A stretch of 64,000 nucleotides of DNA from positions 12,811 to 76,810 of the forward strand of contig CAZSLF010000001.1 of NCBI GenBank assembly GCA_964607805.1. The letters run 5' to 3'. The stretch comes from an uncultured Candidatus Saccharibacteria bacterium. Its GTDB lineage: Bacteria > Patescibacteriota > Minisyncoccia > Phycocordibacterales > CAIZLB01. Position 1 is the first letter of the stretch; each line of letters starts with the position of its first letter. Both the position numbers and the translations under genes were made by a program. Below are positions 1 to 64,000 of this stretch, in pieces. The notes beneath the pieces are model-generated. The model was not told the DNA's origin. It ran no database searches and saw only the letters and a list, made by a program, of their open reading frames with translations.

Positions 1-633
1 ATTCATAAGGCCACCTGTCACTTTTTCTCTAAATTCTGAAAAGTCTTTCTTAGCTTGTTCAACTATTTTATCCAACTCAATACTATCTATCGGTGTACCA
101 TCATCTTTTGTAAGAGGTTCTCCATTTTCTTTCTCAGCCATCTTTAAATATCTTTTAACAATTGTATCGATTGAATCAGGACTATCTCTATTAATATAAT
201 ATCTCTTGTCGTCATCCGCATCTAACCAGCCCCTTGAGACATTATCATCTTTAAAACTATACTCAACTTCAAGCAACCTGTTCATGTCATAAATGATCTG
301 CAACGACTCTGGGACTTGATCAGAAATATCAACAATCTCAAGTTCCACCTTATATTTTTCTCCAGGACCTTCTTGGCCGAATGAATAATTTACAGCGCCA
401 ACAATCTCTCTCCTCTCCACTTTTTCTTTAGAATGAACATCTTCATTTGAGACATCTCCTGTCGGACGCTTCTTGTTATTCTGGCGTATAAAATCTTTTA
501 TATGTTGCGCTAATACATACTTCAGAGTCTTTTTCTTTTCTTCAAGCAAAGCCTTACGCTCTGACTTATCTGTATCCTTCAATTCTTCTGCGAGGTCATC
601 TCTGTGTTGTTGTGATTCGAAGCTAAATTTCAT
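1..633 (-). CDS. Hypothetical protein, truncated by the window edge (first 211 codons present)
   Basis: Manual reverse translation from the ATG at complement 631-633 gives MKFSFESQQHRDDLAEELKD...EFREKVTGGLMN with no stop down to position 1. It is absent from the ORF track because it runs off the window. No family motif recognised. Confidence 0.6.
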   Translation of the reverse strand, partial: MKFSFESQQHRDDLAEELKDTDKSERKALLEEKKKTLKYVLAQHIKDFIRQNNKKRPTGDVSNEDVHSKEKVERREIVGAVNYSFGQEGPGEKYKVELEIVDISDQVPESLQIIYDMNRLLEVEYSFKDDNVSRGWLDADDDKRYYINRDSPDSIDTIVKRYLKMAEKENGEPLTKDDGTPIDSIELDKIVEQAKKDFSEFREKVTGGLMN

Positions 634-714
634 GAGTCTGATTTATATTCAAATTATACCACATTTATATCTCCAGCACTTGAATCAGCTAGTTATTCCA
701 AAATAGCTCGAATT

Positions 715-840
715 GGCGGGCCCACGAGGACTCGGTCACGAGTTAAAATTGCTGCGCAATTTTCCTCTCGACCCCGCCTCCTCGTTTTGCTTCGTCGCTT
801 TGCTCCTCTTTGCAAAGCTTCGTCCGGCTTTCTCGTCCCA
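715..840 (-). repeat. tRNA-linked structured element, copy E1 (downstream of tRNA-Trp)
   Basis: Shares ordered blocks with 3036-3147. In RNA sense these are GAGAAAGCCGGAC, a variable hairpin (797-803/812-818), GGAGGCGGGGUCG, and the hairpin AAAAUUGC/GCAAUUUU (745-752/756-763). It ends with a 19-nt copy (716-734) of the tRNA-Trp 3' end (898-916). Confidence 0.7.
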
Positions 841-858
841 GTATTGCCCTTAGGTAAT

Positions 859-893
859 TAAAAAAGCCCATGCATTGCATGAGCTTTTTTAAT
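859..893 (-). terminator. Hairpin flanked by A and T runs, directly after tRNA-Trp (possibly bidirectional)
   Basis: ttaaaaaagcccatgca/ttgcatgagcttttttaa is an inverted repeat with a T-run on either strand. Confidence 0.6.
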
Positions 894-898
894 TACTG

Positions 899-970
899 CG
901 GGCCCACGAGGACTCGAACCTCGAACTGCGCGTTTGGAGTGCGATGTTTTACCATTGAAACTATAGGCCC
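899..970 (-). tRNA. tRNA-Trp (anticodon CCA)
   Basis: Hand-folded cloverleaf. Acceptor GGGCCTA/TGGGCCC, D arm GTTT..AAAC, anticodon loop CTCCAAA, T arm CGAGG-TTCGAGT-CCTCG, discriminator G. The anticodon stem has only 3 Watson-Crick pairs (TCGCA/CGCGC). No encoded CCA. Confidence 0.8.
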
Positions 971-1152
971 AAATTTTCCGCTCTTCTGCCCTGATGCCAG
1001 GTATTCTTCTCTGTCCTCATTCCCCATTTTCCAAACTTAAAAACGTGTCTACTATAGCAATTTAAAGCCTAAAAATCAAAAATACCGAGCCTTTTTGAGC
1101 TATCGGTACTTTTGTGCTTTTCGCCAGTTTTTTATGCCTCTAAGGCTTAAAA

Positions 1153-1305
1153 TTACTTAGATTCAGTAAAATCTACTCGCTTTCTAAGTTTAGCGCTGTA
1201 TTTTTTAAGGACGATTTTCTTCTCTACCTTCTTCTTATTCTTTCGAGTTCGGTAGATTTCGCCGGTCTTCTTATTGACCAATTTAATTAGTTTATCCTGT
1301 GCCAT
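1153..1305 (-). CDS. rpmG: 50S ribosomal protein L33
   Basis: A 50-aa ORF below the ORF-track cutoff: MAQDKLIKLVNKKTGEIYRTRKNKKKVEKKIVLKKYSAKLRKRVDFTESK. This fits the typical L33 pattern (..Y.T.KNK......L.KY......V.F.E.K). A hairpin plus T-run lies downstream at about 1081-1115. Confidence 0.85.
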   Translation of the reverse strand: MAQDKLIKLVNKKTGEIYRTRKNKKKVEKKIVLKKYSAKLRKRVDFTESK

Positions 1306-1350
1306 GGTGGCTATACTACCATATTTAGTTGTTTTGGCAAATGATAGTTA

Positions 1351-1381
1351 TTGACAAAATGCAAAATTGTGACACTATACA
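1351..1381 (+). promoter_or_regulatory. Sigma70-like promoter for the 1447 cassette
   Basis: TTGACA at 1351-1356 and an A/T-rich -10 candidate (ACTATA/TATACA) 17-19 nt downstream. Confidence 0.45.
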
Positions 1382-1446
1382 AATGGCTCTTTTCAACCAT
1401 TCAGAACGCTAGACACATTCAGTAAACTCTAACCACATATACGATC

Positions 1447-1812
1447 ATGAATACTATCTACGGAATCTATCAAGTGCTAGGTGGAGACCAGGCTACCCCT
1501 AAAATGCCCGGGTGGATGATTCTCTTCTTCATTTGCCTACTTATTAGCACGAGCAGACTATGCGCTGCGTGCTTCCTGGATGCAGCATCGATCAAACGAA
1601 ACACTTGGCTAACACGTTCGCTGGCCTTGCCAGCAGCGCTCGGGTTTATGTCATCTCTCTGTATACACGGGCTTGCTGCCTCGATGTTCCTTACATTGGT
1701 GTTGCTTCCGAGTGCAGGCGCTCCAATTGGAGCAGTCTTGCCGACATGTCTGTTTGGGATATTGAGCAATGCTATCTTCGTATCCAGGTTCTTTCGAGGC
1801 GTTTACGCCTAA
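1447..1812 (+). CDS. Hypothetical small membrane protein (GC-richer cassette)
   Basis: 121-aa ORF with several hydrophobic segments, bracketed by a promoter (1351) and a terminator (1839). Overlapping ORFs in other frames probably reflect local GC richness. See findings for the coding-versus-RNA ambiguity. Confidence 0.5.
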   Translation: MNTIYGIYQVLGGDQATPKMPGWMILFFICLLISTSRLCAACFLDAASIKRNTWLTRSLALPAALGFMSSLCIHGLAASMFLTLVLLPSAGAPIGAVLPTCLFGILSNAIFVSRFFRGVYA

Positions 1813-1838
1813 CTTATTACTCATTTTCATGAGTGCGA

Positions 1839-1873
1839 GCTCCGACCTGATTGGTTGGGGCTTTTTTATTTTT
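1839..1873 (+). terminator. Rho-independent terminator
   Basis: Stem gctccgacc (1839-1847) / ggttggggc (1853-1861) followed by ttttttattttt. Confidence 0.7.
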
Positions 1874-1882
1874 AAAATTTTC

Positions 1883-1910
1883 TTGACATACCCTACTTCC
1901 AATATATAGT
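1883..1910 (+). promoter_or_regulatory. Sigma70-like promoter for the 1948 gene
   Basis: TTGACA at 1883-1888, 16-nt spacer, TATAGT at 1905-1910. Confidence 0.45.
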
Positions 1911-1947
1911 TGCAGGAAAGTTCATAAACAACTATCCCCCCATTTTC

Positions 1948-2265
1948 ATGAAAAATCTAAAAGGAAATAAAAAGAGAGGAACGCACTCGACGGCTATTGA
2001 ATTAGCGGAGCGACTGGTTTTGATGATTCAGAAGAATACTTTGATAACAGGAGTTCAACTTGGGCAGATTAAGACTGGTGCGAAGGCAAATGGAATTCAT
2101 CGCATAAAAATTGAGAAGACAAGTATTGGATTTAAGTTGCAAATTAAGGAAGGACAAGCGGTGCAGATTGTGTATATTTATACGAAAGATTTTGAGGAAG
2201 TTTCTAAGGTGATTTCTGAAGCAGCGAAGGAGTTGCATGCGGAAGTTGTTTTGAGGAATGGGTAG
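1948..2265 (+). CDS. Hypothetical protein
   Basis: 105-aa ORF with its own promoter-like signal. No recognisable motif. Confidence 0.55.
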   Translation: MKNLKGNKKRGTHSTAIELAERLVLMIQKNTLITGVQLGQIKTGAKANGIHRIKIEKTSIGFKLQIKEGQAVQIVYIYTKDFEEVSKVISEAAKELHAEVVLRNG

Positions 2266-2402
2266 GTGTGGGATTTTAGATTAATGGCAACCCTTGAGCT
2301 CTTGCCAAATATACAATTCAATGTTACTTTCTCTGAGGTTAAGGTTCCCTACACCTCACAAAGTATGGCTGAGCTATCAGTGAATAGCTACCAGAACATC
2401 CA

Positions 2403-2693
2403 ATGGCTAATGAAATTGTGGCTGCAAATCGTATGCAGAAAAAAGAAATACTGAAGCGTCTCAAAGAGCTGCAGGTTGGTACCGTCGTTCGATTCCAAGG
2501 AACGTCATACGAGCAAGCGATCACCAGCGAAGAGTGTCAATTCTACATGATCTACGCGATTCAGCCTGCGCCGGCTGCCGGAAGAGTACGACTCGTCTCG
2601 CTTGACGGCAAATTGGCTATCGAGCGCGATGATTCGCACTTGGTGCACGCTCACAATGTCATGTTTCAAATCGAACCGTGCGCCAGTGAGTGA
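2403..2693 (+). CDS. Hypothetical protein (GC-richer cassette)
   Basis: 96-aa ORF followed by a strong terminator at 2713-2737. No recognisable motif. Confidence 0.55.
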   Translation: MANEIVAANRMQKKEILKRLKELQVGTVVRFQGTSYEQAITSEECQFYMIYAIQPAPAAGRVRLVSLDGKLAIERDDSHLVHAHNVMFQIEPCASE

Positions 2694-2712
2694 AAATGGC
2701 TATGCCATACGG

Positions 2713-2737
2713 GACCCCAAAGGTTGGGGTCTTTTTT
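2713..2737 (+). terminator. Rho-independent terminator
   Basis: GACCCCAA (2713-2720) / TTGGGGTC (2724-2731) followed by TTTTTT. Confidence 0.8.
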
Positions 2738-2744
2738 GTTATCC

Positions 2745-3020
2745 TTATATTCCAGCAAAATAAGTTACATAAACAGCAATAACAAAAAGAAAAATAGCAA
2801 ACACCAGAGGAAACCATAGAAAATACATAAATATTTTATGGTTATATTTTATGGCTATTAACATAAACCAGATAATTGTACCGAACACTAAAGCAAAAAA
2901 TATTGATCCGTAAATATTATTATTGTTAATATTCTTATTCAAACCAAAAATATCAGTCATATATGCGAAAGCAATGACACCAAGTGAGGCTGGTTTAATG
3001 TAGTCTAAAAATATTTTCAT
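2745..3020 (-). CDS. Small integral membrane protein
   Basis: ORF 2745..3128 trimmed to the internal start MKIFLDYIKPASLG (ATG at complement 3018-3020). The longer N-terminus would read through repeat element E2. Three hydrophobic segments; AT-rich. Confidence 0.6.
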   Translation of the reverse strand: MKIFLDYIKPASLGVIAFAYMTDIFGLNKNINNNNIYGSIFFALVFGTIIWFMLIAIKYNHKIFMYFLWFPLVFAIFLFVIAVYVTYFAGI

Positions 3021-3035
3021 GATTTTATTATATAT

Positions 3036-3147
3036 GGCGAGCAGGATTCGGTCACGCGTTAAAATTGCGATGCAATTTTCCGCGCGACCCCGCCTCCCAG
3101 ATTGCACTTCGCTTCGCTCACTGCGCAATCTGGTCCGGCTTTCTCAT
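3036..3147 (-). repeat. tRNA-linked structured element, copy E2 (downstream of tRNA-Tyr)
   Basis: Same block order as E1: GAGAAAGCCGGAC, hairpin CCAGAUUGC/GCAAUCUGG (3097-3105/3125-3133), GGAGGCGGGGUCG, and hairpin AAAAUUGC/GCAAUUUU (3061-3068/3072-3079). It ends with a 12-nt copy (3039-3050) of tRNA-Tyr T-arm sequence (3215-3226). Confidence 0.7.
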
Positions 3148-3161
3148 CAACTCAATACAGC

Positions 3162-3207
3162 AAAAAATTAAGACCTACATACTGTTGTATGTAGGTCTTA
3201 ATTTTTT
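3162..3207 (-). terminator. Long perfect hairpin with flanking A and T runs after tRNA-Tyr
   Basis: aaaaaattaagacctacata ctgt tgtatgtaggtcttaatttttt. Confidence 0.65.
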
Positions 3208-3208
3208 G

Positions 3209-3292
3209 TGCGTAGAGCAGGATTCGAACCTGCGTAGCCCAATGGGCGATTGATTTACAGTCAATTGCGATTGACCACTCCGCCATCTACGC
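3209..3292 (-). tRNA. tRNA-Tyr (anticodon GTA), long variable arm
   Basis: Hand fold. Acceptor GCGTAGA/TCTACGC, anticodon arm ATTGA-CTGTAAA-TCAAT, variable arm CGCCCATTGGGCTAC, T arm GCAGG-TTCGAAT-CCTGC, discriminator A. No encoded CCA. Confidence 0.9.
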
Positions 3293-3394
3293 ATAACCGA
3301 CTAAGTAGGCAAATCGGAGCAATTAGCTTTCGAATAACCCACCGGCCTCGGAACGGAAGCTATCCTAACATTTTTTTAAGCCACTGAAAAGGCT

Positions 3395-4087
3395 TTAAAT
3401 TTTAGTAAGTGAACCTCCTTCAAACTTAACTTTTATTGTTGATTCTGTATTCCACTCTGAATTGTCGAGGAAATTCATTCCAAAAAGAGTAATTATATTA
3501 TTACTGATTGAAGCGCTTTTAATTGTTGTGCGTAGGCCATTTCCAGCATAGAAATTATTGTTTGGCATAACAAGCGTAGCTTTTCCACTGGCTGAATTTA
3601 TTACAACATCCAAATTATATGAGCAATTGGGATCACAATATGTAGTTTCAAGAATTGCGTCCTGCAAACCGTCGCTATTCAAATCACCTCGAGCTAAAAC
3701 TTTTGCAGTTTGATATGTTCCTGATTTGTTTGATGCTTGCTTATTGCTAAAATTACCAGTACTTACCAATCTCATAGCCTGGTTAGCCTCAAGATTGGAA
3801 TTAAAAGCCTCGATAATTTTACTATCAACCATAACTCCAGCTGTAACAATTGTTTTATTTGCCGGAGAGGCTGGTTCGGTAGCTAATTTCGTAGAATCTA
3901 TTTTAGCGTCAACAACCTTGGAATTTGTAGAAGATGAATTTAATGTTGTAGTAGATGCGTTTGAATTTTCTTCTACACTATTATCAATATTAATATTAGC
4001 TGCACCTCTTGAATTAACTGCGAAGATAGTACCCACAACTAGCAGCAAGAACACTATTACTAATATAATTATATTTTGTTTTTTCAT
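3395..4087 (-). CDS. Secreted or membrane-anchored hypothetical protein
   Basis: 230-aa ORF. N-terminal hydrophobic anchor MKKQNIIILVIVFLLLVVGTIFAV and a Ser/Thr/Asn-rich linker. It carries a DxNxDGxxD-like segment (GDLNSDGLQDA). Confidence 0.7.
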   Translation of the reverse strand: MKKQNIIILVIVFLLLVVGTIFAVNSRGAANINIDNSVEENSNASTTTLNSSSTNSKVVDAKIDSTKLATEPASPANKTIVTAGVMVDSKIIEAFNSNLEANQAMRLVSTGNFSNKQASNKSGTYQTAKVLARGDLNSDGLQDAILETTYCDPNCSYNLDVVINSASGKATLVMPNNNFYAGNGLRTTIKSASISNNIITLFGMNFLDNSEWNTESTIKVKFEGGSLTKI

Positions 4088-4118
4088 TTTTGATGATTTA
4101 CTTATTTATTCAATTACT

Positions 4119-7100
4119 TTATCGCACTTTTGAGGTTTTTGGTTTTGAATTTGTCTTGACTACATCAAGGTTGTCAATATTGCTGTCTGAGTCATTGTCA
4201 ATATTATTTTCATCTTCACTTGGATTATTTGTTGCACCAGAGTTTGCGCCAATATTTTGGTTTCCACTAGCGTTGCCGTTGCCATGACTAATTAACTTTT
4301 TACCTTTCTTAACTTCGAAAATAAATTCAACTGGACTCTGAGATCCACCCTCTCGAGAGTAGCTAGCTCGAAGATCTGCAAATGTATTAACGCCAAATTC
4401 CATAGACTTGATAGGTGACTTAATTTTGCCAGAATTTTCGGCTGATGATTTGTCGCCTTTTCCATCGGAACCCTTACCCTCCTTTCCATTCTTCCCTTCC
4501 TTTCCGTTTTTCTTCACGCTAACAGAAACTGTCCCACCCTTAAGAACTCCTTCAGAAATTATGAGGGATGCCATCGGTGTCAAAATTTTGTTTTGAATCA
4601 AACGCTTGAGAGGACGTGCACCATAGTGAGGATCGTATCCTTCCTTCGCAAGATATGTAAGCACGTCTTCAGAAAGTTCAAGTGTAATTTCTTTTTCACT
4701 AAGTCTTGCTCGAACTTTTTGCAACTCAATATCAACAATATTTCTAATTGCTTCAGGACTTAGGATATCAAAGAGAACAATTTCATCGATTCGGTTCAAG
4801 AATTCAGGACGGAAATGATCTCGCAAAGCCTCCATAACTTTCTGCTTTGAGTTTTCATAGTTTTCTTTGTCGCGAGCGTTGCCATCTACACCCTTCAACT
4901 CATCTGCATCGGCGCCGACATTAGCATTGAAGCCAATTGATTGCATACGATCGATAAATTGTGCACCAATATTAGAAGTCATTATGATAATGGTGTTCTT
5001 GAAATTAATTGTTCGTCCCTTTGAATCTGTAAGACGACCGTTGTCCAAAACCTGAAGAAGGATATTGAAAATCTCCGGATGAGCTTTCTCAATTTCATCG
5101 AAAAGAATTACTGAATATGGTCTATGTTTTACAGTTTCAGTTAGAGATCCGCTGTCCTCATGGCCAACATATCCTGGTGGGGCACCAATTATCTTAGATA
5201 CTGCATGTTTTTCCATATACTCAGACATATCTACACGAATTAGTGCCTTCTCATCGTCGAACATGAATTTCGCAAGAGATTTTGTAAGCTCAGTTTTTCC
5301 AACTCCAGTTGGTCCAAGGAATATGAAAGATCCGATTGGTCTATTTGGATCGTTAATACCAGCACGTGATCGCTTAATTGTATCTGCAACTTTAGCAACT
5401 GCAGCATCTTGTCCAAGAATTGATTTCTTTAGATCTTCTTCAATTCGTGCCAACTTCTGAACCTCTTCTTCGAGCATCCGAGTAACTGGAATTCCAGTCC
5501 ATCGCGCAACAATTGTTGCAATATCATGCTCTGTAATTTCTTCTTTCAAAATTCTTCTTGAACTTTGTAGTTTTTTAAGTCTCTTTGTTTTGTTTTCCAA
5601 ATCTTTTTCAAGAGCAGGCAATTTTACATATCGAATTTCCGCAGCTTTTGATAAATCGGCATGTGCCTCCGCCCGATCTGCATCTAATCGCAAAGTCTCT
5701 AATTGCTTTTTGATATTTTTAATATCTGAAAGAGTTTCCTTTTCATTTATCCACTTAGCTTCTACTTCTGCGGTCTTCTGCTTAAGATCTGCAATTTGAG
5801 TCTCGATTTCTTTAATTCGAGTCTTTGTATTTTTATTTGTCTCAGACTCTTTCTTAAGCGCTTCACGCTCAATTTCAAGACGCATAACTTTTCGATGTAC
5901 ATCTTCAAGCTCTGGTGGTTTGTTTTCAAGTGCAATTTTAAGAGAAGATGCTGCTTCGTCGATCAAGTCCACTGCCTTATCTGGCAAAAATCTATCGCTA
6001 ATATATCGACTAGACAAAGAAACCGCTGCAATTATCGCATCGTCTGTAATTCGAACACCGTGATATAGCTCATATTTTTCTTTAAGTCCTCGCAAAATTG
6101 CTACAGCATCTTCAGTTGAAGGTTCTTGAACGTATACTGGTTGAAATCGTCGCTGTAGCGCTGGATCCTTTTCAATATGTTTCTGATATTCCTTTAGAGT
6201 TGTTGCACCAATTGCACGTAACTCGCCACGGGCTAACGCAGGCTTTAGCATATTTGAAGCATCGAGTGATCCTTCTGCAGCACCAGCACCTACAATTGTA
6301 TGAATTTCATCGATAAATAGAATAACTTTACCATCCGACTTCTCAATTTCTTTTAAAATATTCTTCAAACGCTCCTCAAATTCTCCACGATATTTAGTTC
6401 CAGCAATTAAAATTCCAAGATCGAGAGAAACAAGCTCTTTTTCTTTAAGAGATTCAGGAATATCACCCATTGCAATACGATTCGCCAATCCTTCTGCAAT
6501 TGCAGTCTTTCCAACACCTGCTTCACCAATTAATATTGGATTATTTTTAGTTCTTCGAGAAAGAATCTGAATTACACGATTAATTTCTGAATCACGACCG
6601 ATAACAGGATCTAATTTATTTTCACGAGCAAGAGCAGTAAGATTGCGAGTATATTTGACAATGGCCTTCATCTTTTTACTCCCCGTATTTTCAGCAGTTG
6701 GCTTTGCCGCTTTCAATTCAGAAATAGTTTCAGCAATTGCGCCCCGCTCCAATTTAAATTTTTGAGATAAAAGCTCACGCCCCGAGCTCGCAACGTCAAA
6801 GAATGCCAAGAACATATGTTCCACTGATACAAAATCATCTTTCAAAGTAGCCGCAACACGCGCCGATGTTTCAATAATCTGAGCAAGCTCAGGTGTAAGA
6901 TATAACTGGTATGAAGGTGACAAAGTCTGTCCGCCTTCACCTGTCTCAATAGCCTCCAAAACAGTGTCTGTGAGTAAAATAGTATCCACCTCAAGCTTAT
7001 CAAGCACAGAAAGCACCAAACTATCCTCCTGAACTAGCAAAGCAGTCAAAAGATGCAGAGGATTGACGTTGTTCTGTCCCCTTTCTATGGCTAATTCATG

Positions 7101-7154
7101 GGCTTTTTTAATCGCTTCTTTAGCTTTTGTCGTAAAATGGCTTAGTGGTGGCAT
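4119..7154 (-). CDS. clpB: ATP-dependent chaperone ClpB with a long low-complexity C-terminal extension
   Basis: Clp N-domain, NBD1 Walker A GEAGVGKT and Walker B ILFIDEIH, a long coiled-coil middle domain, NBD2 GPTGVGKT / [10 protein letters not shown], and sensor-2 GARPLKR. At 1011 aa it is about 150 aa longer than typical ClpB. Confidence 0.95.
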
Positions 7155-7197
7155 AATTCGATTATAGCAGATATCAGAGGTTATGGAATATCTAGCA

Positions 7198-7234
7198 AGT
7201 AAAAAGACCCGAGCGCTTAAAGCTACTCGGGTCT
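7198..7234 (-). terminator. Rho-independent terminator (minus sense; weaker on plus)
   Basis: agacccgag (7205-7213) / ctcgggtct (7226-7234). The minus-sense read is followed by UUUUU (complement of 7201-7205). Confidence 0.7.
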
Positions 7235-7244
7235 TGTTTGAAAA

Positions 7245-7813
7245 TACACGGTCCCCGGCGGTGGGGACACGTTTATAGATGGAAATCCGACGATAGGTTA
7301 CGTAACTATCATAGGCGGATGATCTGCTCTAGTGTCAGACCGATGACTTTAGGCTTCGTCAGTAGGTTCGAATGTTTCTACCCAGACCTCGCTTCAGTCA
7401 TACTCCCAAATGTTATTTCAGCATGGCGGTCAAGCCTTGCTGTTGATAATTGAGGTTGTCTCCTCATTGATGGCCGCGACTTGCGTTTAAGCCATTCATC
7501 GATTTTGTCTCTGAAGACTAAACAGGGTGAATCAGCCTATTCTCCCTGTCACTTCAGCAGACTGAACACGTCATATGATGGGTTTTGGGACCACATAGAG
7601 GACATCCGCCTTGTTACTGTCGATGGGAGCTACTTTGGCTTGCGCCATTTACGCATTCCGCGTTCAATTTGCCCCTCAAAATCCCCTAGAAGCTATATTT
7701 ATAGCCCTGCATTATTGCAGATTAGAAACTTTGAGGGACAAACTGAACATTTAAAGAACTTATGTCGAATACTGTACACTCTTTCCAGTATTAGTCAAGC
7801 ACGTCTCACCACC
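7245..7813 (-). ncRNA. Putative large structured non-coding RNA (~570 nt), class unknown
   Basis: No credible ORF, and GC is higher than in the flanks. Terminal inverted repeat 7260-7271 versus 7802-7813 (10/12). Nested helices: 7671-7680/7730-7739 enclosing perfect hairpins 7692-7705 and 7707-7720; 7511-7527/7544-7557; and 7286-7290/7316-7320 enclosing 7293-7297/7306-7310. Two hairpin plus U-run terminators read on the minus strand at its low-coordinate end. Strand is inferred. Confidence 0.55.
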
Positions 7814-7816
7814 TAA

Positions 7817-10039
7817 TTACTTATTACCAGAAGATTGTTCGAGCACGGCCTCACTCACCTTCTCCGCAATATTCCCTATATCCACCGTCGTAGTAAATCG
7901 TCCAAGTGAAATTCGAAGAGAACTCAACGCACAATTTGATCTTCCAAGAGCTTCGATAACATAAGAAGATGCATCTTCGTTCGTAGCGCGACAACTTGTA
8001 ACAGATGAAAGTTCAATTCCTAAAACATCGAGACGTAAAACTAGGAACTCTGCGTCAATTCCTGGGAAACAAATATTTAAATTATTAGGAAGTCTTTCTT
8101 CGAGAGTTCCATTTACCTTAATTCCTAAAACTTTATCTTGCAATTTACTCATAAGCATCTCAAGCAAAGTATCGCGGAACTCCAAAAGTTTTGCTGACTG
8201 ATCTTCCCTTTCGTTATGAGCTATATCGAGAGCATGCTTAAGACCAATAATTGCAGGGATATTTTCAGTTCCTGGCCGAAGACTACTTTCTTGATTGCCA
8301 CCTAGGAAAATTGGTGACAAATGAACATGTCGGCGTTTTACAAGCGCACCAACACCTCGTGGACCATAGACTTTTCCTCCATCAATAGTCATAAGATCAA
8401 TATTCAAAGTCATAATACGCATATCCTCATAAAGTGCTGCCTGACAAGCGTCTGTGTGGATATATGGATATCCAGTTCCCTCTCTTCCAAGACTTTTCTT
8501 AAAATGCCGCACTTCTCGCGCAATTTCTTTTAGCGGCTGAACGGTTCCAATTTCATTGTTCGCATAAATAATTGATATAAGAACAGTTTCTTCTCGCAAA
8601 ACTTTTTTAATATCTTTTGGATCTACTAGCCCATCTTCATTTACAGGAATAAAAGAAACATCTATACCTTTATTTATAAAATCAAGAGCGATTTCAATTA
8701 TAGAAGGATGTTCAATTGTAGAAATGATAAAGTGCGGACGAACTTTTTGTGGCTTATCGCCATTTTTCAATTTCTTTTCTAAAAGTTTATCACCTTCTGT
8801 CGTGCTACCTCTATCCACAAAACCTTTGAGAATCCCCTGAAAGACTAGATTATTTGTTTCAGTTCCTCCGGATGTGAAGAAAATTTCATTTTTATTTGCT
8901 CCGAAAAAAGCGGCCACTGACATGCGCGCATCCTCAAGAGCCTTTTTGGCCTGCACACCCTTCTTATATAGAGAAGATGGATTTGCCGGGAACTGATCCA
9001 TGGCCTCAAACATCACTTTTTTTACTCGAGGATCGATTGGAGTAAGTGAAGCATAGTCGGCGTATACGGGAGAGCTTAAGGGTTGGCCTGCAGTATTTGG
9101 TGCCAGCTGCGCTGTTGGAGTCGAAGTTTTAGTTGAAGGGAGAATGACAGAAGCTGGCGACACAGCTCCAGCAACTCTAGGAAAACTTTCCAAAATTTTT
9201 GGTTTTATGGCAGCGGCTGCAACGGCGGCTTCTGAAATTGCAGGCGGAACATCTTTGTCAAAATCCTCAGCAAACTTTTCTTCATCATGATGCAAATCCT
9301 GCAAATTTTTCTTGCGTCCTCGTCGAAAAGCTTCAAGTGCTGATTTAAAAATGTTTTTTGATTCTGTTGCTGGCGAGGGTTTTGGATCTTCTTTATGTTC
9401 GGGTAGCGCATTGTCAAATTCCTGATAATCAAATAAAACTGAATTTTCGTCTCTCTTTTCTTCATTTTCTAAATGAGACTCAGTCGCAATTAGAATCTCG
9501 TCTAACTTCTGAGCTAAATTTACTTTTTCTTCATCTTTTTCAGATTTCTCTGGAATTTCTGTCTCAATTTCCTTGACCTCCGCAATTTCTACTACACTTT
9601 CTTCAATTATTTTATTATGAATTTCGGTTTTTTCTGTTTTAGTTTGTTCTTCATTATCATCACCTACCTGAGCACTATTTTTAACACCTTTCAGTTTTTC
9701 TGAAAGTGAAGGTCGCCTATTGATATTCTTGTTTTCGCTTTTGTTTTCTCCGTCAAAACCTGTACTGGCGATCGCACCTTTCGAAAAACTTTTGCCAATA
9801 CCATTACTTAGACCATTACTCAAACCTTTACTAGTTTCAACAATTTTAGAATTTATTTGAGAAAATGAAGTTGTCAGAGAAGACTTAGCTTTTTCAGTTG
9901 CGCCTGTCACTTTCTTTTGAACTTTCTCCACAGAATTTCGAAAAGACTTAAAAGACTTCGATTCTTCCTTATCAATTGATTTTTTAAGTGCCCCAACAAT
10001 ATTTGAGGTCTTTTTAAGAAAATTTGAATCAAATTTCAT
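7817..10039 (-). CDS. Cysteine desulfurase (class V aminotransferase, IscS/NifS-like) with ~330-aa low-complexity N-terminal extension
   Basis: C-terminal ~400 aa carry the family pattern: YADYASLTPIDPRV, FTSGGTETNNLV, STIEHPSI, HTDACQA, GGNQESSLRPGTENIPAIIGL, and the active-site Cys region SSVTSCRA. Start taken at MKFDSNF (10039). The alternative upstream ATG at 10087 lies in an atypically GC-rich stretch. Confidence 0.85.
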   Translation of the reverse strand: MKFDSNFLKKTSNIVGALKKSIDKEESKSFKSFRNSVEKVQKKVTGATEKAKSSLTTSFSQINSKIVETSKGLSNGLSNGIGKSFSKGAIASTGFDGENKSENKNINRRPSLSEKLKGVKNSAQVGDDNEEQTKTEKTEIHNKIIEESVVEIAEVKEIETEIPEKSEKDEEKVNLAQKLDEILIATESHLENEEKRDENSVLFDYQEFDNALPEHKEDPKPSPATESKNIFKSALEAFRRGRKKNLQDLHHDEEKFAEDFDKDVPPAISEAAVAAAAIKPKILESFPRVAGAVSPASVILPSTKTSTPTAQLAPNTAGQPLSSPVYADYASLTPIDPRVKKVMFEAMDQFPANPSSLYKKGVQAKKALEDARMSVAAFFGANKNEIFFTSGGTETNNLVFQGILKGFVDRGSTTEGDKLLEKKLKNGDKPQKVRPHFIISTIEHPSIIEIALDFINKGIDVSFIPVNEDGLVDPKDIKKVLREETVLISIIYANNEIGTVQPLKEIAREVRHFKKSLGREGTGYPYIHTDACQAALYEDMRIMTLNIDLMTIDGGKVYGPRGVGALVKRRHVHLSPIFLGGNQESSLRPGTENIPAIIGLKHALDIAHNEREDQSAKLLEFRDTLLEMLMSKLQDKVLGIKVNGTLEERLPNNLNICFPGIDAEFLVLRLDVLGIELSSVTSCRATNEDASSYVIEALGRSNCALSSLRISLGRFTTTVDIGNIAEKVSEAVLEQSSGNK

Positions 10040-10150
10040 GTGGGTGTGGGGGTGGTCTTGCCGGCGCTTTGGGCGGGCCTCGGGCATAAATTAGTGCCTA
10101 GGCTATGGCGCCACTATACAAAAAAAAGAGCAATCTGTATACTTTGGAGC

Positions 10151-10666
10151 ATGAATATCGCAACTTCGTTCTCCGCCCTTTTTTCTTCATATCCATTTAA
10201 CCTAATTTTCACAATTTTTGTCGCAATCGCGCTAATCGTGTCAATTGTTTCTCTCATTATTTCTTTGAGGGCAAAAAATCGCATTTCTCAATTATTAAAT
10301 GGAAAAAATTCTAAAGATATTGATGAAGTGCTTATGCGCATTTATAAAAATATTTCTTCGCTGGATCAATTTCGCACAAAAATTCTTGCCGACATATCTG
10401 TGATGAATACAAAAATTTCTCGATCGGCGCAGAGTATCGAAACTGTACGATTTAATCCTTTCAAAGGTACTGGATCTGGTGGAAATCAAAGTTTTGCTAC
10501 TGCAATTTTAAATGAAAATGGTGACGGCGTAATTCTTTCAAGTTTATATTCAAGCGATCGAGTTAGTATTTTTGCAAAACCAATTTTGAAATTAGAGTCA
10601 ACATATGAATTAACTGAAGAAGAAATTCAGGCTCTGCATGCAGCTGCGACAAAATTAGGGCTCTAA
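10151..10666 (+). CDS. DUF4446-like membrane protein
   Basis: ORF trimmed to MNIATSF (ATG 10151). N-terminal TM helix; VRFNPFKGTGSGGNQSFATAILNENGDGVILSSLYSSDRVSIFAKPI...LTEEEIQAL matches my recollection of the DUF4446 pattern. Confidence 0.6.
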   Translation: MNIATSFSALFSSYPFNLIFTIFVAIALIVSIVSLIISLRAKNRISQLLNGKNSKDIDEVLMRIYKNISSLDQFRTKILADISVMNTKISRSAQSIETVRFNPFKGTGSGGNQSFATAILNENGDGVILSSLYSSDRVSIFAKPILKLESTYELTEEEIQALHAAATKLGL

Positions 10667-10760
10667 TTTTTGCGACTTTGCGATAATTCAAGCAAAAGGG
10701 CTTAGGCTAAGGCGCTCCTCATTGCTAAATGGCAAAAAATGATGTACATTCTATTGACAT

Positions 10761-12395
10761 ATGGCGTCATCCTCTGTTAAAACTTCACCCAAAAAACCTT
10801 TATCTGAGCCTTCGGATGCGGTTTCTGCACATCAGGGTGAAGGTCCTCGTGCACCAGTTGTTGTAGTTATGGGTCATATTGACCATGGAAAATCGACTCT
10901 TCTAGATTATATTCGAAGTACAAATATTGTAGATCGTGAAGTAGGTGGAATTACTCAACGTATGTCTGCATATGAAGTCGTGCATGATCAGGAAGGCATA
11001 AAAAAGCATATAACTTTTCTTGACACGCCAGGACATGAAAGTTTCAACGCTATGCGAGCTCGTGGTGCACTTGCTGCTGATATTGCAATTCTAATTGTTT
11101 CTGCTGAAGATGGTGTTAAGCCTCAAACTTTGGATGCATTCAATGCAATTAAAGTAGCTCGTCTTCCCTACATAGTTGGAATTAGTAAAATCGACAAACC
11201 AAACGCTTCAGTTGATCGTGTAAAACTTTCTCTGGCTGAAAATGAAATTTATGTTGAAGGATATGGTGGAGATATTCCATTTGTTCCCTTTTCAGGAAAA
11301 TCAGGTGAAGGTATAAACGATCTTTTAGACATGATTCTTTTAACTTCAGAAGTTGAAGGGTTCTCTGCAAATCCTGCTGAAGCCGCTGAGTGTATGGTTA
11401 TTGAATCTAATCAGGACAAGATTCGTGGTATTTCCGCTACTTTGATTATTAAAAATGGAACTCTCAACACTGGCGATGTTCTAGTTTCAGGAAGTGCAAT
11501 CTCCACAGTTCGAATTCTTGAGAATTTCCTTGGCAAACCAATTAAATCCGCTGGTCCGTCTACGCCGGTTAGAGTTGTTGGGTGGTCGGAGGCACCTGAA
11601 GTTGGAGGTCTTTGCTTTACATTCAAGAACAAGAAGGAAGCTGAAGAATTTGTATTAACTGAAAAAAATAGAATTGCTGAAGAAAGTTTGAAGAGTAGAA
11701 GTGTAAATGGTAACGGCACTAACGGCGGCAATGGTATGGGCGGAGGCACTAATATGGGAGGTATTGCAAAAGATGAGAATGGCGAAGAGATAGCCATTGT
11801 CCCAATTGTTCTAAAAGGAGATACAAATGGAACTCTTGAAGCAGTAAAATATGAAATTCAAAAACTAAAAATTGAACGTGTAATTTTGAAAACTGTTCAA
11901 GCTAGTGTTGGTGATATTAGTGAAAACGATGTAAAGCTTGCCTCAGGAAAAGCCGGAACAATAATTGTTGGATTTAATACAAAAGTTGATAATTCTGCAA
12001 AATCTTTAGCCCTTCGAACGGGGGTGCATATTGAAACATTTGATATCATTTACAAATTGACAGAATGGCTTGAAATTAAAGCAAAAGAATATACTCCTAA
12101 GCGACACGTCGAAGAAGAGAAAGGAACGCTTAAGGTTTTGAAAATTTTCAGTACAAATCGTGACAAACAAGTAATTGGAGGTCGTGTTGAAATCGGAACT
12201 GTTTCTCTTCACGATGAAGTAAAAATTATGCGACGCGAAAGCGAGATTGGAAAAGGACGAATCCGCGAATTGCAGCAGCAAAAAAACAAGGTTGGATCAG
12301 TGGAAGAAGGAAAAGAATGCGGACTTATGGTCGAATCAAAAATCGAATTGGCTCCTGGTGATAAATTAGTAGCATTTGAAGTTATTTTTAAGTAA
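10761..12395 (+). CDS. infB: Translation initiation factor IF-2 (short form)
   Basis: G1 [10 protein letters not shown]3 DTPGHESF, G4-like SKID; C-terminal domains. Followed by rbfA, as in many bacteria. Confidence 0.93.
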
Positions 12396-12435
12396 TGACC
12401 GATCGGCGGTCTTGCGACGATAAACAAAAACTACC

Positions 12436-12756
12436 ATGGTAAAAGGATATAAAGACGAAAAAATTGAACATATAATTAAACAACTCGCTTCTGAGTTTCT
12501 TTCTCGTGAATCAAATCGACAATCTCTCGTAACTGTTACCGATGTTATCTTCGGATACCGCTCAAAATCAGCGAAAATTTTGATTTCTGTTATGCCCGAT
12601 CATAAAGCTGAAGCCGCTCTTGATTTTGCTCAAAGAAAGCGAGGCGAACTCCGAGAATATCTTAAAGAGAAGAGTAAATTGTCTATAATCCCCTTTCTAA
12701 GTATCGAACTTGATATCGGCGAGAAGAATCGCCAGAACGTTGATAAGCTTATTTAA
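12436..12756 (+). CDS. rbfA: Ribosome-binding factor A
   Basis: 106 aa, immediately after infB. KH-like pattern (VTVTDV...SKSAKILISV...LREYL...PFLSIELD). Confidence 0.75.
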   Translation: MVKGYKDEKIEHIIKQLASEFLSRESNRQSLVTVTDVIFGYRSKSAKILISVMPDHKAEAALDFAQRKRGELREYLKEKSKLSIIPFLSIELDIGEKNRQNVDKLI

Positions 12757-12871
12757 GCGAACAATTTTGCAAGAATGAGTTTTAAGGCGACTTGTCCTAG
12801 GCCTTAGTTTTGTATAGAATCAAGCGGTAGAACTGTGGCAGATTTTTTATGTGCAGTCTATATATGTAAAT

Positions 12872-12944
12872 GGCGTAGTGGTGAAGTGGTTAACACCGCA
12901 GTTTGCAAAACTGCTATGCGCCGGTTCGATCCCGGCCTACGCCT
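12872..12944 (+). tRNA. tRNA-Cys (anticodon GCA)
   Basis: Acceptor GGCGTAG/CTACGCC, anticodon arm GCAGT-TTGCAAA-ACTGC, T arm GCCGG-TTCGATC-CCGGC, discriminator T. No CCA. Confidence 0.9.
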
Positions 12945-13006
12945 CAAAAAAAAATAAACTGGAAAATTCATCCAGAAGTGCTAGAATAGTCTCCGTATTA
13001 AACCCT

Positions 13007-13090
13007 GCCCGGGTGTCGGAATGGTAGACGACGAAGACTTAAAATTTTCTGGCCTTAACAGCCGTGTGGGTTCGAGTCCCACCCCGGGCA
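13007..13090 (+). tRNA. tRNA-Leu (anticodon TAA), long variable arm
   Basis: Acceptor GCCCGGG/CCCGGGC, anticodon arm GAAGA-CTTAAAA-TTTTC, a variable arm, T arm GTGGG-TTCGAGT-CCCAC, discriminator A. No CCA. Confidence 0.9.
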
Positions 13091-13155
13091 CAAATATAAA
13101 AGCCCCAAGCAGAATTTATTCTACTCGGGACTCGACTTTTCTTAGCTGATGTATT

Positions 13156-13338
13156 TCAGCTCGTCTCCTGGTTAGTAGGTTTTTTCTTTTTGCTTGCTTC
13201 CTTGATTGCCGCGCCAATACTAAGCAAAGCAAAGCAAATCGCTTTCAGAGCTGGCATATAGTTATCAGACTTATAATCAGTACCAGCCAATTGATTTCGA
13301 GACGCTGTCACGAAATCTTCGTATCTTGGTTTGTCCAT
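13156..13338 (-). CDS. Small hypothetical protein with a C-terminal hydrophobic helix
   Basis: ORF 13156..13413 trimmed to MDKPRYEDF, which is preceded by GGAGGATTTAAAA, a good SD at suitable spacing. Confidence 0.5.
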   Translation of the reverse strand: MDKPRYEDFVTASRNQLAGTDYKSDNYMPALKAICFALLSIGAAIKEASKKKKPTNQETS

Positions 13339-13455
13339 TTTTAAATCCTCCAATATTGTTACGGAGACACTCTCACCGTGGAGGCCGTGGATAGGAAATT
13401 CCAACGACACCAAAGTTTTCCATACTGCGGCAGAGAAGTCAATTTCGACTAAAAT

Positions 13456-14127
13456 ATGGTGTATAATTACCCCATGGCTAAAAAAGAGACTCTAAAGGCT
13501 GTTTTATATGTTTTGGCAGGGGTGATCATTGCCCTATTAATTTTCACTTTCTCTGGCATGGGTGAAAATAAAAAAGAAGTTTTGGATAATGAACCAAAGG
13601 ATACAATCGCAACAACAACTGATTCATCTAAAATTTGGGATGCGAGTTCAATCGCTAAAATCCGTGCTGCAGTAGGTGAGACATTCTTAGACATAAAAAC
13701 AGAGCAAAGCGAAAAAATTTCAATATATAAAAAGGCAGATATTACTGGCGATGGAATTGATGAAGCACTTGTTTCTCTAGGATCTGGTGGCGCTTATACT
13801 GGATATTATGCTCTCATGCAAGTTGATCCAAAAGATAAAACAAATACAAAAATTGTTTCTGCGAGATTTAAAACTGCTGAAGGAAAGATTGAAGATGTAA
13901 TGTTTGTCGAAGGAACTTCTGTTTCGCACGGTATGTCAGTCGAATTGGCCCCTTCAAAGCAAGCAATTTACGCTGAAAGCTGGCAAATTGATCCAATAAA
14001 TCCTGACACTGTTTCTTGTCAGATTGAAGCATATAAATGGAATAAAAATTCTGGGATTTTTGAGTTCAATGATGCGCTGGGTAAGAGTGCTACTGAGAGT
14101 TATTGTGAGGGGATTTTTGCGAGGTAA
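13456..14127 (+). CDS. Membrane-anchored or secreted hypothetical protein
   Basis: 223-aa ORF with an N-terminal TM helix (VLYVLAGVIIALLIFTF) and a DITGDGIDEA segment. The start could instead be MAKKETL at 13474. Confidence 0.7.
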   Translation: MVYNYPMAKKETLKAVLYVLAGVIIALLIFTFSGMGENKKEVLDNEPKDTIATTTDSSKIWDASSIAKIRAAVGETFLDIKTEQSEKISIYKKADITGDGIDEALVSLGSGGAYTGYYALMQVDPKDKTNTKIVSARFKTAEGKIEDVMFVEGTSVSHGMSVELAPSKQAIYAESWQIDPINPDTVSCQIEAYKWNKNSGIFEFNDALGKSATESYCEGIFAR

Positions 14128-14133
14128 ATTCAT

Positions 14134-14268
14134 GTGGTCAGGAATAATTTGTTCGTCGTCACTCACAAATTTTCCCGACCCTGACTCGCCTCTTTTTTCT
14201 ACTGAAAAAAGAGGGCTCCGTCTCGCACATGTATCGAGAAATTCAAAGCAGTTTGAATTTCTCACTCA
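14134..14268 (-). repeat. tRNA-linked structured element, copy E3 (downstream of tRNA-Lys)
   Basis: RNA sense, in order: tRNA-proximal hairpin (14226-14268); GGAGCC box; hairpin CCUCUUUUUU/AAAAAAGAGG (14189-14198/14205-14214); GAGGCGAG; closing helix GGUCG/UGACC (14176-14180/14136-14140); and hairpin GGAAAAUUUG/CAAAUU-A-UUCC (14166-14175/14141-14151). It aligns closely to E4. Confidence 0.65.
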
Positions 14269-14270
14269 TG

Positions 14271-14343
14271 TGCGCCTAGTAGGATTCGAACCTACGACCG
14301 TTCGCTTAAGAGGCGACTGCTCTACCAACTGAGCTATAAGCGC
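14271..14343 (-). tRNA. tRNA-Lys (anticodon CTT)
   Basis: Acceptor GCGCTTA/TAGGCGC, D arm GCTC..GAGC, anticodon loop CTCTTAA, T arm GTAGG-TTCGAAT-CCTAC, discriminator A. No CCA. Confidence 0.9.
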
Positions 14344-14491
14344 ATATATTTAATGCAGTCTCTATGGTATCAAAATCTGGCCATTATTCAACCTTTAATT
14401 AGACAATGGCAAAAACGACGCTGGAAAAATAATTAAATTCATGTATTATGATGGAGTTCAGATGTATCTGGACAGAAAACGAATATTAGCT

Positions 14492-14576
14492 GGGCGAGTG
14501 GTGGAATTGGTATACACGTACGCCTTAGGAGCGTATGCCGTAAGGCTTGGGAGTTCAAGTCTCCCCTCGCCCACCA
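14492..14576 (+). tRNA. tRNA-Leu (anticodon TAG), long variable arm, CCA encoded
   Basis: Acceptor GGGCGAG/CTCGCCC, anticodon arm TACGC-CTTAGGA-GCGTA, T arm GGGAG-TTCAAGT-CTCCC, then ACCA. This is the only tRNA in the window with a genomically encoded CCA. Confidence 0.9.
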
Positions 14577-14591
14577 GAATAGAATTTTGTT

Positions 14592-14619
14592 AAAAGACCC
14601 TTAAAAATAAGGGTCTTTT
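14592..14619 (+). terminator. Rho-independent terminator after tRNA-Leu(TAG)
   Basis: agaccctt (14595-14602) / aagggtct (14609-14616) followed by tttt. Confidence 0.7.
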
Positions 14620-14622
14620 AAC

Positions 14623-14651
14623 TTGACTTTATTTCATATATATTGTAAAAT
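14623..14651 (+). promoter_or_regulatory. Sigma70-like promoter
   Basis: TTGACT at 14623-14628, 17-nt spacer, TAAAAT at 14646-14651. Confidence 0.55.
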
Positions 14652-14714
14652 ATACCAAGACTGACACTCTGTCAGACGATCTCAAAAAACAAAAACTAAC
14701 CACGGAGGTTTCCA

Positions 14715-15374
14715 ATGTCTGCTACAACAAAGCAAACGATCGGAAACCTACTGTTTGGTTTCCAGATCATCTGTGCAGTTATTTTCTGCACCTCTCAAGC
14801 CTTGAAGATGCTTGAGAGCACACAAGGTGTGTCCTTTTCATTCTTCATTTGTCATGGCATCTTTTCACTTCTCAACTTGTCACTTTCTGTAGTCGCGGTA
14901 CGCGAATCAACAGACGGTGATCGGATGCTTAAGAAGCAAAGTGTTTTCATTTATACTTTGTGGACGTTAATTCTTTTGATTCACGTCTCAATTGCGATTT
15001 GGAAAATGCCGGATTTGTGGAAGTATTCCGACACTATCACTGTGTCGGTTGTCTCACTCGGTGTTGCTGCTACGGTGGCATTCGCTAAAGTGAAAAAACT
15101 TCCACTTCTCGACCCGTATGTAAAAGCGGGGCTGGCCATCTTCATCAAATCCATCCCTCAAGTCGCCCTTGCTTGGAGCATCTCGCTTTATGGCAAAGGT
15201 GGCCTGTCAGGAGTATGGATCTTGTTTGGACATATCACCATACTCACCCGTCTCGTACACCTTTGGATTTCTAACCGCGAACAGTGGAATCGAAATACTA
15301 AAGGATCGTTCGTCAGTGAAGTATGGAATGAATTAAGTTGGCTCGCTGCGACAATCGCTTGGCTAGCCTTCTAA
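14715..15374 (+). CDS. Polytopic membrane protein (about 6-7 TM), family not recognised
   Basis: 219-aa ORF, GGAGG SD 8 nt upstream, multiple hydrophobic helices, GC-richer composition. Confidence 0.7.
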   Translation: MSATTKQTIGNLLFGFQIICAVIFCTSQALKMLESTQGVSFSFFICHGIFSLLNLSLSVVAVRESTDGDRMLKKQSVFIYTLWTLILLIHVSIAIWKMPDLWKYSDTITVSVVSLGVAATVAFAKVKKLPLLDPYVKAGLAIFIKSIPQVALAWSISLYGKGGLSGVWILFGHITILTRLVHLWISNREQWNRNTKGSFVSEVWNELSWLAATIAWLAF

Positions 15375-15545
15375 GGGACCTCGTTAAGGAATTAATGGGG
15401 TCTTTTTATTTACTTTTAATTATGTTTATGCAATCATTTTCACCAGCTCTTTAAGCTCTGACCAAAGAACCATCTACCTTCAACTACCGCCGCTACTACC
15501 ACTCCGCCCTCACCTCAACAACTTCACACAGTCACCTCACAAAAT

Positions 15546-15986
15546 ATGAAAGCTATTCTGCTCTCCCTCGTCGCTGCAATCGGATTTGGACTGGCTGGTC
15601 CATTGGCCAAAATTGCCTTTAATAAAGGTCTTCAGGCAAATGGCCTAATCTACTCCTACTCTCTTTGCCTCATGCTTCTCACTTTCGTTGGAAATGGAAC
15701 ACAGAAAGGAATCGTCAGTGTTTTTCCAACAACCGGTTCGCTCGTCTGGGGACTTGTGGCAGGCCTAGTTGCGGCTATTGGTTTCAAGGCGACCTCGTCT
15801 GCTCTTGCAATTCCCGACTCGATGGTATCGATTGTCACTGTTCTTTCGGCCGCTTACCCCCTCATATCAATCGCGATTAGCATCCCGCTTTTCGATGAAA
15901 AGATGATAATGACTCGATTTCTCCCAGGATCGCTCATGATTATCGGAGGAGTATATCTGGTTTCAACTAGTACGAAATTGCCATAG
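15546..15986 (+). CDS. Small EamA/DMT-like membrane transporter (single-domain, 4-5 TM)
   Basis: 146 aa with Gly/Ala-rich TM helices ending ...LPGSLMIIGGVYLVS, typical of EamA-domain proteins. Family call is tentative. Confidence 0.55.
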   Translation: MKAILLSLVAAIGFGLAGPLAKIAFNKGLQANGLIYSYSLCLMLLTFVGNGTQKGIVSVFPTTGSLVWGLVAGLVAAIGFKATSSALAIPDSMVSIVTVLSAAYPLISIAISIPLFDEKMIMTRFLPGSLMIIGGVYLVSTSTKLP

Positions 15987-16139
15987 CATTATTCATAGCC
16001 ATGAATTGGCACTTTTAGTTGCTAGTAGCTTCTAATAGTTACTCGAACTTAGTTTTTTTCGAATGGCCCTTACAATTTGTTAAGGGTCATTTTGCTATTT
16101 TTAGGAGTGATTTTATTAATATTTTAGTAATATTTTGTA

Positions 16140-16168
16140 TTGACAAATACCCTCCCGTATGTTACTGT
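16140..16168 (+). promoter_or_regulatory. Candidate promoter of the 16330-18806 operon
   Basis: TTGACA at 16140-16145; the -10 is weak (TACTGT at 17 nt). Followed by a ~160-nt leader with three hairpins. Confidence 0.35.
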
Positions 16169-16329
16169 TTTTTGCAGTAACTGCCCGTCACAGTTTCCAT
16201 CATTCACAAACAAATTAGCGCCTTTAAAAAGCGCTAACAAACCAAAACACCGCAACCCAGCAACCTCAAAAGGGCAGTCTTTCCCCTGACGGAGGAAAGA
16301 GACTGTACTTTTACAACTTAATACTACTT

Positions 16330-17487
16330 ATGTTCACATTCTTTCTCTCGATCGTTCTTATTTTTGTGTGCTTGATGTGTCTTGCATACCTCTTGGGAAT
16401 ATTCATTTTCATTCCGAAAAATCACATCGTATGCCTTGTTCTCAAGGATAATTTGGTTCAATACCAGTCGCTTAGTCGCGACAAGGATAAAATCCTTGAA
16501 GCAATTAAAAGGATTCCGGATACAGAGCCAAGAAAAGTATTGGCATTGAAAGATGCTAACGGCATTGTAACCAGAGACACTGATAGGTTTTGGGGGTTAT
16601 TTGTCAAATTTTTCAATTTGCATTTTACAACCTTAAACCCTTTAGTCACTCTCAAACAAATTACAATTGAAAAAACACACGTCAATACAGAATGGAAGGA
16701 AACCGATAAATTCAAAGATAAAATAATTCGTAACGGTGCTGAAAAAACCCGTTTTTTGAGAATAAGCTGGCCACGTGACGGTGGAAATGAAGGAGTCGAC
16801 CTCAAAGGAGGTGTCTCCATTAATTTGATATGGAATGTAAGCGAATACACTGTATGGGATTTAGATTATCTATTTTTTGTCTCGACAAACGTCAGCCAAA
16901 AATTAGATGAGCAAACACGTCAGGGTGTCGCGACATTCTACGCTAATATGAGCATAGTCGAATTTCAAGGTTCTGTAAGAAGCTCAAACGCTGCCAGTCC
17001 ACTAAATCAGTCTATGCGTGATCTTGATGATCTGGGAAATTACAAATCTGGCGCTGGTATCTACCATGTTGGACTTGTTATGACCGGAACCATCGGTATT
17101 GGCGATTACCAAATTGACCCCAAAAGCCAACCAGTTATCGATGCTCAGCTTGAAGAGGTTGCAAGTCAATCAGCCCTGAAGACAGCTGAAAATAAAGGTG
17201 AGGCCCAGAAAACCTTACTTATCAAGGCTGGCGAAGGTGAAGCTGAAGCAATTAAACTCAAAGGTAAGGAAACCGCAATTGCAGAAGGTCTTAAAACAGC
17301 CGAAATTGCAAAAGCGGAAGCAGAAGGAGCAAGACTGCTTGGAGAACAAGTGAGAGACAACCCTGAGCTTGCTGGTTTACTCAAGCGGCAAGCATTAAAA
17401 GATGTTGGAACTTTGGTGCTCAACGAGACACCAAATCCAACACCTACACCAATGATCATCAACCCGAACGACCCACCGAAAAAATGA
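16330..17487 (+). CDS. SPFH/Band-7 (flotillin-like) membrane protein
   Basis: N-terminal TM helix. C-terminal Ala/Glu-rich heptad region AENKGEAQKTLLIKAGEGEAEAIKLKGKETAIAEGLKTAEIAKAEAEGARLLGEQ resembles flotillin/YqiK tails. The core domain call is tentative. Confidence 0.55.
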   Translation: MFTFFLSIVLIFVCLMCLAYLLGIFIFIPKNHIVCLVLKDNLVQYQSLSRDKDKILEAIKRIPDTEPRKVLALKDANGIVTRDTDRFWGLFVKFFNLHFTTLNPLVTLKQITIEKTHVNTEWKETDKFKDKIIRNGAEKTRFLRISWPRDGGNEGVDLKGGVSINLIWNVSEYTVWDLDYLFFVSTNVSQKLDEQTRQGVATFYANMSIVEFQGSVRSSNAASPLNQSMRDLDDLGNYKSGAGIYHVGLVMTGTIGIGDYQIDPKSQPVIDAQLEEVASQSALKTAENKGEAQKTLLIKAGEGEAEAIKLKGKETAIAEGLKTAEIAKAEAEGARLLGEQVRDNPELAGLLKRQALKDVGTLVLNETPNPTPTPMIINPNDPPKK

Positions 17488-18806
17488 ACGACTACGTAAA
17501 CCCGATAGTACTAGCTCTGGCTGTAATCACGACGTTCCTTATCCTGTTCGTCATAATCAAATGGTTATGGAATAAGTTGTGGCGTAGAACCCCTACACCC
17601 GCAGCGGCTGCTGCAGCAGCTGCGGCTGCCGGAGGAACACCTCCACCAGCACATACGACCCACGCCTCATCGTTTAGCTTCACCCTTGATTGGGTTGGCT
17701 TTGCTAAAGCAGTGGTTCTCGTGCTTATCATAGGCACGCTTCTATACTTCGCTTACGGGCTCTACGGTCCGTTTAAGGAGTTGGCGGCGAGGTTTATGAC
17801 AAGCATAACCCCTAGCACGACAGTCATCGACTGGAGTAGCTGGGACTACACGCAGCTGAAGTTTTGGATTGTGGTTGCGATTACCCTAGTGGTGATCTTC
17901 CTCATTTTCAAACTCCTGCTCGCCACGGTTACAGCGTTTGGAAGACATGCACCAGCCACCTCGACTCCCACAAACTGGGATTCGATATTCCGAGGGGTTT
18001 TTGCCCTTGCGGTAGTTGTTTGTGCGTTTTTCCTCTTGCGCGGATGCAGTGGGCCGGCTACGCAGATGTTTAAAACATTGGCCGACAAAATATCGAGTGG
18101 ATTCAATTCAGATTCTGACTCCGGAAAATCTTCTGCATCGTCGAAAGGCGGGCAGTCAGAGGATCAGGAGATCATGAAAATGGGTAGGATCGCACGTGAG
18201 AAGGACATAAAACTCCTTCAACAGCGACTCGAGCACGTTTGGCATATTCCGTTGAAGGAAACTAACGAAATACTTGCCGTATCCGGCAATATTCCAGGGG
18301 AAGTCTTCTGGCGGAACATGACTCGGGTGTACAGCTTCAAGCGGTTGCCCGAGTGGAAGTGGAACACTCTTCCCTCAAGCATTGTGGAAATTCAGGAAAC
18401 ATACCCCCACCCACAAACTAATGCTCCCGTGGAATACACATACACCCTCCCAGTAAAGCTTTGCAAGGACAGACCTAGTCGCCTAATCCCAGTTCGGGGT
18501 TGGGATGACAGGATTGTTCCTGCAGATCCGACTGTGGATGGGAGTTACTTACAAATATCCGACAGGGATGGATCGGCGCCTGTTGAGATTTACTTCTCGG
18601 GTAAAACCGGGCGGTACTACGTGTACAACTACAGTGGGAGAGCTATCCGCCAAGACAAAGGCTGGGTACCCACGACGATCAACCAGTACGAGTTGATGCT
18701 TGCGCCAAACCATCCAAGTTCGGGCGAGGTAAGGTTTCTGATCCATAGGACACGTCACTCGATGTCTCCTAGCGATCCGGATCCTCTGCCTACTCGAATT
18801 GACTGA
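17484..18806 (+). CDS. Membrane protein with poly-Ala tract and unknown C-terminal domain
   Basis: Start overlaps the upstream stop (ATGA), implying translational coupling. A run of 10 Ala then GGTPPP, 4-5 TM helices, and a ~230-aa soluble C-terminal domain with no recognised motif. Confidence 0.7.
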   Translation: MNDYVNPIVLALAVITTFLILFVIIKWLWNKLWRRTPTPAAAAAAAAAAGGTPPPAHTTHASSFSFTLDWVGFAKAVVLVLIIGTLLYFAYGLYGPFKELAARFMTSITPSTTVIDWSSWDYTQLKFWIVVAITLVVIFLIFKLLLATVTAFGRHAPATSTPTNWDSIFRGVFALAVVVCAFFLLRGCSGPATQMFKTLADKISSGFNSDSDSGKSSASSKGGQSEDQEIMKMGRIAREKDIKLLQQRLEHVWHIPLKETNEILAVSGNIPGEVFWRNMTRVYSFKRLPEWKWNTLPSSIVEIQETYPHPQTNAPVEYTYTLPVKLCKDRPSRLIPVRGWDDRIVPADPTVDGSYLQISDRDGSAPVEIYFSGKTGRYYVYNYSGRAIRQDKGWVPTTINQYELMLAPNHPSSGEVRFLIHRTRHSMSPSDPDPLPTRID

Positions 18807-18861
18807 TTGGTTTCAGGCGGGATGGTTCATAAGTAGAACGAAGTTACTGAGTTCTATACGC

Positions 18862-18890
18862 AAAGGCGCCCCGCTAGGGGCGCCTTTTTT
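18862..18890 (+). terminator. Rho-independent terminator
   Basis: aaaggcgcccc gcta ggggcgcctttttt. Confidence 0.85.
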
Positions 18891-19027
18891 GCATTTTATA
18901 CTTTGATATATTTCTATATCTCAATATTTATTTTATCTTCAAATCTTCAGTTTTTAGATCTCAAGTTTTAAGGCAACTTGAACCGCCTTTTTGGTTTTTT
19001 TATAACCTCCTAACCTTCCCTACCTAA

Positions 19028-19321
19028 TCAACGTTTAATCACTTGATTAAGATTGCTTTGGGTTGCTCCGTCGATTCCGAAAGTTCCGATTATGACATTT
19101 ATTATACCAAAAACCGAAACCATGATAAACATACCGAACAATCCCCAAATCATATGCTTACGCCCCGTTTCTCGCTCACCATCACTATCCGCCCCGCGAA
19201 CGTACGAGAATATTCCCCATAAAAATACAACAAGTGCAACGAGAAAGAGAAGTCTGATAATCGGATTAAGAATTATATCGTTTACTCTGTGTATAAATTG
19301 GATAATATTTGTATCGTTCAT
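19028..19321 (-). CDS. T4SS-pilin-like (TrbC/VirB2-like) small membrane protein, paralog 1
   Basis: 97 aa. Two hydrophobic helices around a charged loop: LFLVALVVFLWGIFSYVRGADSDGERETGRKHMIWGLFGMFIMVSVFGII. No signal peptide. Confidence 0.7.
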   Translation of the reverse strand: MNDTNIIQFIHRVNDIILNPIIRLLFLVALVVFLWGIFSYVRGADSDGERETGRKHMIWGLFGMFIMVSVFGIINVIIGTFGIDGATQSNLNQVIKR

Positions 19322-19352
19322 TGGGCGTGCTTTGAATGTGATTTGATACTGA

Positions 19353-19712
19353 TTACTGATTCAACCCTCCAATCGGTTGTGGCGGTTGAGGAGGCTTAAG
19401 ATCTGGGTTTAATGTCCTAACTAGTATATTGACCAGTCCCCAGACAGAAACCATTACAAAGAGAGCTATAAGTCCCCAAATAATATATCCTACTGCCTCT
19501 TTTCGCGCTGTTCCGTCCCCACCAGAAATTACATACTTTAATATTCCCCATAAAAATACGAGGAGAGTAAGTGTAATTACAAATGGTAACAATTGGTTTA
19601 TTAGTTTATTTGCTTGATCTAATAATCCAAAAAGTCCACTCTGACTTTGAGCATGCGCCAAAGCTGGCAATAAAGTGACTACAAACAATGATGCTATTGT
19701 CGCTTTTTTCAT
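19353..19712 (-). CDS. T4SS-pilin-like small membrane protein, paralog 2 (with signal peptide)
   Basis: 119 aa. Signal peptide ending ALAHAQ, then the LPFVITLTLLVFLWGILKYVISGGDGTARKEAVGYIIWGLIALFVMVSVWGLVN core and a Pro-rich tail. Confidence 0.75.
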   Translation of the reverse strand: MKKATIASLFVVTLLPALAHAQSQSGLFGLLDQANKLINQLLPFVITLTLLVFLWGILKYVISGGDGTARKEAVGYIIWGLIALFVMVSVWGLVNILVRTLNPDLKPPQPPQPIGGLNQ

Positions 19713-19723
19713 ATTATTTGTTC

Positions 19724-20086
19724 TTAATAAGTTCCTCCAGCTCTAGGCATCTGAGGTCCCGGAGGAGCAGCAACGTCTAGGTTGAAAGAACGAACCAAGA
19801 TATTTACCAATCCCCATACTGATACCATAACGAAGAGCGCAATAATACCCCAGATCATATAACCTTGAGCTTCTTTACGCGCTTCACCATCGGCACCAGA
19901 GATAACAAATTTGAATACTCCCCAAAGAAACACCAGTACCGTAAGGGCAATGATGAAAGGAATCACTTGATTAATCAATTGATTCGCTTGATTGAGAAGC
20001 GCAAAGATGCCACCAATATTTTGTGCATGAGCAATTGCTGGAAAGACTGAGAGAGCAAGTGCAGATACTGTTAACGCTTTTTTCAT
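19724..20086 (-). CDS. T4SS-pilin-like small membrane protein, paralog 3 (with signal peptide)
   Basis: 120 aa. Signal peptide ending AIAHAQ, with the same two-helix core as paralog 2. Confidence 0.75.
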   Translation of the reverse strand: MKKALTVSALALSVFPAIAHAQNIGGIFALLNQANQLINQVIPFIIALTVLVFLWGVFKFVISGADGEARKEAQGYMIWGIIALFVMVSVWGLVNILVRSFNLDVAAPPGPQMPRAGGTY

Positions 20087-20155
20087 TTTAAGTTGTTAAT
20101 TGTTTACGTAAACTTATAAGCGACCTGTTTGAAAAGTCACCCATATATTATACAA

Positions 20156-20446
20156 CTATTTAAAGCGAGGCACACCTGGACCCTGTGGAGCGCGCGATGC
20201 ATCAGTTCCAAATCCAATTGAGTATGAAAGGAAATTTACAAGTCCCCATACAGAAACCATTACAAAAAGTGCAACTACGCCAAAAGAAATAATTTGTATC
20301 CCCTGTTTTCTATCATCTTCACCACTAGATCTTACCAATCTAAAAACTCCAATTATAAAAAATAGTAAAGTTAGGGCAATTATAAATGGAATTAATCTAT
20401 TTATAAATTCTTTTATTAAATTTATTACTGCAGGAATATCTCTCAT
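20156..20446 (-). CDS. T4SS-pilin-like small membrane protein, paralog 4
   Basis: 96 aa, core LIPFIIALTLLFFIIGVFRLVRSSGEDDRKQGIQIISFGVVALFVMVSVWGLVN. No signal peptide. Confidence 0.7.
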   Translation of the reverse strand: MRDIPAVINLIKEFINRLIPFIIALTLLFFIIGVFRLVRSSGEDDRKQGIQIISFGVVALFVMVSVWGLVNFLSYSIGFGTDASRAPQGPGVPRFK

Positions 20447-20498
20447 TTTATTAAAATTATTTCATGATTTACACCCTAATAATTTGCAAAATTCGCAC

Positions 20499-20774
20499 CT
20501 ATCGAAGTTGTGGAATATATAATCCACCTCCACCGAAGAAAGTATTACTTAGAATTGCTACAAGTCCCCATACAGAAACCATTACAAAAAGTGCCACAAT
20601 TCCGAAAGTTATAATTTTAATAGCGTCTTTTCTAGAATCCTCACTATTACTTCGCACAAGCTGGAAAATACCCCATAAAAATACAATAAGTGTCAGAGAG
20701 ACAATTACAGGGACCAAACTTGCGATTATGCTGTATATTCTTCCCACCAATCCTTCAAATGTATTGATTTGCAT
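20499..20774 (-). CDS. T4SS-pilin-like small membrane protein, paralog 5
   Basis: 91 aa with the same core. It shares a 35-nt identical stretch with paralog 4 (20560-20594 versus 20238-20272). Confidence 0.7.
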   Translation of the reverse strand: MQINTFEGLVGRIYSIIASLVPVIVSLTLIVFLWGIFQLVRSNSEDSRKDAIKIITFGIVALFVMVSVWGLVAILSNTFFGGGGLYIPQLR

Positions 20775-20794
20775 ATATTTGTATTATAGCTCTA

Positions 20795-21343
20795 TTAACG
20801 CGATAAATCCCTTACTGTATTTGTAATAACCATTGAAATTACCTTTGCTCCTAGAAGGATTGCTGCACCGATAACTGTCCATGTTAATTGCTTATGTGCG
20901 GCTTGAATTTCAGAATCGTTGCCTCTAGCCATAACATATTTAAGACCAGCTAGAATAATCATAAAGACAATTACGATTGATCCGAGCATAATCAAAACAT
21001 CTAGAAGTTTATTCAAAAATCCTGCAAGTGTACCGTTGTTATTACCTAGTGGATTCTGAAGTCTTGCTGTACCTTGATTATTTGCCCCTGCCTGCGCTAA
21101 CAAAACACCTTCAATTGCACTGGCGCTGTCAGCACCAATATTCGTGCCTCCGCCCACACTCTCACTTTGAACACCTAAAATCTTGCCAACACTGGCACCC
21201 AATCCTGTTTGATTTACAAAATATGATCCACTTGGTGAAAATGCAAAATATGAAAGCACCAAACTAAGTCCAATTGCAAAACTAAGAACTGTAAAGAAGG
21301 ATTTTCTTTCTCGACCTTTTTTATTTTGAGATGGATTAGGCAT
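20795..21343 (-). CDS. TrbC/VirB2-like pilin, longer form, paralog 6
   Basis: 182 aa. N-terminal TM/signal anchor, a Gly/Asn/Ala-rich region, and a C-terminal two-helix module LLDVLIMLGSIVIVFMIILAGLKYVMARGNDSEIQAAHKQLTWTVIGAAILLGA. Confidence 0.65.
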   Translation of the reverse strand: MPNPSQNKKGRERKSFFTVLSFAIGLSLVLSYFAFSPSGSYFVNQTGLGASVGKILGVQSESVGGGTNIGADSASAIEGVLLAQAGANNQGTARLQNPLGNNNGTLAGFLNKLLDVLIMLGSIVIVFMIILAGLKYVMARGNDSEIQAAHKQLTWTVIGAAILLGAKVISMVITNTVRDLSR

Positions 21344-21384
21344 ATGATATTTATTGTTTGTATCTATTATATCTTATTAACCTT

Positions 21385-21867
21385 TTATTGTATAAATGTC
21401 CTAAACTCTGCACCAACACCCAAATTATCAAGAATAAAGTCAACAATTAACCATGCGCACAAAGTTATTACAAGACCAATCGCGGCTTTTGCCATAATTC
21501 CCTTTGCTTTTTCAATTTCTCCAGAATTTCCTTGATTCATCATCATCTTCCACCCTGCGACAACAAAAGAAACTGTGGCACCGAGCACCGCAAGATAAAT
21601 TGCGAATTGTAAAATCTCAGAACCAAGTGCTATTAAATCATTCCAACCACACTCTCTAGTGTTACAGTCGGCAGGTACTTTAAATCGTCCAAAATTTTGC
21701 GCATGTGCAAGCAGCGGCATACATAGCAGGAAAAGAGTTAGACCTATTTTTGCGCTAGCAGCACTTATTTTGCCTACTATTAATCCAATTTTAGTTACTG
21801 CTTTTTTAGCTTCTGCCTTGTCCGTTTTCTTTGAGAGATTCATTTTCATAATTTTCGCCATTTTCAT
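21385..21867 (-). CDS. TrbC/VirB2-like pilin, paralog 7
   Basis: ORF 21385..21942 trimmed to an internal Met so it does not overlap the upstream gene's stop at 21881. Signal peptide ending LLAHAQ. C-terminal two-helix module ILQFAIYLAVLGATVSFVVAGWKMMMNQGNSGEIEKAKGIMAKAAIGLVITLCAW. Confidence 0.65.
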   Translation of the reverse strand: MKMAKIMKMNLSKKTDKAEAKKAVTKIGLIVGKISAASAKIGLTLFLLCMPLLAHAQNFGRFKVPADCNTRECGWNDLIALGSEILQFAIYLAVLGATVSFVVAGWKMMMNQGNSGEIEKAKGIMAKAAIGLVITLCAWLIVDFILDNLGVGAEFRTFIQ

Positions 21868-21880
21868 AAAATTAAGACAA

Positions 21881-23248
21881 TTAAGACTTAGTTCCCTGCA
21901 ATAATAGATCCAATCTTTGCTTTGCAGTCGTGATTGCATCACTTGCAGAACTCAATCCTGTTGTTACTGATTCTATCATGTCCTGGAAAATCACACTTGA
22001 GTAAGCTGGATCTGGATCAAACCAAGTTTTTGACTGAATTGTTGCCTTGTAGAAAACCGAAAGGAATTTATCTGTCATAGGTACACTCAACAAATCTTTG
22101 CGAACTGGTGGCATCCTAGAAATATCTACCCATAATTTTTGTGATGGAGCTTCAGTTAGTTTTAGTATTACATCGAAGGCGGCTTGTGCGTCTTTAGGTC
22201 TTTTTACTATTGAAAATGCAGTAATCTTTCCATAAGTAACATTGTAAGATGCACTATTCTGTGGCACAGTCGCTACGTCAAAATCAAGATTCGGATTTTC
22301 AAGTCGAAGTCTTGCATATTCACTAGCATATCCAATATATATCGCTAAATCCCCTGCCAAGAAAGCCTGTTTTGAAGTCGGCATAGATCTACTCCATGTA
22401 TATAGAGGATCAGCAGGGTTTGAGAATGTAGTATAGAATCGCAAAACTGATTCGCCAGGTGAAGATTGCGATATGCCAGACTGAGACGAACCGGTTGTTT
22501 CAGAACCTCCAGACGACTGCGACGATTGATCTGTGCTTGGATTATCAATTACATTTCTAATTGTCTGCAACTTTTCATCGTATACAGTTACTGGATTTCC
22601 AGCTTGCATAAACATAGTTACAAGAATTTCTTTTGCATTTGTAACGTTTCGAGCTTCTCCTAGTGCAATTGCTGATCGAGTAATACCTTTCGTTTCGTTT
22701 ATATTTACAAGTTTGGGCACCATAGTCTCAAGTTCGCTCCACAATTTGGGCGGTTCAGCGATTCCTGCGGTAGATAGAAGCCGTCTATTGTAGTACATAA
22801 CAATCGGATCAGCTGTGAATGGCACCCCGAGCAACCCCTCAGGTGTCATAAAGTGATCAGCTGCGTTCAGATATGTATCTGAATATGATCTTTGGTCATA
22901 TGTAGTGTATGGAATAACCATTAGCTTTCCTTTCTGAGAATAAAGTAGGTCGTCAGATAGCAAAACAATATCAGGACCAGTTTCTTCCGCCAATGCATTT
23001 ACAAATTCCTCCTGAAATCGCTCAGGATTTTTTTGCACATAGGTTACGCTAACCTGAGGTTTTTCGGCATTTATAAGTCTAATCATTTCATTGAACTCGG
23101 GCGCAGGCACGGTTCCCCAAATAGTGGCTGTTGGAACTTTTTTAGCGTTCACGCCTCCTAGACCCGCAAAAACTATTACACCAGTGATTCCGAGCAGAAT
23201 AAATATTGCTATAACTACGAGTTGAAAAGTACTAGGTGATGATTTCAT
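21881..23248 (-). CDS. Extracellular solute-binding protein (ABC family-1 SBP-like), membrane-anchored
   Basis: 455 aa with an N-terminal TM anchor. Pattern GPDIVLLSDDLL...GLLGVPFTADPIVMYYNRRLLSTAGIAEPPKLWSEL is typical of sugar-type SBPs. No permease or ATPase partner is adjacent. Confidence 0.65.
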   Translation of the reverse strand: MKSSPSTFQLVVIAIFILLGITGVIVFAGLGGVNAKKVPTATIWGTVPAPEFNEMIRLINAEKPQVSVTYVQKNPERFQEEFVNALAEETGPDIVLLSDDLLYSQKGKLMVIPYTTYDQRSYSDTYLNAADHFMTPEGLLGVPFTADPIVMYYNRRLLSTAGIAEPPKLWSELETMVPKLVNINETKGITRSAIALGEARNVTNAKEILVTMFMQAGNPVTVYDEKLQTIRNVIDNPSTDQSSQSSGGSETTGSSQSGISQSSPGESVLRFYTTFSNPADPLYTWSRSMPTSKQAFLAGDLAIYIGYASEYARLRLENPNLDFDVATVPQNSASYNVTYGKITAFSIVKRPKDAQAAFDVILKLTEAPSQKLWVDISRMPPVRKDLLSVPMTDKFLSVFYKATIQSKTWFDPDPAYSSVIFQDMIESVTTGLSSASDAITTAKQRLDLLLQGTKS

Positions 23249-23322
23249 TTTTTATAATTTACAATTTATATATATTTTTTGGTCAATGGCTTAGTGTGCC
23301 GCGCTTAATATATGTGCGTTAG

Positions 23323-23865
23323 CTATATTGTAGCGTGTGGCAATTTAAAAAGAAACCCATAATGGTGTGAACCTGAATCCAGTCGTGATACAAATTCAAA
23401 TCCAGTGGCTTCAAATGCTTTCCTGACATTTTCATAATTAACAACTCTATCTTTATGCGGCCCAATTTGCTTAAAAGACTCAACCCAATCAATTACTGCC
23501 ACCATTCCGCTAGATTTCAGAACTCTTTTTGCTTCCTGTGCGATTAGAAAAATATCATCCACTTGAAAAAGGACATTTGAAACAATAACTCGATCAACTG
23601 AAGCTTTGAGGAGGCCCGAGCCTGCCGGAGCCTCAAGGTCTCCATGAATTATTTCAATATTTTTAAGCCCCCTATGTGCCGCCTCCGCTTTCAGCTTCGA
23701 AAGATGCTCCGGCTGAATATCAATTGCATAAATTTTACCCTTCGGGCCGACATGTTTTGCAAGAGCGAGTGAGTGAAATCCTACTCCACATCCAAAATCC
23801 GCAACTGTCATGCCCTCGGCAATATGCATTTGCTTTATATTTGATTCGGGATCAGAGAACTTCAT
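23323..23865 (-). CDS. Class I SAM-dependent methyltransferase
   Basis: Motif I VADFGCGVGFHS, motif II IYAIDIQ, post-I acidic residue. 180 aa. Confidence 0.8.
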   Translation of the reverse strand: MKFSDPESNIKQMHIAEGMTVADFGCGVGFHSLALAKHVGPKGKIYAIDIQPEHLSKLKAEAAHRGLKNIEIIHGDLEAPAGSGLLKASVDRVIVSNVLFQVDDIFLIAQEAKRVLKSSGMVAVIDWVESFKQIGPHKDRVVNYENVRKAFEATGFEFVSRLDSGSHHYGFLFKLPHATI

Positions 23866-23986
23866 AGTTTAATAATTTTGCGTGGCGCGGAATCCAATTG
23901 GGATTGCACACCAGGCTTTTAACTCCCACAATTATACATCAACATGAAGAATATATAAAATTCTATGTCACTACACTGCCACTAAA

Positions 23987-25768
23987 CTAAACTGTTTCAA
24001 AAGAATCCTTTTGTGCAGTAAACAACTCTTTGTACACCCCTTTCTTTTTTTCCATGAGTCTATCATGTGTATCGAACTCAATAATTTCACCATGTTCAAT
24101 AACCATAATTCGATCAGCGTTTTTAACTGTATTAAATCGATGAGAAATTAATATTACCGTCTTGTCATTTGGAAGATTTTCCAATTCTTCGAATATTTCC
24201 ATTTCTGCCACAGCATCTATCGAAGCCGTAGGCTCGTCGAGAATCCAAATCTGAGGATCACGGTAGAACAGGCGTGCCAGAGCAAGTTTTTGCCACTGAC
24301 CAACCGATGGCTCAACACCGTCTTCAAATTCCTTTCCTAAATATGAATTATATCCATCAGTCCATTCTTCAATAAAAGCATGAGCACCTGCTCTTTTTGC
24401 AGCCTTGACAACCCTTTCCATGTCAATCGGTTTACTTGTATCACCAACCGCAATCGCATCTTTTACAAGTATCTTATATTTGTCGTAATCTTGAGAAAGA
24501 TAACCCATTTTACTGAAATAAGTATCTTGATCTATCTCTTTCAGTTCGGTTCCACCTACAAATACAGAACCTTCACTAGGATCATAAAAACGCATAAGTA
24601 ATTTGGTAAGAGTGGTTTTTCCTGCACCATTTACACCAACAATTGCAATTTTTTCTCCTGCACTAATTTTAAAATTCAAATTTTTGAAAAGATACTTCTC
24701 TGTATCTGGATACTTAAAATTCACATCCTTAAATTCTATGTCGGGAGTTGCTTCAGGTAGTGAAATATGGCCATTTTTAAGGGCTTTATGAGTATCGAGA
24801 AACTTAAAGATATCCTTTACGAAAAGATTTTCTTCATTTAAATGACCTATGCTGGAGAAAAAATCCATAATACTAGACTGCATCCTAGTCATATTCATCA
24901 AAAGAAATGTAAATGTACCTATCGCTAAAGTCTTAGCAAGTACATCGTTCATAAAATATAGGATTACAAAAGTACTTGCTACATATGAAATGAGAATGGA
25001 AAAAACTTTCCCAGTCGTCTTATTACTCAGATTTTTATAAATTTCTAAATTAAAATCTGATGTTAATTGATTGATTATATTTCTGAAATATTTTTTAGTA
25101 CCTAAAACTTTCATCTCAATTAAAGCAGGTGTATTATCAAAATGCTTTTCAGCTTCATAATACTTCCTTTTTATAGATGCTTTTGCATCCCAAATACCCC
25201 ATGCTCTCTTTCCATATTTAAGTTCTAAGTATAATTCAGGAAAAAGCGCGATTATAAGAATTACCGCAATCCACCACTGGTATGATGCAAGGATAAATAT
25301 ACTCATAACCACTCTTATGATCTCTTTAATACTGCCGAAAATTGAATCTATGAATGCTAGACATTTCATAGAATTCCTTCTAGCCTTTTCCATAAGATTA
25401 TTAAACTTGGGATTCTCGTATGTCTGAATATCTACATCCGCCTTCTTTTCAGAAATAATATTTTCAACATACTGACCGTAGAAAATATAAAATGCATTCC
25501 ACTTTTTTCGTCTATAGAGTTGCTCTAAGGATATTACAAGTGGAATTCCTAAGTACGCGACCACAATATAAATCAAATCAGGATCAGTAATTGAAGTAAA
25601 ATTACCCTCAACTATTTTATTAATAAATTGGGCAGAGTACCAAGTGGCTAAAATCGGAAGTGCAGAGGCAACAATAGAAAATCCAATTTCAATAAACAAA
25701 TATGATCTGTCCATTTTCCAGACCAGCTTTAGTGATCTGATAATATTTTTTATCATATCGTTTTTCAT
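23987..25768 (-). CDS. ABC exporter, fused permease/ATPase (MsbA/type-1 exporter-like)
   Basis: N-terminal 6-TM domain, Walker A GVNGAGKTTL, signature SVGQWQKLALAR, Walker B ILDEPTASID, H-loop SHR. Confidence 0.9.
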   Translation of the reverse strand: MKNDMIKNIIRSLKLVWKMDRSYLFIEIGFSIVASALPILATWYSAQFINKIVEGNFTSITDPDLIYIVVAYLGIPLVISLEQLYRRKKWNAFYIFYGQYVENIISEKKADVDIQTYENPKFNNLMEKARRNSMKCLAFIDSIFGSIKEIIRVVMSIFILASYQWWIAVILIIALFPELYLELKYGKRAWGIWDAKASIKRKYYEAEKHFDNTPALIEMKVLGTKKYFRNIINQLTSDFNLEIYKNLSNKTTGKVFSILISYVASTFVILYFMNDVLAKTLAIGTFTFLLMNMTRMQSSIMDFFSSIGHLNEENLFVKDIFKFLDTHKALKNGHISLPEATPDIEFKDVNFKYPDTEKYLFKNLNFKISAGEKIAIVGVNGAGKTTLTKLLMRFYDPSEGSVFVGGTELKEIDQDTYFSKMGYLSQDYDKYKILVKDAIAVGDTSKPIDMERVVKAAKRAGAHAFIEEWTDGYNSYLGKEFEDGVEPSVGQWQKLALARLFYRDPQIWILDEPTASIDAVAEMEIFEELENLPNDKTVILISHRFNTVKNADRIMVIEHGEIIEFDTHDRLMEKKKGVYKELFTAQKDSFETV

Positions 25769-25843
25769 ATTATATAATTAGATAACTATACACCATACTC
25801 TGCAATTATACAGAGCATCGCACATAAACAAACTAAAGACAGA

Positions 25844-28360
25844 CTAAAGACAAATCAGAGAAGCAATCACATCCCCTTCACGCAATCGCATAATTCTCAC
25901 ACCTTGTGTATCACGTCCTAGAGTTGGAATTTCTCCAACACCACATCGGATTACCTGACTTTTCTTTGAGATCGCTACAACTTCTTCAGTTTCTTCAGTA
26001 ACAATTTGTGCAGAAATCAAATCGCCAGTTTTCTCAGTAACTTTTACAGTTTTAATTCCAGAACCGCCTCGGCCTTGAATCTTGTATTCACTAATTTCAG
26101 TTTTCTTACCGTAACCGTTTGCTGATACAATCAAAACCTGAGCCTTTGTAACACCTTTCTTTAGAGAATCCGCACCTACTACTGCGACTCCAGCGTCCAA
26201 TTTCATAACTCGAACTCCTCCGGCAGCTCGTCCCATCTCTCGAACATCGCCTTCGTCAAAACGAATTGATTGACCATCTGATGATACAACCATAACTGAA
26301 TCCCCTCGCTCTACAAAAGATGCAGATACCAATTCATCCTTTGCATCTAGTCTGATTGCAATAATTCCACTTCGGCGCACATCGTGGAAGCTCTCAGCAG
26401 CTACTTTCTTTCCTGTTCCCTGTTTAGTTACTAGGAATAGGGACAATGGACTTTCGTCTCCACTTCTCGCTTTCTTAATTTCCTTTGGCATAGGCAATAC
26501 TGAAGTCACTTTTTCGTCAGGTGACAAAGACAAGAAGTTCATAATACTCTTTCCTCGAGTCGCTCGCTTTCCTTCAGGAATTTCATACATCTTAATCTGG
26601 TATGCCTTTCCTTTATCAGTGAAGAATAGAAGATCACTATGTGTTGAAGCAGTAACAAAATGCGTAATAAAGTCCTCTTCCTTTGTATTTAAATCTACAA
26701 CACCAACACCTCCTCGCTTTTGCTTACGATATTCGTCTGGATCTGTTCGCTTAATATATCCACCCGACGTTAGAACAAGTACACTTTCTTCGTCTGGCAC
26801 AATATCTTCAATAGAGAAGTTCTTAGCAGCATGCTTAACAATTCTTGTTCGGCGATTATCCGCATATTTTGTTCGAATTTCAGCTAACTCATCTTTGATA
26901 ATTTGCAAAACTCGCTTAGCGTTCTTCAAAATATCTTCACACTCCTTAATAAATAGTTGAACTGCCTTCAATTCATCTTCAATTTTCTTTCTTTCAAGAC
27001 CAGCAAGCTTCTGAAGTCGCATTTCCAAAATTGCAGTTGCTTGTCTTTCAGAAAACTTAAACTCTTTCATCAAGTTTGCATGAGCAGTAGGTGTATCTTT
27101 TGAAGCTTTAATCAATTTGATAATAGCGTCAATATGATCCAACGCTTTTTTAAGACCAAGCAAAATATGTTCTCGGTCTTTCGCTTTTGCAAGATCAAAT
27201 TCTGTTCTTCGTCGGATAATTTCCTTTCTGTGCTTGATAAATTCTTCTAGAACTGTCTTTAGAGATACAGTTCGAGGCACACCGTCAACAAGTGCCACCA
27301 TATTGTAGTTGAAAGTGGCTTCTAGCTGCGTATGTTTATACAAAAAGTTCAGAATATTTTGAGGATATGCGCCATTTTTCAATTCAACAACAATTCGAAT
27401 ATCTCTTGTTGATTCATCTCTCAAATCTTTTATACCTTCAAGCTTCTTTTCCTGAACTAAAGCAGCAATATTTTCAATCAAAGAACTCTTATTTACCTTG
27501 TAAGGAATAGAAGTAATTATAATTTTAGACTGCCCTGCTTTTTCTTCAACAATTTCAGCTTCTCCTCGAACAACCACGCCTCCACGACCATGTGTATATG
27601 CATGAGCTATTTCAGCTGCACCATATGCAATACCTCCTGTTGGAAAATCTGGACCTTTTACAAATTCTAATAGATCAGAAGTTGTAGCCTCTTCGTTTTC
27701 AATCAAATGGTTTGTAGCATCAATAATTTCACCCAAGTTGTGAGGTGGAATATTTGTCGCCATACCTACGGCAATACCTAGTACACCGTTCAAAAGCAGG
27801 TTTGGAACAGCCGTCGGCAAAACACTAGGCTCGCGCTTCGATCCGTCATAGTTTGGAAGCATGTTTACTGTCTGCTTTTCCATATCTCGAAGAAGCTCGC
27901 TTGAAATTCGAGCCATCTTACACTCTGTATATCGCATAGCAGCTGGTGGATCACCGTCTATGTTACCGAAGTTACCTTGACCAAAGACTAAAGGATATCT
28001 GGTTGAGAAATCCTGAGCCATATTCACAAGAGCCATATATATAGATGAATCTCCGTGCGGGTGATAATTACCCATAACATCTCCAACTACTTTTGCAGAC
28101 TTTACGAATTTTGCGGACGAAGTAAGTCGAGCGTCATGCATGGCAAACAAAATACGTCGGTGCACAGGTTTCAGACCGTCACGAATATCAGGAAGGGCTC
28201 GATCTGTAATTACCGACATGGCATAGTCGATAAAAGATTCTCGCATCTCGGTTACGAGACTTCGAGAGACCATTTTGTCAGAATTAGATGGTACCGCTTG
28301 TGTCTCTTCTTTTTCGTTTGACCCACTATCTTTGCCAGTATTTTCTTTCTTTTTTGCCAT
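25844..28360 (-). CDS. gyrA: DNA gyrase subunit A
   Basis: [32 protein letters not shown]-type [10 protein letters not shown], active-site [10 protein letters not shown]-terminal beta-pinwheel repeats. gyrB is not adjacent. Confidence 0.95.
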
Positions 28361-28393
28361 AGGTTTTAATTAGTATTGGTATCTTATCAAAGA

Positions 28394-28675
28394 TTAATTA
28401 GTTTTTCCACCCTCATCGTCTGTACCAATTGAAAAATTCATTGCCTCGTTTTTAATATTATTGAATGTCTCCTTGATTTCATCCCAAGTTCCTGCCTTTT
28501 CAATCGCAACAGGCTCTGTTGTTGCAGCTGGAGCAGTGCCAAAACGGCTAATATTCGAGAAAAAACTAAAAAGGGCGATTATTGCAACTGCTAATGTCAA
28601 AACACTGCTTGCTATAATTGCAATTTTCTTTCTTTCAGCTTCAGATTTATTTTTTAATGAATCGATGAAACCCAT
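28394..28675 (-). CDS. Small membrane-anchored hypothetical protein
   Basis: 93-aa ORF with one TM helix (IAIIASSVLTLAVAIIALFSFF). Confidence 0.6.
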   Translation of the reverse strand: MGFIDSLKNKSEAERKKIAIIASSVLTLAVAIIALFSFFSNISRFGTAPAATTEPVAIEKAGTWDEIKETFNNIKNEAMNFSIGTDDEGGKTN

Positions 28676-28721
28676 TTTATAAATTTTTAATTTTAAACTT
28701 TAAAAAAATCTGCCGAATAAA

Positions 28722-29363
28722 CTATGCCTGAGGTTCAAGAATAATAATCTCCCCTTCCTTTCCTTCTATATCTTTCTTTTTGATTGTCAGTTTGTCTACT
28801 GTTGTCGCCTCGCCACCTGCTTCTTTAATAAATTGCTTAAGTTTTTCGTCTTTTGTAGATGAGAAGTGTATAGGAATAATGATCTTGGGTGATAAGTTCA
28901 TAGCAACTTTGTAGGCTTCCTTAGGTGAATACACTCCATCGTCTCCAATTGGAACAAAAAGAATATCAACTTCGTCAATTACATCTGAAAGATCTGATGG
29001 CAATTCTGTGCTCTGTGCACCCAGGAAAAGCATATTTATATTGTCCACAGGAAGTGAATATATAGTATTGATCAAATTTTCATCTTTAGCGTCGAGATCA
29101 TATCGAGAAGCACCAGCTACACCTTTGATAAACACTCCACCAGTCTCATATTCACCAGGACCAGTAATTACAAATGGCTTTTTATCCCCATATGAAAGTT
29201 CTTCACCTCCTGACATATCCTCATGCATGATTGTTTCAAGAACAATTCCAGCCCCAAACTTACTAGATTTATATTTTGAGTCTTTTGCAGGTGGATTAAA
29301 AGCAAGAGTTAAATCACCATATTGGACTTTGACGAATTCATGTCCTAAGTACGTAATAATCAT
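28722..29363 (-). CDS. MBL-fold metal-dependent hydrolase (UPF0173-like)
   Basis: MIITYLGHEFVKVQ...LAFNP start and the ...ILFVPIGDDGVYSPKEA...IIIPIHF pattern, typical of small MBL-fold hydrolases. Confidence 0.6.
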   Translation of the reverse strand: MIITYLGHEFVKVQYGDLTLAFNPPAKDSKYKSSKFGAGIVLETIMHEDMSGGEELSYGDKKPFVITGPGEYETGGVFIKGVAGASRYDLDAKDENLINTIYSLPVDNINMLFLGAQSTELPSDLSDVIDEVDILFVPIGDDGVYSPKEAYKVAMNLSPKIIIPIHFSSTKDEKLKQFIKEAGGEATTVDKLTIKKKDIEGKEGEIIILEPQA

Positions 29364-29399
29364 GAGAAATAGTATACGCTATTTTGTTAAAACATAAAA

Positions 29400-29428
29400 T
29401 TGACGCCCCTACATATGTATTGTATTAT
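29400..29428 (+). promoter_or_regulatory. Sigma70-like promoter
   Basis: TTGACG at 29400-29405, 17-nt spacer, TATTAT at 29423-29428. Confidence 0.55.
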
Positions 29429-29514
29429 TGCCAACCAGAAGTCCCTTAAAGTATGTGTGTGCTCTAAAGGTAGGCTTCCACTCAGCAAAAAACTCAGCTC
29501 TCCCACACCCCAAT

Positions 29515-30003
29515 ATGGCCACAACAATCCGCGAGCTTTGCTCGGGGCTGGTCGAGTTCGGTTCAATACCGGGCTCAAACGCTCCTCAGACGCCCTACGG
29601 GTATCTTTGGATTATCGAAGTCGCGTTCTTAACCTGGCTGTTTCTGACGGTCTGGTTCACAACAATTCCGATCAAGCCTTTCATTCTTGGAAGGAAGAAA
29701 TCGGATAGCGACATGTGGTTAGCTCTCGCGCTCGGTGTCCTGTCGGTAATATTCGGTATCCTTGTGTGCCACTGGTTTACGGTTCGAGTTACTTCGGACC
29801 TGATTCGTTGGAATATTCTGATATCCTGTGTTGTCGGCCTTTACCGAGGTGTACAAATCTGGGGTTATCGCAACCACCAGCAGACATATGACCACAAGCA
29901 TGGTCATTATCGTCAATACATATTCGTCATACCAGACCGCGTTCCGCGAGACAAAACAGTAGTCAGGGAGAGCTCGTCTCGACCTGATCACGCCGCATCC
30001 TAG
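29515..30003 (+). CDS. Hypothetical membrane protein (GC-richer cassette)
   Basis: ORF 29428..30003 trimmed to MATTIRELCSG (ATG 29515), because the upstream part overlaps the promoter. 3-4 TM helices. Confidence 0.55.
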   Translation: MATTIRELCSGLVEFGSIPGSNAPQTPYGYLWIIEVAFLTWLFLTVWFTTIPIKPFILGRKKSDSDMWLALALGVLSVIFGILVCHWFTVRVTSDLIRWNILISCVVGLYRGVQIWGYRNHQQTYDHKHGHYRQYIFVIPDRVPRDKTVVRESSSRPDHAAS

Positions 30004-30058
30004 GATGCGAATTCGTGCCCAAATCACGGAAGATGCCTCAAAAGCGTCAAATCAAAGT

Positions 30059-30087
30059 CGCTCCACCTTCGGGTGGGGCGCTTTTTT
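30059..30087 (+). terminator. Rho-independent terminator
   Basis: cgctccacc (30059-30067) ttcg ggtggggcg (30072-30080) followed by tttttt. Confidence 0.8.
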
Positions 30088-30253
30088 CTTTTTAATACGT
30101 ATCTAATTAGCTCAAATTAGTGCGGCTCAAATCCATTGCCAAAAGGCTTAAAATCAGTATACTTTCTCTACATATTTTATTAGCCAATTAGCGAATATGT
30201 AATCCCTGCTGTGCTCACTCGGAAATTCATGCAGAAGCGCATTCGCAAAAAAT

Positions 30254-31456
30254 ATGACAAAAACAACTAACGATGAAATAGAAGTTTCAACTGAACAAGT
30301 TGAAAAGCCCGCTAAAGTGGCAAAAGTTAAGATGACAAAAACAGAGGAAGAAATGGCAGCTGAAATTGCCAAATCTAACCATGTTATGACTGGTATTATT
30401 GCTGATTCTGCCAATCCTCCAAGTCTTGGAGATATTGTAGAAGGTCCAGTAATTGCTATCGATAAAAAAGGAGTATTCGTTGACCTGAAGCCTTATGGAA
30501 CAGGTATTATTTACGGTCGTGAATATATTGCTGCTCGAGATATTATCCGAAAGGTAAATATTGGCGATAGTATTGCAGCTAAAGTAGTTGATCTTGAAAA
30601 TGAAGATGGCTATGTAGAACTCTCTCTTAAAGAAGCTAAACAAGCTCTTATCTGGAGTGAAGCTGAAGCTGCTATCAAATCTAAAACTGTTTACGATGTA
30701 CCAGTTCTAGAAGCAAACAAAGGTGGTCTTCTTATGTCTTGGCAAGGTATCCAAGGTTTCCTTCCTGCGTCTCAGTTGAAGGCAGACCATTATCCAAGAG
30801 TAGAAGATGGTGATAAGGATAAAATTCTAGAAGAATTAAAGAAACTTGTAGGAGAAAAGCTATCTGTTTGTATTATCGGTGCCTCTCCAAAGGAAGGTAA
30901 ACTTATCTTCTCTGAAAAGAGTCCAGAATCTCGAGATAAAGAAAAGATTGTAAGCAAATACAATGTTGGTGAAGATATCGAAGGTACTGTTACTGGTGCT
31001 GTAGATTTCGGAATCTTCGTTAAACTAGAAGAAAATCTAGAAGGTCTAGTTCATATTTCAGAAATTGACTGGTCACTCGTTGAAGATCCACGAACTATGT
31101 TCAAGGTTGGAGAAAAAGTGAAAGTTAAGGTTATTGAAATCAAAGACGGAAAGATCTCTCTTTCAATCAAGGCTTTGAAAACTAATCCTTGGAAAGAAGC
31201 TGAGAAGAAATACAAGAAAGATGACACTGTTACAGGCATTGTTATCAAATTCAATAAGCACGGTGCACTTGCATCTATCGAAGAAGGTGTTGCAGGGCTA
31301 GTCCATGTTTCTGAATTCGGTAGTGAAGCTAAGCTAAAAGAAAAATTAGAACTTGGTAAGACATATACTTTCAAGATCAGTTTGTTTGATCCTAAGGATC
31401 AAAAGATGGCACTAAGCTTTATAGATAAGTCGGTCAAGACCCCTTCTAAAAGTTAA
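30254..31456 (+). CDS. rpsA: 30S ribosomal protein S1 (four S1 domains)
   Basis: Repeated S1/OB motifs: GDIVEGPVIAIDKKGVFVDL, GEDIEGTVTGAVDFGIFVKL, DDTVTGIVIKFNKHGALASI, each with GLVHISE/GLVHVSE. Confidence 0.9.
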   Translation: MTKTTNDEIEVSTEQVEKPAKVAKVKMTKTEEEMAAEIAKSNHVMTGIIADSANPPSLGDIVEGPVIAIDKKGVFVDLKPYGTGIIYGREYIAARDIIRKVNIGDSIAAKVVDLENEDGYVELSLKEAKQALIWSEAEAAIKSKTVYDVPVLEANKGGLLMSWQGIQGFLPASQLKADHYPRVEDGDKDKILEELKKLVGEKLSVCIIGASPKEGKLIFSEKSPESRDKEKIVSKYNVGEDIEGTVTGAVDFGIFVKLEENLEGLVHISEIDWSLVEDPRTMFKVGEKVKVKVIEIKDGKISLSIKALKTNPWKEAEKKYKKDDTVTGIVIKFNKHGALASIEEGVAGLVHVSEFGSEAKLKEKLELGKTYTFKISLFDPKDQKMALSFIDKSVKTPSKS

Positions 31457-31497
31457 GCATCATTAACTTTTAGAAGGAGCTTGCCCTCCTTGCTGGG

Positions 31498-31530
31498 AAA
31501 ATACCCACCGTATACTCGGTGGGTATTTTC
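31498..31530 (+). terminator. Rho-independent terminator after rpsA
   Basis: aaatacccaccg tatact cggtgggtattttcgttttt. Confidence 0.8.
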
Positions 31531-31564
31531 GTTTTTCCGAGTATATCCAGGCTTTTTGGCCATA

Positions 31565-31594
31565 TTGACGAATGTGCCTGAAGCGTGGTATAAA
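31565..31594 (+). promoter_or_regulatory. Sigma70-like promoter
   Basis: TTGACG at 31565-31570, ~18-nt spacer, TATAAA at 31589-31594. Confidence 0.55.
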
Positions 31595-31681
31595 TTTGTG
31601 CCTTAAGTAAGGCGAGTTCTGTTCAAAAATCTTTTAAACCAATCAGAAACCCAGACAAACAGTCTATATCCTGAAAACTAT

Positions 31682-32332
31682 ATGATTAAAGAATTGTTCA
31701 TGCGGCTTGTAAAAGCCATCTACTACCCCTTGTGTATGTTGTTTCCTCACAAATACGACAAAGCCACCGATATCAAGTGGTTTGAGGCAGATGCAATTGT
31801 TGGTATACCTTTTGGAGGACATGCCGACGGGAAGGAAATCGGTGCGAGCAATGCCGCTATTGCCCGAGTCATGATAAGACTCCATGAAAGTGGGACAATG
31901 TTCAGGGAAATTTTTGACAAAGCCCCTAAACCACTTCATATGGCAGCACAGTGGGAAATGACCGATGCTGATCCCAAACCTCGACTCGATGTTGTAATTG
32001 GCGAGCGTAATAACTTCCACATCTCTACTTTCGAATTCTTTTACGAGCTCAGTCGGAAGCGTCCGGAGTGGCGATATTTAATTGTGATCGCCCACCCCGA
32101 TCATATCTGGCGAGTTAAGAAAGTTGCTGAGAAGTTCGGATTTGTAGTACTGGTTTCTATGGCCAAAATTAAAACCATCCCCTACGACCTTGAATCCAGG
32201 CAACCCTGGTGCCGATACAAGTGGAAATTTCCCCTTGGTATCAAGGCAGCTTTCAGATCACCAGAGAACTGGCCTTTCATGTTATGGGAGCCATTTGCAC
32301 GAGTACACCACGCAATCAAAGGTTGGATCTAA
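31682..32332 (+). CDS. Hypothetical protein, possibly DUF218/YdcF-like (GC-richer cassette)
   Basis: 216 aa. DAIVGIPFGGHADG... and YLIVIAHPDHIWRVKKVAEKFGF loosely resemble the DUF218 pattern. Family call is weak. Confidence 0.5.
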   Translation: MIKELFMRLVKAIYYPLCMLFPHKYDKATDIKWFEADAIVGIPFGGHADGKEIGASNAAIARVMIRLHESGTMFREIFDKAPKPLHMAAQWEMTDADPKPRLDVVIGERNNFHISTFEFFYELSRKRPEWRYLIVIAHPDHIWRVKKVAEKFGFVVLVSMAKIKTIPYDLESRQPWCRYKWKFPLGIKAAFRSPENWPFMLWEPFARVHHAIKGWI

Positions 32333-32367
32333 TTGTTACCTCAAGCACAATCACCCAGCCCAAACCA

Positions 32368-32398
32368 CCCGTCTCGAACTTTGTTCGAGACGGGTTTT
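32368..32398 (+). terminator. Rho-independent terminator
   Basis: cccgtctcgaa (32368-32378) / ttcgagacggg (32384-32394) followed by tttt. Confidence 0.8.
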
Positions 32399-32431
32399 AG
32401 TTTTGGTGGATTATTTAATTTTTTCTAAGCT

Positions 32432-33565
32432 CTATGGTCTAGTAGTCGAAGCATTACCATCTACTTTCAAACCAAAAGCCAGTCTGAGTTCTGCTTTTGC
32501 GGTAGTGTAAACTGTTCTAAAAGCTTCACGTGCAGATTTAATTGAAGTATCTCGCTTTTGTGCTGCAGCTTTTAGTTCGAGTTTCATTGCACTTGTAGAA
32601 GATGCTTGAATATTTGCTGAGGATTTCATTGTACTCTTATAGTCATTTTTCAATTTCTCAAGTGATGCTTGGAAATTTTTCAAAATAACTTGCTGATCAG
32701 TACTTGTTGCGTTACAAGCTGTCTTTGCTTGTGCAATTGCTTCCTTGGCAGCTGCTTCAAGTTGAGCGGCAGTTGTCGAAGCAGGGTTTGTAGGTGGATA
32801 TTTTGCAATAATCGCATCTACATCTTTTCTATAAGTAGAAATTGCTAGATCTACAGCGGTTCGACGTGTCGTAATTGTGCCTTCCATAGTTGTTTTAAAC
32901 TTTGCTACGGCTGCAACTTGTGCATCTGTCTTTGCACCTGCTTCTAGTTTTTCATATCGAATGCTTTTGTTTTCGTCATGTTCATCTCGGCGTTCATCGA
33001 GCTTATTATCCTTGTCTTCTCGATTTTGGTTAATATTAACCTTGCGAGCACCACCCTTTTCTCTCAAAGATTTCGTAAGGTTGGCGAGGATTTGTGATTC
33101 ACTGCTTATAATTCGGCTGCAGATTGCTCCATTTCCCTGACCTTTGCCTCGCTCGTTACGATCATCATCATCTCTATCGTTTCTGTCTTCTATTTTTTTA
33201 TTTAGTCGTGTAGTAGCTGTAGATGATGCATTGTTTTTTAGTTGGCGCAAAGGCTGAGGTGGCACTTTTTTTGCCGAGGTTGAAGCTGTGGTACTGGCGC
33301 GCAGGCGTGGATCGATTTTAGCATCGAGTCGCGCACGCATATCTTGAGTCTTAATATTTTTTGCATTATTACTTTCAACTCTCGTCTTCTGTACGTTCTC
33401 AATTCTCTCCTTATCACGTTCTCTTTGCATCTCAAGCTGAGAATTCTCAGTCTCTGCTGAAATACTTCCAAAAGGTAATATTGATAATACTAAGGCACCA
33501 ATACCAACACCTAAACCGATTCTATATAGGAGTGCTGATTTTTTATGTTTAATCTTAATTTTCAT
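32432..33565 (-). CDS. Secreted coiled-coil / low-complexity protein
   Basis: 377 aa with an N-terminal anchor (LGVGIGALVLSILPF), charged D/R/E-rich tracts (DRNDRDDDDRNERGKG) and Ala/Lys/Thr-rich helical repeats. Confidence 0.7.
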   Translation of the reverse strand: MKIKIKHKKSALLYRIGLGVGIGALVLSILPFGSISAETENSQLEMQRERDKERIENVQKTRVESNNAKNIKTQDMRARLDAKIDPRLRASTTASTSAKKVPPQPLRQLKNNASSTATTRLNKKIEDRNDRDDDDRNERGKGQGNGAICSRIISSESQILANLTKSLREKGGARKVNINQNREDKDNKLDERRDEHDENKSIRYEKLEAGAKTDAQVAAVAKFKTTMEGTITTRRTAVDLAISTYRKDVDAIIAKYPPTNPASTTAAQLEAAAKEAIAQAKTACNATSTDQQVILKNFQASLEKLKNDYKSTMKSSANIQASSTSAMKLELKAAAQKRDTSIKSAREAFRTVYTTAKAELRLAFGLKVDGNASTTRP

Positions 33566-33604
33566 TTCTTTTCTTTGTTAATTCTTTATTATCTTAATTT
33601 TCTA

Positions 33605-33955
33605 TTAATACTCAAGTAGTAAGTCACCAGAAGCGTTTGAATCTTCTATGTAGGCATTTTCATCGTAATAATCACTGCTAGTTTCATTTTCAAGATCTGA
33701 TTCGAAAGAAGCAAGAGTCTTTTCAAATGATTCTGCTTGTATTTGATCCTTTGATAGAGCTGTCGAGTCATCGGTCAACGTATTTGATGTCTCTACGTTT
33801 GCGTTTTCACCTTGCTCATTCGTCATATCTGTCGGTATACCCCTTTCGTCTAAGTTTGGGGCAGTTTTACTAGAATATAGATAATATGTTAACCCAAAGA
33901 CAATAAGTACAATTAGCACTATTGTCGCAACCATTGTTTTTCCTGTTGTAGTCAT
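33605..33955 (-). CDS. Membrane-anchored acidic hypothetical protein
   Basis: 116 aa with an N-terminal TM helix and an acidic Ser/Glu/Asp-rich ectodomain. Confidence 0.6.
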   Translation of the reverse strand: MTTTGKTMVATIVLIVLIVFGLTYYLYSSKTAPNLDERGIPTDMTNEQGENANVETSNTLTDDSTALSKDQIQAESFEKTLASFESDLENETSSDYYDENAYIEDSNASGDLLLEY

Positions 33956-34058
33956 AATTAATATAATGATTAATTAGTAATAATCCTCTTAATTATTAAT
34001 TAATGTCTGATATAACGACCTATCATAATTTTAACCTATTATAAGAATAATGATAGTG

Positions 34059-34673
34059 CTAATTGAATTGATTGTAAGCAGTCACAAGTTCATCTTGCAC
34101 AATTAAAGCAACAGCATCTCTTACATCTTTCAAAGTTTTTTTGATAATGGCCTGCTCTGCCTTCTGAAACCCTCCTAGTATAAAATTATTGATTTTATCC
34201 TCTCCCTTAGGCTTTTTAGGTTTACCAGTTGGAGTTGTTGGCATGATGCCAATTTTGACACGGATAAATGCTTCAGTTTTTAATGCTTTTTTTATTGATT
34301 CGACGCCATTATGTCCTCCACTTCCGCGATTGAACAAAATACGAATTTTACCTAGAGGCAAATCTAGATCATCATGAATAACAATAATTTTTCCTGCTTT
34401 TTTAATTCCGGCTTCTTTTGAGAGGCCGTTTATGATTGGCGAGACGGATTGACCTGACTTATTCATAAAAGTATTTGGCTTTATCAACATAACAGGCTCG
34501 CCACTCCAAGATCCTTTTGCTTTATCTGCAACTAAAACTTTATCCACTTTAAAATTTTCAGCGATATCTAGGTGCTCAGCTATAACATCAACAGCCATAC
34601 GGCCAACATTGTGACGAGTGTTTTCATATTCCAATCCAGGATTTCCGAGTCCAACGATATAATACATTCGCAA
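34059..34673 (-). CDS. pth: Peptidyl-tRNA hydrolase
   Basis: YYIVGLGNPGLEYENTRHNVG, HDDLDLPLGKIR, and GSGGHNG (HNG motif). The start may be the third codon (MYYIV). Confidence 0.92.
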   Translation of the reverse strand: MRMYYIVGLGNPGLEYENTRHNVGRMAVDVIAEHLDIAENFKVDKVLVADKAKGSWSGEPVMLIKPNTFMNKSGQSVSPIINGLSKEAGIKKAGKIIVIHDDLDLPLGKIRILFNRGSGGHNGVESIKKALKTEAFIRVKIGIMPTTPTGKPKKPKGEDKINNFILGGFQKAEQAIIKKTLKDVRDAVALIVQDELVTAYNQFN

Positions 34674-34765
34674 ATTATATCAGAAAATTTCATAATAAAT
34701 AGCAAAAATTATAAAATTTATTAATAAATTTTAATATATATACTAGGTGTGTTATAATTTTCGCC

Positions 34766-35443
34766 ATGCAAGAACCCTCGGATAAACCTATAAATAAGCC
34801 TAAAAAAGATCATTTTTGGAGAACAATATCTATTTTCGTCTTCTTTGTAGCCATATTACGACTTTTCGTAATGGACCCTTTCCTCGTCCATGGCAGCTCT
34901 ATGGACCCCACTTTCGATGAAGGAAATTATGTAATTGTGGACAAGTTCACGTACAAAATATCCGATCCAAAACGTGGAGATGTAATTGTATTCGATGCTC
35001 CGACTGATGATAATCGATATTTTATCAAGCGAGTAATCGGACTTCCTGGCGAAAGAATTGTTGTCGACGGATCCATTGTCCAAATATTTAATACTGAATA
35101 TCCAAATGGTTTTGTGATTAATGAACCATATGTTGTGCACGAAAGCGAAAGAAAAGCGCAAGTCACTCTAAAGCCCGATGAATATTTTGTTATGGGTGAT
35201 AATCGTGAAGTGAGTTCTGATTCTAGAATCTGGGGACCGCTTAGCCGAGAAGCAATTACTGGAAGAGCCCTGGTCAGATTGCTACCAGTTCAAAATATAT
35301 CCGTTTTTCCTGGAAATATAAGCCATTTTCCAACAAAAATATATCCAGGAGACAATCCAGCCGATATGCGAAAGGAAAATACGTCCACCCAAGCCCCACT
35401 ACCATCGACCGACTCAACTTTAGAACCAAAAAAGACACTCTAG
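34766..35443 (+). CDS. lepB: Signal peptidase I
   Basis: Catalytic Ser box GSSMDPTF, Lys box KRVIGLPGE, GDNREVSSDSR, and an N-terminal TM anchor. Confidence 0.92.
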   Translation: MQEPSDKPINKPKKDHFWRTISIFVFFVAILRLFVMDPFLVHGSSMDPTFDEGNYVIVDKFTYKISDPKRGDVIVFDAPTDDNRYFIKRVIGLPGERIVVDGSIVQIFNTEYPNGFVINEPYVVHESERKAQVTLKPDEYFVMGDNREVSSDSRIWGPLSREAITGRALVRLLPVQNISVFPGNISHFPTKIYPGDNPADMRKENTSTQAPLPSTDSTLEPKKTL

Positions 35444-35563
35444 TCTCAGACAGCTAAAATAGGTATATTTATAGCCCTAAAACCACAATCCTTCAAAAAC
35501 TGACCAACCCTACCCCTTGCCCTTTAATGAAAACATGTTAATCTAACGGAAATTTGCTAATCT

Positions 35564-37030
35564 ATGGCTAAAAAACAAGATAAAAAAAGCTCAAAACCCA
35601 CTCAGTCTGTATCAACACCCCTAAAATCTGCCCATCCAACAAAACCTACAAAGACGACTAAATCTACGTCTAAAGCAGTAATTTCTGCCCCTGTTAAAGC
35701 TAAGAAAGCACCAAAACCACCTAAAAATGTTAAGAGTTCTCATCACGGAGAATCATCTAGTCACACAGTTGAAAGTGGAAAGATCGACATGCTTTCAACA
35801 AAAGTTGGTGGAAAGAAGTCGGGTAAAAAAGAGATCAAATTACCATCAAATATTTATAAAGGACATGTAAGTTGTGTTCGAACCGCAAAACATTATGGTT
35901 TTGTGCCTTTTGAATTTTCTGTTGAAAAATCTGATACTGCAAAGGCAAAAAATCTAAAAGATAAACATACAAAAACAAATACGGGCGATATTCTAAATTT
36001 TGATAATTTTATGGAGGAAAAAGTTTCTATCCTTCGAAATTATATTGATAAGAATATGTCAGAGATTCATCAGCCACCAACTATTTGTTATAGTGGACCG
36101 CTAAAAGGCAATTCCCTATCTGATAAAACAAAAGAACATGTTTTCAATATTGATAGTATTGGAAATAGTAAAAGTATTGCCGATGCTGTAGTAATAGAAA
36201 CAGCGTATGTAATTCTTAAGGAAAACCATGATATGGATCAATTTATCGTGGAAATTAACTCTGTGGGAGATAAGGATTCATTTGCAAGGTTTACTCGTGA
36301 ATTTGTTCAGTATTACAAGAAGCATCTTCCCGAATTACCAGCTGATTTGAGACAGATTTTCAAGAAAGATCCTTTTCTATTCGTAGGATCTGAACATGAA
36401 GCCCTGATTCCCTTTCGAGATGAAGCACCGAAGCCAATCGACTTTTTATCTGAGGATAGCAGAGCGCATTTTAGAGAAGTTTTAGAGTATCTTGAATCTT
36501 TAGGTCTTCCTTATTTTATAAATGAAGCTCTCGTTGGCACAAGAAATTGTTCAACAGGAACTGTATTCCAAATTATCGGTATCGAGGAGCGAGCTAAAGG
36601 TGAAAAAAGAACAACTCTAGCGATTGGTGAAAGATATAATAGCGTGGCAAGAAAAGCCTTTGGTAAAAAAGAAATTCCAGCAATTGGAGCGCATATTTTA
36701 GTAGATGATAAAGAAGCAAAAAAATCTGACACTGTTATTATGGAAGAAGATATTAAATTCTACTTTATTCACCTTGGATATGAAGCAAAACTTCGAAGTT
36801 TGTCTATTTTAGAGCTCCTTCGAACGGCTAAAATCTCAGTTCACCAGGCTTTGGCTAAAGACAAGATTACTGTTCAATTACAGGCTGCAGAAAAGCTTGC
36901 TGTGCCATATATCCTTCTAGTTGGTCAGAAAGAAGCTATTGAAAATAGCGTTACAGTGCGCCACGTAGAGACTAGAATCCAGGAAACTGTGCCAGTTGCC
37001 GCCCTTATTGAGTATCTTAAGAAACTGTGA
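35564..37030 (+). CDS. Histidyl-tRNA synthetase-like protein (HisS/HisZ family), divergent, with Lys/Pro/Thr/Ser-rich N-terminal extension
   Basis: C-terminal HGTP anticodon-binding-like domain (KFYFIHLGYEAK...VPYILLVGQKEAIENSVTVRHVET) and a motif-3-like GERYNSVARKAFGKKEIPAIGAHI. The motif-2 region lacks the expected R..E...GR.REF.Q residues. Confidence 0.6.
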   Translation: MAKKQDKKSSKPTQSVSTPLKSAHPTKPTKTTKSTSKAVISAPVKAKKAPKPPKNVKSSHHGESSSHTVESGKIDMLSTKVGGKKSGKKEIKLPSNIYKGHVSCVRTAKHYGFVPFEFSVEKSDTAKAKNLKDKHTKTNTGDILNFDNFMEEKVSILRNYIDKNMSEIHQPPTICYSGPLKGNSLSDKTKEHVFNIDSIGNSKSIADAVVIETAYVILKENHDMDQFIVEINSVGDKDSFARFTREFVQYYKKHLPELPADLRQIFKKDPFLFVGSEHEALIPFRDEAPKPIDFLSEDSRAHFREVLEYLESLGLPYFINEALVGTRNCSTGTVFQIIGIEERAKGEKRTTLAIGERYNSVARKAFGKKEIPAIGAHILVDDKEAKKSDTVIMEEDIKFYFIHLGYEAKLRSLSILELLRTAKISVHQALAKDKITVQLQAAEKLAVPYILLVGQKEAIENSVTVRHVETRIQETVPVAALIEYLKKL

Positions 37031-37043
37031 TAGAGTATCTGCC

Positions 37044-37283
37044 ATGATTAACGTATCAGTAGAACGAAACCAAAACGAAAGCGCATCCGCTGTGATTCGC
37101 CGATTTACAAAGCGAGTTCAGGACTCAGGGATTCTTCCTCGTGTTCGATCTCTAAAGAACGCTGAAAGAACTCTTTCTCATTACAAGAAAAAGAAAGCTA
37201 CTCTTGAAGTGTTGAAGCGACGAGCTGACACTATGAAGCTTATAAAGCTTGGAAAATTTGTAAAAGGTAGCAAAAAGCGATAA
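37044..37283 (+). CDS. rpsU: 30S ribosomal protein S21
   Basis: ORF trimmed to MINVSVERNQNESASAVIRRFTKRVQDSGIL..., the typical S21 pattern (...AL.RFKR.....G). 79 aa, basic. Confidence 0.8.
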   Translation: MINVSVERNQNESASAVIRRFTKRVQDSGILPRVRSLKNAERTLSHYKKKKATLEVLKRRADTMKLIKLGKFVKGSKKR

Positions 37284-37304
37284 TTCGCGAATCCTACTAT
37301 TTCT

Positions 37305-37751
37305 ATGAAGATTCTCTTCGAATCAGATTCATTTTCAATAGTATCGAGCCTTAAAAAGAAAAACACGCCTCAAATTGATGGCGTGTTTTTCCATTCTATA
37401 AAAAATTACGCCCTTGGAAAAAAATATAATCTAAGTCTTGTATTCGTTGGTCTTAAAAAGGCTAAAAAGTTGAATATTGCCTATCGTAAGAAGAATTATG
37501 CGCCTGATATTTTAAGTTTTGATTTAGATAAGGAAAATGGCGAAATCTACATATACCCCGCCAAAGTTAAAACTAAAGCGCACGAATTTGAAACGAGTGA
37601 GAAAAACTTTTTGAATTATCTTTTTGTGCATGGTCTTGCGCACTTGCAAGGTTTAGACCACCACACTGAAAAAGACACAACAAAAATGCAAAATTTTGAG
37701 AAAAAAGTGTGTAAAAATTTCAAAATAGACTGCGCAGGTATCCACAACTAA
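37305..37751 (+). CDS. ybeY: rRNA maturation endoribonuclease YbeY
   Basis: Zinc-binding motif HGLAHLQGLDH. 148 aa. Confidence 0.85.
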   Translation: MKILFESDSFSIVSSLKKKNTPQIDGVFFHSIKNYALGKKYNLSLVFVGLKKAKKLNIAYRKKNYAPDILSFDLDKENGEIYIYPAKVKTKAHEFETSEKNFLNYLFVHGLAHLQGLDHHTEKDTTKMQNFEKKVCKNFKIDCAGIHN

Positions 37752-37900
37752 GCTTTCATTGATATATCGGGTTTTAAGTAGTACAATATACTCAAAATAT
37801 TCAGTATTCTGGCTCTTATTTCAGAAATAAATAATTTTTTTATCTTTTCTTTTACTATTTTTAATCTGCGAGAAAATTCACCTCACTACAATATAAATCA

Positions 37901-39094
37901 ATGGCATTTGGTCGCACACATTCTGTAGGAATTGATATCGGTACCGATCAGGTTAAGGTTATTGTTGCTGAATTACCAGAAAAAAGTCATTCTCCTAGAA
38001 TCTTAGGTGCTGGAATTGCAAATATGCGTGGTATGCGCCATGGATATATTACAAATCCAAATGAAGCAGGAAAAAGTATTCGCGCCGCTGTTGAACAAGC
38101 CTCGAAAAATGCAGGAATTCCAATTAAAAAAGCTTTTGTTTCTGTGGGAGGAATTGGTCTTGGCGCGATTATTGCCACAGGATTAGTAAATACTACAAAA
38201 GCTGATTCTGAAATTACAGATCTAGATGTTCGTCGTGCAATTGAGGAAAGTGAAAAAGAATTACCTCATGCATATATACAAAATAGGAAAATAATTCAGA
38301 CGGTTCCGCTTGAATATCGTATTGATGGCAAAAAAGTATTGGGTAAACCACAAGGTTTAAGAGGAGTTCGCCTTGAAGTTCGTGTTTTATATATTACATG
38401 TCAGGCACATCACCTAAGTGATATTTTAGGCGCACTTGAGCATGCGGACGTCGAAGCAATTGATATTATTGCTTCCCCTATTGCATCGAGCATAGTTTCT
38501 TTAAATAAAACACAGAAAATTGCCGGATGTATTTTGGCAAATATTGGTGCCCAAACAACATCTATTATTGTATTCGAAGAAAATACACCAAAATCTTTGG
38601 AAGTTTTTCCTTTTGGTTCGAACGATGTGACAAATGATATTGCACTCGGTCTAAAAGTTGGTCTTGAAGATGCAGAACAAATTAAAATTGGTAATGATCG
38701 CGGTATCGCCTACTCAAAAAAGAAATTGGACGAAATTGTTATCGCCCGTCTTTCAGATATTTTTGATTTAATTGACGATCATTTGAGGAGAATGGATCGC
38801 AGCCGCATGCTCCCCGCAGGAATAGTCCTAACCGGAGGAGGGTCTGGTTTGGCAGATATAGAGGAGTTGGCACGTATGGCTCTCCACTTGCCTTCTAGTC
38901 GTGCAAGACTACCTTTAGAGGGCAATTTAAAGGCTATTAGTAAAGATTATGAATGGTCAGTAGCCTACGGCCTTGCTGTTTTAGGTCTTGGAAATGACGA
39001 TGGCTCTACCCTCGGTGGATTTATGTTTGACGGTGGTGTTGTAAAGAAATTCTTTAAGAGATTTTGGAGCTGGTTGAAGAAGTTTTTGCCTTAA
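37901..39094 (+). CDS. ftsA: Cell division protein FtsA
   Basis: Actin-fold phosphate-1 GIDIGTDQVKVIVAE, VLTGGGSGLADIEELA, and a C-terminal amphipathic tail (KKFFKRFWSWLKKFL). Confidence 0.9.
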   Translation: MAFGRTHSVGIDIGTDQVKVIVAELPEKSHSPRILGAGIANMRGMRHGYITNPNEAGKSIRAAVEQASKNAGIPIKKAFVSVGGIGLGAIIATGLVNTTKADSEITDLDVRRAIEESEKELPHAYIQNRKIIQTVPLEYRIDGKKVLGKPQGLRGVRLEVRVLYITCQAHHLSDILGALEHADVEAIDIIASPIASSIVSLNKTQKIAGCILANIGAQTTSIIVFEENTPKSLEVFPFGSNDVTNDIALGLKVGLEDAEQIKIGNDRGIAYSKKKLDEIVIARLSDIFDLIDDHLRRMDRSRMLPAGIVLTGGGSGLADIEELARMALHLPSSRARLPLEGNLKAISKDYEWSVAYGLAVLGLGNDDGSTLGGFMFDGGVVKKFFKRFWSWLKKFLP

Positions 39095-39096
39095 TA

Positions 39097-40008
39097 CTAA
39101 GCATCCCACTCAGTCCAAATCTTTCCATCAATAGAATACTCAACTTTTTCAATTGTTGGATATTGCAAAAGTGTAGCCTCAATTGGGCCTTTCACAGATC
39201 CTTGTATACATGCTGGGCCATTTAGATATTGCAAAGCACCTGAATCAAAATCAACTATAGCCACTTTATTTTTAATAACTACACTATTGTAAAATGGCAA
39301 AAGACCGTTTGAGTCCTCCGCAAAAATAGCTTTAAGAGATGCATCGGCAATTGCTGCAGTTTTTGGCACATTTCGCTTGAGTGCATAAGTTGCTCGGCAA
39401 TCATTGTTAATTTGTTCCAAATCATGAACAAAAATATTAATTGTCATCAATTCTTTAACAGAATTATCTCCAAGTAATGGTCCGTCAAAAGTTGCAGGAA
39501 TTTCCAAAGTATCAAATACTCCACTTCCTTGAACATCTTCTTCTGTAAATCTAATAATCAGCGGAGTTCCGATTGGAATTTCTCTACTAATTACTTGGAC
39601 CAATTCAGCGTGTACAGCTGTGGTTGTCGCCATCCAATTATCTGCCATAAGTGGAGTTTGAGTTGTTACAGGAATCCAACCAGAATTATTTATATTAGCC
39701 AAAACTTGAACTGTTCCCGCCTGCCCTTCAAATCGAATCCAATTACAGCCTAATTCTTGATATTTAGATACATCTGCAACTCCTGAAATTGTTAGTGGAA
39801 ATTTTACAGCATCACCTGATCGTACTGAAGTGATTTTAAGACCACATTTTTCTGAGAATGGTTTTGTGCTTGCACCATTTCCATCACCATTGCCATTTGG
39901 ATCTAAATTTGATGCTAGTCGCGACTTATTTAATGCGAATATTGCCGAGGCGATAATAATTAGCGCCAATATGCTTAATAATATAGTAGTTTTTTTCATA
40001 TTGTTCAT
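39097..40008 (-). CDS. Secreted protein, possible Gmad2 Ig-like plus GerMN domains
   Basis: 303 aa with an N-terminal anchor. The C-terminal pattern (...VAIVDFDSGALQYLNG...GPIEATLLQYPTIEKVEYSIDGK) resembles GerMN. Family call is tentative. Confidence 0.55.
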   Translation of the reverse strand: MNNMKKTTILLSILALIIIASAIFALNKSRLASNLDPNGNGDGNGASTKPFSEKCGLKITSVRSGDAVKFPLTISGVADVSKYQELGCNWIRFEGQAGTVQVLANINNSGWIPVTTQTPLMADNWMATTTAVHAELVQVISREIPIGTPLIIRFTEEDVQGSGVFDTLEIPATFDGPLLGDNSVKELMTINIFVHDLEQINNDCRATYALKRNVPKTAAIADASLKAIFAEDSNGLLPFYNSVVIKNKVAIVDFDSGALQYLNGPACIQGSVKGPIEATLLQYPTIEKVEYSIDGKIWTEWDA

Positions 40009-40011
40009 ATG

Positions 40012-40040
40012 TTGTCATTATACCATTTACAAAGTACTAT
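40012..40040 (+). promoter_or_regulatory. Sigma70-like promoter
   Basis: TTGTCA at 40012-40017, 17-nt spacer, TACTAT at 40035-40040. Confidence 0.5.
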
Positions 40041-40136
40041 GTCTGTGGCAAAACCGCCGATTCAGACAGAACCTTTCACCAGATTTGGGACCATCCCCCA
40101 TTATCTAAACCATACACACCGCTACCCAACTAAACC

Positions 40137-40937
40137 ATGAACAACGATACTCCTGACGATGCTTCACCAGAAACCCTATTTATAGGGAAAGAGATTCCAG
40201 AGGCCTTGTTCCGTAAACTCTTCCAGCCAATTAGGGACGCTGAAGGAAAACTTGATGTAGCAAAGAAAGCCATGGCTAACGAAATTGAGGCATTTCGACT
40301 CAAGGTAAACTATCAGATCAGTATTAACGGCCTTCCTTTTAGCCACAGGTTGCTATGTCCTCATGTGGCAACTTGCATTGATCAGAACCATCCCTTGATT
40401 TACATCACCCAACTTATTAATGCAGGAGAGTTTCTGTACAAGCTGGAGGAAGAAGGTACATTCGTTATTCTCCTTTTTCCATTTAAAACCAAAAGAATAT
40501 TATTGGGTAAACCGGAAGAAGTGGCTCGCTTCAGAATCACTCTTGGTATTACAAATGGAAAGAAAATAGAAGTCAGAGATGATTTGATTGAATTCCCGTT
40601 CTCTAATCACATGACTTTCGAGACAGGGAATAAATATACTGACTATCCAATGTTGGAAAATTACTCAATCACAGGTCCAGACGCAACCCTCTTTTGGAAG
40701 GCTGTTGGGGGCGGAAAGATTAAGGTACATGCCGAGGAAGCAAGACTTAGCATCGGAACCGAAGAAGGATGCTTGGAATTCGCAAAAGAGCACAAGCTCC
40801 GTACTGGATTACCGTATAACATCAAGGATTGCTTTGAAAGACTGAAATCTCTAGCAGCAGAGAAAGCGAAGGGAGCTTCGCCAAAACCTGGTACGATCGC
40901 GGCGCATATTGCAGCGTATCATCGGACTGCAGAGTAG
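40137..40937 (+). CDS. Hypothetical protein (GC-richer cassette between ftsA and ftsZ)
   Basis: 266-aa ORF with its own promoter, a ~95-nt C/A-rich leader and a terminator. No motif recognised. Confidence 0.65.
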   Translation: MNNDTPDDASPETLFIGKEIPEALFRKLFQPIRDAEGKLDVAKKAMANEIEAFRLKVNYQISINGLPFSHRLLCPHVATCIDQNHPLIYITQLINAGEFLYKLEEEGTFVILLFPFKTKRILLGKPEEVARFRITLGITNGKKIEVRDDLIEFPFSNHMTFETGNKYTDYPMLENYSITGPDATLFWKAVGGGKIKVHAEEARLSIGTEEGCLEFAKEHKLRTGLPYNIKDCFERLKSLAAEKAKGASPKPGTIAAHIAAYHRTAE

Positions 40938-40966
40938 TAGTTGAAATCTTGGCTTATCAGAGCGCG

Positions 40967-40995
40967 GCCGCCCCATGCAATTGGGGCGGCTTTTT
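40967..40995 (+). terminator. Rho-independent terminator
   Basis: gccgcccca (40967-40975) / tggggcggc (40982-40990) followed by ttttt. Confidence 0.8.
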
Positions 40996-41189
40996 GTTTA
41001 CATTAAAAATATAGCAAAACAAAAACACGAATTTAAGGCACGTCAACCCATTTTCTCTATTTCCTCCTCGGGAATTAGTGCTATAATACCTTCATACCCA
41101 CCGTACGCGGACAGAAGGAGTTACTTAGTAACCTTTCTGCTCTTTGCGCACAATTAGATAAACCGAACCCGTAATAACCCAAGAAAAAC

Positions 41190-42503
41190 ATGCCACAGGT
41201 AAAAACAGAAGTAGAAACATTTGCAAGAATTAAAGCTATCGGTGTTGGTGGTTCAGGAAAGAACGCCATTAACCATATGATAAATGCCAAAGTAAAAGGC
41301 ATCGATTTTATTGCTATCAATACAGATGCACAAGATCTGCATCACTCACTTGCAAAAAGAAAAATTCATATTGGAAAAAATCTTACACGTGGTTTAGGTG
41401 CGGGGATGAATCCTGATATTGGAAAAAAAGCTGCTGAAGAAACTAAAGAAGAAATTCAAGAAGCAATTAAAAACGCTGATATGGTTTTCGTAGCTGGTGG
41501 TCTTGGTGGTGGAACTTGTACTGGTGCTGGTCCTGTTGTTGCAAGAATTGCAAAAGAAATGGGTGCCTTAACTGTTGCTGTAGTTACTAAACCTTTTATC
41601 TTCGAAGGTCAGCAGCGTATGCGTCTTGCTGAACAAGGTCTTGAAGAATTGAGTAAAGCAGTTGATGCTCTTGTTGTTATTCCAAACGACAAGCTTTTAG
41701 CTGCAGTTACAAAAGACACTACTGCAAAACATGCTTTCGCTATGTCTGACGAAGTTTTAAAACAAGCAGTTGAAGGTATTTCAGATTTGATTACTACTCC
41801 TGGAGTTGTTGGAAACATTGACTTCGCTGATATTAGAGCAGTTTTGGAAAATGCAGGCTCTGCCCTTATGGGAGTTGGTGTCGCAAGTGGCGAAAAGAGA
41901 GCAGAAGAAGCCGCAAAAGCAGCAATCAGCTCGCCTCTTATCGATGTTTCAATTCATGGAGCCAAAGGTGTTCTATTCTCTATCGCTGGTGGCGATGATC
42001 TAACTATGTGGGAAATCCAAGAAGCAGCTAAGGTAATTACAGATTCAGTTGATCCAAACGCTCGTATTATCTTCGGTACAGTTCGTGACGAACACCTTAA
42101 GAAGAACGAAATCCGAATTACTGTTATTGCTGCAAACTTCCCTCAAGCAGAATTTCGTAGAACTCTTTTTGGTGACGGACGTGGTCCTTCAGCTTTTGGT
42201 CAGCGAGACGAGGATTCAAACTCAGGTTCTACATCAAATATCGGTGGTGGCACTATTACAAGTGGCCAGCAAAGTTCATCTACTCAAATTATTGATCGAG
42301 AAAGAAATCAAATGCCGACTCAAAGCAGCCGCTCTGAATCTCAATCTTCACAAGACAGTGATACTCGTGGAAAGATCTTCAATACTATGTCTCCAAATAG
42401 AATTGATGAAAAGAAAATAGAAGAACCAAAGCCTATTGAAGCTTCACAGGACGATGACTGGAGTGCTGTTCCAGCCTTCCTCCGACGATCTAAGCTTAAG
42501 TAA
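41190..42503 (+). CDS. ftsZ: Cell division protein FtsZ with extended Ser/Gln-rich C-terminal linker
   Basis: [13 protein letters not shown], the tubulin signature [16 protein letters not shown], and a conserved C-terminal peptide [13 protein letters not shown]. Confidence 0.95.
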
Positions 42504-42533
42504 CAAAAAAATCCCCGGCCTTAGCGAGGGATT

Positions 42534-42986
42534 TCACTCTTCTTTGTAAAATGGCGCTCTGCCAATTACCTGGAAGCCAACTATATCGATCATATATGGG
42601 ATTATGTGATCTGTAATTCTACTTTTTGCACGTTCTATTGCATATGCAACTTCCCATGGGGTTTTACCATATTCAAGCTCTATCATAGACATGAGTTGAA
42701 TAGCGTATTCTGCAATTTTATTTCCCCGCTTAGACAATGGAATTTTTCTCACTTCAGCAATTACAAGCGAACCTCTACCGCATTCGTTCCTTAAAAGCGG
42801 CGGAACGATTGCAAATCTATGCTCAGAATCTACTTTTGGTTCGAAATCAAGCTCTTGTAACCCTTTAAAGCAAACAATTAAAGAGCTAAGCATCCTGGTA
42901 TTACCCATGAAATCTGGAGTGGCGAACAAGTTAAAAACATAGTTAACCCGCAGGTCAACAGTATAACTTTGATTTAAACTCTTCAT
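42534..42986 (-). CDS. Hypothetical protein
   Basis: ORF 42534..43043 trimmed to MKSLNQSY (ATG at complement 42984-42986). No motif recognised. Confidence 0.5.
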   Translation of the reverse strand: MKSLNQSYTVDLRVNYVFNLFATPDFMGNTRMLSSLIVCFKGLQELDFEPKVDSEHRFAIVPPLLRNECGRGSLVIAEVRKIPLSKRGNKIAEYAIQLMSMIELEYGKTPWEVAYAIERAKSRITDHIIPYMIDIVGFQVIGRAPFYKEE

Positions 42987-43158
42987 ATGGAAAAAATGTT
43001 TGAGTGAAAATGGGTTGAAAAGGTTGGAAATACAAATATTCAATCATTGATCTGCCAGATGACAGGTAATTAGAAAGAACAGCTATGTATAACGGTACAA
43101 CATTATCATAATTAAAGTCAATAACAGCTAACTTCCATAGTTTGATATAATTTTCCTC

Positions 43159-44184
43159 ATGTACGATCTAATCATAATTGGTGGTGGACCTGCTGGCGTT
43201 GCTGCAGGTGTCTATGCCAGCCGAAAAAAATTAAAAACTCTTTTTGTAACGGAGGGCTTTGGTGGCCAAAGTATTGTTTCAGAAGGAATCGAGAATTGGA
43301 TTGGAACAGTTAAAATTTCAGGAGAAGATTTAGCTAAAAATCTCGAGACTCATCTTCGTGCATACGCTGCCGATATTGTTGATATTAAAACTGGTTTTAG
43401 AGTATCTACAGTAGAAAAATTACATATTGAAGGCACTGAAAGTTATGTTTTTAAAGTTACAAAGCAAAAAGGAAAAGGCATGTTGGTAAATGGCACTTGG
43501 ACTATTCTCCCGCCTAAACCAGCCGCAGACGGCTCACCTGCTCCAGAAGCACCAGATGAATCATACCTAGGACGAACAGTATTGATTACTACCGGAAGTT
43601 TGAGACGAAAACTTGAAGCAAAGGGTGCAGATATTTTTGAACATAAAGGAGTGACATATTGTGCCACTTGTGACGGACCGATGTTTACTGATCAAGACGT
43701 AGTAGTGGTTGGTGGTGGAAACGCCGCTTTTGAAAGTGCAGCACAGCTAGCTGCGTACTGTAAATCAGTAACAATTATAAATCGAAGCAAAGTTTTTCGC
43801 GCTGATCCAGTAACAGTTGAAAAAATATTAGCAAAACCAAACGTCAAAGCAATTACAGAAGCTGTAATCGAGGAAGTAAAAGGTTCAACTTTTGTTGAAG
43901 GAATTACATACAAGGATTTATCCGACGATACAATCAAACACCTCGATACAACAGGAATTTTCGTTGAAATTGGTATGCTTCCAAATACTGGTTATGTAAA
44001 AGATTTAGTTGAACTCGATGAATATAACAAAGTAAAAATTGATCACAGAACTCAGGCCACATCTCTACCAGGTGTTTGGGCGGCTGGAGACTGTACTGAC
44101 GGTTTATATCACCAGAACAATATTGCGGCAGGAGACGCTGTTAAGGCCTTGGAGGATATATATGTATATTTGAGTAAGAAGTAG
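43159..44184 (+). CDS. trxB: Thioredoxin-disulfide reductase
   Basis: FAD motif IIIGGGPAGVAAGVYASR, redox-active CATCDG, NADPH motif VVVVGGGNAAFESA, and GVWAAGDC. It has a ~35-aa insertion (KGKGMLVNGTWTILPPKPAADGSPAPEAPDE) relative to typical TrxB. Confidence 0.9.
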   Translation: MYDLIIIGGGPAGVAAGVYASRKKLKTLFVTEGFGGQSIVSEGIENWIGTVKISGEDLAKNLETHLRAYAADIVDIKTGFRVSTVEKLHIEGTESYVFKVTKQKGKGMLVNGTWTILPPKPAADGSPAPEAPDESYLGRTVLITTGSLRRKLEAKGADIFEHKGVTYCATCDGPMFTDQDVVVVGGGNAAFESAAQLAAYCKSVTIINRSKVFRADPVTVEKILAKPNVKAITEAVIEEVKGSTFVEGITYKDLSDDTIKHLDTTGIFVEIGMLPNTGYVKDLVELDEYNKVKIDHRTQATSLPGVWAAGDCTDGLYHQNNIAAGDAVKALEDIYVYLSKK

Positions 44185-44226
44185 ACCTGTTGTCATATAG
44201 ACAAAACAGGTATAGAGTGGTGGTAT

Positions 44227-46149
44227 ATGAAAAATAGACAAATTCCTCTCGTAACAGGCGGACTGTTTATATTCCTCTTTGCTGTTGTACTTACCCTTTC
44301 TTTTACCCTATTCTTCCCTATTTCAAATACAGAAGCAGCGACAACACCCACACTAAGTTCCCCTATTCCCGTTCGAAAATTTATACTTGACCTCGATGCC
44401 AATACCACCGATTTAAAAACTCTCACTTCTGGCCAAAAAGTTGAAGGTCGTTTTAAAGAATATCCAAGCACACAAGTCACACCGCCAATGAACAGAAATG
44501 AAACGATAATTAAGGATTGGAAAATTAAAATTGAGAAAAAAGGAAATAGCCGAAAGATTTGTGAGCCCCTCATGTTCAATATGACATTTGATAAATTTGA
44601 TAGTAGTGGTAATAAAAAACCGCTATTCAATGGCCGTTCAACATATCCAGGATACGCAGGAAATACGACTTTAGAATATCAAGAACTCCGATTTATTCCC
44701 GATTGTGATGTTTGGAATGACTATGCTCTGTCTTTCGATGTAGGTTTCGGTGGTGCACTAAGTCCGCATATGCGTGAAGGTTTTACTCATACAATGTTTA
44801 GAAATTTTGGAATTGCAACACCCGAAATTGTAGGCTTTGCGGATATAACATTTAAATCAGCTGATCCAAAATATCACGGAAAGACTTTTAGATATATGAT
44901 TTTGCAGCGAGCAGATGAACAAGACGACCAAGTACCATTTACAAAACAATTTAACCTAAAATTACCAGTTTATGAAGAAAATTTAGACGGCCCCTATTAT
45001 AGAAGCGATTCAGGCAGCGATAGATTGAATAAAATAGTGATAATGGACAGCCTAGGAAATATCCCAGTAAACCTCAATCTAGACACGGTGAATTCTTCAA
45101 AATTGCTCATGCTTTCAGAACTAATTGGACTAAGTGATGTTTGGTTTTTAACAAATGAAAGCTATGCTACAAAAATTTCAGACAATAAAACTTTGATTAT
45201 TCCGCATAGTTTGGATTCTTCTTTTCCTTGTAGCACAGCAGCGCCCGATCATACTTGGGGCGGATATCGTAAAGGTTTAGTTAGTCCATACGACGCGGGA
45301 GTCGAGTTAGCTAGCAAAAAAATATATTATGAAGAATTTCAGAAGTTTTTTGGTGATATAAATAATTTATATGCAATGGAGCGAATTGTGAATTCCCTTC
45401 CCGGAACTCTTTCTGAAAAGAATCAAATGCAAAATTATTTGCGAATTAGATTCTATCAATTTGCTTTGTACTCAAACAGTCCGGAATTTGCCACTGTTAT
45501 GAACCAATCTTTTAAAAGTCGAACTCTCACTTTGCCGTTCGCTAGTGCCACAGATTTTCAAAGAATTTACAACTCATATTCAAAATCTTGTGATCGAAAA
45601 ATTAGTAGAAATGATGTTCAGGTCAAAGTAACTCCAACTTCTAAACTAAAATTCAATAAAGTTTTACAAGATTATTATGATTTTGGCAGTGAAAACACAG
45701 CAACGGGCGAATATGGTCTTGAAATAAGCGGCAAAGCAGAAGTTAAAATTATTAACAATGGCCCAGATCTAAAACTCAGAAAATTTAGTGTGCTTAATTT
45801 TAAACTTAAAGATAAAAATGGAAAAGTGCTAGGTTCCATGAGCAATACTTCTCGTAATACAAAACCTACAGGAACAAATGGCGAAGTTGGTATATATTAT
45901 ATTCTCCCTGCAGGAACTACTGCCACTTACCAAGTTGATCTTATCACCCAAATCCCTGGCAAATCCGCACCATACGGTACCGATATCTACATGTCCCTAG
46001 AATCCCTCGACGCGAACAACGATACAAATCTTATTATTGCTCAGCCAAATATCTCTTCGCGATTGTTTATTGCGTATCCGGCACCTGTAACTCCGACACC
46101 TGCACCGAGTATTAGTGGTGGGGTGAATAATTTGATTTTGCAGAATTAG
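44227..46149 (+). CDS. Large secreted hypothetical protein, possibly CotH-like
   Basis: 640 aa with an N-terminal signal/anchor. The segment ...LSPHMREGFTHTMFRNFGIATPEIVGFADITF...YMILQRADE loosely resembles the CotH family pattern. The ORF is solid; the family call is weak. Confidence 0.6.
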   Translation: MKNRQIPLVTGGLFIFLFAVVLTLSFTLFFPISNTEAATTPTLSSPIPVRKFILDLDANTTDLKTLTSGQKVEGRFKEYPSTQVTPPMNRNETIIKDWKIKIEKKGNSRKICEPLMFNMTFDKFDSSGNKKPLFNGRSTYPGYAGNTTLEYQELRFIPDCDVWNDYALSFDVGFGGALSPHMREGFTHTMFRNFGIATPEIVGFADITFKSADPKYHGKTFRYMILQRADEQDDQVPFTKQFNLKLPVYEENLDGPYYRSDSGSDRLNKIVIMDSLGNIPVNLNLDTVNSSKLLMLSELIGLSDVWFLTNESYATKISDNKTLIIPHSLDSSFPCSTAAPDHTWGGYRKGLVSPYDAGVELASKKIYYEEFQKFFGDINNLYAMERIVNSLPGTLSEKNQMQNYLRIRFYQFALYSNSPEFATVMNQSFKSRTLTLPFASATDFQRIYNSYSKSCDRKISRNDVQVKVTPTSKLKFNKVLQDYYDFGSENTATGEYGLEISGKAEVKIINNGPDLKLRKFSVLNFKLKDKNGKVLGSMSNTSRNTKPTGTNGEVGIYYILPAGTTATYQVDLITQIPGKSAPYGTDIYMSLESLDANNDTNLIIAQPNISSRLFIAYPAPVTPTPAPSISGGVNNLILQN

Positions 46150-46706
46150 TCTTTTAAAGACTCAGCAAACTCCTCCAAATTACTTCCCACCAGTACCGCA
46201 TTCGCTCCTTCCTTAATATCCCCAACTGTACGAATATTACTAGCCTGGCATAACCAACCTTTAAATATTTGACGGGCATCCTCAAATTTTTCTTCTTTCA
46301 CACTTCCATCCGACAAATCCCTACTATTCCAAACTACTTTAATATTTTCTTTAATATTTTTTATCTCATTAAGCTCAGCCAAATTTAAAACTTCAATTAA
46401 ACATTTTTCTAAATGAACAGCAGGAACTCTACCAACAACTAAAACAAGATCTGCACCATTATCAATAGCTTTTACAATTTCTTCATCTGAAGCATGAATC
46501 CCTTTTGCCAGAATTGGCTTGTCAGTCAGCGACCGAGCTTTTTTAATTAAATCAAAAGATCCTCCCCATCGCGGATCTGTGTGAATAGAAATTACATCTC
46601 CAATTTCATTTGCAATATTAAAAAGTTCGTCCCAATTTTTTTCAGATTTATATCCAAAAGGAGAATGTGTTTTCACCTCCGCAAATATTTGAGTATTCTT
46701 ATACAT
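46146..46706 (-). CDS. Indole-3-glycerol-phosphate synthase-like (TrpC family) TIM-barrel protein, short
   Basis: Aligns by eye to E. coli TrpC(IGPS) blocks: IFAEVKTHSPFG (EFKKASPSKG), ISIHTDPRWGGSF (ISVLTDEKYFQGSF), PILAKG (PILCKDF), IEV (TEV), NSRDL (NNRDL), AVLVGSNL (GFLIGSAL). 186 aa. Its stop overlaps the convergent gene by 4 nt. Confidence 0.55.
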   Translation of the reverse strand: MYKNTQIFAEVKTHSPFGYKSEKNWDELFNIANEIGDVISIHTDPRWGGSFDLIKKARSLTDKPILAKGIHASDEEIVKAIDNGADLVLVVGRVPAVHLEKCLIEVLNLAELNEIKNIKENIKVVWNSRDLSDGSVKEEKFEDARQIFKGWLCQASNIRTVGDIKEGANAVLVGSNLEEFAESLKD

Positions 46707-46752
46707 GTATTTGGATAATGGAACCTAGGCAAGCTAGGTCATTTTAAAACTG

Positions 46753-46825
46753 TGGGCGATACAGGATTCGAACCTGTGACCTTGCGAACGTCAATCGAAC
46801 GCTCTACCAACTGAGCTAATCGCCC
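46753..46825 (-). tRNA. tRNA-Val (anticodon GAC)
   Basis: Acceptor GGGCGAT/ATCGCCC, D arm GCTC-AGTTGGTA-GAGC, anticodon arm TTCGA-TTGACGT-TCGCA (one T/C mismatch), T arm ACAGG-TTCGAAT-CCTGT, discriminator A. No CCA. Confidence 0.85.
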
Positions 46826-46908
46826 CTTTGTGCACGAAATTATACTACCAAATTATTCTAATCTTGCCACGCAAGACCATTCTCAAAATTTTGACGCGTA
46901 TATAGCTT

Positions 46909-47859
46909 TTACCACCCACCACTACTTCCTCCTCCACCTGAAGATCCTCCTCCAAATCCTCCACCTCCACCGAAACCTCCGCTACCTCCTCCACCCCAAT
47001 TTGTTCCTGTGCCACCTCCTACCCACCATGGGTGATTGCTCCCTTTCTTTTTACTTGCTTGATATGTTTTTGATACAACAAAATCAAAGAGGAAACCAAA
47101 GACAGTTAGGAGAGCCGTGATAATTGCACCAACTAAAAGTGTCATTCCAAAAACTGAAATTACTGTTAGTACAGCACCAACTACAAAACCAAGTATTCCA
47201 CCAAACCACCAAGATTTAGATCGTCCAAGAATAGATGCTACCCACTGAATTGCAATTACACCGAAGAAAAATATGAATCCGAGAATTGGTTCATTCAAGG
47301 GAATTCCAAAACCTTTTTTCTCTGCTTCTGGAGTTGCGACATATTCACCTTTTGTTGCGGCGATAATTCCCTCGGCACCAAGTGAAATTCCTTCATAATA
47401 ATTTCCACTTTGAAAAGCTGGAGTAATATCGCGACGAATAATATATGCCGCAGTTGCGTCGGGTAGTGCACCCTCAAGACCATAACCAGTTTCAATTCGC
47501 ATCTTTCTATCGTCGAGTGCGATTAGTAGAAGCACACCATTGTCTTTTACGCTATCACCAATTCCCCATTCTTTAAATAACTTTTCTGCATAAGTTTCAA
47601 TTGTCTCGTCTCCAAGAGTTTTAATTGTGACAATGGCGATCTCGTTTGTAGTCTCAGTCTTAAACTGCGACAATCTATTTTCCAGAGATGTTTTTTCATC
47701 CCACTTTAGGATATTTGCAAAGTCATTTACATATCCTGTTGCAACTCCTGGTGAAGTATATGCTTCCGCCGTCTTTATATTTAGCGATCCAATTCCGCCA
47801 AAAAATCCTAAAATTGTCGCGAGTGATGCAAGTACAATTCCGGTCGCAATTACTTTCAT
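46909..47859 (-). CDS. TPM-domain protein (YgcG-like) with C-terminal TM helices and a Gly-rich tail
   Basis: YVNDFANIL...EIAIVTIKTLGDETIETYAEKLFKEWGIGDSVKDNGVLLLIALDDRKMRIETGYGLEGALPD is the TPM pattern. The tail is GGGGSGGFGGGGGFGGGSSGGGGSSGGW. Confidence 0.8.
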   Translation of the reverse strand: MKVIATGIVLASLATILGFFGGIGSLNIKTAEAYTSPGVATGYVNDFANILKWDEKTSLENRLSQFKTETTNEIAIVTIKTLGDETIETYAEKLFKEWGIGDSVKDNGVLLLIALDDRKMRIETGYGLEGALPDATAAYIIRRDITPAFQSGNYYEGISLGAEGIIAATKGEYVATPEAEKKGFGIPLNEPILGFIFFFGVIAIQWVASILGRSKSWWFGGILGFVVGAVLTVISVFGMTLLVGAIITALLTVFGFLFDFVVSKTYQASKKKGSNHPWWVGGGTGTNWGGGGSGGFGGGGGFGGGSSGGGGSSGGW

Positions 47860-47891
47860 ATATATTTTATCTATATTTGATCAGAATTTGA

Positions 47892-48476
47892 TTAAAACTT
47901 AACCGATGGAGCTGTGTCAGACCCTTCAACTGCATCGAACTGATTTTTAGCATCGAAGCCAAAAACACCAGCGAACAAGCTATTTGGAAATGTCTTTACT
48001 TTCAAGTTATATGACATAACCGCTTCATTGTAACGACCTCTTTCAGTTGAGATTCTGTTTTCAGTGCCTTCAAGCTGAGCCATGAGAGTTTGCATAGTTT
48101 CACTAGATCGGAGTTGTGGGTAGTTTTCTACAATAGCCAAAAGCCGGCCAAGAGAAGTTTCCACTTGCCCTGCAGCTGCAATCTTTTCATCTACAGTTTG
48201 AGCTCCTGCATATCCTGAACGAGCGTTTGCAAGTGCAATAAATATTTCTTGCTCCTGATTTAGCACACCTTTTACAGATTCAACCAAGTTAGGAATTAGA
48301 TCAAAACGTCGCTGATATTGCGTTTCAACCTGAGACCACTGTGTTGCAACAGCTTCGTTTGATCGTACAAGTGAGTTGTAAGATGCGATAGCCCAGAATC
48401 CCAAGATAACGGCGATGACGATAATAATCCAGATAATCTTGGCAACCCCAGCTTGTGTGTTTTTGTGCATGTACAT
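47892..48476 (-). CDS. LemA family protein
   Basis: N-terminal TM helix, then YNSLV...QVETQYQRRFDLIPNLVESVKG...ARSGY...NYPQLRS...E, the LemA pattern. Paired with the downstream TPM gene, as is common. Confidence 0.85.
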   Translation of the reverse strand: MYMHKNTQAGVAKIIWIIIVIAVILGFWAIASYNSLVRSNEAVATQWSQVETQYQRRFDLIPNLVESVKGVLNQEQEIFIALANARSGYAGAQTVDEKIAAAGQVETSLGRLLAIVENYPQLRSSETMQTLMAQLEGTENRISTERGRYNEAVMSYNLKVKTFPNSLFAGVFGFDAKNQFDAVEGSDTAPSVKF

Positions 48477-48545
48477 AGTTTTAGTTAATTTAAGTTATTT
48501 TTGGTAAATGGCTTCTAAATAGCTTTAGAGGGTTATTATATCTCA

Positions 48546-49145
48546 TTACTTAAAGTTTTGGAATTGGGCGTTTTGGGGTTTTGTGAGATCAGTCCAGATA
48601 AAGTTTATGCCCATTTCCCTTAATATTTCAACAGGATTATCAATCCTCTCAATTTTATACGGAATGATATTTTCCATGATGATCACTTCCAAATCTCCTA
48701 ATCCTTCTTTATGTGAGAATTTCTCTTTTTCAAAATAAAATAAATATCCCCCATCGCCATACAATTTTTCAAGGCTTTCTTCAAGGCTACTATGACCCAT
48801 TATCTCAATTTCCTTTTTATTTTCATATAAACTAACGCCCATATTGTAATAACATAGCTTGTCACCTAGCTCGAAAGTTTTTGGTGCATATGTATATGCC
48901 AGAGCTATCCACTTATATGGCGTCGCATGGAAAGATACTTTATCAAAAGTCACATTTTTAGTTCCATCCTTTTGCACTTTTATTCGTCTATTTCTTTTCG
49001 GCTGGACAAGATCGAATTTCTCATGAGAACCATGAAAAACGTATTTTTCATCTTGCTCCCCGTCGTCTAATTTATCGAGTTTATGCATATACATATAATA
49101 TGCTAAATATTGATTTTTGCCCAAAATTATGTAGAATTTAGCCAT
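48546..49145 (-). CDS. Hypothetical protein
   Basis: 199-aa AT-rich ORF with no secure motif. The start may be an internal Met (MYMHKLDKL). Confidence 0.6.
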   Translation of the reverse strand: MAKFYIILGKNQYLAYYMYMHKLDKLDDGEQDEKYVFHGSHEKFDLVQPKRNRRIKVQKDGTKNVTFDKVSFHATPYKWIALAYTYAPKTFELGDKLCYYNMGVSLYENKKEIEIMGHSSLEESLEKLYGDGGYLFYFEKEKFSHKEGLGDLEVIIMENIIPYKIERIDNPVEILREMGINFIWTDLTKPQNAQFQNFK

Positions 49146-49191
49146 TCAGTCATATTTATAGCTTTTAAGGCTTAAATAAGCCCGGATACTT

Positions 49192-49263
49192 GGCCCTATC
49201 GTCTATCGGTTAGGACATCACGTTTTCAATGTGAGAAGCAGGGTTCGACTCCCTGTAGGGTCA
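49192..49263 (+). tRNA. tRNA-Glu (anticodon TTC)
   Basis: Acceptor GGCCCTA/TAGGGTC, anticodon arm TCACG-TTTTCAA-TGTGA, T arm CAGGG-TTCGACT-CCCTG, discriminator A. No CCA. Confidence 0.88.
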
Positions 49264-49309
49264 CACAAATAAAAAACACCAACCTGCGTTGGTGTTTTTT
49301 ATTTGTGTG
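49264..49309 (+). terminator. Long perfect hairpin with a T-run after tRNA-Glu
   Basis: cacacaaataaaaaacaccaac (49262-49283) / gttggtgttttttatttgtgtg (49288-49309). It overlaps the last 2 nt of the tRNA. Confidence 0.7.
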
Positions 49310-49311
49310 AC

Positions 49312-49402
49312 GGCCGGAGCCATGTTTTTTCAGCAGAAAAAACGGGCGAGGCGGTGTCGCGGAAATTTCTGAGCGACGGCGAGGAAATTATCTGTGACCA
49401 CA
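49312..49402 (+). repeat. tRNA-linked structured element, copy E4 (downstream of tRNA-Glu)
   Basis: GGCCGGAGCC box, hairpin UUUUUU/AAAAAA (49325-49330/49337-49342), GGGCGAGGCGG, helix GUCGC/GUGAC (49356-49360/49394-49398), and hairpin GGAAAUUUC/GAAAUU-A-UCU (49361-49369/49384-49393). It is nearly colinear with E3. Confidence 0.65.
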
Positions 49403-49490
49403 AAGGTATAAAGCCCATTTTTCAAACCTAAACGAAATTTAGCGTTTATTCTTCCGCCTATTTTTGAAAAGTAAAAGTTCTAAAAAATAC

Positions 49491-49519
49491 TGGACAATGA
49501 CACAAATATATTGTATTAT
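49491..49519 (+). promoter_or_regulatory. Sigma70-like promoter
   Basis: TGGACA at 49491-49496, 17-nt spacer, TATTAT at 49514-49519. Confidence 0.5.
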
Positions 49520-49602
49520 TCTTTTCAGAAGCTCTCTAAAGTATTGGTTGAAACCGATCAGCTTCTCGTCAGAGAAACCTAAATTACGAAGGAATTACCA
49601 CA

Positions 49603-50067
49603 ATGACCACAGAAGACCAAGAAATGCTTGAGCAACTGAGTGATCAGAACATGCTCCATATGCAGCAAGGTGAGCAGCTCCGCTACATCCTCGAGTGGCT
49701 CTTCAAGGATACAGATATGCTTGTTGACGGCACCACTAAGGCGCAAGTTGACAAGATGACCCAATTCAAGAAGATCGAACTCCTCGAGCGGCTGTGGGAG
49801 CACCCCGATATGATTGGCCACCCTATGCTGCGCGACATCGGCCAATTCGTAGAGGAAATCAAACCCCACAAGGACGGTTTCCGCACAGCTGACGACTATG
49901 AGTCACCCTCAACTGAGTTGATGCTCGGACAATGTCTCCATTGCAACTGGAGTCAGCTGATTCACTACTGTCCTGGCAACGAGGAGAGCGAACGTCAAGC
50001 GGTCGAAAATCTCCAGCAAGCCCACAACGATCGCGGCGTATGCAACAACATCATCACCTACTCTTGA
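49603..50067 (+). CDS. Hypothetical acidic protein with a C-terminal Cys cluster (GC-richer cassette)
   Basis: 154 aa. CLHCNWSQLIHYCPGN...GVCNN could be a metal-binding cluster. Overlapping ORFs on other frames are attributed to local GC richness. Confidence 0.6.
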   Translation: MTTEDQEMLEQLSDQNMLHMQQGEQLRYILEWLFKDTDMLVDGTTKAQVDKMTQFKKIELLERLWEHPDMIGHPMLRDIGQFVEEIKPHKDGFRTADDYESPSTELMLGQCLHCNWSQLIHYCPGNEESERQAVENLQQAHNDRGVCNNIITYS

Positions 50068-50232
50068 TTCAGGAAGGTGAGCAGCGATTACTACAGCTCG
50101 CCCCAGTGCGACCAACGAAAACTCGTTCGTCGACATTGGTGGCGGGTTTTTCTTTTAATAAATTATTTCTGATGACTGTTGAATCGATAGTTCTATATAA
50201 TTTCACTCTCAATTAGTATATAATTTACTCAA

Positions 50233-50595
50233 ATGAATATAGCAAATATTGCACTCCTACTATCCCCTTTCTTAGCATCTCTTGCTTTATCTTTTTATTG
50301 GTCAAGAAAACTCATTAAAGAGAAAGTATTTAAGAAAATACTTTGGAAGTTCCCTTTGTATACATTAGGTTCATCTTTAATTGTGATATTGGTTGGTGAA
50401 ATAATATTTTATTCCTTGCTGTTTTTAGATCTACTTGGATCAAGCCCTTTAGAAGGAGGCCCTCTTGAGATCGTATGGATACCATTTCTGTTTTGGAATA
50501 TTATATTGAGTATTATTATTGCAATAATTACTTCAAGCATTTTATACTTTAAAACCAAGAAGAGAGATGTGAATGTTGTGAACATCACACATTAA
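50233..50595 (+). CDS. Small membrane protein
   Basis: 120 aa, 3-4 TM helices, AT-rich. Confidence 0.6.
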   Translation: MNIANIALLLSPFLASLALSFYWSRKLIKEKVFKKILWKFPLYTLGSSLIVILVGEIIFYSLLFLDLLGSSPLEGGPLEIVWIPFLFWNIILSIIIAIITSSILYFKTKKRDVNVVNITH

Positions 50596-50609
50596 GTTAT
50601 AATTTAGCC

Positions 50610-50927
50610 ATGAATAAATCATCTTCTCAATATTGGTTATGGGGTGGAATTAGCGGACTTGTTATTGGCGCAGTCCTCTCCGGAATATTATTTGTCATAG
50701 CTTTTGCTGTGCATGATATTAGCGACGCCTTTGGGCCATTAGCAGAAAATATATTTGACTTCTTTGCATATGCGCTTCTGATTACGCCATTATCAAATGA
50801 AGGATTCTCTTTCAACATATCCTTGGTGATTTCAGCAGCTTGGGTCTTTTTAATTGGAGCAGTTCTGGGTTGGATATATGGAAAATTGTATAACCGAGTG
50901 AAGATTGTAAAGAAGAATGTGAACTAG
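50610..50927 (+). CDS. Small membrane protein
   Basis: 105 aa, 3 TM helices, AT-rich. Confidence 0.6.
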   Translation: MNKSSSQYWLWGGISGLVIGAVLSGILFVIAFAVHDISDAFGPLAENIFDFFAYALLITPLSNEGFSFNISLVISAAWVFLIGAVLGWIYGKLYNRVKIVKKNVN

Positions 50928-50960
50928 TAGCTATTCTAGAAATATATTAAAATTAGCAAT

Positions 50961-51353
50961 ATGAAAAAAAATCTATCATTTGCGAAGATAATATCCATCT
51001 TTGCAATATTCACACTGATTAACACCAGCTCCGCTTTTGCTTGCAGTCCACCGTACCGTGAACCTGGATATGTTGAGCCTCGACCTTCAGTAATAGATAT
51101 GCTTTTAACAGCGAAATTCGTTGACCAAGCTACATGTAGTTCATTCGGTACTAATCTTACACTTCTCAGCCGAGGTATTTTAATTGCTTTAGCAATTGCG
51201 TTATTCTTTAGCTTTAGGCATTTCAAAAAGAAAATTATAGGAAATGCAATTAGAAGAATAATACTAACTTTTCATATTATATTTATAGCACTGCTTCTTG
51301 TATTAGCATTGTTACCTTTAGACTTAGATTCTCTATACTATTTATTTTTTTAA
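50961..51353 (+). CDS. Small secreted/membrane protein
   Basis: 130 aa with a signal-like N-terminus (IFAIFTLINTSSAFAC, possible lipobox-like Cys) and two C-terminal TM helices. Confidence 0.55.
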   Translation: MKKNLSFAKIISIFAIFTLINTSSAFACSPPYREPGYVEPRPSVIDMLLTAKFVDQATCSSFGTNLTLLSRGILIALAIALFFSFRHFKKKIIGNAIRRIILTFHIIFIALLLVLALLPLDLDSLYYLFF

Positions 51354-51367
51354 ATTCTAAGTAAACC

Positions 51368-51393
51368 TTGACATGTCTCAATCCGTGTATTAT
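51368..51393 (+). promoter_or_regulatory. Candidate promoter
   Basis: TTGACA at 51368-51373 and TATTAT at 51388-51393, but the spacer is only 14 nt, so geometry is suboptimal. Confidence 0.35.
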
Positions 51394-51487
51394 CGTACCC
51401 TCAGATTAATTTCAGCAAATCACCCCAAAGTACCACACAAACCACAACCACGCTGCCAAACAGCAAAACAGAAAAAGAAACTGAACC

Positions 51488-52375
51488 ATGAGCACCACCC
51501 TAGCACCCGCGCCTACCAGCACCCTGGTCACCTACCCAATAGTCGCAGCCCTTATCGGCGCTGAAAAGGAACTTGGAAAGGATCGAATCTGGAGGATAAT
51601 CAATGATCAACAGGGAGAGTTTCTCAGGAAATTCTTCCTTGGAAGTCGAGGAGAAGTCGAAACAATTCCCGAAATTGAAACGAGGGTTTCCAGAGAAGCC
51701 GAGACACTGAATGATTTCCTCCGCGAACGTGGATTTTCAATTCAACTGGATAAATTCACTGCACCCGACGATTTTGGGGTTGTTAGCATCCTCGAACTTG
51801 TTTTGGACTGGCTGACTCCTGGTTGGAAGACGTCTGTCCGCTCTCAAACCGACAACAAGGATTACCCTGCTGTTGAGATGAGGGAAAGTATTTCCTTCTT
51901 TACTGTCGCGGGGTTCAATGATCCTGTGGCAGCAATCCAAACCAAAACTGAAGATGTAGTCTATCTCACCGTACCAAGAAACGACGTGACCGAGACAGAA
52001 CTGGACAGCGTAGCTGAGACTACTCTGAGATTAATGACTCCCTGCTTCAACTATGACAAGCTGGTATTCCCCATGATCGATCTTGACATGGAATTGGATA
52101 TCACCTGGCTCCAAGGAATGTTCACTTTTGATGAAGATGACGTGATAGCAGTTATCAGGCAGGCTCTCCAGCAAACCCTTTTCAAAATGGACGAGATTGG
52201 AGCAATTGTCAAAAGCGCCGTCGCCATCAGCGCTGTACGATGCAGCATAAGTCAACCGAAGGAAACGTTCACCATCGACAAACCTTTCCTCGCAATCGTT
52301 GTGAGGCCAAGTCTCAAAAAGCCACTTTTCGTTGGCTATCTCAATACCGATTGCTGGGCCAAGCCGAATCGGTAA
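51488..52375 (+). CDS. Short serpin-like protein (GC-richer cassette)
   Basis: The C-terminus MDEIGAIVKSAVAISAVRCSISQPKETFTIDKPFLAIVVRPSLKKPLFVGYLN matches the serpin hinge / reactive-loop / F..D.PFLF.I......LF.G pattern. At 295 aa it is ~100 aa shorter than canonical serpins. Confidence 0.5.
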   Translation: MSTTLAPAPTSTLVTYPIVAALIGAEKELGKDRIWRIINDQQGEFLRKFFLGSRGEVETIPEIETRVSREAETLNDFLRERGFSIQLDKFTAPDDFGVVSILELVLDWLTPGWKTSVRSQTDNKDYPAVEMRESISFFTVAGFNDPVAAIQTKTEDVVYLTVPRNDVTETELDSVAETTLRLMTPCFNYDKLVFPMIDLDMELDITWLQGMFTFDEDDVIAVIRQALQQTLFKMDEIGAIVKSAVAISAVRCSISQPKETFTIDKPFLAIVVRPSLKKPLFVGYLNTDCWAKPNR

Positions 52376-52495
52376 GGTAAGCCAATTGGCCCTGCCAAAC
52401 CCACGACCCTACGCGCTCCCCCTATTTTTAGGGGGGAGAGATGCGGGGGTTTTTGTTTTTTTAAATTCAACCACGAATTTTGATATACTACCCAT

Positions 52496-52936
52496 ATGGA
52501 AACTAAAAAGATGGGTTGTGGCTTCGGAGTCATGATACTCAAAGATAATAAAATTTTGCTTGGTCAGCGACATGTTGATCCAGAAAAAGCCAGTAGTCTT
52601 ATGAATGGCGAAGGCACGTGGACAATGCCCGGAGGTAAATTAGATTTTGGTGAAAGTTTCGAGGAAGGTGCCATGCGCGAAGTTATGGAAGAAACCGGAA
52701 TTGAAATTAAAAAAGAAGATTTAAAAGTGATAAGTCTGACTAACGATATTGTGCCAACCGCGCATTTTGTAACCATCGGACTTCTATGCACAAATTTTAA
52801 AGGCGATGCAAAAGTTATGGAACCCGACGAGATCACACAGTGGCAGTGGTTCGATTTGGAAAATTTACCTACGCCTCTTTTTAAACCTAGTGAAAAGATA
52901 GTTAAGAATTATTTAGATAATGTATTTTATCGATAG
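52496..52936 (+). CDS. NUDIX hydrolase
   Basis: Nudix box GGKLDFGESFEEGAMREVMEETGIE. The start may be the internal MGCGFGV. Confidence 0.88.
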   Translation: METKKMGCGFGVMILKDNKILLGQRHVDPEKASSLMNGEGTWTMPGGKLDFGESFEEGAMREVMEETGIEIKKEDLKVISLTNDIVPTAHFVTIGLLCTNFKGDAKVMEPDEITQWQWFDLENLPTPLFKPSEKIVKNYLDNVFYR

Positions 52937-52945
52937 CACAAAATC

Positions 52946-52975
52946 TTGACACTGTGTCACAAAACGTGATATATA
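52946..52975 (+). promoter_or_regulatory. Sigma70-like promoter
   Basis: TTGACA at 52946-52951, 17-18 nt spacer, ATATAT/TATATA at 52969-52975. Confidence 0.55.
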
Positions 52976-53032
52976 AATAACAGACCCCCACAACGAAACA
53001 ACAAACCAGACATACAGTCGATTAGAATACGA

Positions 53033-53800
53033 ATGAAATTCAGTCCATACACCCAGTCGTTTCAACTCGCGCCCTTAAATCGCAAGTTGATAAAAGTTCT
53101 TTTGCACTTGTTGCAAGCAAATATCAAAAGTTTGATTGCAATCATGGCAATTCAATTGGTAGCTTATTCCCTTTCCGATGTGGCACAAGCACAAAGCACT
53201 CCCGCTTTGCGTCAAAACGTGAAGGAAACAAACCCCCAATTGCGTCGGCCAAGTCGACCTACTGTTATTGCACCAAGCAAAACATCCAAACCGCAACCAA
53301 GACCAGCTTGGCGTCAGGTCTATGCTCGTAGCACTTATTATAATGCTAACGAATCAATATCCGACTCAGACACCAGAGCGAAGAAAACCTCTTCGCTTGT
53401 CCGTATCGACACAATCCAAAACCTCGGTTTAGGTGTTGTAGCTGTTGATCCGAGCATAATCCCTTACGGCTCGCAAGTTATCACGCCTGACGGCAGGATA
53501 TACATTGCAGCCGATCGTGGTGGCGATGTCATCACAAGAAAAGCAGCCACAGAGCTCGCAACGCTAAAAGGTTTAGGAGAAGACAGTGCAGAATACCGCG
53601 CTCTCGTCCTAGACTTTTACTCAAAGAGTCAGGTCGGTGGATATTGGGATACATTTATTGTCATTCCTTACACCAACCCTGATAGTCCTGAGGGCTTCAG
53701 AGAACTTCCTTATGCGAGTAAAATTGCATATCTGAAGAATGTTGCGCAATCTCATGGTCGCTATCAAGGTGGCAATAGCTACACTGCAAACAACCTATAG
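53033..53800 (+). CDS. Secreted 3D-domain protein (MltA/Rpf-type DPBB lytic transglycosylase-like)
   Basis: GVVAVDPSIIPYGSQVITPDGRIYIAADRGGDV matches the 3D-domain pattern (vAvDp..iP.Gs.v.....G...A.DtGg.i). N-terminal hydrophobic anchor. Confidence 0.65.
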   Translation: MKFSPYTQSFQLAPLNRKLIKVLLHLLQANIKSLIAIMAIQLVAYSLSDVAQAQSTPALRQNVKETNPQLRRPSRPTVIAPSKTSKPQPRPAWRQVYARSTYYNANESISDSDTRAKKTSSLVRIDTIQNLGLGVVAVDPSIIPYGSQVITPDGRIYIAADRGGDVITRKAATELATLKGLGEDSAEYRALVLDFYSKSQVGGYWDTFIVIPYTNPDSPEGFRELPYASKIAYLKNVAQSHGRYQGGNSYTANNL

Positions 53801-53863
53801 CCTATAGCGAACTAGCTGCAAGCCACCTGTAGCAAGTCAGAAGCGAACACAAAGCGAAAATAT

Positions 53864-53929
53864 GCGCCAGCCATACACGTGCCCGGTTTCTAACCGAGTC
53901 ACGACATGGCTGGTGCTTTTCTATTTCCT
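53864..53929 (+). repeat. 66-bp direct repeat, copy 1 (also the terminator hairpin of the 53033 gene)
   Basis: gcgccagccatacacgtgcccggtttctaaccgagtcacgacatggctggtgcttttctatttcct is identical to 54539-54604 except for one base. The outer stem is GCGCCAGCCAT/ATGGCTGGTGC, followed by TTTTC. Confidence 0.85.
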
Positions 53930-53967
53930 CACCAAAATAATTATCAAAATCGAAATTTTAGCAAAAA

Positions 53968-53996
53968 TTGACTATTCCTAATATATATCATATAGT
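53968..53996 (+). promoter_or_regulatory. Sigma70-like promoter
   Basis: TTGACT at 53968-53973, 17-nt spacer, TATAGT at 53991-53996. Confidence 0.55.
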
Positions 53997-54074
53997 TTTT
54001 CACGGAACCATGCCTGTTTGCATGGCTTTTGCCACCTTAGAAAACCCTGAAAAACTCAACCCAGATTCAGAACC

Positions 54075-54527
54075 ATGATACCCACTTTGCCCGCCGGACA
54101 TCCAGGTAATCGTCCAAGCATTAAACGACTGCACACTGCTATTTACGAAAAATACCCCTGGCTGAATTTTCACTTCCCCGAAAGGGACAAGGAAAATTTC
54201 GATGAAGTAGTCTTGGATATTTCGCATCTCGACGATGAGCCATATTCAAGCGACTATAATTCAGAAAACATCTTCATTCTCGACGCTTCAGGAAAAACTA
54301 TCCACACCGTTGGTTACCTACCAAACTTTGCTTGGTGGAAAATCTGGCTCTGGTTAAGACAGGTCAATCATAGAGAGACTATCGGCGAGGCACTACTTCA
54401 CAAAAAATGTGTCAATGCCGCATACGTTCTTTCTGACGACGGTCTTCGTACAATTACGATATTCTCGCCGCGTGCCCGTGAGTCTCTGCATGAACTTGCC
54501 ACAAGGCATAGTCTAGACGTGCTTTGA
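54075..54527 (+). CDS. Hypothetical protein (GC-richer cassette bracketed by 66-bp repeats)
   Basis: 150-aa ORF with its own promoter and repeat-terminator. No motif recognised. Confidence 0.6.
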   Translation: MIPTLPAGHPGNRPSIKRLHTAIYEKYPWLNFHFPERDKENFDEVVLDISHLDDEPYSSDYNSENIFILDASGKTIHTVGYLPNFAWWKIWLWLRQVNHRETIGEALLHKKCVNAAYVLSDDGLRTITIFSPRARESLHELATRHSLDVL

Positions 54528-54538
54528 GGTCGTCTTTC

Positions 54539-54604
54539 GCGCCAGCCATACACGTGCCCGGTTTCTAACCGAGTCACGACATGGCTGGCGCTTTTCTATT
54601 TCCT
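54539..54604 (+). repeat. 66-bp direct repeat, copy 2 (terminator hairpin of the 54075 gene)
   Basis: 65/66 identical to 53864-53929 (T to C in the stem, GGCTGGTGC versus GGCTGGCGC). Confidence 0.85.
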
Positions 54605-54640
54605 GGTCTATATTCTATACATATATATGAGCGAAATAAC

Positions 54641-56029
54641 ATGAACGAAATTCACGCAGCAACACAAACAAAAAAACCAAATATCCTTGCAATAGAAACA
54701 AGCTGTGACGAAACAGCTATTTCGTTTTTATCTGGTCTTGAGACTAAGTCGCACCACGTTCACACCCAGGCCGCCATGCATGCAGAATACGGCGGAGTTT
54801 TTCCAAATCTTGCAAAGCGTGAGCATACGAAAAATTTGGTTCCCGTTCTTTCTTTAGTTTTTAAAGATATTTTTGATAATGAAATTTGGAGCGCAGCTTC
54901 AAATATTCACCCAGATGCAGATGTTCAAAAAAATAATTCTAATGAAAACTCGTCAAATAATGTATCCGCCGAAACTCAAAAAATTGTAACCGAACTCCTC
55001 GCTCGTGAAGGAAATCTCGGCGCTGACCTACTAGCATATATAGGATTAATTCCTCATCAAACTTTTCTAAAGATAAAATCAAATTTAGATGCAATTGCTG
55101 TCACATACGGACCAGGACTTGAACCTGCTCTTTGGGTAGGAATTTCATTTGCCAAATCCTTAGCTGTAATTTTCGACAAACCCCTCATGCCAATTAATCA
55201 CATGGAGGGACATATCGCGTCTGTTCTCGCAATAGCAAACGAGTTGAAGACGACCGAAGACAATAAATCTGAGACCAAAACAGAAACCCAAATCGAATTC
55301 CCTGCCATCGCACTTTTAATTTCTGGAGGACATACGGAATTGGTGCTTGTGAATTCTTGGCATCATTATCAAATTATTGGGCAAACTGTAGACGATGCTG
55401 TCGGCGAAGCATATGACAAGGTTGCACGCGTGCTTGGACTTCCATATCCTGGCGGGCCTGAGATTTCAAAACTTGCTGAGGCATGGCGCTCACAAAAACC
55501 TACAGAAAATTCAGAAGAATCAGGGAAGGTGGAAAAAATATTCAATCTCCCCCGCCCTATGATACACAGCAAGGATCTGAACTTTTCATTTTCAGGATTA
55601 AAAACTGCGGTGCTTTATGCCGTGAGAGACAGACTGCGAGATAAACTTAAAGAAAAACCGACAGAGGATAATAGTTCGGACAACACACAATTAAACGATA
55701 CAGAAAAAATTGCTCTTGCAGGAGAATTCGAAGAGGCTGTTATCGAAGTTCTCATTTCTAAAACTAAAAAAGCTATTTTGGAAAATGGCGCTCGCACGCT
55801 TCTAATCGGCGGTGGCGTGATTGCAAATACTGAAATTAGAAAAGCATTTGGAGAGTTAACAGACGAACTTGCCATATCACTTTTCCTCCCAGAAAAAAAT
55901 CTTTCTACTGACAATGCGACGATGATCGGAATTGTTGCTGCGCTTCAATATATTGGCGGCAAAAAAGGATTTGATCCAATGACGCCTGATTTTAATAATG
56001 TGAAGGCTGAGGGTAATTTGGTTTTGTAA
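54641..56029 (+). CDS. tsaD: tRNA N6-adenosine threonylcarbamoyltransferase TsaD (Kae1/YgjD family) with insertions
   Basis: ILAIETSCDETAIS, INHMEGHI, ISGGHTELV, DDAVGEAYDKVARVLGLPYPGGPEI, IGGGVIAN. The ORF is trimmed to MNEIHAAT because the upstream codons overlap the repeat/terminator. Confidence 0.88.
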   Translation: MNEIHAATQTKKPNILAIETSCDETAISFLSGLETKSHHVHTQAAMHAEYGGVFPNLAKREHTKNLVPVLSLVFKDIFDNEIWSAASNIHPDADVQKNNSNENSSNNVSAETQKIVTELLAREGNLGADLLAYIGLIPHQTFLKIKSNLDAIAVTYGPGLEPALWVGISFAKSLAVIFDKPLMPINHMEGHIASVLAIANELKTTEDNKSETKTETQIEFPAIALLISGGHTELVLVNSWHHYQIIGQTVDDAVGEAYDKVARVLGLPYPGGPEISKLAEAWRSQKPTENSEESGKVEKIFNLPRPMIHSKDLNFSFSGLKTAVLYAVRDRLRDKLKEKPTEDNSSDNTQLNDTEKIALAGEFEEAVIEVLISKTKKAILENGARTLLIGGGVIANTEIRKAFGELTDELAISLFLPEKNLSTDNATMIGIVAALQYIGGKKGFDPMTPDFNNVKAEGNLVL

Positions 56030-56071
56030 CCCCTTCAAAAACCCCTAAAAACATGTTAAATTAGGCATACT

Positions 56072-58603
56072 ATGCCCGATAAAGATTCGTCCCCTATCCC
56101 CGAAAAACTCCTCAAACCATATGACCCAGCTGAAACTGAACCTAGAATTCAGGCTCTTGAGCTTGGCGAGAACCCAGCTGATTCAATTTATAATCCCGAC
56201 AATTCAAGCGCGAATTCTGCCGCGAATGCTGGCAATTCTGCCTCAGAAAAATTCTCCCTCATCCTCCCTCCACCAAACGTAACAGGTGTACTTCACCTAG
56301 GCCACGGCCTCATGCTTACAATCCAAGATATTCTTGCAAGAAAAGCACGCATGGAAGGGAAAAAAGTTCTTTGGATTCCAGGAACAGATCACGCTGCAAT
56401 TGCCACGCAATCAGTAGTTGAAAAAGAAATTTCAAAGAAAGAAGGAAAAAGTCGATACGATATTGGGCGCGAACCTCTTCTTGAAAGAATCCATGACTTT
56501 GCATCAACAAGCCGAAAAACAATTGTCTCTCAAGTAAAACGTCTGGGAGCATCTTTGGATTGGTCGAGAGAAGCATTTACTTTGGACGAATCACGATCAC
56601 ATGCAGTTCGGACAATGTTTAAAAAAATGTATGACGATGGACTTATCTATCGCGGTTTTAGAATTGTAAACTGGGATCCAAAAGGTCAGACGACAATTTC
56701 AGATGATGAAATAGTATATGAGGAAAGAACTTCAAAGTTTTATTATTTCAAGTATGGGCCATTTACAATTGGAACTGCTCGACCTGAAACAAAATTTGGC
56801 GATAAATATGTAGTTATGCACCCTGAAGACTCTAGGTATGCACAGTATTCTCATGGAGATAAATTAACTGTGGAATGGATAAACGGTCCTCTCGAAGCGA
56901 CAATCATAAAAGATGACAGTGTCGATATGGAATTCGGAACTGGTGTTATGACAATTACTCCTTGGCACTCAGGAGTAGACTTTGCGCTTGCCGAAAAATA
57001 TAATCTTGAAAAAGAACAGATAATTGATAAGTATGGAAAACTGCTTCCTGTTGCTGGTGAATTTGCTGGCATGAAAATTACAGAAGCTCGAGAAAAAATT
57101 GTTGAAAAACTTCAATCAAAAGGTTTGGTTGAAAAAATTGAGGAAAATTATGTTCACAATATTGCAACCGCTGAGAGAACTGGTGGCACAATTGAACCTC
57201 AGGTTATGCACCAATGGTTCGTTGCGGTAAACAAAGAGTTTACAATTCCCTACTCTGAAATTCGCGGCATAGAAACTGGCTCAAAAACAACTCTAAAAGA
57301 AATTATGCGAAAGGCAGTTGACCCAGAATTTGGTCACAATACACTAGGACCTGTAAATATTTTGCCTGAGCATTTTAATAAAATATATTTCCACTGGATT
57401 GATAATCTAAACGACTGGTGTATTTCAAGACAAATTTGGTATGGGCACCGAATTCCTGTTTGGTATAAAAGTAAATCTGGTCGCACGCTTGAAAAAAGTG
57501 GCGAACTCTCTCCTGCTGATCCAGATTTGGAAATTTACAATGGTATTGAAGCGCCCGAAGGTGCATCGGCGGATGGCGAAAATTCAGGCACTTCAAAGTG
57601 GCTCCAAGATGAGGATACACTCGACACATGGTTCTCATCTGCCCTTTGGACTTTCTCGACTCTTGGCTGGCCAGACAATATTGGACCAGATTCTGATTTT
57701 GCAAAGTATCACCCAACAGACATCTTGGTTACTGGCCATGAAATTCTATTCTTCTGGGTTGCTCGTATGATTCTCATGACTGGATATGGTCTGGGCACTA
57801 TTCCTTTCAAATCTGTATACATAACTGGTATGGTTCGCGATAGCAAAGGTCAAAAGATGTCAAAAAGTTTGGGCAATGGAGGCGATCCTGTTGAAATTTC
57901 AAATAAATATGGAGCTGACGCACTGCGTATGTTCTATGCCATGAGCACAACTCCAGGCACAGATACAAGAATTTATGAAGATAAGATCAAGGGATACAAA
58001 CATTTTGGAAATAAGTTGTGGAATATTACAAGGTTTGTTCTTTCTGCCGTAAGTGAGAATCCTCACACCGCTTCACTAAAATTTGATCAAAACTTCATGA
58101 ATTCTTCTTCAATTACAGATCAAGACCGTGTAGTTTATGAAGAATGGCGCACACATTTCACAAATATTTCTGAAAATTTGAGTGAACCTTCATATAAAAT
58201 TCATCTTGCAGCAGAAGAACTCTATCACTATATCTGGCATACATTTGCAGACCAAATTCTTGAAGCAAGTAAGCCAATTCTAAAACCAGAATTTGCAAAA
58301 GCAATTGTTGGTGACACTGAATCTGAGGCGGATAAAATTATAGACGCAAGTCTTCAGGATCCTGACGACAAAGCCGAACTCGCTGCGGCCGCAATTTCTC
58401 GTGCACAAACACTTCTTCATATCCTTAGAGAAATTCTTTTGACCACTCATCCTTTCATGCCACATATTACTCAAGAACTTTGGTCTCTCCTTCCAACCGA
58501 CATGCGTGATCCACAGCCGAACACAGCGACAGGATCAAAAAACTCAAACGAACATGATATGATAGCTATTGAAAGATGGCCGACTCAATCACATCACTCT
58601 TAG
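56072..58603 (+). CDS. valS: Valyl-tRNA synthetase
   Basis: HIGH-type PPPNVTGVLHLGH, KMSKS (KMSKSLGN), and an editing-domain block GTGVMTITPWHS. It lacks the long C-terminal coiled coil of many ValRS. Confidence 0.92.
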   Translation: MPDKDSSPIPEKLLKPYDPAETEPRIQALELGENPADSIYNPDNSSANSAANAGNSASEKFSLILPPPNVTGVLHLGHGLMLTIQDILARKARMEGKKVLWIPGTDHAAIATQSVVEKEISKKEGKSRYDIGREPLLERIHDFASTSRKTIVSQVKRLGASLDWSREAFTLDESRSHAVRTMFKKMYDDGLIYRGFRIVNWDPKGQTTISDDEIVYEERTSKFYYFKYGPFTIGTARPETKFGDKYVVMHPEDSRYAQYSHGDKLTVEWINGPLEATIIKDDSVDMEFGTGVMTITPWHSGVDFALAEKYNLEKEQIIDKYGKLLPVAGEFAGMKITEAREKIVEKLQSKGLVEKIEENYVHNIATAERTGGTIEPQVMHQWFVAVNKEFTIPYSEIRGIETGSKTTLKEIMRKAVDPEFGHNTLGPVNILPEHFNKIYFHWIDNLNDWCISRQIWYGHRIPVWYKSKSGRTLEKSGELSPADPDLEIYNGIEAPEGASADGENSGTSKWLQDEDTLDTWFSSALWTFSTLGWPDNIGPDSDFAKYHPTDILVTGHEILFFWVARMILMTGYGLGTIPFKSVYITGMVRDSKGQKMSKSLGNGGDPVEISNKYGADALRMFYAMSTTPGTDTRIYEDKIKGYKHFGNKLWNITRFVLSAVSENPHTASLKFDQNFMNSSSITDQDRVVYEEWRTHFTNISENLSEPSYKIHLAAEELYHYIWHTFADQILEASKPILKPEFAKAIVGDTESEADKIIDASLQDPDDKAELAAAAISRAQTLLHILREILLTTHPFMPHITQELWSLLPTDMRDPQPNTATGSKNSNEHDMIAIERWPTQSHHS

Positions 58604-59319
58604 GACTTTCCAATTCTCCTTACTTTGTAATCGAGATGTTTGTTTATGCTTTGCTTGGCGGTGTTCTTCCTTCACTTCTATGGATGTGGTTTTGGATGCA
58701 TGAAAATTACAAGCACAATGAACCAAAAGGTGTCATCACTCTCACTTTTTTTGTTGGTATGTGCGCAGTTTTCTTCGTTTTTCCATTTCAAAAAATACTT
58801 CCTCAATTTTTAGGCTTAGAAATTGGTAGTTTTTGGACACTCACGCTCTGGGCCTTCCTCGAAGAACTTTTCAAATTCGCCGCCGCATGGTTCTGTGCAC
58901 TCCGACTCAAACAAGTTTTCAACGAACCAATTGACGCCTTCATATATATGATGACAGCCGCTTTAGGATTTGTGGCAATGGAGAACACTTTCTATCTTCT
59001 CGCCCCTTTGCTTCAAGGCGACACAGTCGGATCTATCATGACTGGAAACCTAAGATTCATGGGAGCAAGTCTTCTTCATGTAGTCGCATCTGGAACTATG
59101 GCCGTATTTATCGGATATGCATTTTATAGAAATATGAAAATGAAAGAAATCTTTTGGATCCTTGGTCTTATAATTGCAACAATAATTCACACAGCTTTCA
59201 ACTTTTTCATTATCGAACTTGCTAGCGAACATACATTTATCATCTTCTCTTTTGTTTGGATGACTACTGTACTCCTCATAATCGCCCTAGAACGCGTCAA
59301 AATGATTAAGAAATTTTAA
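58576..59319 (+). CDS. PrsW-family intramembrane metalloprotease
   Basis: Polytopic. The EELFKF motif and later His-containing helices (LLHVVASG, HTAFNF) fit the PrsW pattern. It overlaps the valS end by 28 nt. Confidence 0.7.
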   Translation: MADSITSLLGLSNSPYFVIEMFVYALLGGVLPSLLWMWFWMHENYKHNEPKGVITLTFFVGMCAVFFVFPFQKILPQFLGLEIGSFWTLTLWAFLEELFKFAAAWFCALRLKQVFNEPIDAFIYMMTAALGFVAMENTFYLLAPLLQGDTVGSIMTGNLRFMGASLLHVVASGTMAVFIGYAFYRNMKMKEIFWILGLIIATIIHTAFNFFIIELASEHTFIIFSFVWMTTVLLIIALERVKMIKKF

Positions 59320-59411
59320 TCAAGTTTACATAAAATTTAATTCATAATATAATTCACTACATAACTACTGAATGCAGAAAGTGCAATTAGCGAGTATTTA
59401 ACCCACCAAAT

Positions 59412-59984
59412 ATGAACCTTAAGAAAAAACGATCTTTTTTTGATAAATTAACTGGACGCGATGCTTACGATGAGCACGAGCATGATGATTTCGAGGAGCT
59501 AGAACTTTCTGAATATGATGAAGAAGAGATTCATCCTGAAATTAAAAGTAAAGGTTTTTTCAATTCCAAAGATGTAAAATCTTCTCGCGCAAAGCGAATG
59601 ACTGTTGCTACCCCAAAAGATGATCGTTCTACTTGGATGGATGAACAAGGTGATGAAGGTGAACTTTCAATTGATATGTATCAAACTACAGAAAGTATAA
59701 TTGTCCGCGCAATGATTCCTGGTGTTAAAAAAGAGGATCTTGATATTGTTTTGACTCGTGATTCACTTACACTAAAAGGAAAGAGGGTTGAAGAAACAAA
59801 GATTGCAGACCAAGATTATTTTCATCGTGAATTGTACTGGGGTTCATTTACAAGAAAAGTTGAATTCCCTCATGAAATCGATATTGAACAATCTGAAGCA
59901 ACTGAAAAAGCTGGTATGTTAACTCTAGTTCTTCCTAGAATTGATAAAGGACGACAAGCGAAATTGAAGATTAAGTCGGTTTAG
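59412..59984 (+). CDS. Hsp20/alpha-crystallin family small heat-shock protein
   Basis: Alpha-crystallin domain ELSIDMYQTTESIIVRAMIPGVKKEDLDIVLTRDSLTLKGKR...GSFTRKVEFPHEID...ATEKAGMLTLVLPRI. Confidence 0.88.
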   Translation: MNLKKKRSFFDKLTGRDAYDEHEHDDFEELELSEYDEEEIHPEIKSKGFFNSKDVKSSRAKRMTVATPKDDRSTWMDEQGDEGELSIDMYQTTESIIVRAMIPGVKKEDLDIVLTRDSLTLKGKRVEETKIADQDYFHRELYWGSFTRKVEFPHEIDIEQSEATEKAGMLTLVLPRIDKGRQAKLKIKSV

Positions 59985-60028
59985 TTTGAGCTGTCAGAGG
60001 AACACTTAAACAGCAGATCCAGACGCTG

Positions 60029-60056
60029 AAAAAGCCACGTACTCGACGTGGCTTTT
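60029..60056. terminator. Bidirectional terminator between convergent genes
   Basis: aaaagccacgt actcg acgtggctttt, flanked by an A-run and a T-run. Confidence 0.75.
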
Positions 60057-60104
60057 GTGTTGTGATTGTATTATCTTGCGAGCTTGTCGCTAAGCAGACT
60101 TGGA

Positions 60105-60452
60105 TTATTCATTGTCCGTTTCGGCGGCTGCAGCTGCGGCGCCTTTTTCTTCGGCTGTGAGATCGACATCAAGATCAGAAGCGTCTTCTTCCAACTTATC
60201 AGCTTCTGCTTCAAGCTTATCAAGCTTATCGTCAGTAGCCCTAGCTGTCTCTGCATGCGCTCCTGTACTTGCCTCCAAAGCAGTCATCTGATCTCGGATA
60301 GCGGCCGCTTCTGCAAGCTGTCGGGCGTTCTCCTCTTCGGAAGTAATTGAGTCGTCAGAATTATCGTCGGTTTTCATGATGTTTTGTGCTGTTGTATCAG
60401 AATCAGCAGAATTGCCTGCAGAATCTGATAATTTGTGGTTATGACCTGTCAT
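60105..60452 (-). CDS. Small acidic coiled-coil protein
   Basis: 115 aa, Asp/Glu/Ala-rich, 16 nt downstream of the 829-aa gene on the same strand (likely an operon). The antisense ORFs here are probably GC/repeat artefacts. Confidence 0.6.
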   Translation of the reverse strand: MTGHNHKLSDSAGNSADSDTTAQNIMKTDDNSDDSITSEEENARQLAEAAAIRDQMTALEASTGAHAETARATDDKLDKLEAEADKLEEDASDLDVDLTAEEKGAAAAAAETDNE

Positions 60453-60468
60453 TTTATATCATATTATA

Positions 60469-62958
60469 TTATTTTTGTAAATCCTTTAGCACCTGTGCAA
60501 ATTCATTGCCATTTATTTTTCCTTTATTAGGATCCTTGCTTGCTCTGTGAGCGTTTCTGACTAAAACTGAAAACTGATTAATACCTAAAGGCTTATCAAT
60601 TTCAATTTGACCAGTGAACATTCTTGGTTCGATTTTTATTTTTGATCCGTATAATCTATTCCATTCCTTTGACCATTTATCCAATGTATACTCTCCTATC
60701 TTTTCTTTATCTTCAGGACTACCGGTAGTGTCTGCCGTATTGGAATCTGGCATACTACTATCTTCTTCCGCAGAAGCGCTTGTTACATCTGGTATAGCAG
60801 TACCGGTTGGATCACGATATTGCTGAGGGTTTGGTGCTACTTTTTTAACACCATCATATGGCTTGAAAGATTCTTTAGCGTAACGATTATATGCCTGCTT
60901 TTTATTATCCCATATATCCAATACAGTCTTAACTTTTACTATCCTGGCATCAAGTTTAGAGAGTCTTTCTTTTGCACTTTTAATATCTGAGTATGCTTGT
61001 GCCATACTATTTTCAATTGCTTTAACTCTGGCTTTATCAGTAGAAGTATTCAAATACCTATTTGTCTTCATTGCCTCTTTTACCACCTTCAATTGTTCAG
61101 TCTCGCTAGCTAATTTCTCTGACCAAATTGTAATTTCATTATTCAAATCTGCCTTCTTTTCCATGAAACTATCAAACTTTTCTTGAACTGGAGAAAGTCT
61201 TTCGTTAACAATATGCGCGAAATTTTCTGCAATATTTTTCTTTTTGTTCTCTTGAACCATTGCTTTACCTTCATGAAATTGAACTTTACGATACGCTTCA
61301 GCTCTTCTCTCCTGAGCACTCGTAAGTTGTTTTCTTAGATTTTGAGAATCTTTCTCTGCCCGCTTTGCTTGTCTTGGAGATAATTGATTAGTATTTCTAT
61401 ATTCATTTATACTATTCATCGCTGCTAAGATTTGATTTACATCGTTATCTGCAATTTTATGTTCAGCAATAAAACCCTCTCTTTTTACAAGTTGGCGATT
61501 TCCTAAAAATTCTGCTTTTATTATTCCTCCAAATGAAGCAACTCTTTCAGCTTGGAAAGCTGCGTATTTTTTTGTTCCTTCAGAAATCGGTCTCCATATT
61601 TTATCTACAATCCAATTCCCTGCTCGTGCAAAAATACCCTTAGGTTCAACATATGGTTGCTGTTCTTGAGCAGGTCTTGCTCGAGATTCGGGTGATGGAG
61701 TTGCGACTGGTGTTGGTGTTGGTTCTGCAGGTTTATTACCTATAACCTCCGCATCTATATCAATAGTTGGAGCATCTTTAGGTGCTCTTCGTGCTTTATC
61801 CTTATCGACTTTGGGAGTTTTCCCATTTTCGATACTATCGAAATGAATCACTCTCGCTGCAGGAGCTTTTGGTTTTGGAGTTGGTTCTGGTGTTGCCTCT
61901 GGAGCCTTAGGTTTAGGGGTAGGTGCCGAGTCAGGAGTAGCGGGTTTTGGAGCTGGTGTTGGCTTAGGCGCTGAAGTAGGAGCTTTATCAGGTGCAGAAG
62001 GTCGTGTTTGCTCGTTTCTTGTAACCTGAGCGTCAACATTGATTATTGGTCTATTTCTTTGTGCTTTATCCTTATCGACTTTAGGAGGTTTTCCATTTTC
62101 AATAACATCAAAATGAATTTCTTTTGCTACGGGAGATGCTGGTTTTATCACTTCTCCTTGTCCGCTCAACTCGCTATTTTCCATCAATCGCAAAACCTCT
62201 GCACTTTTTGCAGCTACTTTTTTTGCTCTTTCAATTTCTCTTGCTCTTTTATCTTCTTGATTTTTACGTTCTTCTTCATCTTTTTCTTCTGCAAATGTTT
62301 CTGGGTACTTATCATTTAAAATCTCTTGAAGGCTATCGAATCCTTTAGTACGTCTTGGTCTAACATTCTCATCTTCATCAAAAACTTCCGTTGCTAAAGC
62401 ATTCGCAACAGCTTTAACAACCATGTGATCTTCAGGATATTCCTTATTAACAAGAAACTTTCTTGGTCTTGTAGGTGGTTTTCTTCCAGGTCTTTCTATC
62501 GGGGGACGAACTGCAGGATTTACAGTTCGAGCTTCGTTTTGATTATCTGTTCTATTTTTAGTTCCAATTCCTGGTGCTTTTCCTTTATTAAAATCACTAT
62601 CCATACCTTGTCGATATTGATCGGAGTTAAAATCGGGTATAACTACTGGCTCTGCTTTTGTCTCTGACTCTAATCTTCCTTCCGGATCTACTACAATTTC
62701 TTTTGGCGGACGAGGAGTATATCTTTTATTTTTACTTTTATCATCTCCTAGATATGGCTTATGCTCCTCATCACTATCTAATACATCTGTAATTTCTACT
62801 GATTCACTCGGGGTTATTTCCTCTACTTCAACGGGAGGCAGAACATTTTCTAATGTTTTTTCTGGCGCATCATTATCTACAATCAATTCTCCATTTTCAC
62901 CACGTTTCAAAGCTTCAAAACTATTTGCTTGTCCACCTACAAATCTTTCTCGAGGCAT
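60469..62958 (-). CDS. Large hypothetical protein with internal ~90-aa repeat, Pro/Thr/Ala/Lys linkers and a C-terminal coiled-coil region
   Basis: 829 aa. The repeat unit IHFD(V/S)IENGK(P/T)PKVDKDKA(Q/R)R...(V/I)D(A)(Q/E)V occurs twice (DNA about 61797-61853 and 62063-62120), separated by PTPAPKP-type tracts. Confidence 0.8.
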   Translation of the reverse strand: MPRERFVGGQANSFEALKRGENGELIVDNDAPEKTLENVLPPVEVEEITPSESVEITDVLDSDEEHKPYLGDDKSKNKRYTPRPPKEIVVDPEGRLESETKAEPVVIPDFNSDQYRQGMDSDFNKGKAPGIGTKNRTDNQNEARTVNPAVRPPIERPGRKPPTRPRKFLVNKEYPEDHMVVKAVANALATEVFDEDENVRPRRTKGFDSLQEILNDKYPETFAEEKDEEERKNQEDKRAREIERAKKVAAKSAEVLRLMENSELSGQGEVIKPASPVAKEIHFDVIENGKPPKVDKDKAQRNRPIINVDAQVTRNEQTRPSAPDKAPTSAPKPTPAPKPATPDSAPTPKPKAPEATPEPTPKPKAPAARVIHFDSIENGKTPKVDKDKARRAPKDAPTIDIDAEVIGNKPAEPTPTPVATPSPESRARPAQEQQPYVEPKGIFARAGNWIVDKIWRPISEGTKKYAAFQAERVASFGGIIKAEFLGNRQLVKREGFIAEHKIADNDVNQILAAMNSINEYRNTNQLSPRQAKRAEKDSQNLRKQLTSAQERRAEAYRKVQFHEGKAMVQENKKKNIAENFAHIVNERLSPVQEKFDSFMEKKADLNNEITIWSEKLASETEQLKVVKEAMKTNRYLNTSTDKARVKAIENSMAQAYSDIKSAKERLSKLDARIVKVKTVLDIWDNKKQAYNRYAKESFKPYDGVKKVAPNPQQYRDPTGTAIPDVTSASAEEDSSMPDSNTADTTGSPEDKEKIGEYTLDKWSKEWNRLYGSKIKIEPRMFTGQIEIDKPLGINQFSVLVRNAHRASKDPNKGKINGNEFAQVLKDLQK

Positions 62959-63017
62959 ATTAAATAATATTAGAAATTAATGCATATATTATACCACATG
63001 ATATTATAAGTAATACA

Positions 63018-63989
63018 ATGACAATAAAATTTAACGAAGTTACTTGGTATTCTAAATTATTAGCCGTTATTTTGGCATTAGCAATATTTGGAATCGCCTT
63101 TTATTTAGGTAAAAGTTATGAAAATGTGAATTCTGGGCAAGATAGCCATTTGCCAAATAATAACTTGGAAAATGCAAATACTACTGGGACAGAAACAGCT
63201 ACTGCAACTGAAGATTGCGGAAACGAACCAAATCAATTGGGCATGAATGAATGCGCAGCTAGACAATTGGTATTGGCCAATAAGGTTATGAATGACAATT
63301 ACCAGCTCAATATTTCAAACACGACAAGATCGCAGGCAGAAAAGGATGAATTTGCTAAAAATCAATCAAATTGGGAAAAGAAAATGAATACAGACTGTAC
63401 AGCAGAAGGTGCAGCATTTGAAGGCGGTAGTATCCAGCCATACATAATAACAATGTGCAAAGTGAAAATGACAAATGAGAGAGCAAAATTCCTCGCACCA
63501 GTAAGTACGACAGACAAATTAACTACAGTTTCAGTTGGAAATAATATTCTTAGCTTTAAATTAAGTCCAAATTTAAAATATGAAGAAGTCGAGAATTTAA
63601 ACAAAATTACAAATACCAAAGAAATTGGTCTAGTATTTTATGATAATGGAAAAGATGAAGGCTCAATAATTAGTAACTGTACAAATATTAGTCCGCTTCC
63701 AATTGGGATAGAAATTACATCAGACGGGAGCATTAAAAATGTAGAGGATTTTAAAGAACATTGGAATAATACAAAGCCATATTTTGGCACTGCGCAATTC
63801 GGCATCAATAAATTCGATGTATTCAAAGGTTGGGATGATAGAAAACCCGACACTCGATACTATATAACATATAATAAAAACTCGGCTCTAGATATTTCAT
63901 TTAGACCCGACGAAAGTTGCATAAAAAGTGAAAAAGCTAAGGAGAGTTTAAATCTTCTTTTGTCTACACTTAAATACACGAGTAAATAG
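63018..63989 (+). CDS. Membrane-anchored protein with DUF1311 (LprI-like) domain
   Basis: N-terminal TM helix. CGNEPNQLGMNECAARQLVLANKVMNDNYQ...QSNWEKKMNTDC fits the DUF1311 pattern (C....tq.em..C...........Y......Q..W...r...C). Confidence 0.65.
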   Translation: MTIKFNEVTWYSKLLAVILALAIFGIAFYLGKSYENVNSGQDSHLPNNNLENANTTGTETATATEDCGNEPNQLGMNECAARQLVLANKVMNDNYQLNISNTTRSQAEKDEFAKNQSNWEKKMNTDCTAEGAAFEGGSIQPYIITMCKVKMTNERAKFLAPVSTTDKLTTVSVGNNILSFKLSPNLKYEEVENLNKITNTKEIGLVFYDNGKDEGSIISNCTNISPLPIGIEITSDGSIKNVEDFKEHWNNTKPYFGTAQFGINKFDVFKGWDDRKPDTRYYITYNKNSALDISFRPDESCIKSEKAKESLNLLLSTLKYTSK

Positions 63990-64000
63990 CAAACAAATTT

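Follow-up and report, generated by a model that had tools for sequence, protein, structure and literature searches.

A candidate lineage-restricted noncoding RNA gene with a conserved 5′ module and a variable body between a cysteine desulfurase gene and clpB in a Candidatus Saccharibacteria bacterium

A long noncoding gap between two minus-strand genes

The window, that is, the whole stretch of 64,000 nt from an uncultured Candidatus Saccharibacteria bacterium that we analyzed, contains a gap of 662 nt (7155–7816) between two genes that both lie on the minus strand: a gene for a cysteine desulfurase/class-V aminotransferase of 756 aa (7817–10087), and clpB, which encodes a ClpB of 1011 aa (4119–7154). 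Among the gaps of the window without a tRNA, none is longer. The GC content is 0.446 in the gap and 0.472 in the variable body described below, as compared with 0.392 in the whole window; this agrees with an earlier note on this DNA, which had remarked that the interval is GC-richer than its flanks. In the window and in related loci, the neighboring genes encode the cysteine desulfurase, ClpB, DUF4446, IF-2, RbfA, YbjQ, and a protein of 230 aa that has no Pfam match. The neighborhood of RbfA, IF-2, DUF4446, desulfurase, and ClpB recurs on metagenome contigs of the CPR type, and the best-named relative of the desulfurase belongs to a Candidatus Parcubacteria MAG. The genomes of CPR/Patescibacteria are tiny and tightly packed.

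On the minus strand, stop codons occur throughout the gap in all three frames. On the plus strand, two ORFs (7238–7453 and 7481–7816) share one frame and are separated by a single TGA, giving a frame of about 205 codons with one internal stop. Such a frame is what could be expected if the gap were a pseudogene or another remnant of a protein gene, be it a membrane protein of the junction, a set of small ORFs, or the plus-strand frame itself, and other relatives do carry protein genes at the same junction. However, the plus-strand frame had no homolog among 5.8 billion proteins, and its equivalent is absent from the gaps of the relatives. A six-frame Pfam search of the gap matched no family, and in a tblastn search with 12 gap proteins of relatives against the five elements described below, the best E value was only 0.28. 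In addition, the conserved promoter, hairpin, and terminators all sit on the opposite strand. We therefore consider a protein remnant very improbable: nothing recognizable as one was found, and the view that the interval has no plausible ORF, which the earlier note had taken from the letters, held in each of these searches.

Homologous elements in the closest relatives

The set of homologs comprises five distinct sequences, all from metagenome assemblies: the window and the loci L002, L005, L006, and L007. In the latter four, synteny is kept and a long ORF-free gap lies at the same place, with a length of 841 nt in L002, 982 nt in L005, 798 nt in L006, and 761 nt in L007. Over the whole protein, their desulfurases are 80, 79, 54, and 68% identical to that of the window, respectively. 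Two further loci (L003 and L004) are identical copies of L002 and one (L008) is an identical copy of L007, while L005 and L006 have no identical copies. When identity is computed for the C-terminal part of the desulfurase (94, 85, 81, and 71%), the carriers of the element are the four closest relatives found, consistent with the element having arisen once. Relatives at 60–68% desulfurase identity lack it. A scan of a genome collection with the desulfurase returned one distant locus only.

The same junction has other contents elsewhere. In seven loci (L009, L010, L134, L135, L143, L183, and L186) it lacks the element and spans only 120–220 nt. It holds an NYN-domain gene and an ORF in L011, small ORFs in L132 and L133, and, in L184, a gene of 154 aa that is encoded on the opposite strand. 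In L140 and others, it encodes a protein of 180–320 aa with an N-terminal hydrophobic segment, which from its sequence is likely a membrane segment. Since the occupants differ among relatives, the junction can be viewed as a variable island, with the element as one possible occupant. The presence of unrelated cargo at this junction also means that part of the element, its body, could be decayed cargo, an observation that speaks against the reading we favor below.

Promoter, terminators, and predicted transcript

A promoter scan of the minus strand identified a −35 box TTGACT (7793–7798) and a −10 box TACAGT (7771–7776), with a spacer of 16 nt. This sigma-70-type promoter (7798–7771) is conserved in all four syntenic relatives: the −35 region, CTTGAC(A/T)AA, is aligned and conserved at five of five homologous loci, and the −10 boxes of the relatives (TAGAGT, TATTAT, TATTGT, and TATTCT) keep the same spacing to the −35 box. 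Judging from the position of the promoter, transcription would start at about 7763–7765. At the other end of the gap, a terminator scan detected an intrinsic terminator, T1 (7241–7272, minus strand), composed of GUCCCCACCGCCGGGGAC followed by CGUGUAUUUU, with the hairpin at 7268–7251 and a U-run. A second intrinsic terminator, T2 (7198–7238, minus strand), AAGACCCGAG...CUCGGGUCUUUUU, was recognized as inverted repeat I3 followed by a U-run; its arms (7201–7213/7226–7238) are 13 nt long and 92% complementary. The two hairpin-plus-U-run terminators that had been proposed for the minus strand were hence both recovered, one by each approach, and a GC-rich hairpin with a U-run closes the element in every homolog.

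If these signals are used as proposed, the transcript would run on the minus strand from about 7765 to 7241, a length of about 525 nt. An intergenic region that lacks an ORF and carries its own predicted promoter and a Rho-independent terminator has the generic features by which sRNA and ncRNA genes are recognized. The conserved promoter and the terminators thus support the notion that the gap is organized as a minus-strand transcription unit of its own.

Since the desulfurase gene, the element, and clpB all lie on the minus strand, we considered whether the region acts in cis instead, either as a structured 3′ UTR of the desulfurase gene or as a 5′ leader or attenuator of clpB. In the window, the distance from the desulfurase stop codon to the −35 box is only 18 nt and includes no terminator, which makes read-through out of the desulfurase gene likely. 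The desulfurase gene of the window thus has no terminator of its own, and the region is readable as its 3′ UTR, a side observation that does not favor a free-standing gene. In L002 and L005, a reading of the sequence places a separate terminator-like hairpin between the desulfurase stop codon and the promoter. On the side of clpB, the gene follows directly after the element, as an attenuated gene would. However, one or two strong predicted terminators come before it, and clpB has its own extended −10 motif, ATCTGCTATAAT, located 6–11 nt before the ATG in all relatives examined, whether the element is present or not (in L143, only GCTATAAT takes the place of this motif). No Shine-Dalgarno sequence precedes clpB. 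With its own extended −10 so close to the ATG and no Shine-Dalgarno sequence, clpB looks leaderless and independent, and with two intervening terminators in addition, a cis role for clpB is unlikely. The element also carries its own conserved predicted promoter, and the same two genes occur in relatives that lack the element. Taken together, a cis-acting role, whether on the desulfurase or on the clpB side, is improbable.

Folding of the predicted transcript

The predicted 525-nt transcript has a minimum free energy of −179.9 kcal/mol (z = −6.86), and none of 100 dinucleotide shuffles folded as well, in line with the dense base pairing noticed before. When the region 7190–7816 was folded on either strand, the minus strand reached −219.9 kcal/mol and the plus strand −205.4 kcal/mol. 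The predicted transcripts of the four homologs measure 526–712 nt, with z values of −4.7, −7.3, −5.9, and −9.4.

The individual helices drawn in the earlier note fared unequally. The helix 7511–7527/7544–7557 was recovered in part, as inverted repeat I6, inside a hairpin of the predicted fold. The helices 7467–7473/7490–7497 and 7286–7290/7316–7320 have approximate counterparts, in predicted folds only. A helix joining the two ends of the interval (7260–7271/7802–7813) found no support: 10 of its 12 positions are complementary, with an exact run of at most 5, and 8.5% of shuffles do equally well. Its 5′ arm precedes the −35 box (7798–7793) and falls outside the predicted transcript, and no homolog has an equivalent. 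Because this helix is not supported, the switch that had been envisaged between it and the first terminator is left with no basis.

A conserved 5′ module: leader and hairpin P1

Conservation is concentrated at the 5′ end of the predicted transcript. In the five-way alignment, the 5′ leader, ACAUAAGUUCUUUAAAU (7749–7765, minus strand), contains a conserved UAAGUUCUUUGA-like motif: TAAGT and the bases adjacent to it are invariant, and the leader consensus is UAAGUUCUUUGA. The leader of the window is 94% identical to that of L007 over 17 nt, and 87.5% identical to that of L002 over 48 nt with the promoter included. The centroid fold leaves most of it unpaired. Complements of the leader number 17 in the window where 13.4 are expected, which is no enrichment, and no target or partner was found there.

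The leader is followed by P1, a predicted hairpin of 87 nt (7662–7748, minus strand) that coincides with inverted repeat I1 and bears two mini-hairpins at its tip. Its stem is 25 bp long (7748–7724 with 7686–7662) and includes the helix 7671–7680/7730–7739 of the earlier note, which is thereby confirmed in the fold. Within the stem, UCCCUCAAAGU (7738–7728) pairs with AUUUUGAGGGG (7682–7672) to form a conserved core. This core, CCCUCAAAGU/AUUUUGAGGG, is almost invariant in the five loci, L007 having one C-G pair exchanged for U-A. Outside and above the core, the sequence of the stem differs in each homolog, while the pairing is kept. Counted over the five sequences, 99.2% of cells are paired and 18 of 32 pairs have changed on both sides; as the alignment was fitted by hand to the predicted helices of each sequence, these counts lean towards structure. 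When the partners were slid by 1–3 columns as a control, 37–52% of cells were paired and 1–6 pairs had changed on both sides. The core also contains an invariant G-U pair, which would be an A-C mismatch on the other strand, and so the structure belongs to the minus strand. Accordingly, a covariance model of leader and P1 (R1) scored the window at 89.5 bits on the minus strand versus 20.8 bits on the other strand.

Searches with this 5′ module covered the window and about 30 related loci, and for nhmmer also viral loci taken from a loose pattern scan. Both methods found the module at exactly five loci, nhmmer with E values of 3e-17 to 6e-12 and the covariance model R1 with 57–110 bits, and neither found it elsewhere in the 1.56 Mb (nhmmer) or 0.38 Mb (R1) searched. 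For most pairs of loci, the flanking four-fold degenerate sites are saturated. At this depth of divergence, the predicted 5′ hairpin P1 displays conservation and, in the hand-fitted alignment of five sequences, compensatory change.

Several other identities of P1 were tried and rejected. A loose pattern for the P1 core gave at least 120 matches in viral contigs, all attributable to chance, and a strict pattern gave 2 matches that lie inside phage coding sequence and are unrelated. An integron attC-like site was also considered; the consensus of such sites (RYYYAAC...GTTRRRY) is not matched by the ends of P1, which differ in every homolog. Finally, as to a small conserved ORF, frames that run through the core of P1 or that follow its GAGGGG would yield peptides of 7–38 aa for which neither start, length, nor sequence is conserved.

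A structured body that differs between lineages

The rest of the element up to the terminators is a variable structured body of about 375 nt (7286–7661, minus strand; GC content 0.47), in which the predicted fold has a multibranched domain and then a hairpin, GAUAGUUACGUAACCUAUC. The body of the window was compared with those of L002, L005, L006, and L007, and the alignment scores did not differ from those of shuffled sequences (local z = −1.5 to 0.9; global z = −0.6 to 0.6). The same holds for all other pairs of bodies except L002 and L005 (local z = 8.5, global z = 5.9), and a k-mer search of the five bodies yielded no common motif beyond P1. The single RNA of about 570 nt envisaged in the earlier note was therefore borne out in part only by the relatives: a homologous element does lie at the same place, but its conservation stops after about 105–145 nt and is limited to a narrow clade, and over the other 400–540 nt or so, no sequence similarity is detectable among four of the five.

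Are the bodies of the window and of its closest relative simply too diverged to align? At four-fold degenerate sites, identity between the window and L002 is 67% over the final 100 codons of the desulfurase gene and 77% over the initial 200 codons of clpB. A neutral spacer at 67–77% identity would align easily; hence simple drift does not explain the difference between the two bodies, which apparently reflects an exchange. Conversely, L002 and L005 have a four-fold identity of 43–50%, which is saturated, and their bodies still share the conserved blocks UCUCUCGAAAA, GUGACUNGUUGG, and GGGAUAAUCGAGA. A long-range helix, UCUCGA/UCGAGA, is conserved between these two as well, although it was read from an RNAalifold structure of the same two sequences and the argument is to that extent circular. 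Bodies from different samples can be identical (L002, L003, and L004; L007 and L008), and thus they are stable over short times and not hypermutating. The simplest account of these data is that one type of body, that of L002 and L005, has been kept by purifying selection, and that the non-homologous body of the window arose by replacement. Insertion of a mobile element or repeat was rejected as a source: no part of the element recurs elsewhere in the window or among 184 loci, and blastn searches of phage and plasmid collections returned nothing.

Although unrelated in sequence, the bodies resemble one another in composition and folding. The GC content of the body is 0.47–0.49 in four of the five loci, 8–11 points above that of the locus (0.38–0.41); in L006 it is 0.42 as compared with 0.40. 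Folded alone, the body of the window has z = −3.5, and the other homologs have z values of −3.2, −1.65, −3.1, and −7.5. The value of −1.65 belongs to L005, whose body is barely above shuffles in structure, an observation that counts against a functional body. Since no conservation of the body extends across lineages, a function of the window body would have to be argued from its GC content, its folding z, and the analogy with L002 and L005.

These properties bear on the possibility that only the 5′ module of about 105–145 nt is functional, as a small RNA or regulatory hairpin, with the body being filler from the variable island. Conservation of sequence ends directly after P1, the five loci hold four unrelated types of body, and in other relatives the junction has unrelated protein genes or nothing, all of which is expected of filler, as is the weak structure in L005. 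On the other hand, these genomes keep an empty junction at about 120–220 nt, and therefore 400–540 nt of retained junk in five lineages would be unexpected. Filler would also not be expected to converge on raised GC content (8–11 points in four of five) and on z values of about −3 to −7.5 in bodies that are not homologous, or to keep blocks in L002 and L005 at saturated neutral divergence. Furthermore, no terminator directly follows P1, and remnants of proteins are not detectable in the body. We regard a functional 5′ module with an idle body as rather unlikely, yet as the main alternative, which deserves serious consideration.

A conserved leader and promoter, with a body behind them that has nothing in common with the body of a close relative, could also be expected of a guide RNA array, CRISPR-like or TIGR-like, in which the leader precedes strain-specific guide units. 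The body has many hairpins, and TIGR-like arrays had to be considered since TIGR-Tas systems occur in CPR bacteria and include stem-loop arrays that lack direct repeats (PMC12045711). In the RNA of the window, CUGA occurs 6 times versus 1.9 expected, and two RUGA-N13-CUGA spacings are present. Nevertheless, this enrichment of CUGA and RUGA is confined to the window: L002, L005, L006, and L007 lack it and have no RUGA-N8-14-CUGA spacing. Tandem Repeats Finder (minimum score 30) detected no tandem repeats, the hairpins are irregular in size rather than modular, and neither in the window nor in the relatives is the element flanked by a Nop-domain gene, a Cas gene, or another nuclease gene. The bodies of L002 and L005 are conserved across saturated divergence, as spacers would not be. 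A TIGR or box C/D-like array was rejected on these grounds, and guide arrays in general are highly unlikely.

No match to described RNA families

All 4227 families of Rfam 15 were compared with the window using cmscan at gathering thresholds, and only tRNAs were found. Permissive filters (E values up to 10 in the window, up to 5 in the four homologous loci) added nothing but chance hairpins of the microRNA type. The bacterial type A and type B models of RNase P RNA, which include the conserved P4 core, matched neither the window nor the four homologous loci. ARAGORN reported 8 tRNAs in the window and no tmRNA, which would combine a tRNA-like domain with a tag reading frame. The covariance models of OLE, ROOL, GOLLD, HEARO, and raiA gave no match even at E up to 5–10. 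Intron_gpI, Intron_gpII, and group-II-D1D4, the models by which a catalytic core with domain V and other parts would be recognized, had no matches either. Introns of these groups insert into a host gene or behind a terminator, and the element has its own predicted promoter. These results agree with the first reading of the sequence, which had recognized no signature of RNase P, tmRNA, group II introns, or RNAs of the OLE, ROOL, and GOLLD type.

One way to account for an RNA of this length would be a diverged representative of a known family (RNase P RNA, tmRNA, 6S, SRP RNA, a group I or II intron, OLE, ROOL, GOLLD, HEARO, or raiA), as several of these have a similar size, and CPR bacteria often carry aberrant versions of universal RNAs. 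Yet, in addition to the negative searches, close relatives lack the element, and these must keep their universal RNAs. We find such an origin hardly credible; on present sequence comparisons, the element belongs to no described RNA family.

Discussion

Our analysis favors, with a probability of roughly one half, a lineage-restricted, free-standing noncoding RNA in which the leader and P1 would form a recognition module and the body would contribute stability, a scaffold, or specificity. According to this proposal, a sigma-70-type promoter would drive an RNA that begins with a short single-stranded leader carrying the UAAGUUCUUUGA-like motif, followed by P1 with its core helix. This conserved 5′ module would be the part that is recognized, either as a handle for a binding protein or as a base-pairing seed. 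The 3′ body of 400–540 nt, GC-rich, strongly folded in prediction, closed by intrinsic terminators, and non-homologous between lineages, would supply the stability, the scaffold, or the specificity. Transcription between the predicted ends, a working body in the window, and a role exerted as RNA are all inferred from sequence.

A bolder version would view the element as a modular RNA gene, in which a fixed 5′ handle is combined with an interchangeable cargo of 400–540 nt that is swapped by recombination between related CPR populations. Such a cassette might belong to a system operating at the RNA level, for example strain-specific recognition in conflicts between host and symbiont or between phage and bacterium. 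To our knowledge, no described ncRNA family has a handle with interchangeable cargo, and we consider this version speculative and unlikely.

The feature itself is real, new, and narrowly distributed; its size as a single functional RNA is a prediction. A folded, GC-enriched, noncoding unit of 0.5–0.7 kb between housekeeping genes is unlikely to be idle, because it is kept in a clade of tiny, tightly packed genomes. If real, the RNA would add a new family and would exemplify an unusual mode of evolution, with a conserved 5′ module and a replaced body beside flanks at 67–77% neutral identity. If the body is filler, the result shrinks to a clade-specific sRNA of about 100 nt, which would be ordinary. 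A literature search found no study of noncoding RNAs in CPR/Patescibacteria.

Among known systems, the enterobacterial sRNAs RybB and OmrA/OmrB act in trans by base pairing and combine a conserved 5′ end with a remainder that varies. Like them, the element is free-standing between unrelated genes, has a Rho-independent terminator, and is most conserved at its extreme, apparently single-stranded 5′ end. Unlike them, it is 5–7 times longer, its conserved part includes a hairpin of 87 nt, and it has no target complementarity within the window.

With OLE, ROOL, and GOLLD, the element shares a length of several hundred nucleotides, the lack of an ORF, a GC content above that of an AT-rich genome, many predicted helices, and its own predicted promoter and terminator. 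It would also fit the features, long intergenic regions of high GC content, by which large orphan ncRNAs are screened for (PMC12286853). However, RNAs of the OLE, ROOL, and GOLLD type are conserved in sequence and structure over their full length and across many genera (PMC12286853), whereas the element is conserved only in its first 105–145 nt or so, with a lineage-specific remainder, and was encountered at no more than five closely related CPR loci. The element thus differs from the large, ornate RNAs that are conserved widely, and is confined to a narrow clade.

The stem-loop TIGR arrays are likewise noncoding, rich in hairpins, ended by a terminator, and variable in content between strains (PMC12045711). 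TIGR arrays are built of tandem units of two short repeats, or of stems, with spacers of 8–12 nt, and adjoin a gene for a Nop-domain (Tas) protein, while the element has no repeated units, no neighboring Tas gene, and no box C/D-like periodicity common to the homologs, and one of its body types is conserved between diverged genomes. In conclusion, an orphan structured ncRNA is a known kind of bacterial feature, whereas the combination of a conserved handle with a replaced body is unusual.

A variable desulfurase-clpB junction

Sequence comparison with the more distant relatives (contigs L009-L011 and L132-L186), whose junctions carry no RNA element, indicates that the gap between the cysteine desulfurase gene and clpB is a variable island. 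In some of these relatives the junction is empty; in others it is occupied by an NYN-domain gene with an unknown ORF, by small unknown ORFs, by an oppositely oriented 154-aa gene, or by a 180-320-aa protein whose sequence begins with a hydrophobic, likely membrane, segment. The relative L133 has a 156-aa ORF as its island cargo. A promoter, TTGACA-N17-TACAGT, lies in the gap that follows its desulfurase gene (L133 about 3341-3372) and matches the promoter of the window's RNA in both position and -10 context, GTACAGTA. The island may have a common entry promoter regardless of its cargo.

The + strand of the window's junction, antisense to the RNA element, contains a frame of about 205 codons (7202-7816). 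This frame has one internal stop (TGA), which by a rough estimate is below the chance expectation. No homologue or Pfam match was found for it, and it was open in none of the relatives.

Genes flanking the junction

At the far side of the island, the extended -10 element of clpB, ATCTGCTATAAT (window 7154-7172, minus strand), is conserved in the window and in L002, L005-L007, L009, L010, L132-L135 and L186. The clpB ATG lies 6 nt past the end of this element in the window and 6-11 nt past it in the relatives, and no Shine-Dalgarno sequence precedes clpB in any of these contigs. Given this short spacing and the missing Shine-Dalgarno sequence, the clpB mRNA appears to be leaderless throughout the clade.

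Immediately downstream of clpB, the window encodes a 230-aa protein without a Pfam match (3395-4087, minus strand), which is kept in the RNA-bearing homologue L002 and missing from another, L006, where ribosomal protein L33 follows clpB instead. Downstream of clpB in L010, which has no RNA element, a bAvd-like gene (a weak Pfam match) and a reverse transcriptase gene (RVT_1) stand in that order at a distance of about 1.5 kb (L010 10947-11464); the pair resembles a diversity-generating retroelement.

The cysteine desulfurase begins with a long low-complexity extension of ~340 aa at its N-terminus (window 9070-10087, minus strand), Lys/Glu/Ser-rich in composition and without a Pfam match. Its length differs widely between relatives, the whole desulfurase ranging from 460 to 810 aa.

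CUGA motifs in the RNA element

The window RNA (7241-7765, minus strand) contains six CUGA motifs against 1.9 expected (p about 0.01). Neither this enrichment nor a RUGA-N13-CUGA spacing recurs in the RNA homologues (0/4). The window RNA includes two such spacings, which are reminiscent of box C/D guides.

Follow-up and report, generated by a model that had tools for sequence, protein, structure and literature searches.

What can a run of seven pilin-like genes be doing on a chromosome where no secretion machine lies beside it? The question is raised by positions 19028-21867 of the stretch of DNA analysed here (64 kb, hereafter the window), which comes from the chromosome of a member of the Paceibacteria (Parcubacteria), the genomes closest to it being labelled Paceibacterota, Parcubacteria or Taylorbacteria. 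We lean towards the array supplying non-redundant subunits of a pilus or conduit that would be assembled by a type IV secretion system (T4SS) encoded elsewhere. What is new at this locus is a fixed, widely conserved pilin operon with a sugar-binding-type protein, away from any secretion motor, that combines shared synteny, a fixed A-B-C-D order of subfamilies and recurrent short gene conversion with the lack of a VirB4-like ATPase nearby.

The array consists of seven tandem minus-strand ORFs, and hydropathy segments agree with the helix, charged loop, helix module that a first-pass annotation had ascribed to each of the products. The first gene, p7 (21385-21867, 160 aa from its ATG), is of A-type and carries a signal peptide ending LLAHAQ, a Cys...Cys-G-W motif, of which the Cys pair is kept in all relatives read, and a hairpin; a GTG start at 21942 would overlap the upstream gene, whereas 13 nt separate that gene from the ATG at 21867. 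The second, p6 (20795-21343, 182 aa), is of B-type, with an N-terminal anchor or signal and a possible AQA site, a Gly/Ser-rich linker, a conserved NP(L/I) motif and the hairpin. Four C-type genes follow: p5 (20499-20774, 91 aa) and p4 (20156-20446, 96 aa), both devoid of a signal peptide, then p3 (19724-20086, 120 aa), with a signal peptide (AIAHA↓Q) and a tail rich in Pro, and p2 (19353-19712, 119 aa), again with a signal peptide. Last comes p1 (19028-19321, 97 aa), of the D-type, in which a signal peptide is almost always absent and 61 of 66 orthologues possess only two hydrophobic segments. Thus the signal-like segments ending AHA↓Q of p2, p3 and p7, as well as the start of p1, p4 and p5 directly at the first helix, were correctly recognized at the outset. 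Orthologues of p5 retain its tail (...FFGGGGLYIPQLR), yet bear a signal peptide in L003, L005, L006 and L008 and none in L025, while the p4 tail (...APQGPGVPRFK) is kept in close relatives (L005, L025).

All seven adjacent ORFs match the Pfam model PF18895 (T4SS_pilin; E 2.5e-10 for p7 to 2.6e-5), six of them above its gathering cut-off of 26.6 bits: p7 at 40.7, p6 at 35.9, p3 at 34.6, p2 at 34.3, p1 at 31.6 and p4 at 27.6 bits. The remaining member, p5, falls just under (24.7 bits) and is clearly homologous to p2-p4 (42-52% identity). Seven neighboring ORFs on one Pfam model, conserved in about 80 other species, place the array far beyond chance. The most TrbC/VirB2-like protein is p6, which reaches 26.6 bits (E 7.2e-6) against PF04956 (TrbC/VirB2), just under the cut-off of 27.9 bits; p2 attains 15.5 bits, and the other five window proteins give nothing. 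Among the 65 B-type orthologues of p6, however, all match PF18895 and 44 also match PF04956 (E<=0.001, best 1.9e-9). The D-type orthologues, in turn, match the NCBIfam model NF045849, a Mycoplasma ICE pilin-like family, in 61 of 61 cases (best E 2.8e-11). All seven window proteins do so as well (E 6e-9 to 2e-3), but since their best score is 35.4 against an equivalog cut-off of 40, they are relatives rather than members of that family. Each of the four subfamilies is homologous to the others (hhalign probability 98-99.9%), and AlphaFold2 predicts p3 as a signal helix followed by a hairpin (H24-62/H67-100, pLDDT 83-93 in the hairpin). Aggregated, the model matches, the subfamily homology and the predicted hairpin count for a pilin-family reading and support, at the level of sequence, placement of the seven genes in a VirB2/TrbC-like pilin superfamily, congruent with the conjugative-pilin-like assignment made initially.

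It would be very surprising if these were instead generic two-helix membrane proteins, unrelated to secretion pilins and carrying a misleading Pfam name. Helical hairpins are admittedly easily matched by composition, sequence and fold searches returned no significant match to any solved T4SS pilin, and tblastn of the p6 domain against 72,556 plasmids gave no match. Such an origin is however difficult to reconcile with the independent TrbC/VirB2 model recognizing most B-type orthologues, with the match of every D-type orthologue to an ICE conjugal-transfer family, and with the presence of PF18895 genes inside the T4SS locus of Southlakia epibionticum. The missing match to a solved pilin does count against the T4SS reading, as does the weak hhalign alignment of the A-type profile with Agrobacterium VirB2 (P 0.008 over 62 columns, probability 5%).

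Upstream of the array, on the same strand, lie the solute-binding protein, methyltransferase and ABC exporter that had been noted before. The first two are no incidental neighbors; comparative sequence data point to conserved, tightly coupled operon partners. The solute-binding-protein-fold gene (21881-23248, 455 aa; SBP_bac_8, SBP_bac_1) encodes an N-terminal TM helix (residues 7-30 in an AlphaFold2 model with pLDDT 91.5) and matches sugar, maltodextrin and UgpB binding proteins in Foldseek (E ~1e-22). It adjoins the array in 61 of 63 species, ending a median of 2 nt ahead of the first pilin, and its orthologues were found only in the operon context (three contexts reached from its homologues or from a pilin homologue, and 80 fetched loci). 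The class I SAM-dependent methyltransferase (23323-23865, 180 aa; Methyltransf_31/25/11) is the conserved first gene of the operon; in 55 of 58 species the solute-binding gene follows it directly, and in 8 the two overlap by 4 nt. The ABC exporter (23987-25768, fused permease and ATPase, MsbA/HlyB-like; ABC_tran), located between gyrA and the operon, was seen, of the loci fetched, in the window and L025 alone and is absent from the nearest relative; it is a lineage-specific insertion and probably lies outside the system. This non-conserved protein is moreover a half transporter of the exporter type. In 61 species the operon includes no ABC permease or ATPase, and hence no solute-binding-protein-dependent importer set, implying that the solute-binding protein needs another partner.

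The gaps between array genes are 11-69 nt (11-74 nt for the whole operon), no convincing terminator was found within the array, and the convergent intergenic region after p1 harbors a hairpin (18862-18887; 11-bp perfect GC-rich stem with 8 GC pairs, then a T-run on the plus strand) that likely marks the operon end, all of which count for a single operon. A promoter-like site on the minus strand (23931-23959; TTTATA, 17 nt, TATAAT), located in the gap that precedes the methyltransferase gene, is a weak candidate for the operon promoter, such matches being no commoner than in shuffled sequence. Downstream of the array follow a convergent 440-aa gene and a 385-aa gene without a Pfam match (possibly SPFH-like).

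Is the array a fixed set or a changing one? In about 80 Paceibacteria species it occupies one syntenic site, with gyrA, the SAM methyltransferase, the solute-binding protein and 5-7 pilins, and the subfamily order is invariably A, B, C (2-4 copies, four in the window) and D. Relatives have 5-6 genes, in the same order in about 65 species; seven are confined to the window and the relative nearest to it, GCA_034680565.1, which shares the p2/p3 duplication. These two proteins are 64% identical and map to one orthologue slot in relatives, p2 having arisen, on this comparison, by lineage-specific duplication of p3. In the cross-species score matrix the diagonal dominates at positions 1, 2, 5 and 6, with p7 for instance finding its best matches at array position 1 of relatives. 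The best conserved member, p3, is 60-88% identical to its homologues in other species, tails included, and has 704 homologues, essentially all PF18895. Median identities between orthologues are 34-50%, similar to those of the solute-binding protein (38%) and the methyltransferase (45%). Paralogues within the array are 17-64% identical, sharing helix 2 and differing in their N-terminal regions and C-terminal tails, and the tails are kept within each orthologue group (e.g. LDNTAPPAPGLP, IPQL(K/R) and that of p4). The paralogues are old, each with a conserved orthologue in a fixed position across the roughly 80 species.

That orthologues are better conserved than paralogues argues against antigenic variation, the role first suggested for the array and one also suggested for Patescibacteria arrays in a recent survey (Quinonero-Coronel et al. 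2025, Microb Genom, PMC12102498). A reservoir of alternative surface subunits, whose paralogues are expressed in turn or recombined to change antigenicity or host range, would agree with the divergence of the paralogues, with ends that differ around a common helix 2 much as in the hypervariable ends of Anaplasma VirB2 paralogues, and with the variable number of C-type copies. Gene conversion does occur. A tract in p4 (20237-20272, minus strand), encoding ALFVMVSVWGLV in helix 2, is identical to one in p5 (20559-20594, minus strand); the stretch noticed originally is thus real, with a length of 36 nt rather than 35, and its attribution to gene conversion withstood a cross-species comparison, identity over 36 nt being detected in 8 of 27 within-array C-type pairs and in 0 of 2,886 between-species pairs. 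Short conversion among C-type copies is thus well supported: it is real and recurrent. Yet the conversion homogenises the conserved helix-2 core, rendering copies alike, without shuffling the variable parts. With only 5-7 genes in a single tightly packed operon without internal terminators, fixed orthologues, conserved tails, identities on a par with those of the operon partners, and individually essential Southlakia genes that are a misfit with interchangeable variants, we find a variant store improbable. The fixed order, the diagonal-dominant matrix, the conservation of p3 and the Southlakia essentiality rather count for non-redundancy.

Where, then, would the machine be? Among window ORFs of 110 aa or more, none matched the VirB4, VirD4, VirB6, PrgI or TraG families, congruent with the absence of VirB4, VirB6 and VirD4 reported at first; the accompanying claim that peptidases are missing does not hold, as a type I signal peptidase (Pfam S26; 34766-35443, plus strand), an enzyme with a bearing on pilin processing and probably the housekeeping LepB, is encoded there. 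Furthermore, the approximately 80 species all lack a VirB4-like ATPase within 10 kb of the array, and none is seen in four Pfam-annotated contexts, which counts against the T4SS reading. On the other hand, of 3,035 Patescibacteria genomes 2,417 have a VirB4, a pilin is near virB4 in only 1,135 of 1,948 genomes (PMC12102498), and the Yonathbacteria genome from which locus L071 was taken is recorded as positive for VirB4. The prevalence of VirB4, the pilins away from virB4 and the L071 genome count for a machine elsewhere. In one part of Table S1, VirB4 is undetected in 9 of 23 Taylorbacteria MAGs, a clade in which the operon looks universal, and this weighs against the T4SS reading, together with the coupling to a solute-binding protein, which lacks a counterpart in known T4SS, and with the fact that a pilus has yet to be demonstrated for a T4SS of any Patescibacteria (PMC12857230). 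In favor of that reading, T4SS pilins in two Paceibacteria parasitic on methanogens belong to the signal-peptide genes with the highest expression (PMC10936435).

In the T4SS-dependent model that we favor, the seven genes would form the structural part of a Paceibacteria operon comprising the methyltransferase, the membrane-anchored MalE-like solute-binding protein and, after these, VirB2/TrbC-superfamily hairpins of types A, B, C and D. The latter are predicted to insert into the cytoplasmic membrane so that both termini face outward and the charged loop faces inward, a topology deduced from the AxA↓Q signal peptides, from the Cys pair on the extracytoplasmic side of A and from loops that contain Arg/Lys, and members with a signal peptide would be cleaved by type I signal peptidase. 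Proteins may then be drawn from the membrane pool, as proposed for the six-gene Southlakia epibionticum array, by a VirB4/VirB6-type machine, presumably encoded elsewhere in this genome, that would assemble a pilus or a cell-wall-spanning conduit at the contact with the host cell. The four subfamilies would represent non-redundant parts, with C probably the bulk subunit and A, B and D probably minor, initiating, tip or base subunits, and the solute-binding protein is probably a ligand or host-glycan binder at the pilus or conduit.

Alternatively, the operon may specify a self-contained envelope complex independent of any T4SS, where 5-7 hairpins form a membrane ring or channel with the anchored solute-binding protein, for example for unconventional uptake or sensing of host sugars or glycerophosphodiesters, and the methyltransferase modifies a component. 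The tight coupling of pilins, solute-binding gene and methyltransferase, the restriction of the solute-binding protein to this context and its need for a partner other than an ABC permease are in line with such an arrangement, as are the lack of a VirB4-like ATPase within 10 kb, the Taylorbacteria MAGs with no detected VirB4 and the lack of a signal peptide in three of the seven proteins and nearly all of the D-type. Hairpin modules are in addition often fused in one chain in nature (2 to 15 per protein), hinting at fixed lateral packing. We nonetheless consider this rather unlikely, given the homology to T4SS pilins and an ICE conjugal-transfer family, the occurrence of VirB4 in most Patescibacteria, and the Southlakia array, the sole experimentally studied homologue, which is inside a T4SS locus and shares its essentiality. 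Split loci with virB2 clusters apart are also known in Anaplasma (PMC3556328), and adjacency of genes is no proof of physical interaction. A more specific and speculative version, in our view unlikely, is a VirB4-independent machine common to Paceibacteria, in which A, B, C and D hetero-oligomerize into a ring or short tube that works with the MalE-like protein in uptake or sensing of host glycans or lipid head groups; having 5-6 distinct subunits brings to mind the five-fold layers seen in solved T4SS pili. If true, ultra-small episymbionts would possess a conduit of a new kind, linked to a solute-binding protein.

How does the array compare with known systems? Like classical TrbC/VirB2 proteins (PF04956; Agrobacterium VirB2, RP4 TrbC), its members are small, with two hydrophobic helices and a short charged loop; the long signal peptide of VirB2 is cut at an Ala-x-Ala site before Gln (AAA↓Q), and a cut of this type is predicted for array members with a signal peptide (AHA↓Q). 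The array differs in consisting of several distinct paralogues instead of one major pilin, in members without a signal peptide, in its monoderm host and in not being encoded with VirB3-B11. There is no indication of head-to-tail cyclisation, the C-termini not being conserved and no dedicated TraF-like peptidase lying nearby. The Mbov_0395 family pilin-like protein (NF045849) is an 80-residue two-helix model resembling the D-type proteins, from a monoderm/wall-less lineage with MPF-FATA-type conjugation; unlike the array, it is a single gene inside an ICE.

Tandem virB2 paralogues are also found in Anaplasma phagocytophilum, where the vir genes fall into three main clusters and most others are apart from the virB2 cluster, which still adjoins a virB4 paralogue (PMC3556328). 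There too the two-helix core is kept and differences gather near the N-terminus (before a Cys) and the C-terminus. The 8-15 Anaplasma copies however vary in number and sequence by strain, with host-specific expression, whereas number, order and sequence are conserved across species in the array. Bartonella trwL copies are cited in PMC12102498.

The array had been presented as unusual. The same passages of PMC12102498 however describe 441 VirB2-like arrays of 2-11 tandem PF18895/PF04956 genes in 383 Patescibacteria assemblies, with a mean within-array identity of about 25%, a definition that covers the seven tandem PF18895 genes of the window. This kind of array, including pilin genes away from virB4, is thus already published for Patescibacteria; the fixed subfamily order, the synteny with gyrA, methyltransferase and solute-binding protein, and the gene conversion are undescribed in those passages. 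The closest parallel with experimental data is offered by Southlakia epibionticum ML1, whose six PF18895 genes, SEML1_0014-0019, of about 100-185 aa, sit beside VirB4, PrgI and VirB6-like genes (Wang et al. 2023, Cell, PMC10633639). Both arrays are tandem, divergent and of mixed lengths on a Patescibacteria chromosome, with PF18895 proteins of which some also match PF04956. They differ in that the Southlakia genes adjoin a T4SS and belong to Saccharimonadia, while those of the window lie at the gyrA site behind the methyltransferase and the solute-binding protein in Paceibacteria and lack T4SS genes within 10 kb. All six Southlakia genes are essential in Tn-seq (PMC10633639), which for each gene could partly reflect polar operon effects, and this essentiality fits the non-redundant, fixed set seen in the window operon.

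All seven consecutive pilin-like genes that the first-pass annotation had assigned to the minus strand at 19028-21867 are present as open reading frames, spaced 11-69 nt apart and numbered here from the low coordinate, p7 being transcribed first and p1 last: p1 (19028-19321, 97 aa), p2 (19353-19712, 119 aa), p3 (19724-20086, 120 aa), p4 (20156-20446, 96 aa), p5 (20499-20774, 91 aa), p6 (20795-21343, 182 aa) and p7 (21385-21867, 160 aa from an ATG at 21867; the frame itself starts at a GTG at 21942, use of which would overlap the upstream gene). Every encoded protein matches PF18895 (T4SS_pilin) in Pfam (E 2.5e-10 to 2.6e-5), six of them above the curated cut-off of 26.6 bits, with p5 at 24.7, and the pilin assignment originally made from sequence alone thus has HMM support. 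The p6 protein further scores 26.6 bits against PF04956 (TrbC/VirB2; family cut-off 27.9), and each of the seven has a match, below the family cut-off, to NCBIfam NF045849, which describes pilin-like conjugal transfer proteins of Mycoplasma ICEs. By hydropathy, p1, p4 and p5 consist of two long hydrophobic segments, to which p2, p3, p6 and p7 add an N-terminal signal or anchor segment; the signal peptides predicted for p2, p3 and p7 were recovered, each ending in AHA followed by Gln.

The surrounding DNA is ordinary chromosome of a small-genome bacterium, with genes for ClpB, IF-2, GyrA, FtsA, FtsZ, TsaD, aminoacyl-tRNA synthetases and ribosomal protein S1, and with eight tRNAs as the sole Rfam matches; promoter-scan matches were no commoner than in shuffled sequence. 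A Pfam scan of all window ORFs of at least 110 aa detected no VirB4, VirD4, VirB6, PrgI, TraG or related families, congruent with the earlier statement that VirB4, VirB6 and VirD4 are lacking. The accompanying statement on peptidases was not exact, as a type I signal peptidase (Pfam S26) is encoded at 34766-35443 on the plus strand, 13 kb from the array. It is probably a housekeeping enzyme, and likely the one serving the AHA-Gln sites; TraF, which matures TrbC of RP4, belongs to the same peptidase family. Upstream, and in the same direction as had been described, we located a solute-binding protein directly adjacent to the array (21881-23248, minus), a class I SAM methyltransferase (23323-23865, minus) and an MsbA/HlyB-like ABC exporter (23987-25768, minus), the latter lying between the methyltransferase and gyrA, which is on the same strand. 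Among about 60 syntenic loci, this exporter is found in the window and at one other array locus (L025) only. Its absence from the nearest relative (GCA_034680565.1) marks it as a gene recently inserted into a conserved arrangement, and we rejected it as a system component because it is unconserved among the syntenic loci.

Several other genes of the window were also recorded. Two plus-strand genes at 16330-18806 are convergent with the array on its downstream side, in a region that differs between species: one encodes 385 aa without a family match, ending in an SPFH-like charged coiled coil, at a site occupied in relatives by a Band_7/SPFH gene, and the other a membrane protein of 440 aa that contains a poly-Ala/Pro stretch. 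The cysteine-desulfurase-like class-V aminotransferase ORF at 7817-10087 (minus) spans 756 aa, with the family match confined to residues 428-737, relative to about 400-590 aa in relatives, and ClpB (4119-7154, minus) has 1011 aa as compared with about 900. Two large proteins match neither Pfam nor NCBIfam, namely a Lys/Pro-rich 829-aa form (60469-62958, minus) in which IHFD.IENGK.PKVDKDKA is internally duplicated and the long C-terminal half resembles a coiled coil, and a 640-aa form with a signal peptide (44227-46149, plus).

In Paceibacteria, pilins of four subfamilies form a fixed and ordered set that stays at a single chromosomal site, separate from the ATPase genes and in translational coupling with a methyltransferase and a protein of the sugar-binding type. 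Database homologues of the p3 protein number 704 and essentially all belong to PF18895; those carrying a name derive from Paceibacterota, Parcubacteria or Taylorbacteria MAGs. Scanning one genome per species, we found 504 loci encoding a relative, and nearly every one of the best 80, taken with 10-kb flanks, holds five or six tandem pilin-like genes. The shared order runs from S1 (opposite strand) through a metallo-beta-lactamase-fold gene, gyrA, the methyltransferase and the solute-binding protein to the pilins, and, at a greater distance, to IF-2 (opposite strand), the class-V aminotransferase and ClpB; a convergent SPFH/Band_7 gene is the usual downstream neighbour in relatives. At 61 of the 63 loci with sufficient upstream sequence, no more than 200 nt separate the end of the solute-binding gene from the first pilin gene (median gap 2 nt), and the methyltransferase lies directly upstream of the solute-binding gene at 55 of 58, with a 4-nt overlap in eight. 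An identical layout was seen in four contexts with precomputed Pfam labels, one labelled Wolfebacteria. When ORFs of at least 450 aa not accounted for by the conserved neighbours were checked for a Walker A motif in the flanks of all fetched loci, none carried one, and hence no VirB4- or VirD4-like ATPase is encoded within 10 kb of the fetched arrays. The high-confidence model of the solute-binding protein (pLDDT 91.5) shows the whole MalE/UgpB-type fold and a membrane helix at the N-terminus; its Foldseek matches, at E of about 1e-22, are binding proteins for sucrose, maltotriose, maltodextrin and glycerophosphodiesters. At L031:7339-9390, the genome containing the L025 array also has a solitary additional pilin gene of the C type described below (131 aa, signal peptide), just downstream of a C-terminally anchored, repeat-rich PKD-domain surface protein of 521 aa.

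Best-match positions and a cross-species score matrix resolve the pilins into four subfamilies in the constant order A, B, C, D. The A form (p7), in which a conserved Cys...Cys-(G)-W motif accompanies the signal peptide, comes first. It is followed by B (p6), which combines an anchor with a Gly/Ser linker and carries an NP(L/I) motif, then by two to four copies of C (here p5, p4, p3 and p2), and last by D (p1), whose members lack a signal peptide in 61 of 66 species. All four are mutually homologous (hhalign probability 98-99.9%). PF18895 is matched by 65/65 B-type orthologues and TrbC/VirB2 by 44/65 (best E 1.9e-9), while 61/61 D-type orthologues match NF045849, the Mbov_0395 family pilin-like conjugal transfer proteins (best E 2.8e-11). 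Since p2 and p3, which are 64% identical, map to one slot in relatives, the seventh gene is a lineage-specific duplication, common to the window and its nearest relative. Orthologues are better conserved than paralogues: p3-type proteins retain 60-88% identity across species, Pro-rich tail included, versus 17-64% among paralogues within the window. The seven array proteins show median identities of 34-50% to their best counterparts, compared with 38% for the solute-binding protein, 45% for the methyltransferase and 69% for GyrA. In p7, the Cys pair and (G)W directly follow the signal peptide (PADCNTRECGW), and the pair is at the same position in nine further loci (L003, L005, L006, L008, L013, L017, L025, L050 and L058). 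This pattern suggests a disulfide-bonded loop outside the membrane, which would fit an N-terminus-out topology.

The first-pass annotation had also proposed gene conversion between p4 and p5 on the basis of a 35-nt identity. The stretch is there, measuring 36 nt (20237-20272 = 20559-20594), and conversion is backed by codon usage: the two genes share the codon at 10/10 positions inside the tract, against only 7/31 informative identical residues outside it. We then compared C-type pairs with the same 12-residue motif within one array and between species. Of 27 such pairs within arrays, 8 agree over the whole 36 nt and 13 in at least 34 positions, whereas between species none of 2,886 is fully identical and only 0.3% reach 34 (mean 28.6). 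Given this excess, the tract is a mark of short conversions that recur between adjacent C-type copies and, as it falls in the most conserved part of helix 2, keeps the cores alike and spreads no variation.

An AlphaFold2 model of p3 from 61 sequences contains a signal helix and a disordered tail, and between them residues 24-62 and 67-100 form the two long helices of a hairpin (pLDDT 83-93). Foldseek returned no significant PDB match to this model, as expected for so simple a fold; likewise, searching the sequences of solved structures with the C-type profile and p6 yielded no T4SS pilin, and none of 72,556 plasmids matched the p6 pilin domain by tblastn. The hhalign match to VirB2, using a sequence 100% identical to an annotated virB2, was weak. 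Head-to-tail cyclisation of the VirB2/TrbC type was rejected, considering the unconserved C-termini and the lack of a dedicated peptidase nearby. Tandem fusion of hairpin modules in one polypeptide is frequent, with two modules in the protein P0115, three in L050:8525-9589 (354 aa), five, nine and up to 15 matched modules in P0298, P0284 and P0379, respectively, and further fusions among the position-3 genes of L040, L041 and L045. The family is very large, a profile search of 1.84 billion representative proteins giving 51,493 matches at E<=0.001.

Aggregated, homology and the precedent of Southlakia epibionticum make it most likely that the array proteins are non-redundant subunits of a predicted Patescibacteria T4SS pilus or conduit. 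One operon would supply the subunits and a machine encoded at another site would assemble them, with C as the bulk subunit and A, B and D as minor parts, a scheme in which we infer topology, assembly and roles alike. The strongest alternative is a complex acting together with the solute-binding protein and without a T4SS, in favour of which speak the universal coupling of the array to that protein, the universal absence of ATPase genes nearby and the frequency with which many hairpin modules are fused in a single chain; the pilin homology and the Southlakia precedent incline us to the T4SS assignment. Antigenic or host-range variation, which the first-pass annotation had considered for a diversified array, fits poorly, being at odds with the conserved gene order, the conserved orthologue tails and a conversion process that homogenises.

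Pilin arrays have been surveyed in Patescibacteria, where PMC12102498 reports VirB4 for 2,417 of 3,035 genomes and VirB2-like pilins for 1,948 VirB4-positive genomes, near virB4 in 1,135; the 441 arrays described there, each of 2-11 pilin genes, come from 383 assemblies, and a role in adapting to hosts is suggested. The same paper describes MPF-FATA systems as lacking VirB2-like pilins, and the D-type match to a Mycoplasma ICE family may therefore bear on the origin of Patescibacteria pilins. Most Paceibacteria in its Table S1 are VirB4-positive; comparing our array-bearing genomes with that table gave no match by contig prefix and one by organism name, the Yonathbacteria genome that is the source of array locus L071, which is listed as VirB4-positive. 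Among Taylorbacteria MAGs, one part of the table has 14/23 VirB4-positive and 9/23 without detected VirB4, four of the nine exceeding 0.9 Mb, whereas the pilin operon looks universal in the related genomes fetched. T4SS pilins are also among the most highly expressed signal-peptide genes of Paceibacteria parasitising methanogens (PMC10936435). In open-access papers and preprints we found neither the fixed A, B, C, D order, nor the gyrA/methyltransferase/solute-binding protein synteny across about 80 species, nor the conversion signature or the D-type link to the Mycoplasma ICE family.

The locus is of interest for how Patescibacteria draw resources from their hosts. In the single Patescibacteria species amenable to genetic manipulation, both the T4SS and the pilin array that goes with it are essential, and the present locus shows the pilin set of a different and very large class, Paceibacteria. 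It argues against the current default reading of arrays as variation devices, and offers testable leads on which subunit is major, on a possible place of the solute-binding protein in the structure and on a possible dependence of the array on VirB4. The array itself nevertheless adds one more case to a phenomenon already in print. The Southlakia epibionticum genes SEML1_0014-0019, six members of PF18895, have VirB4, PrgI and VirB6-like genes as neighbours (PMC10633639), and all six score as essential by Tn-seq (PMC10633639; reviewed in PMC12857230). Split vir loci with clusters of virB2 paralogues are known from Anaplasma (PMC3556328).
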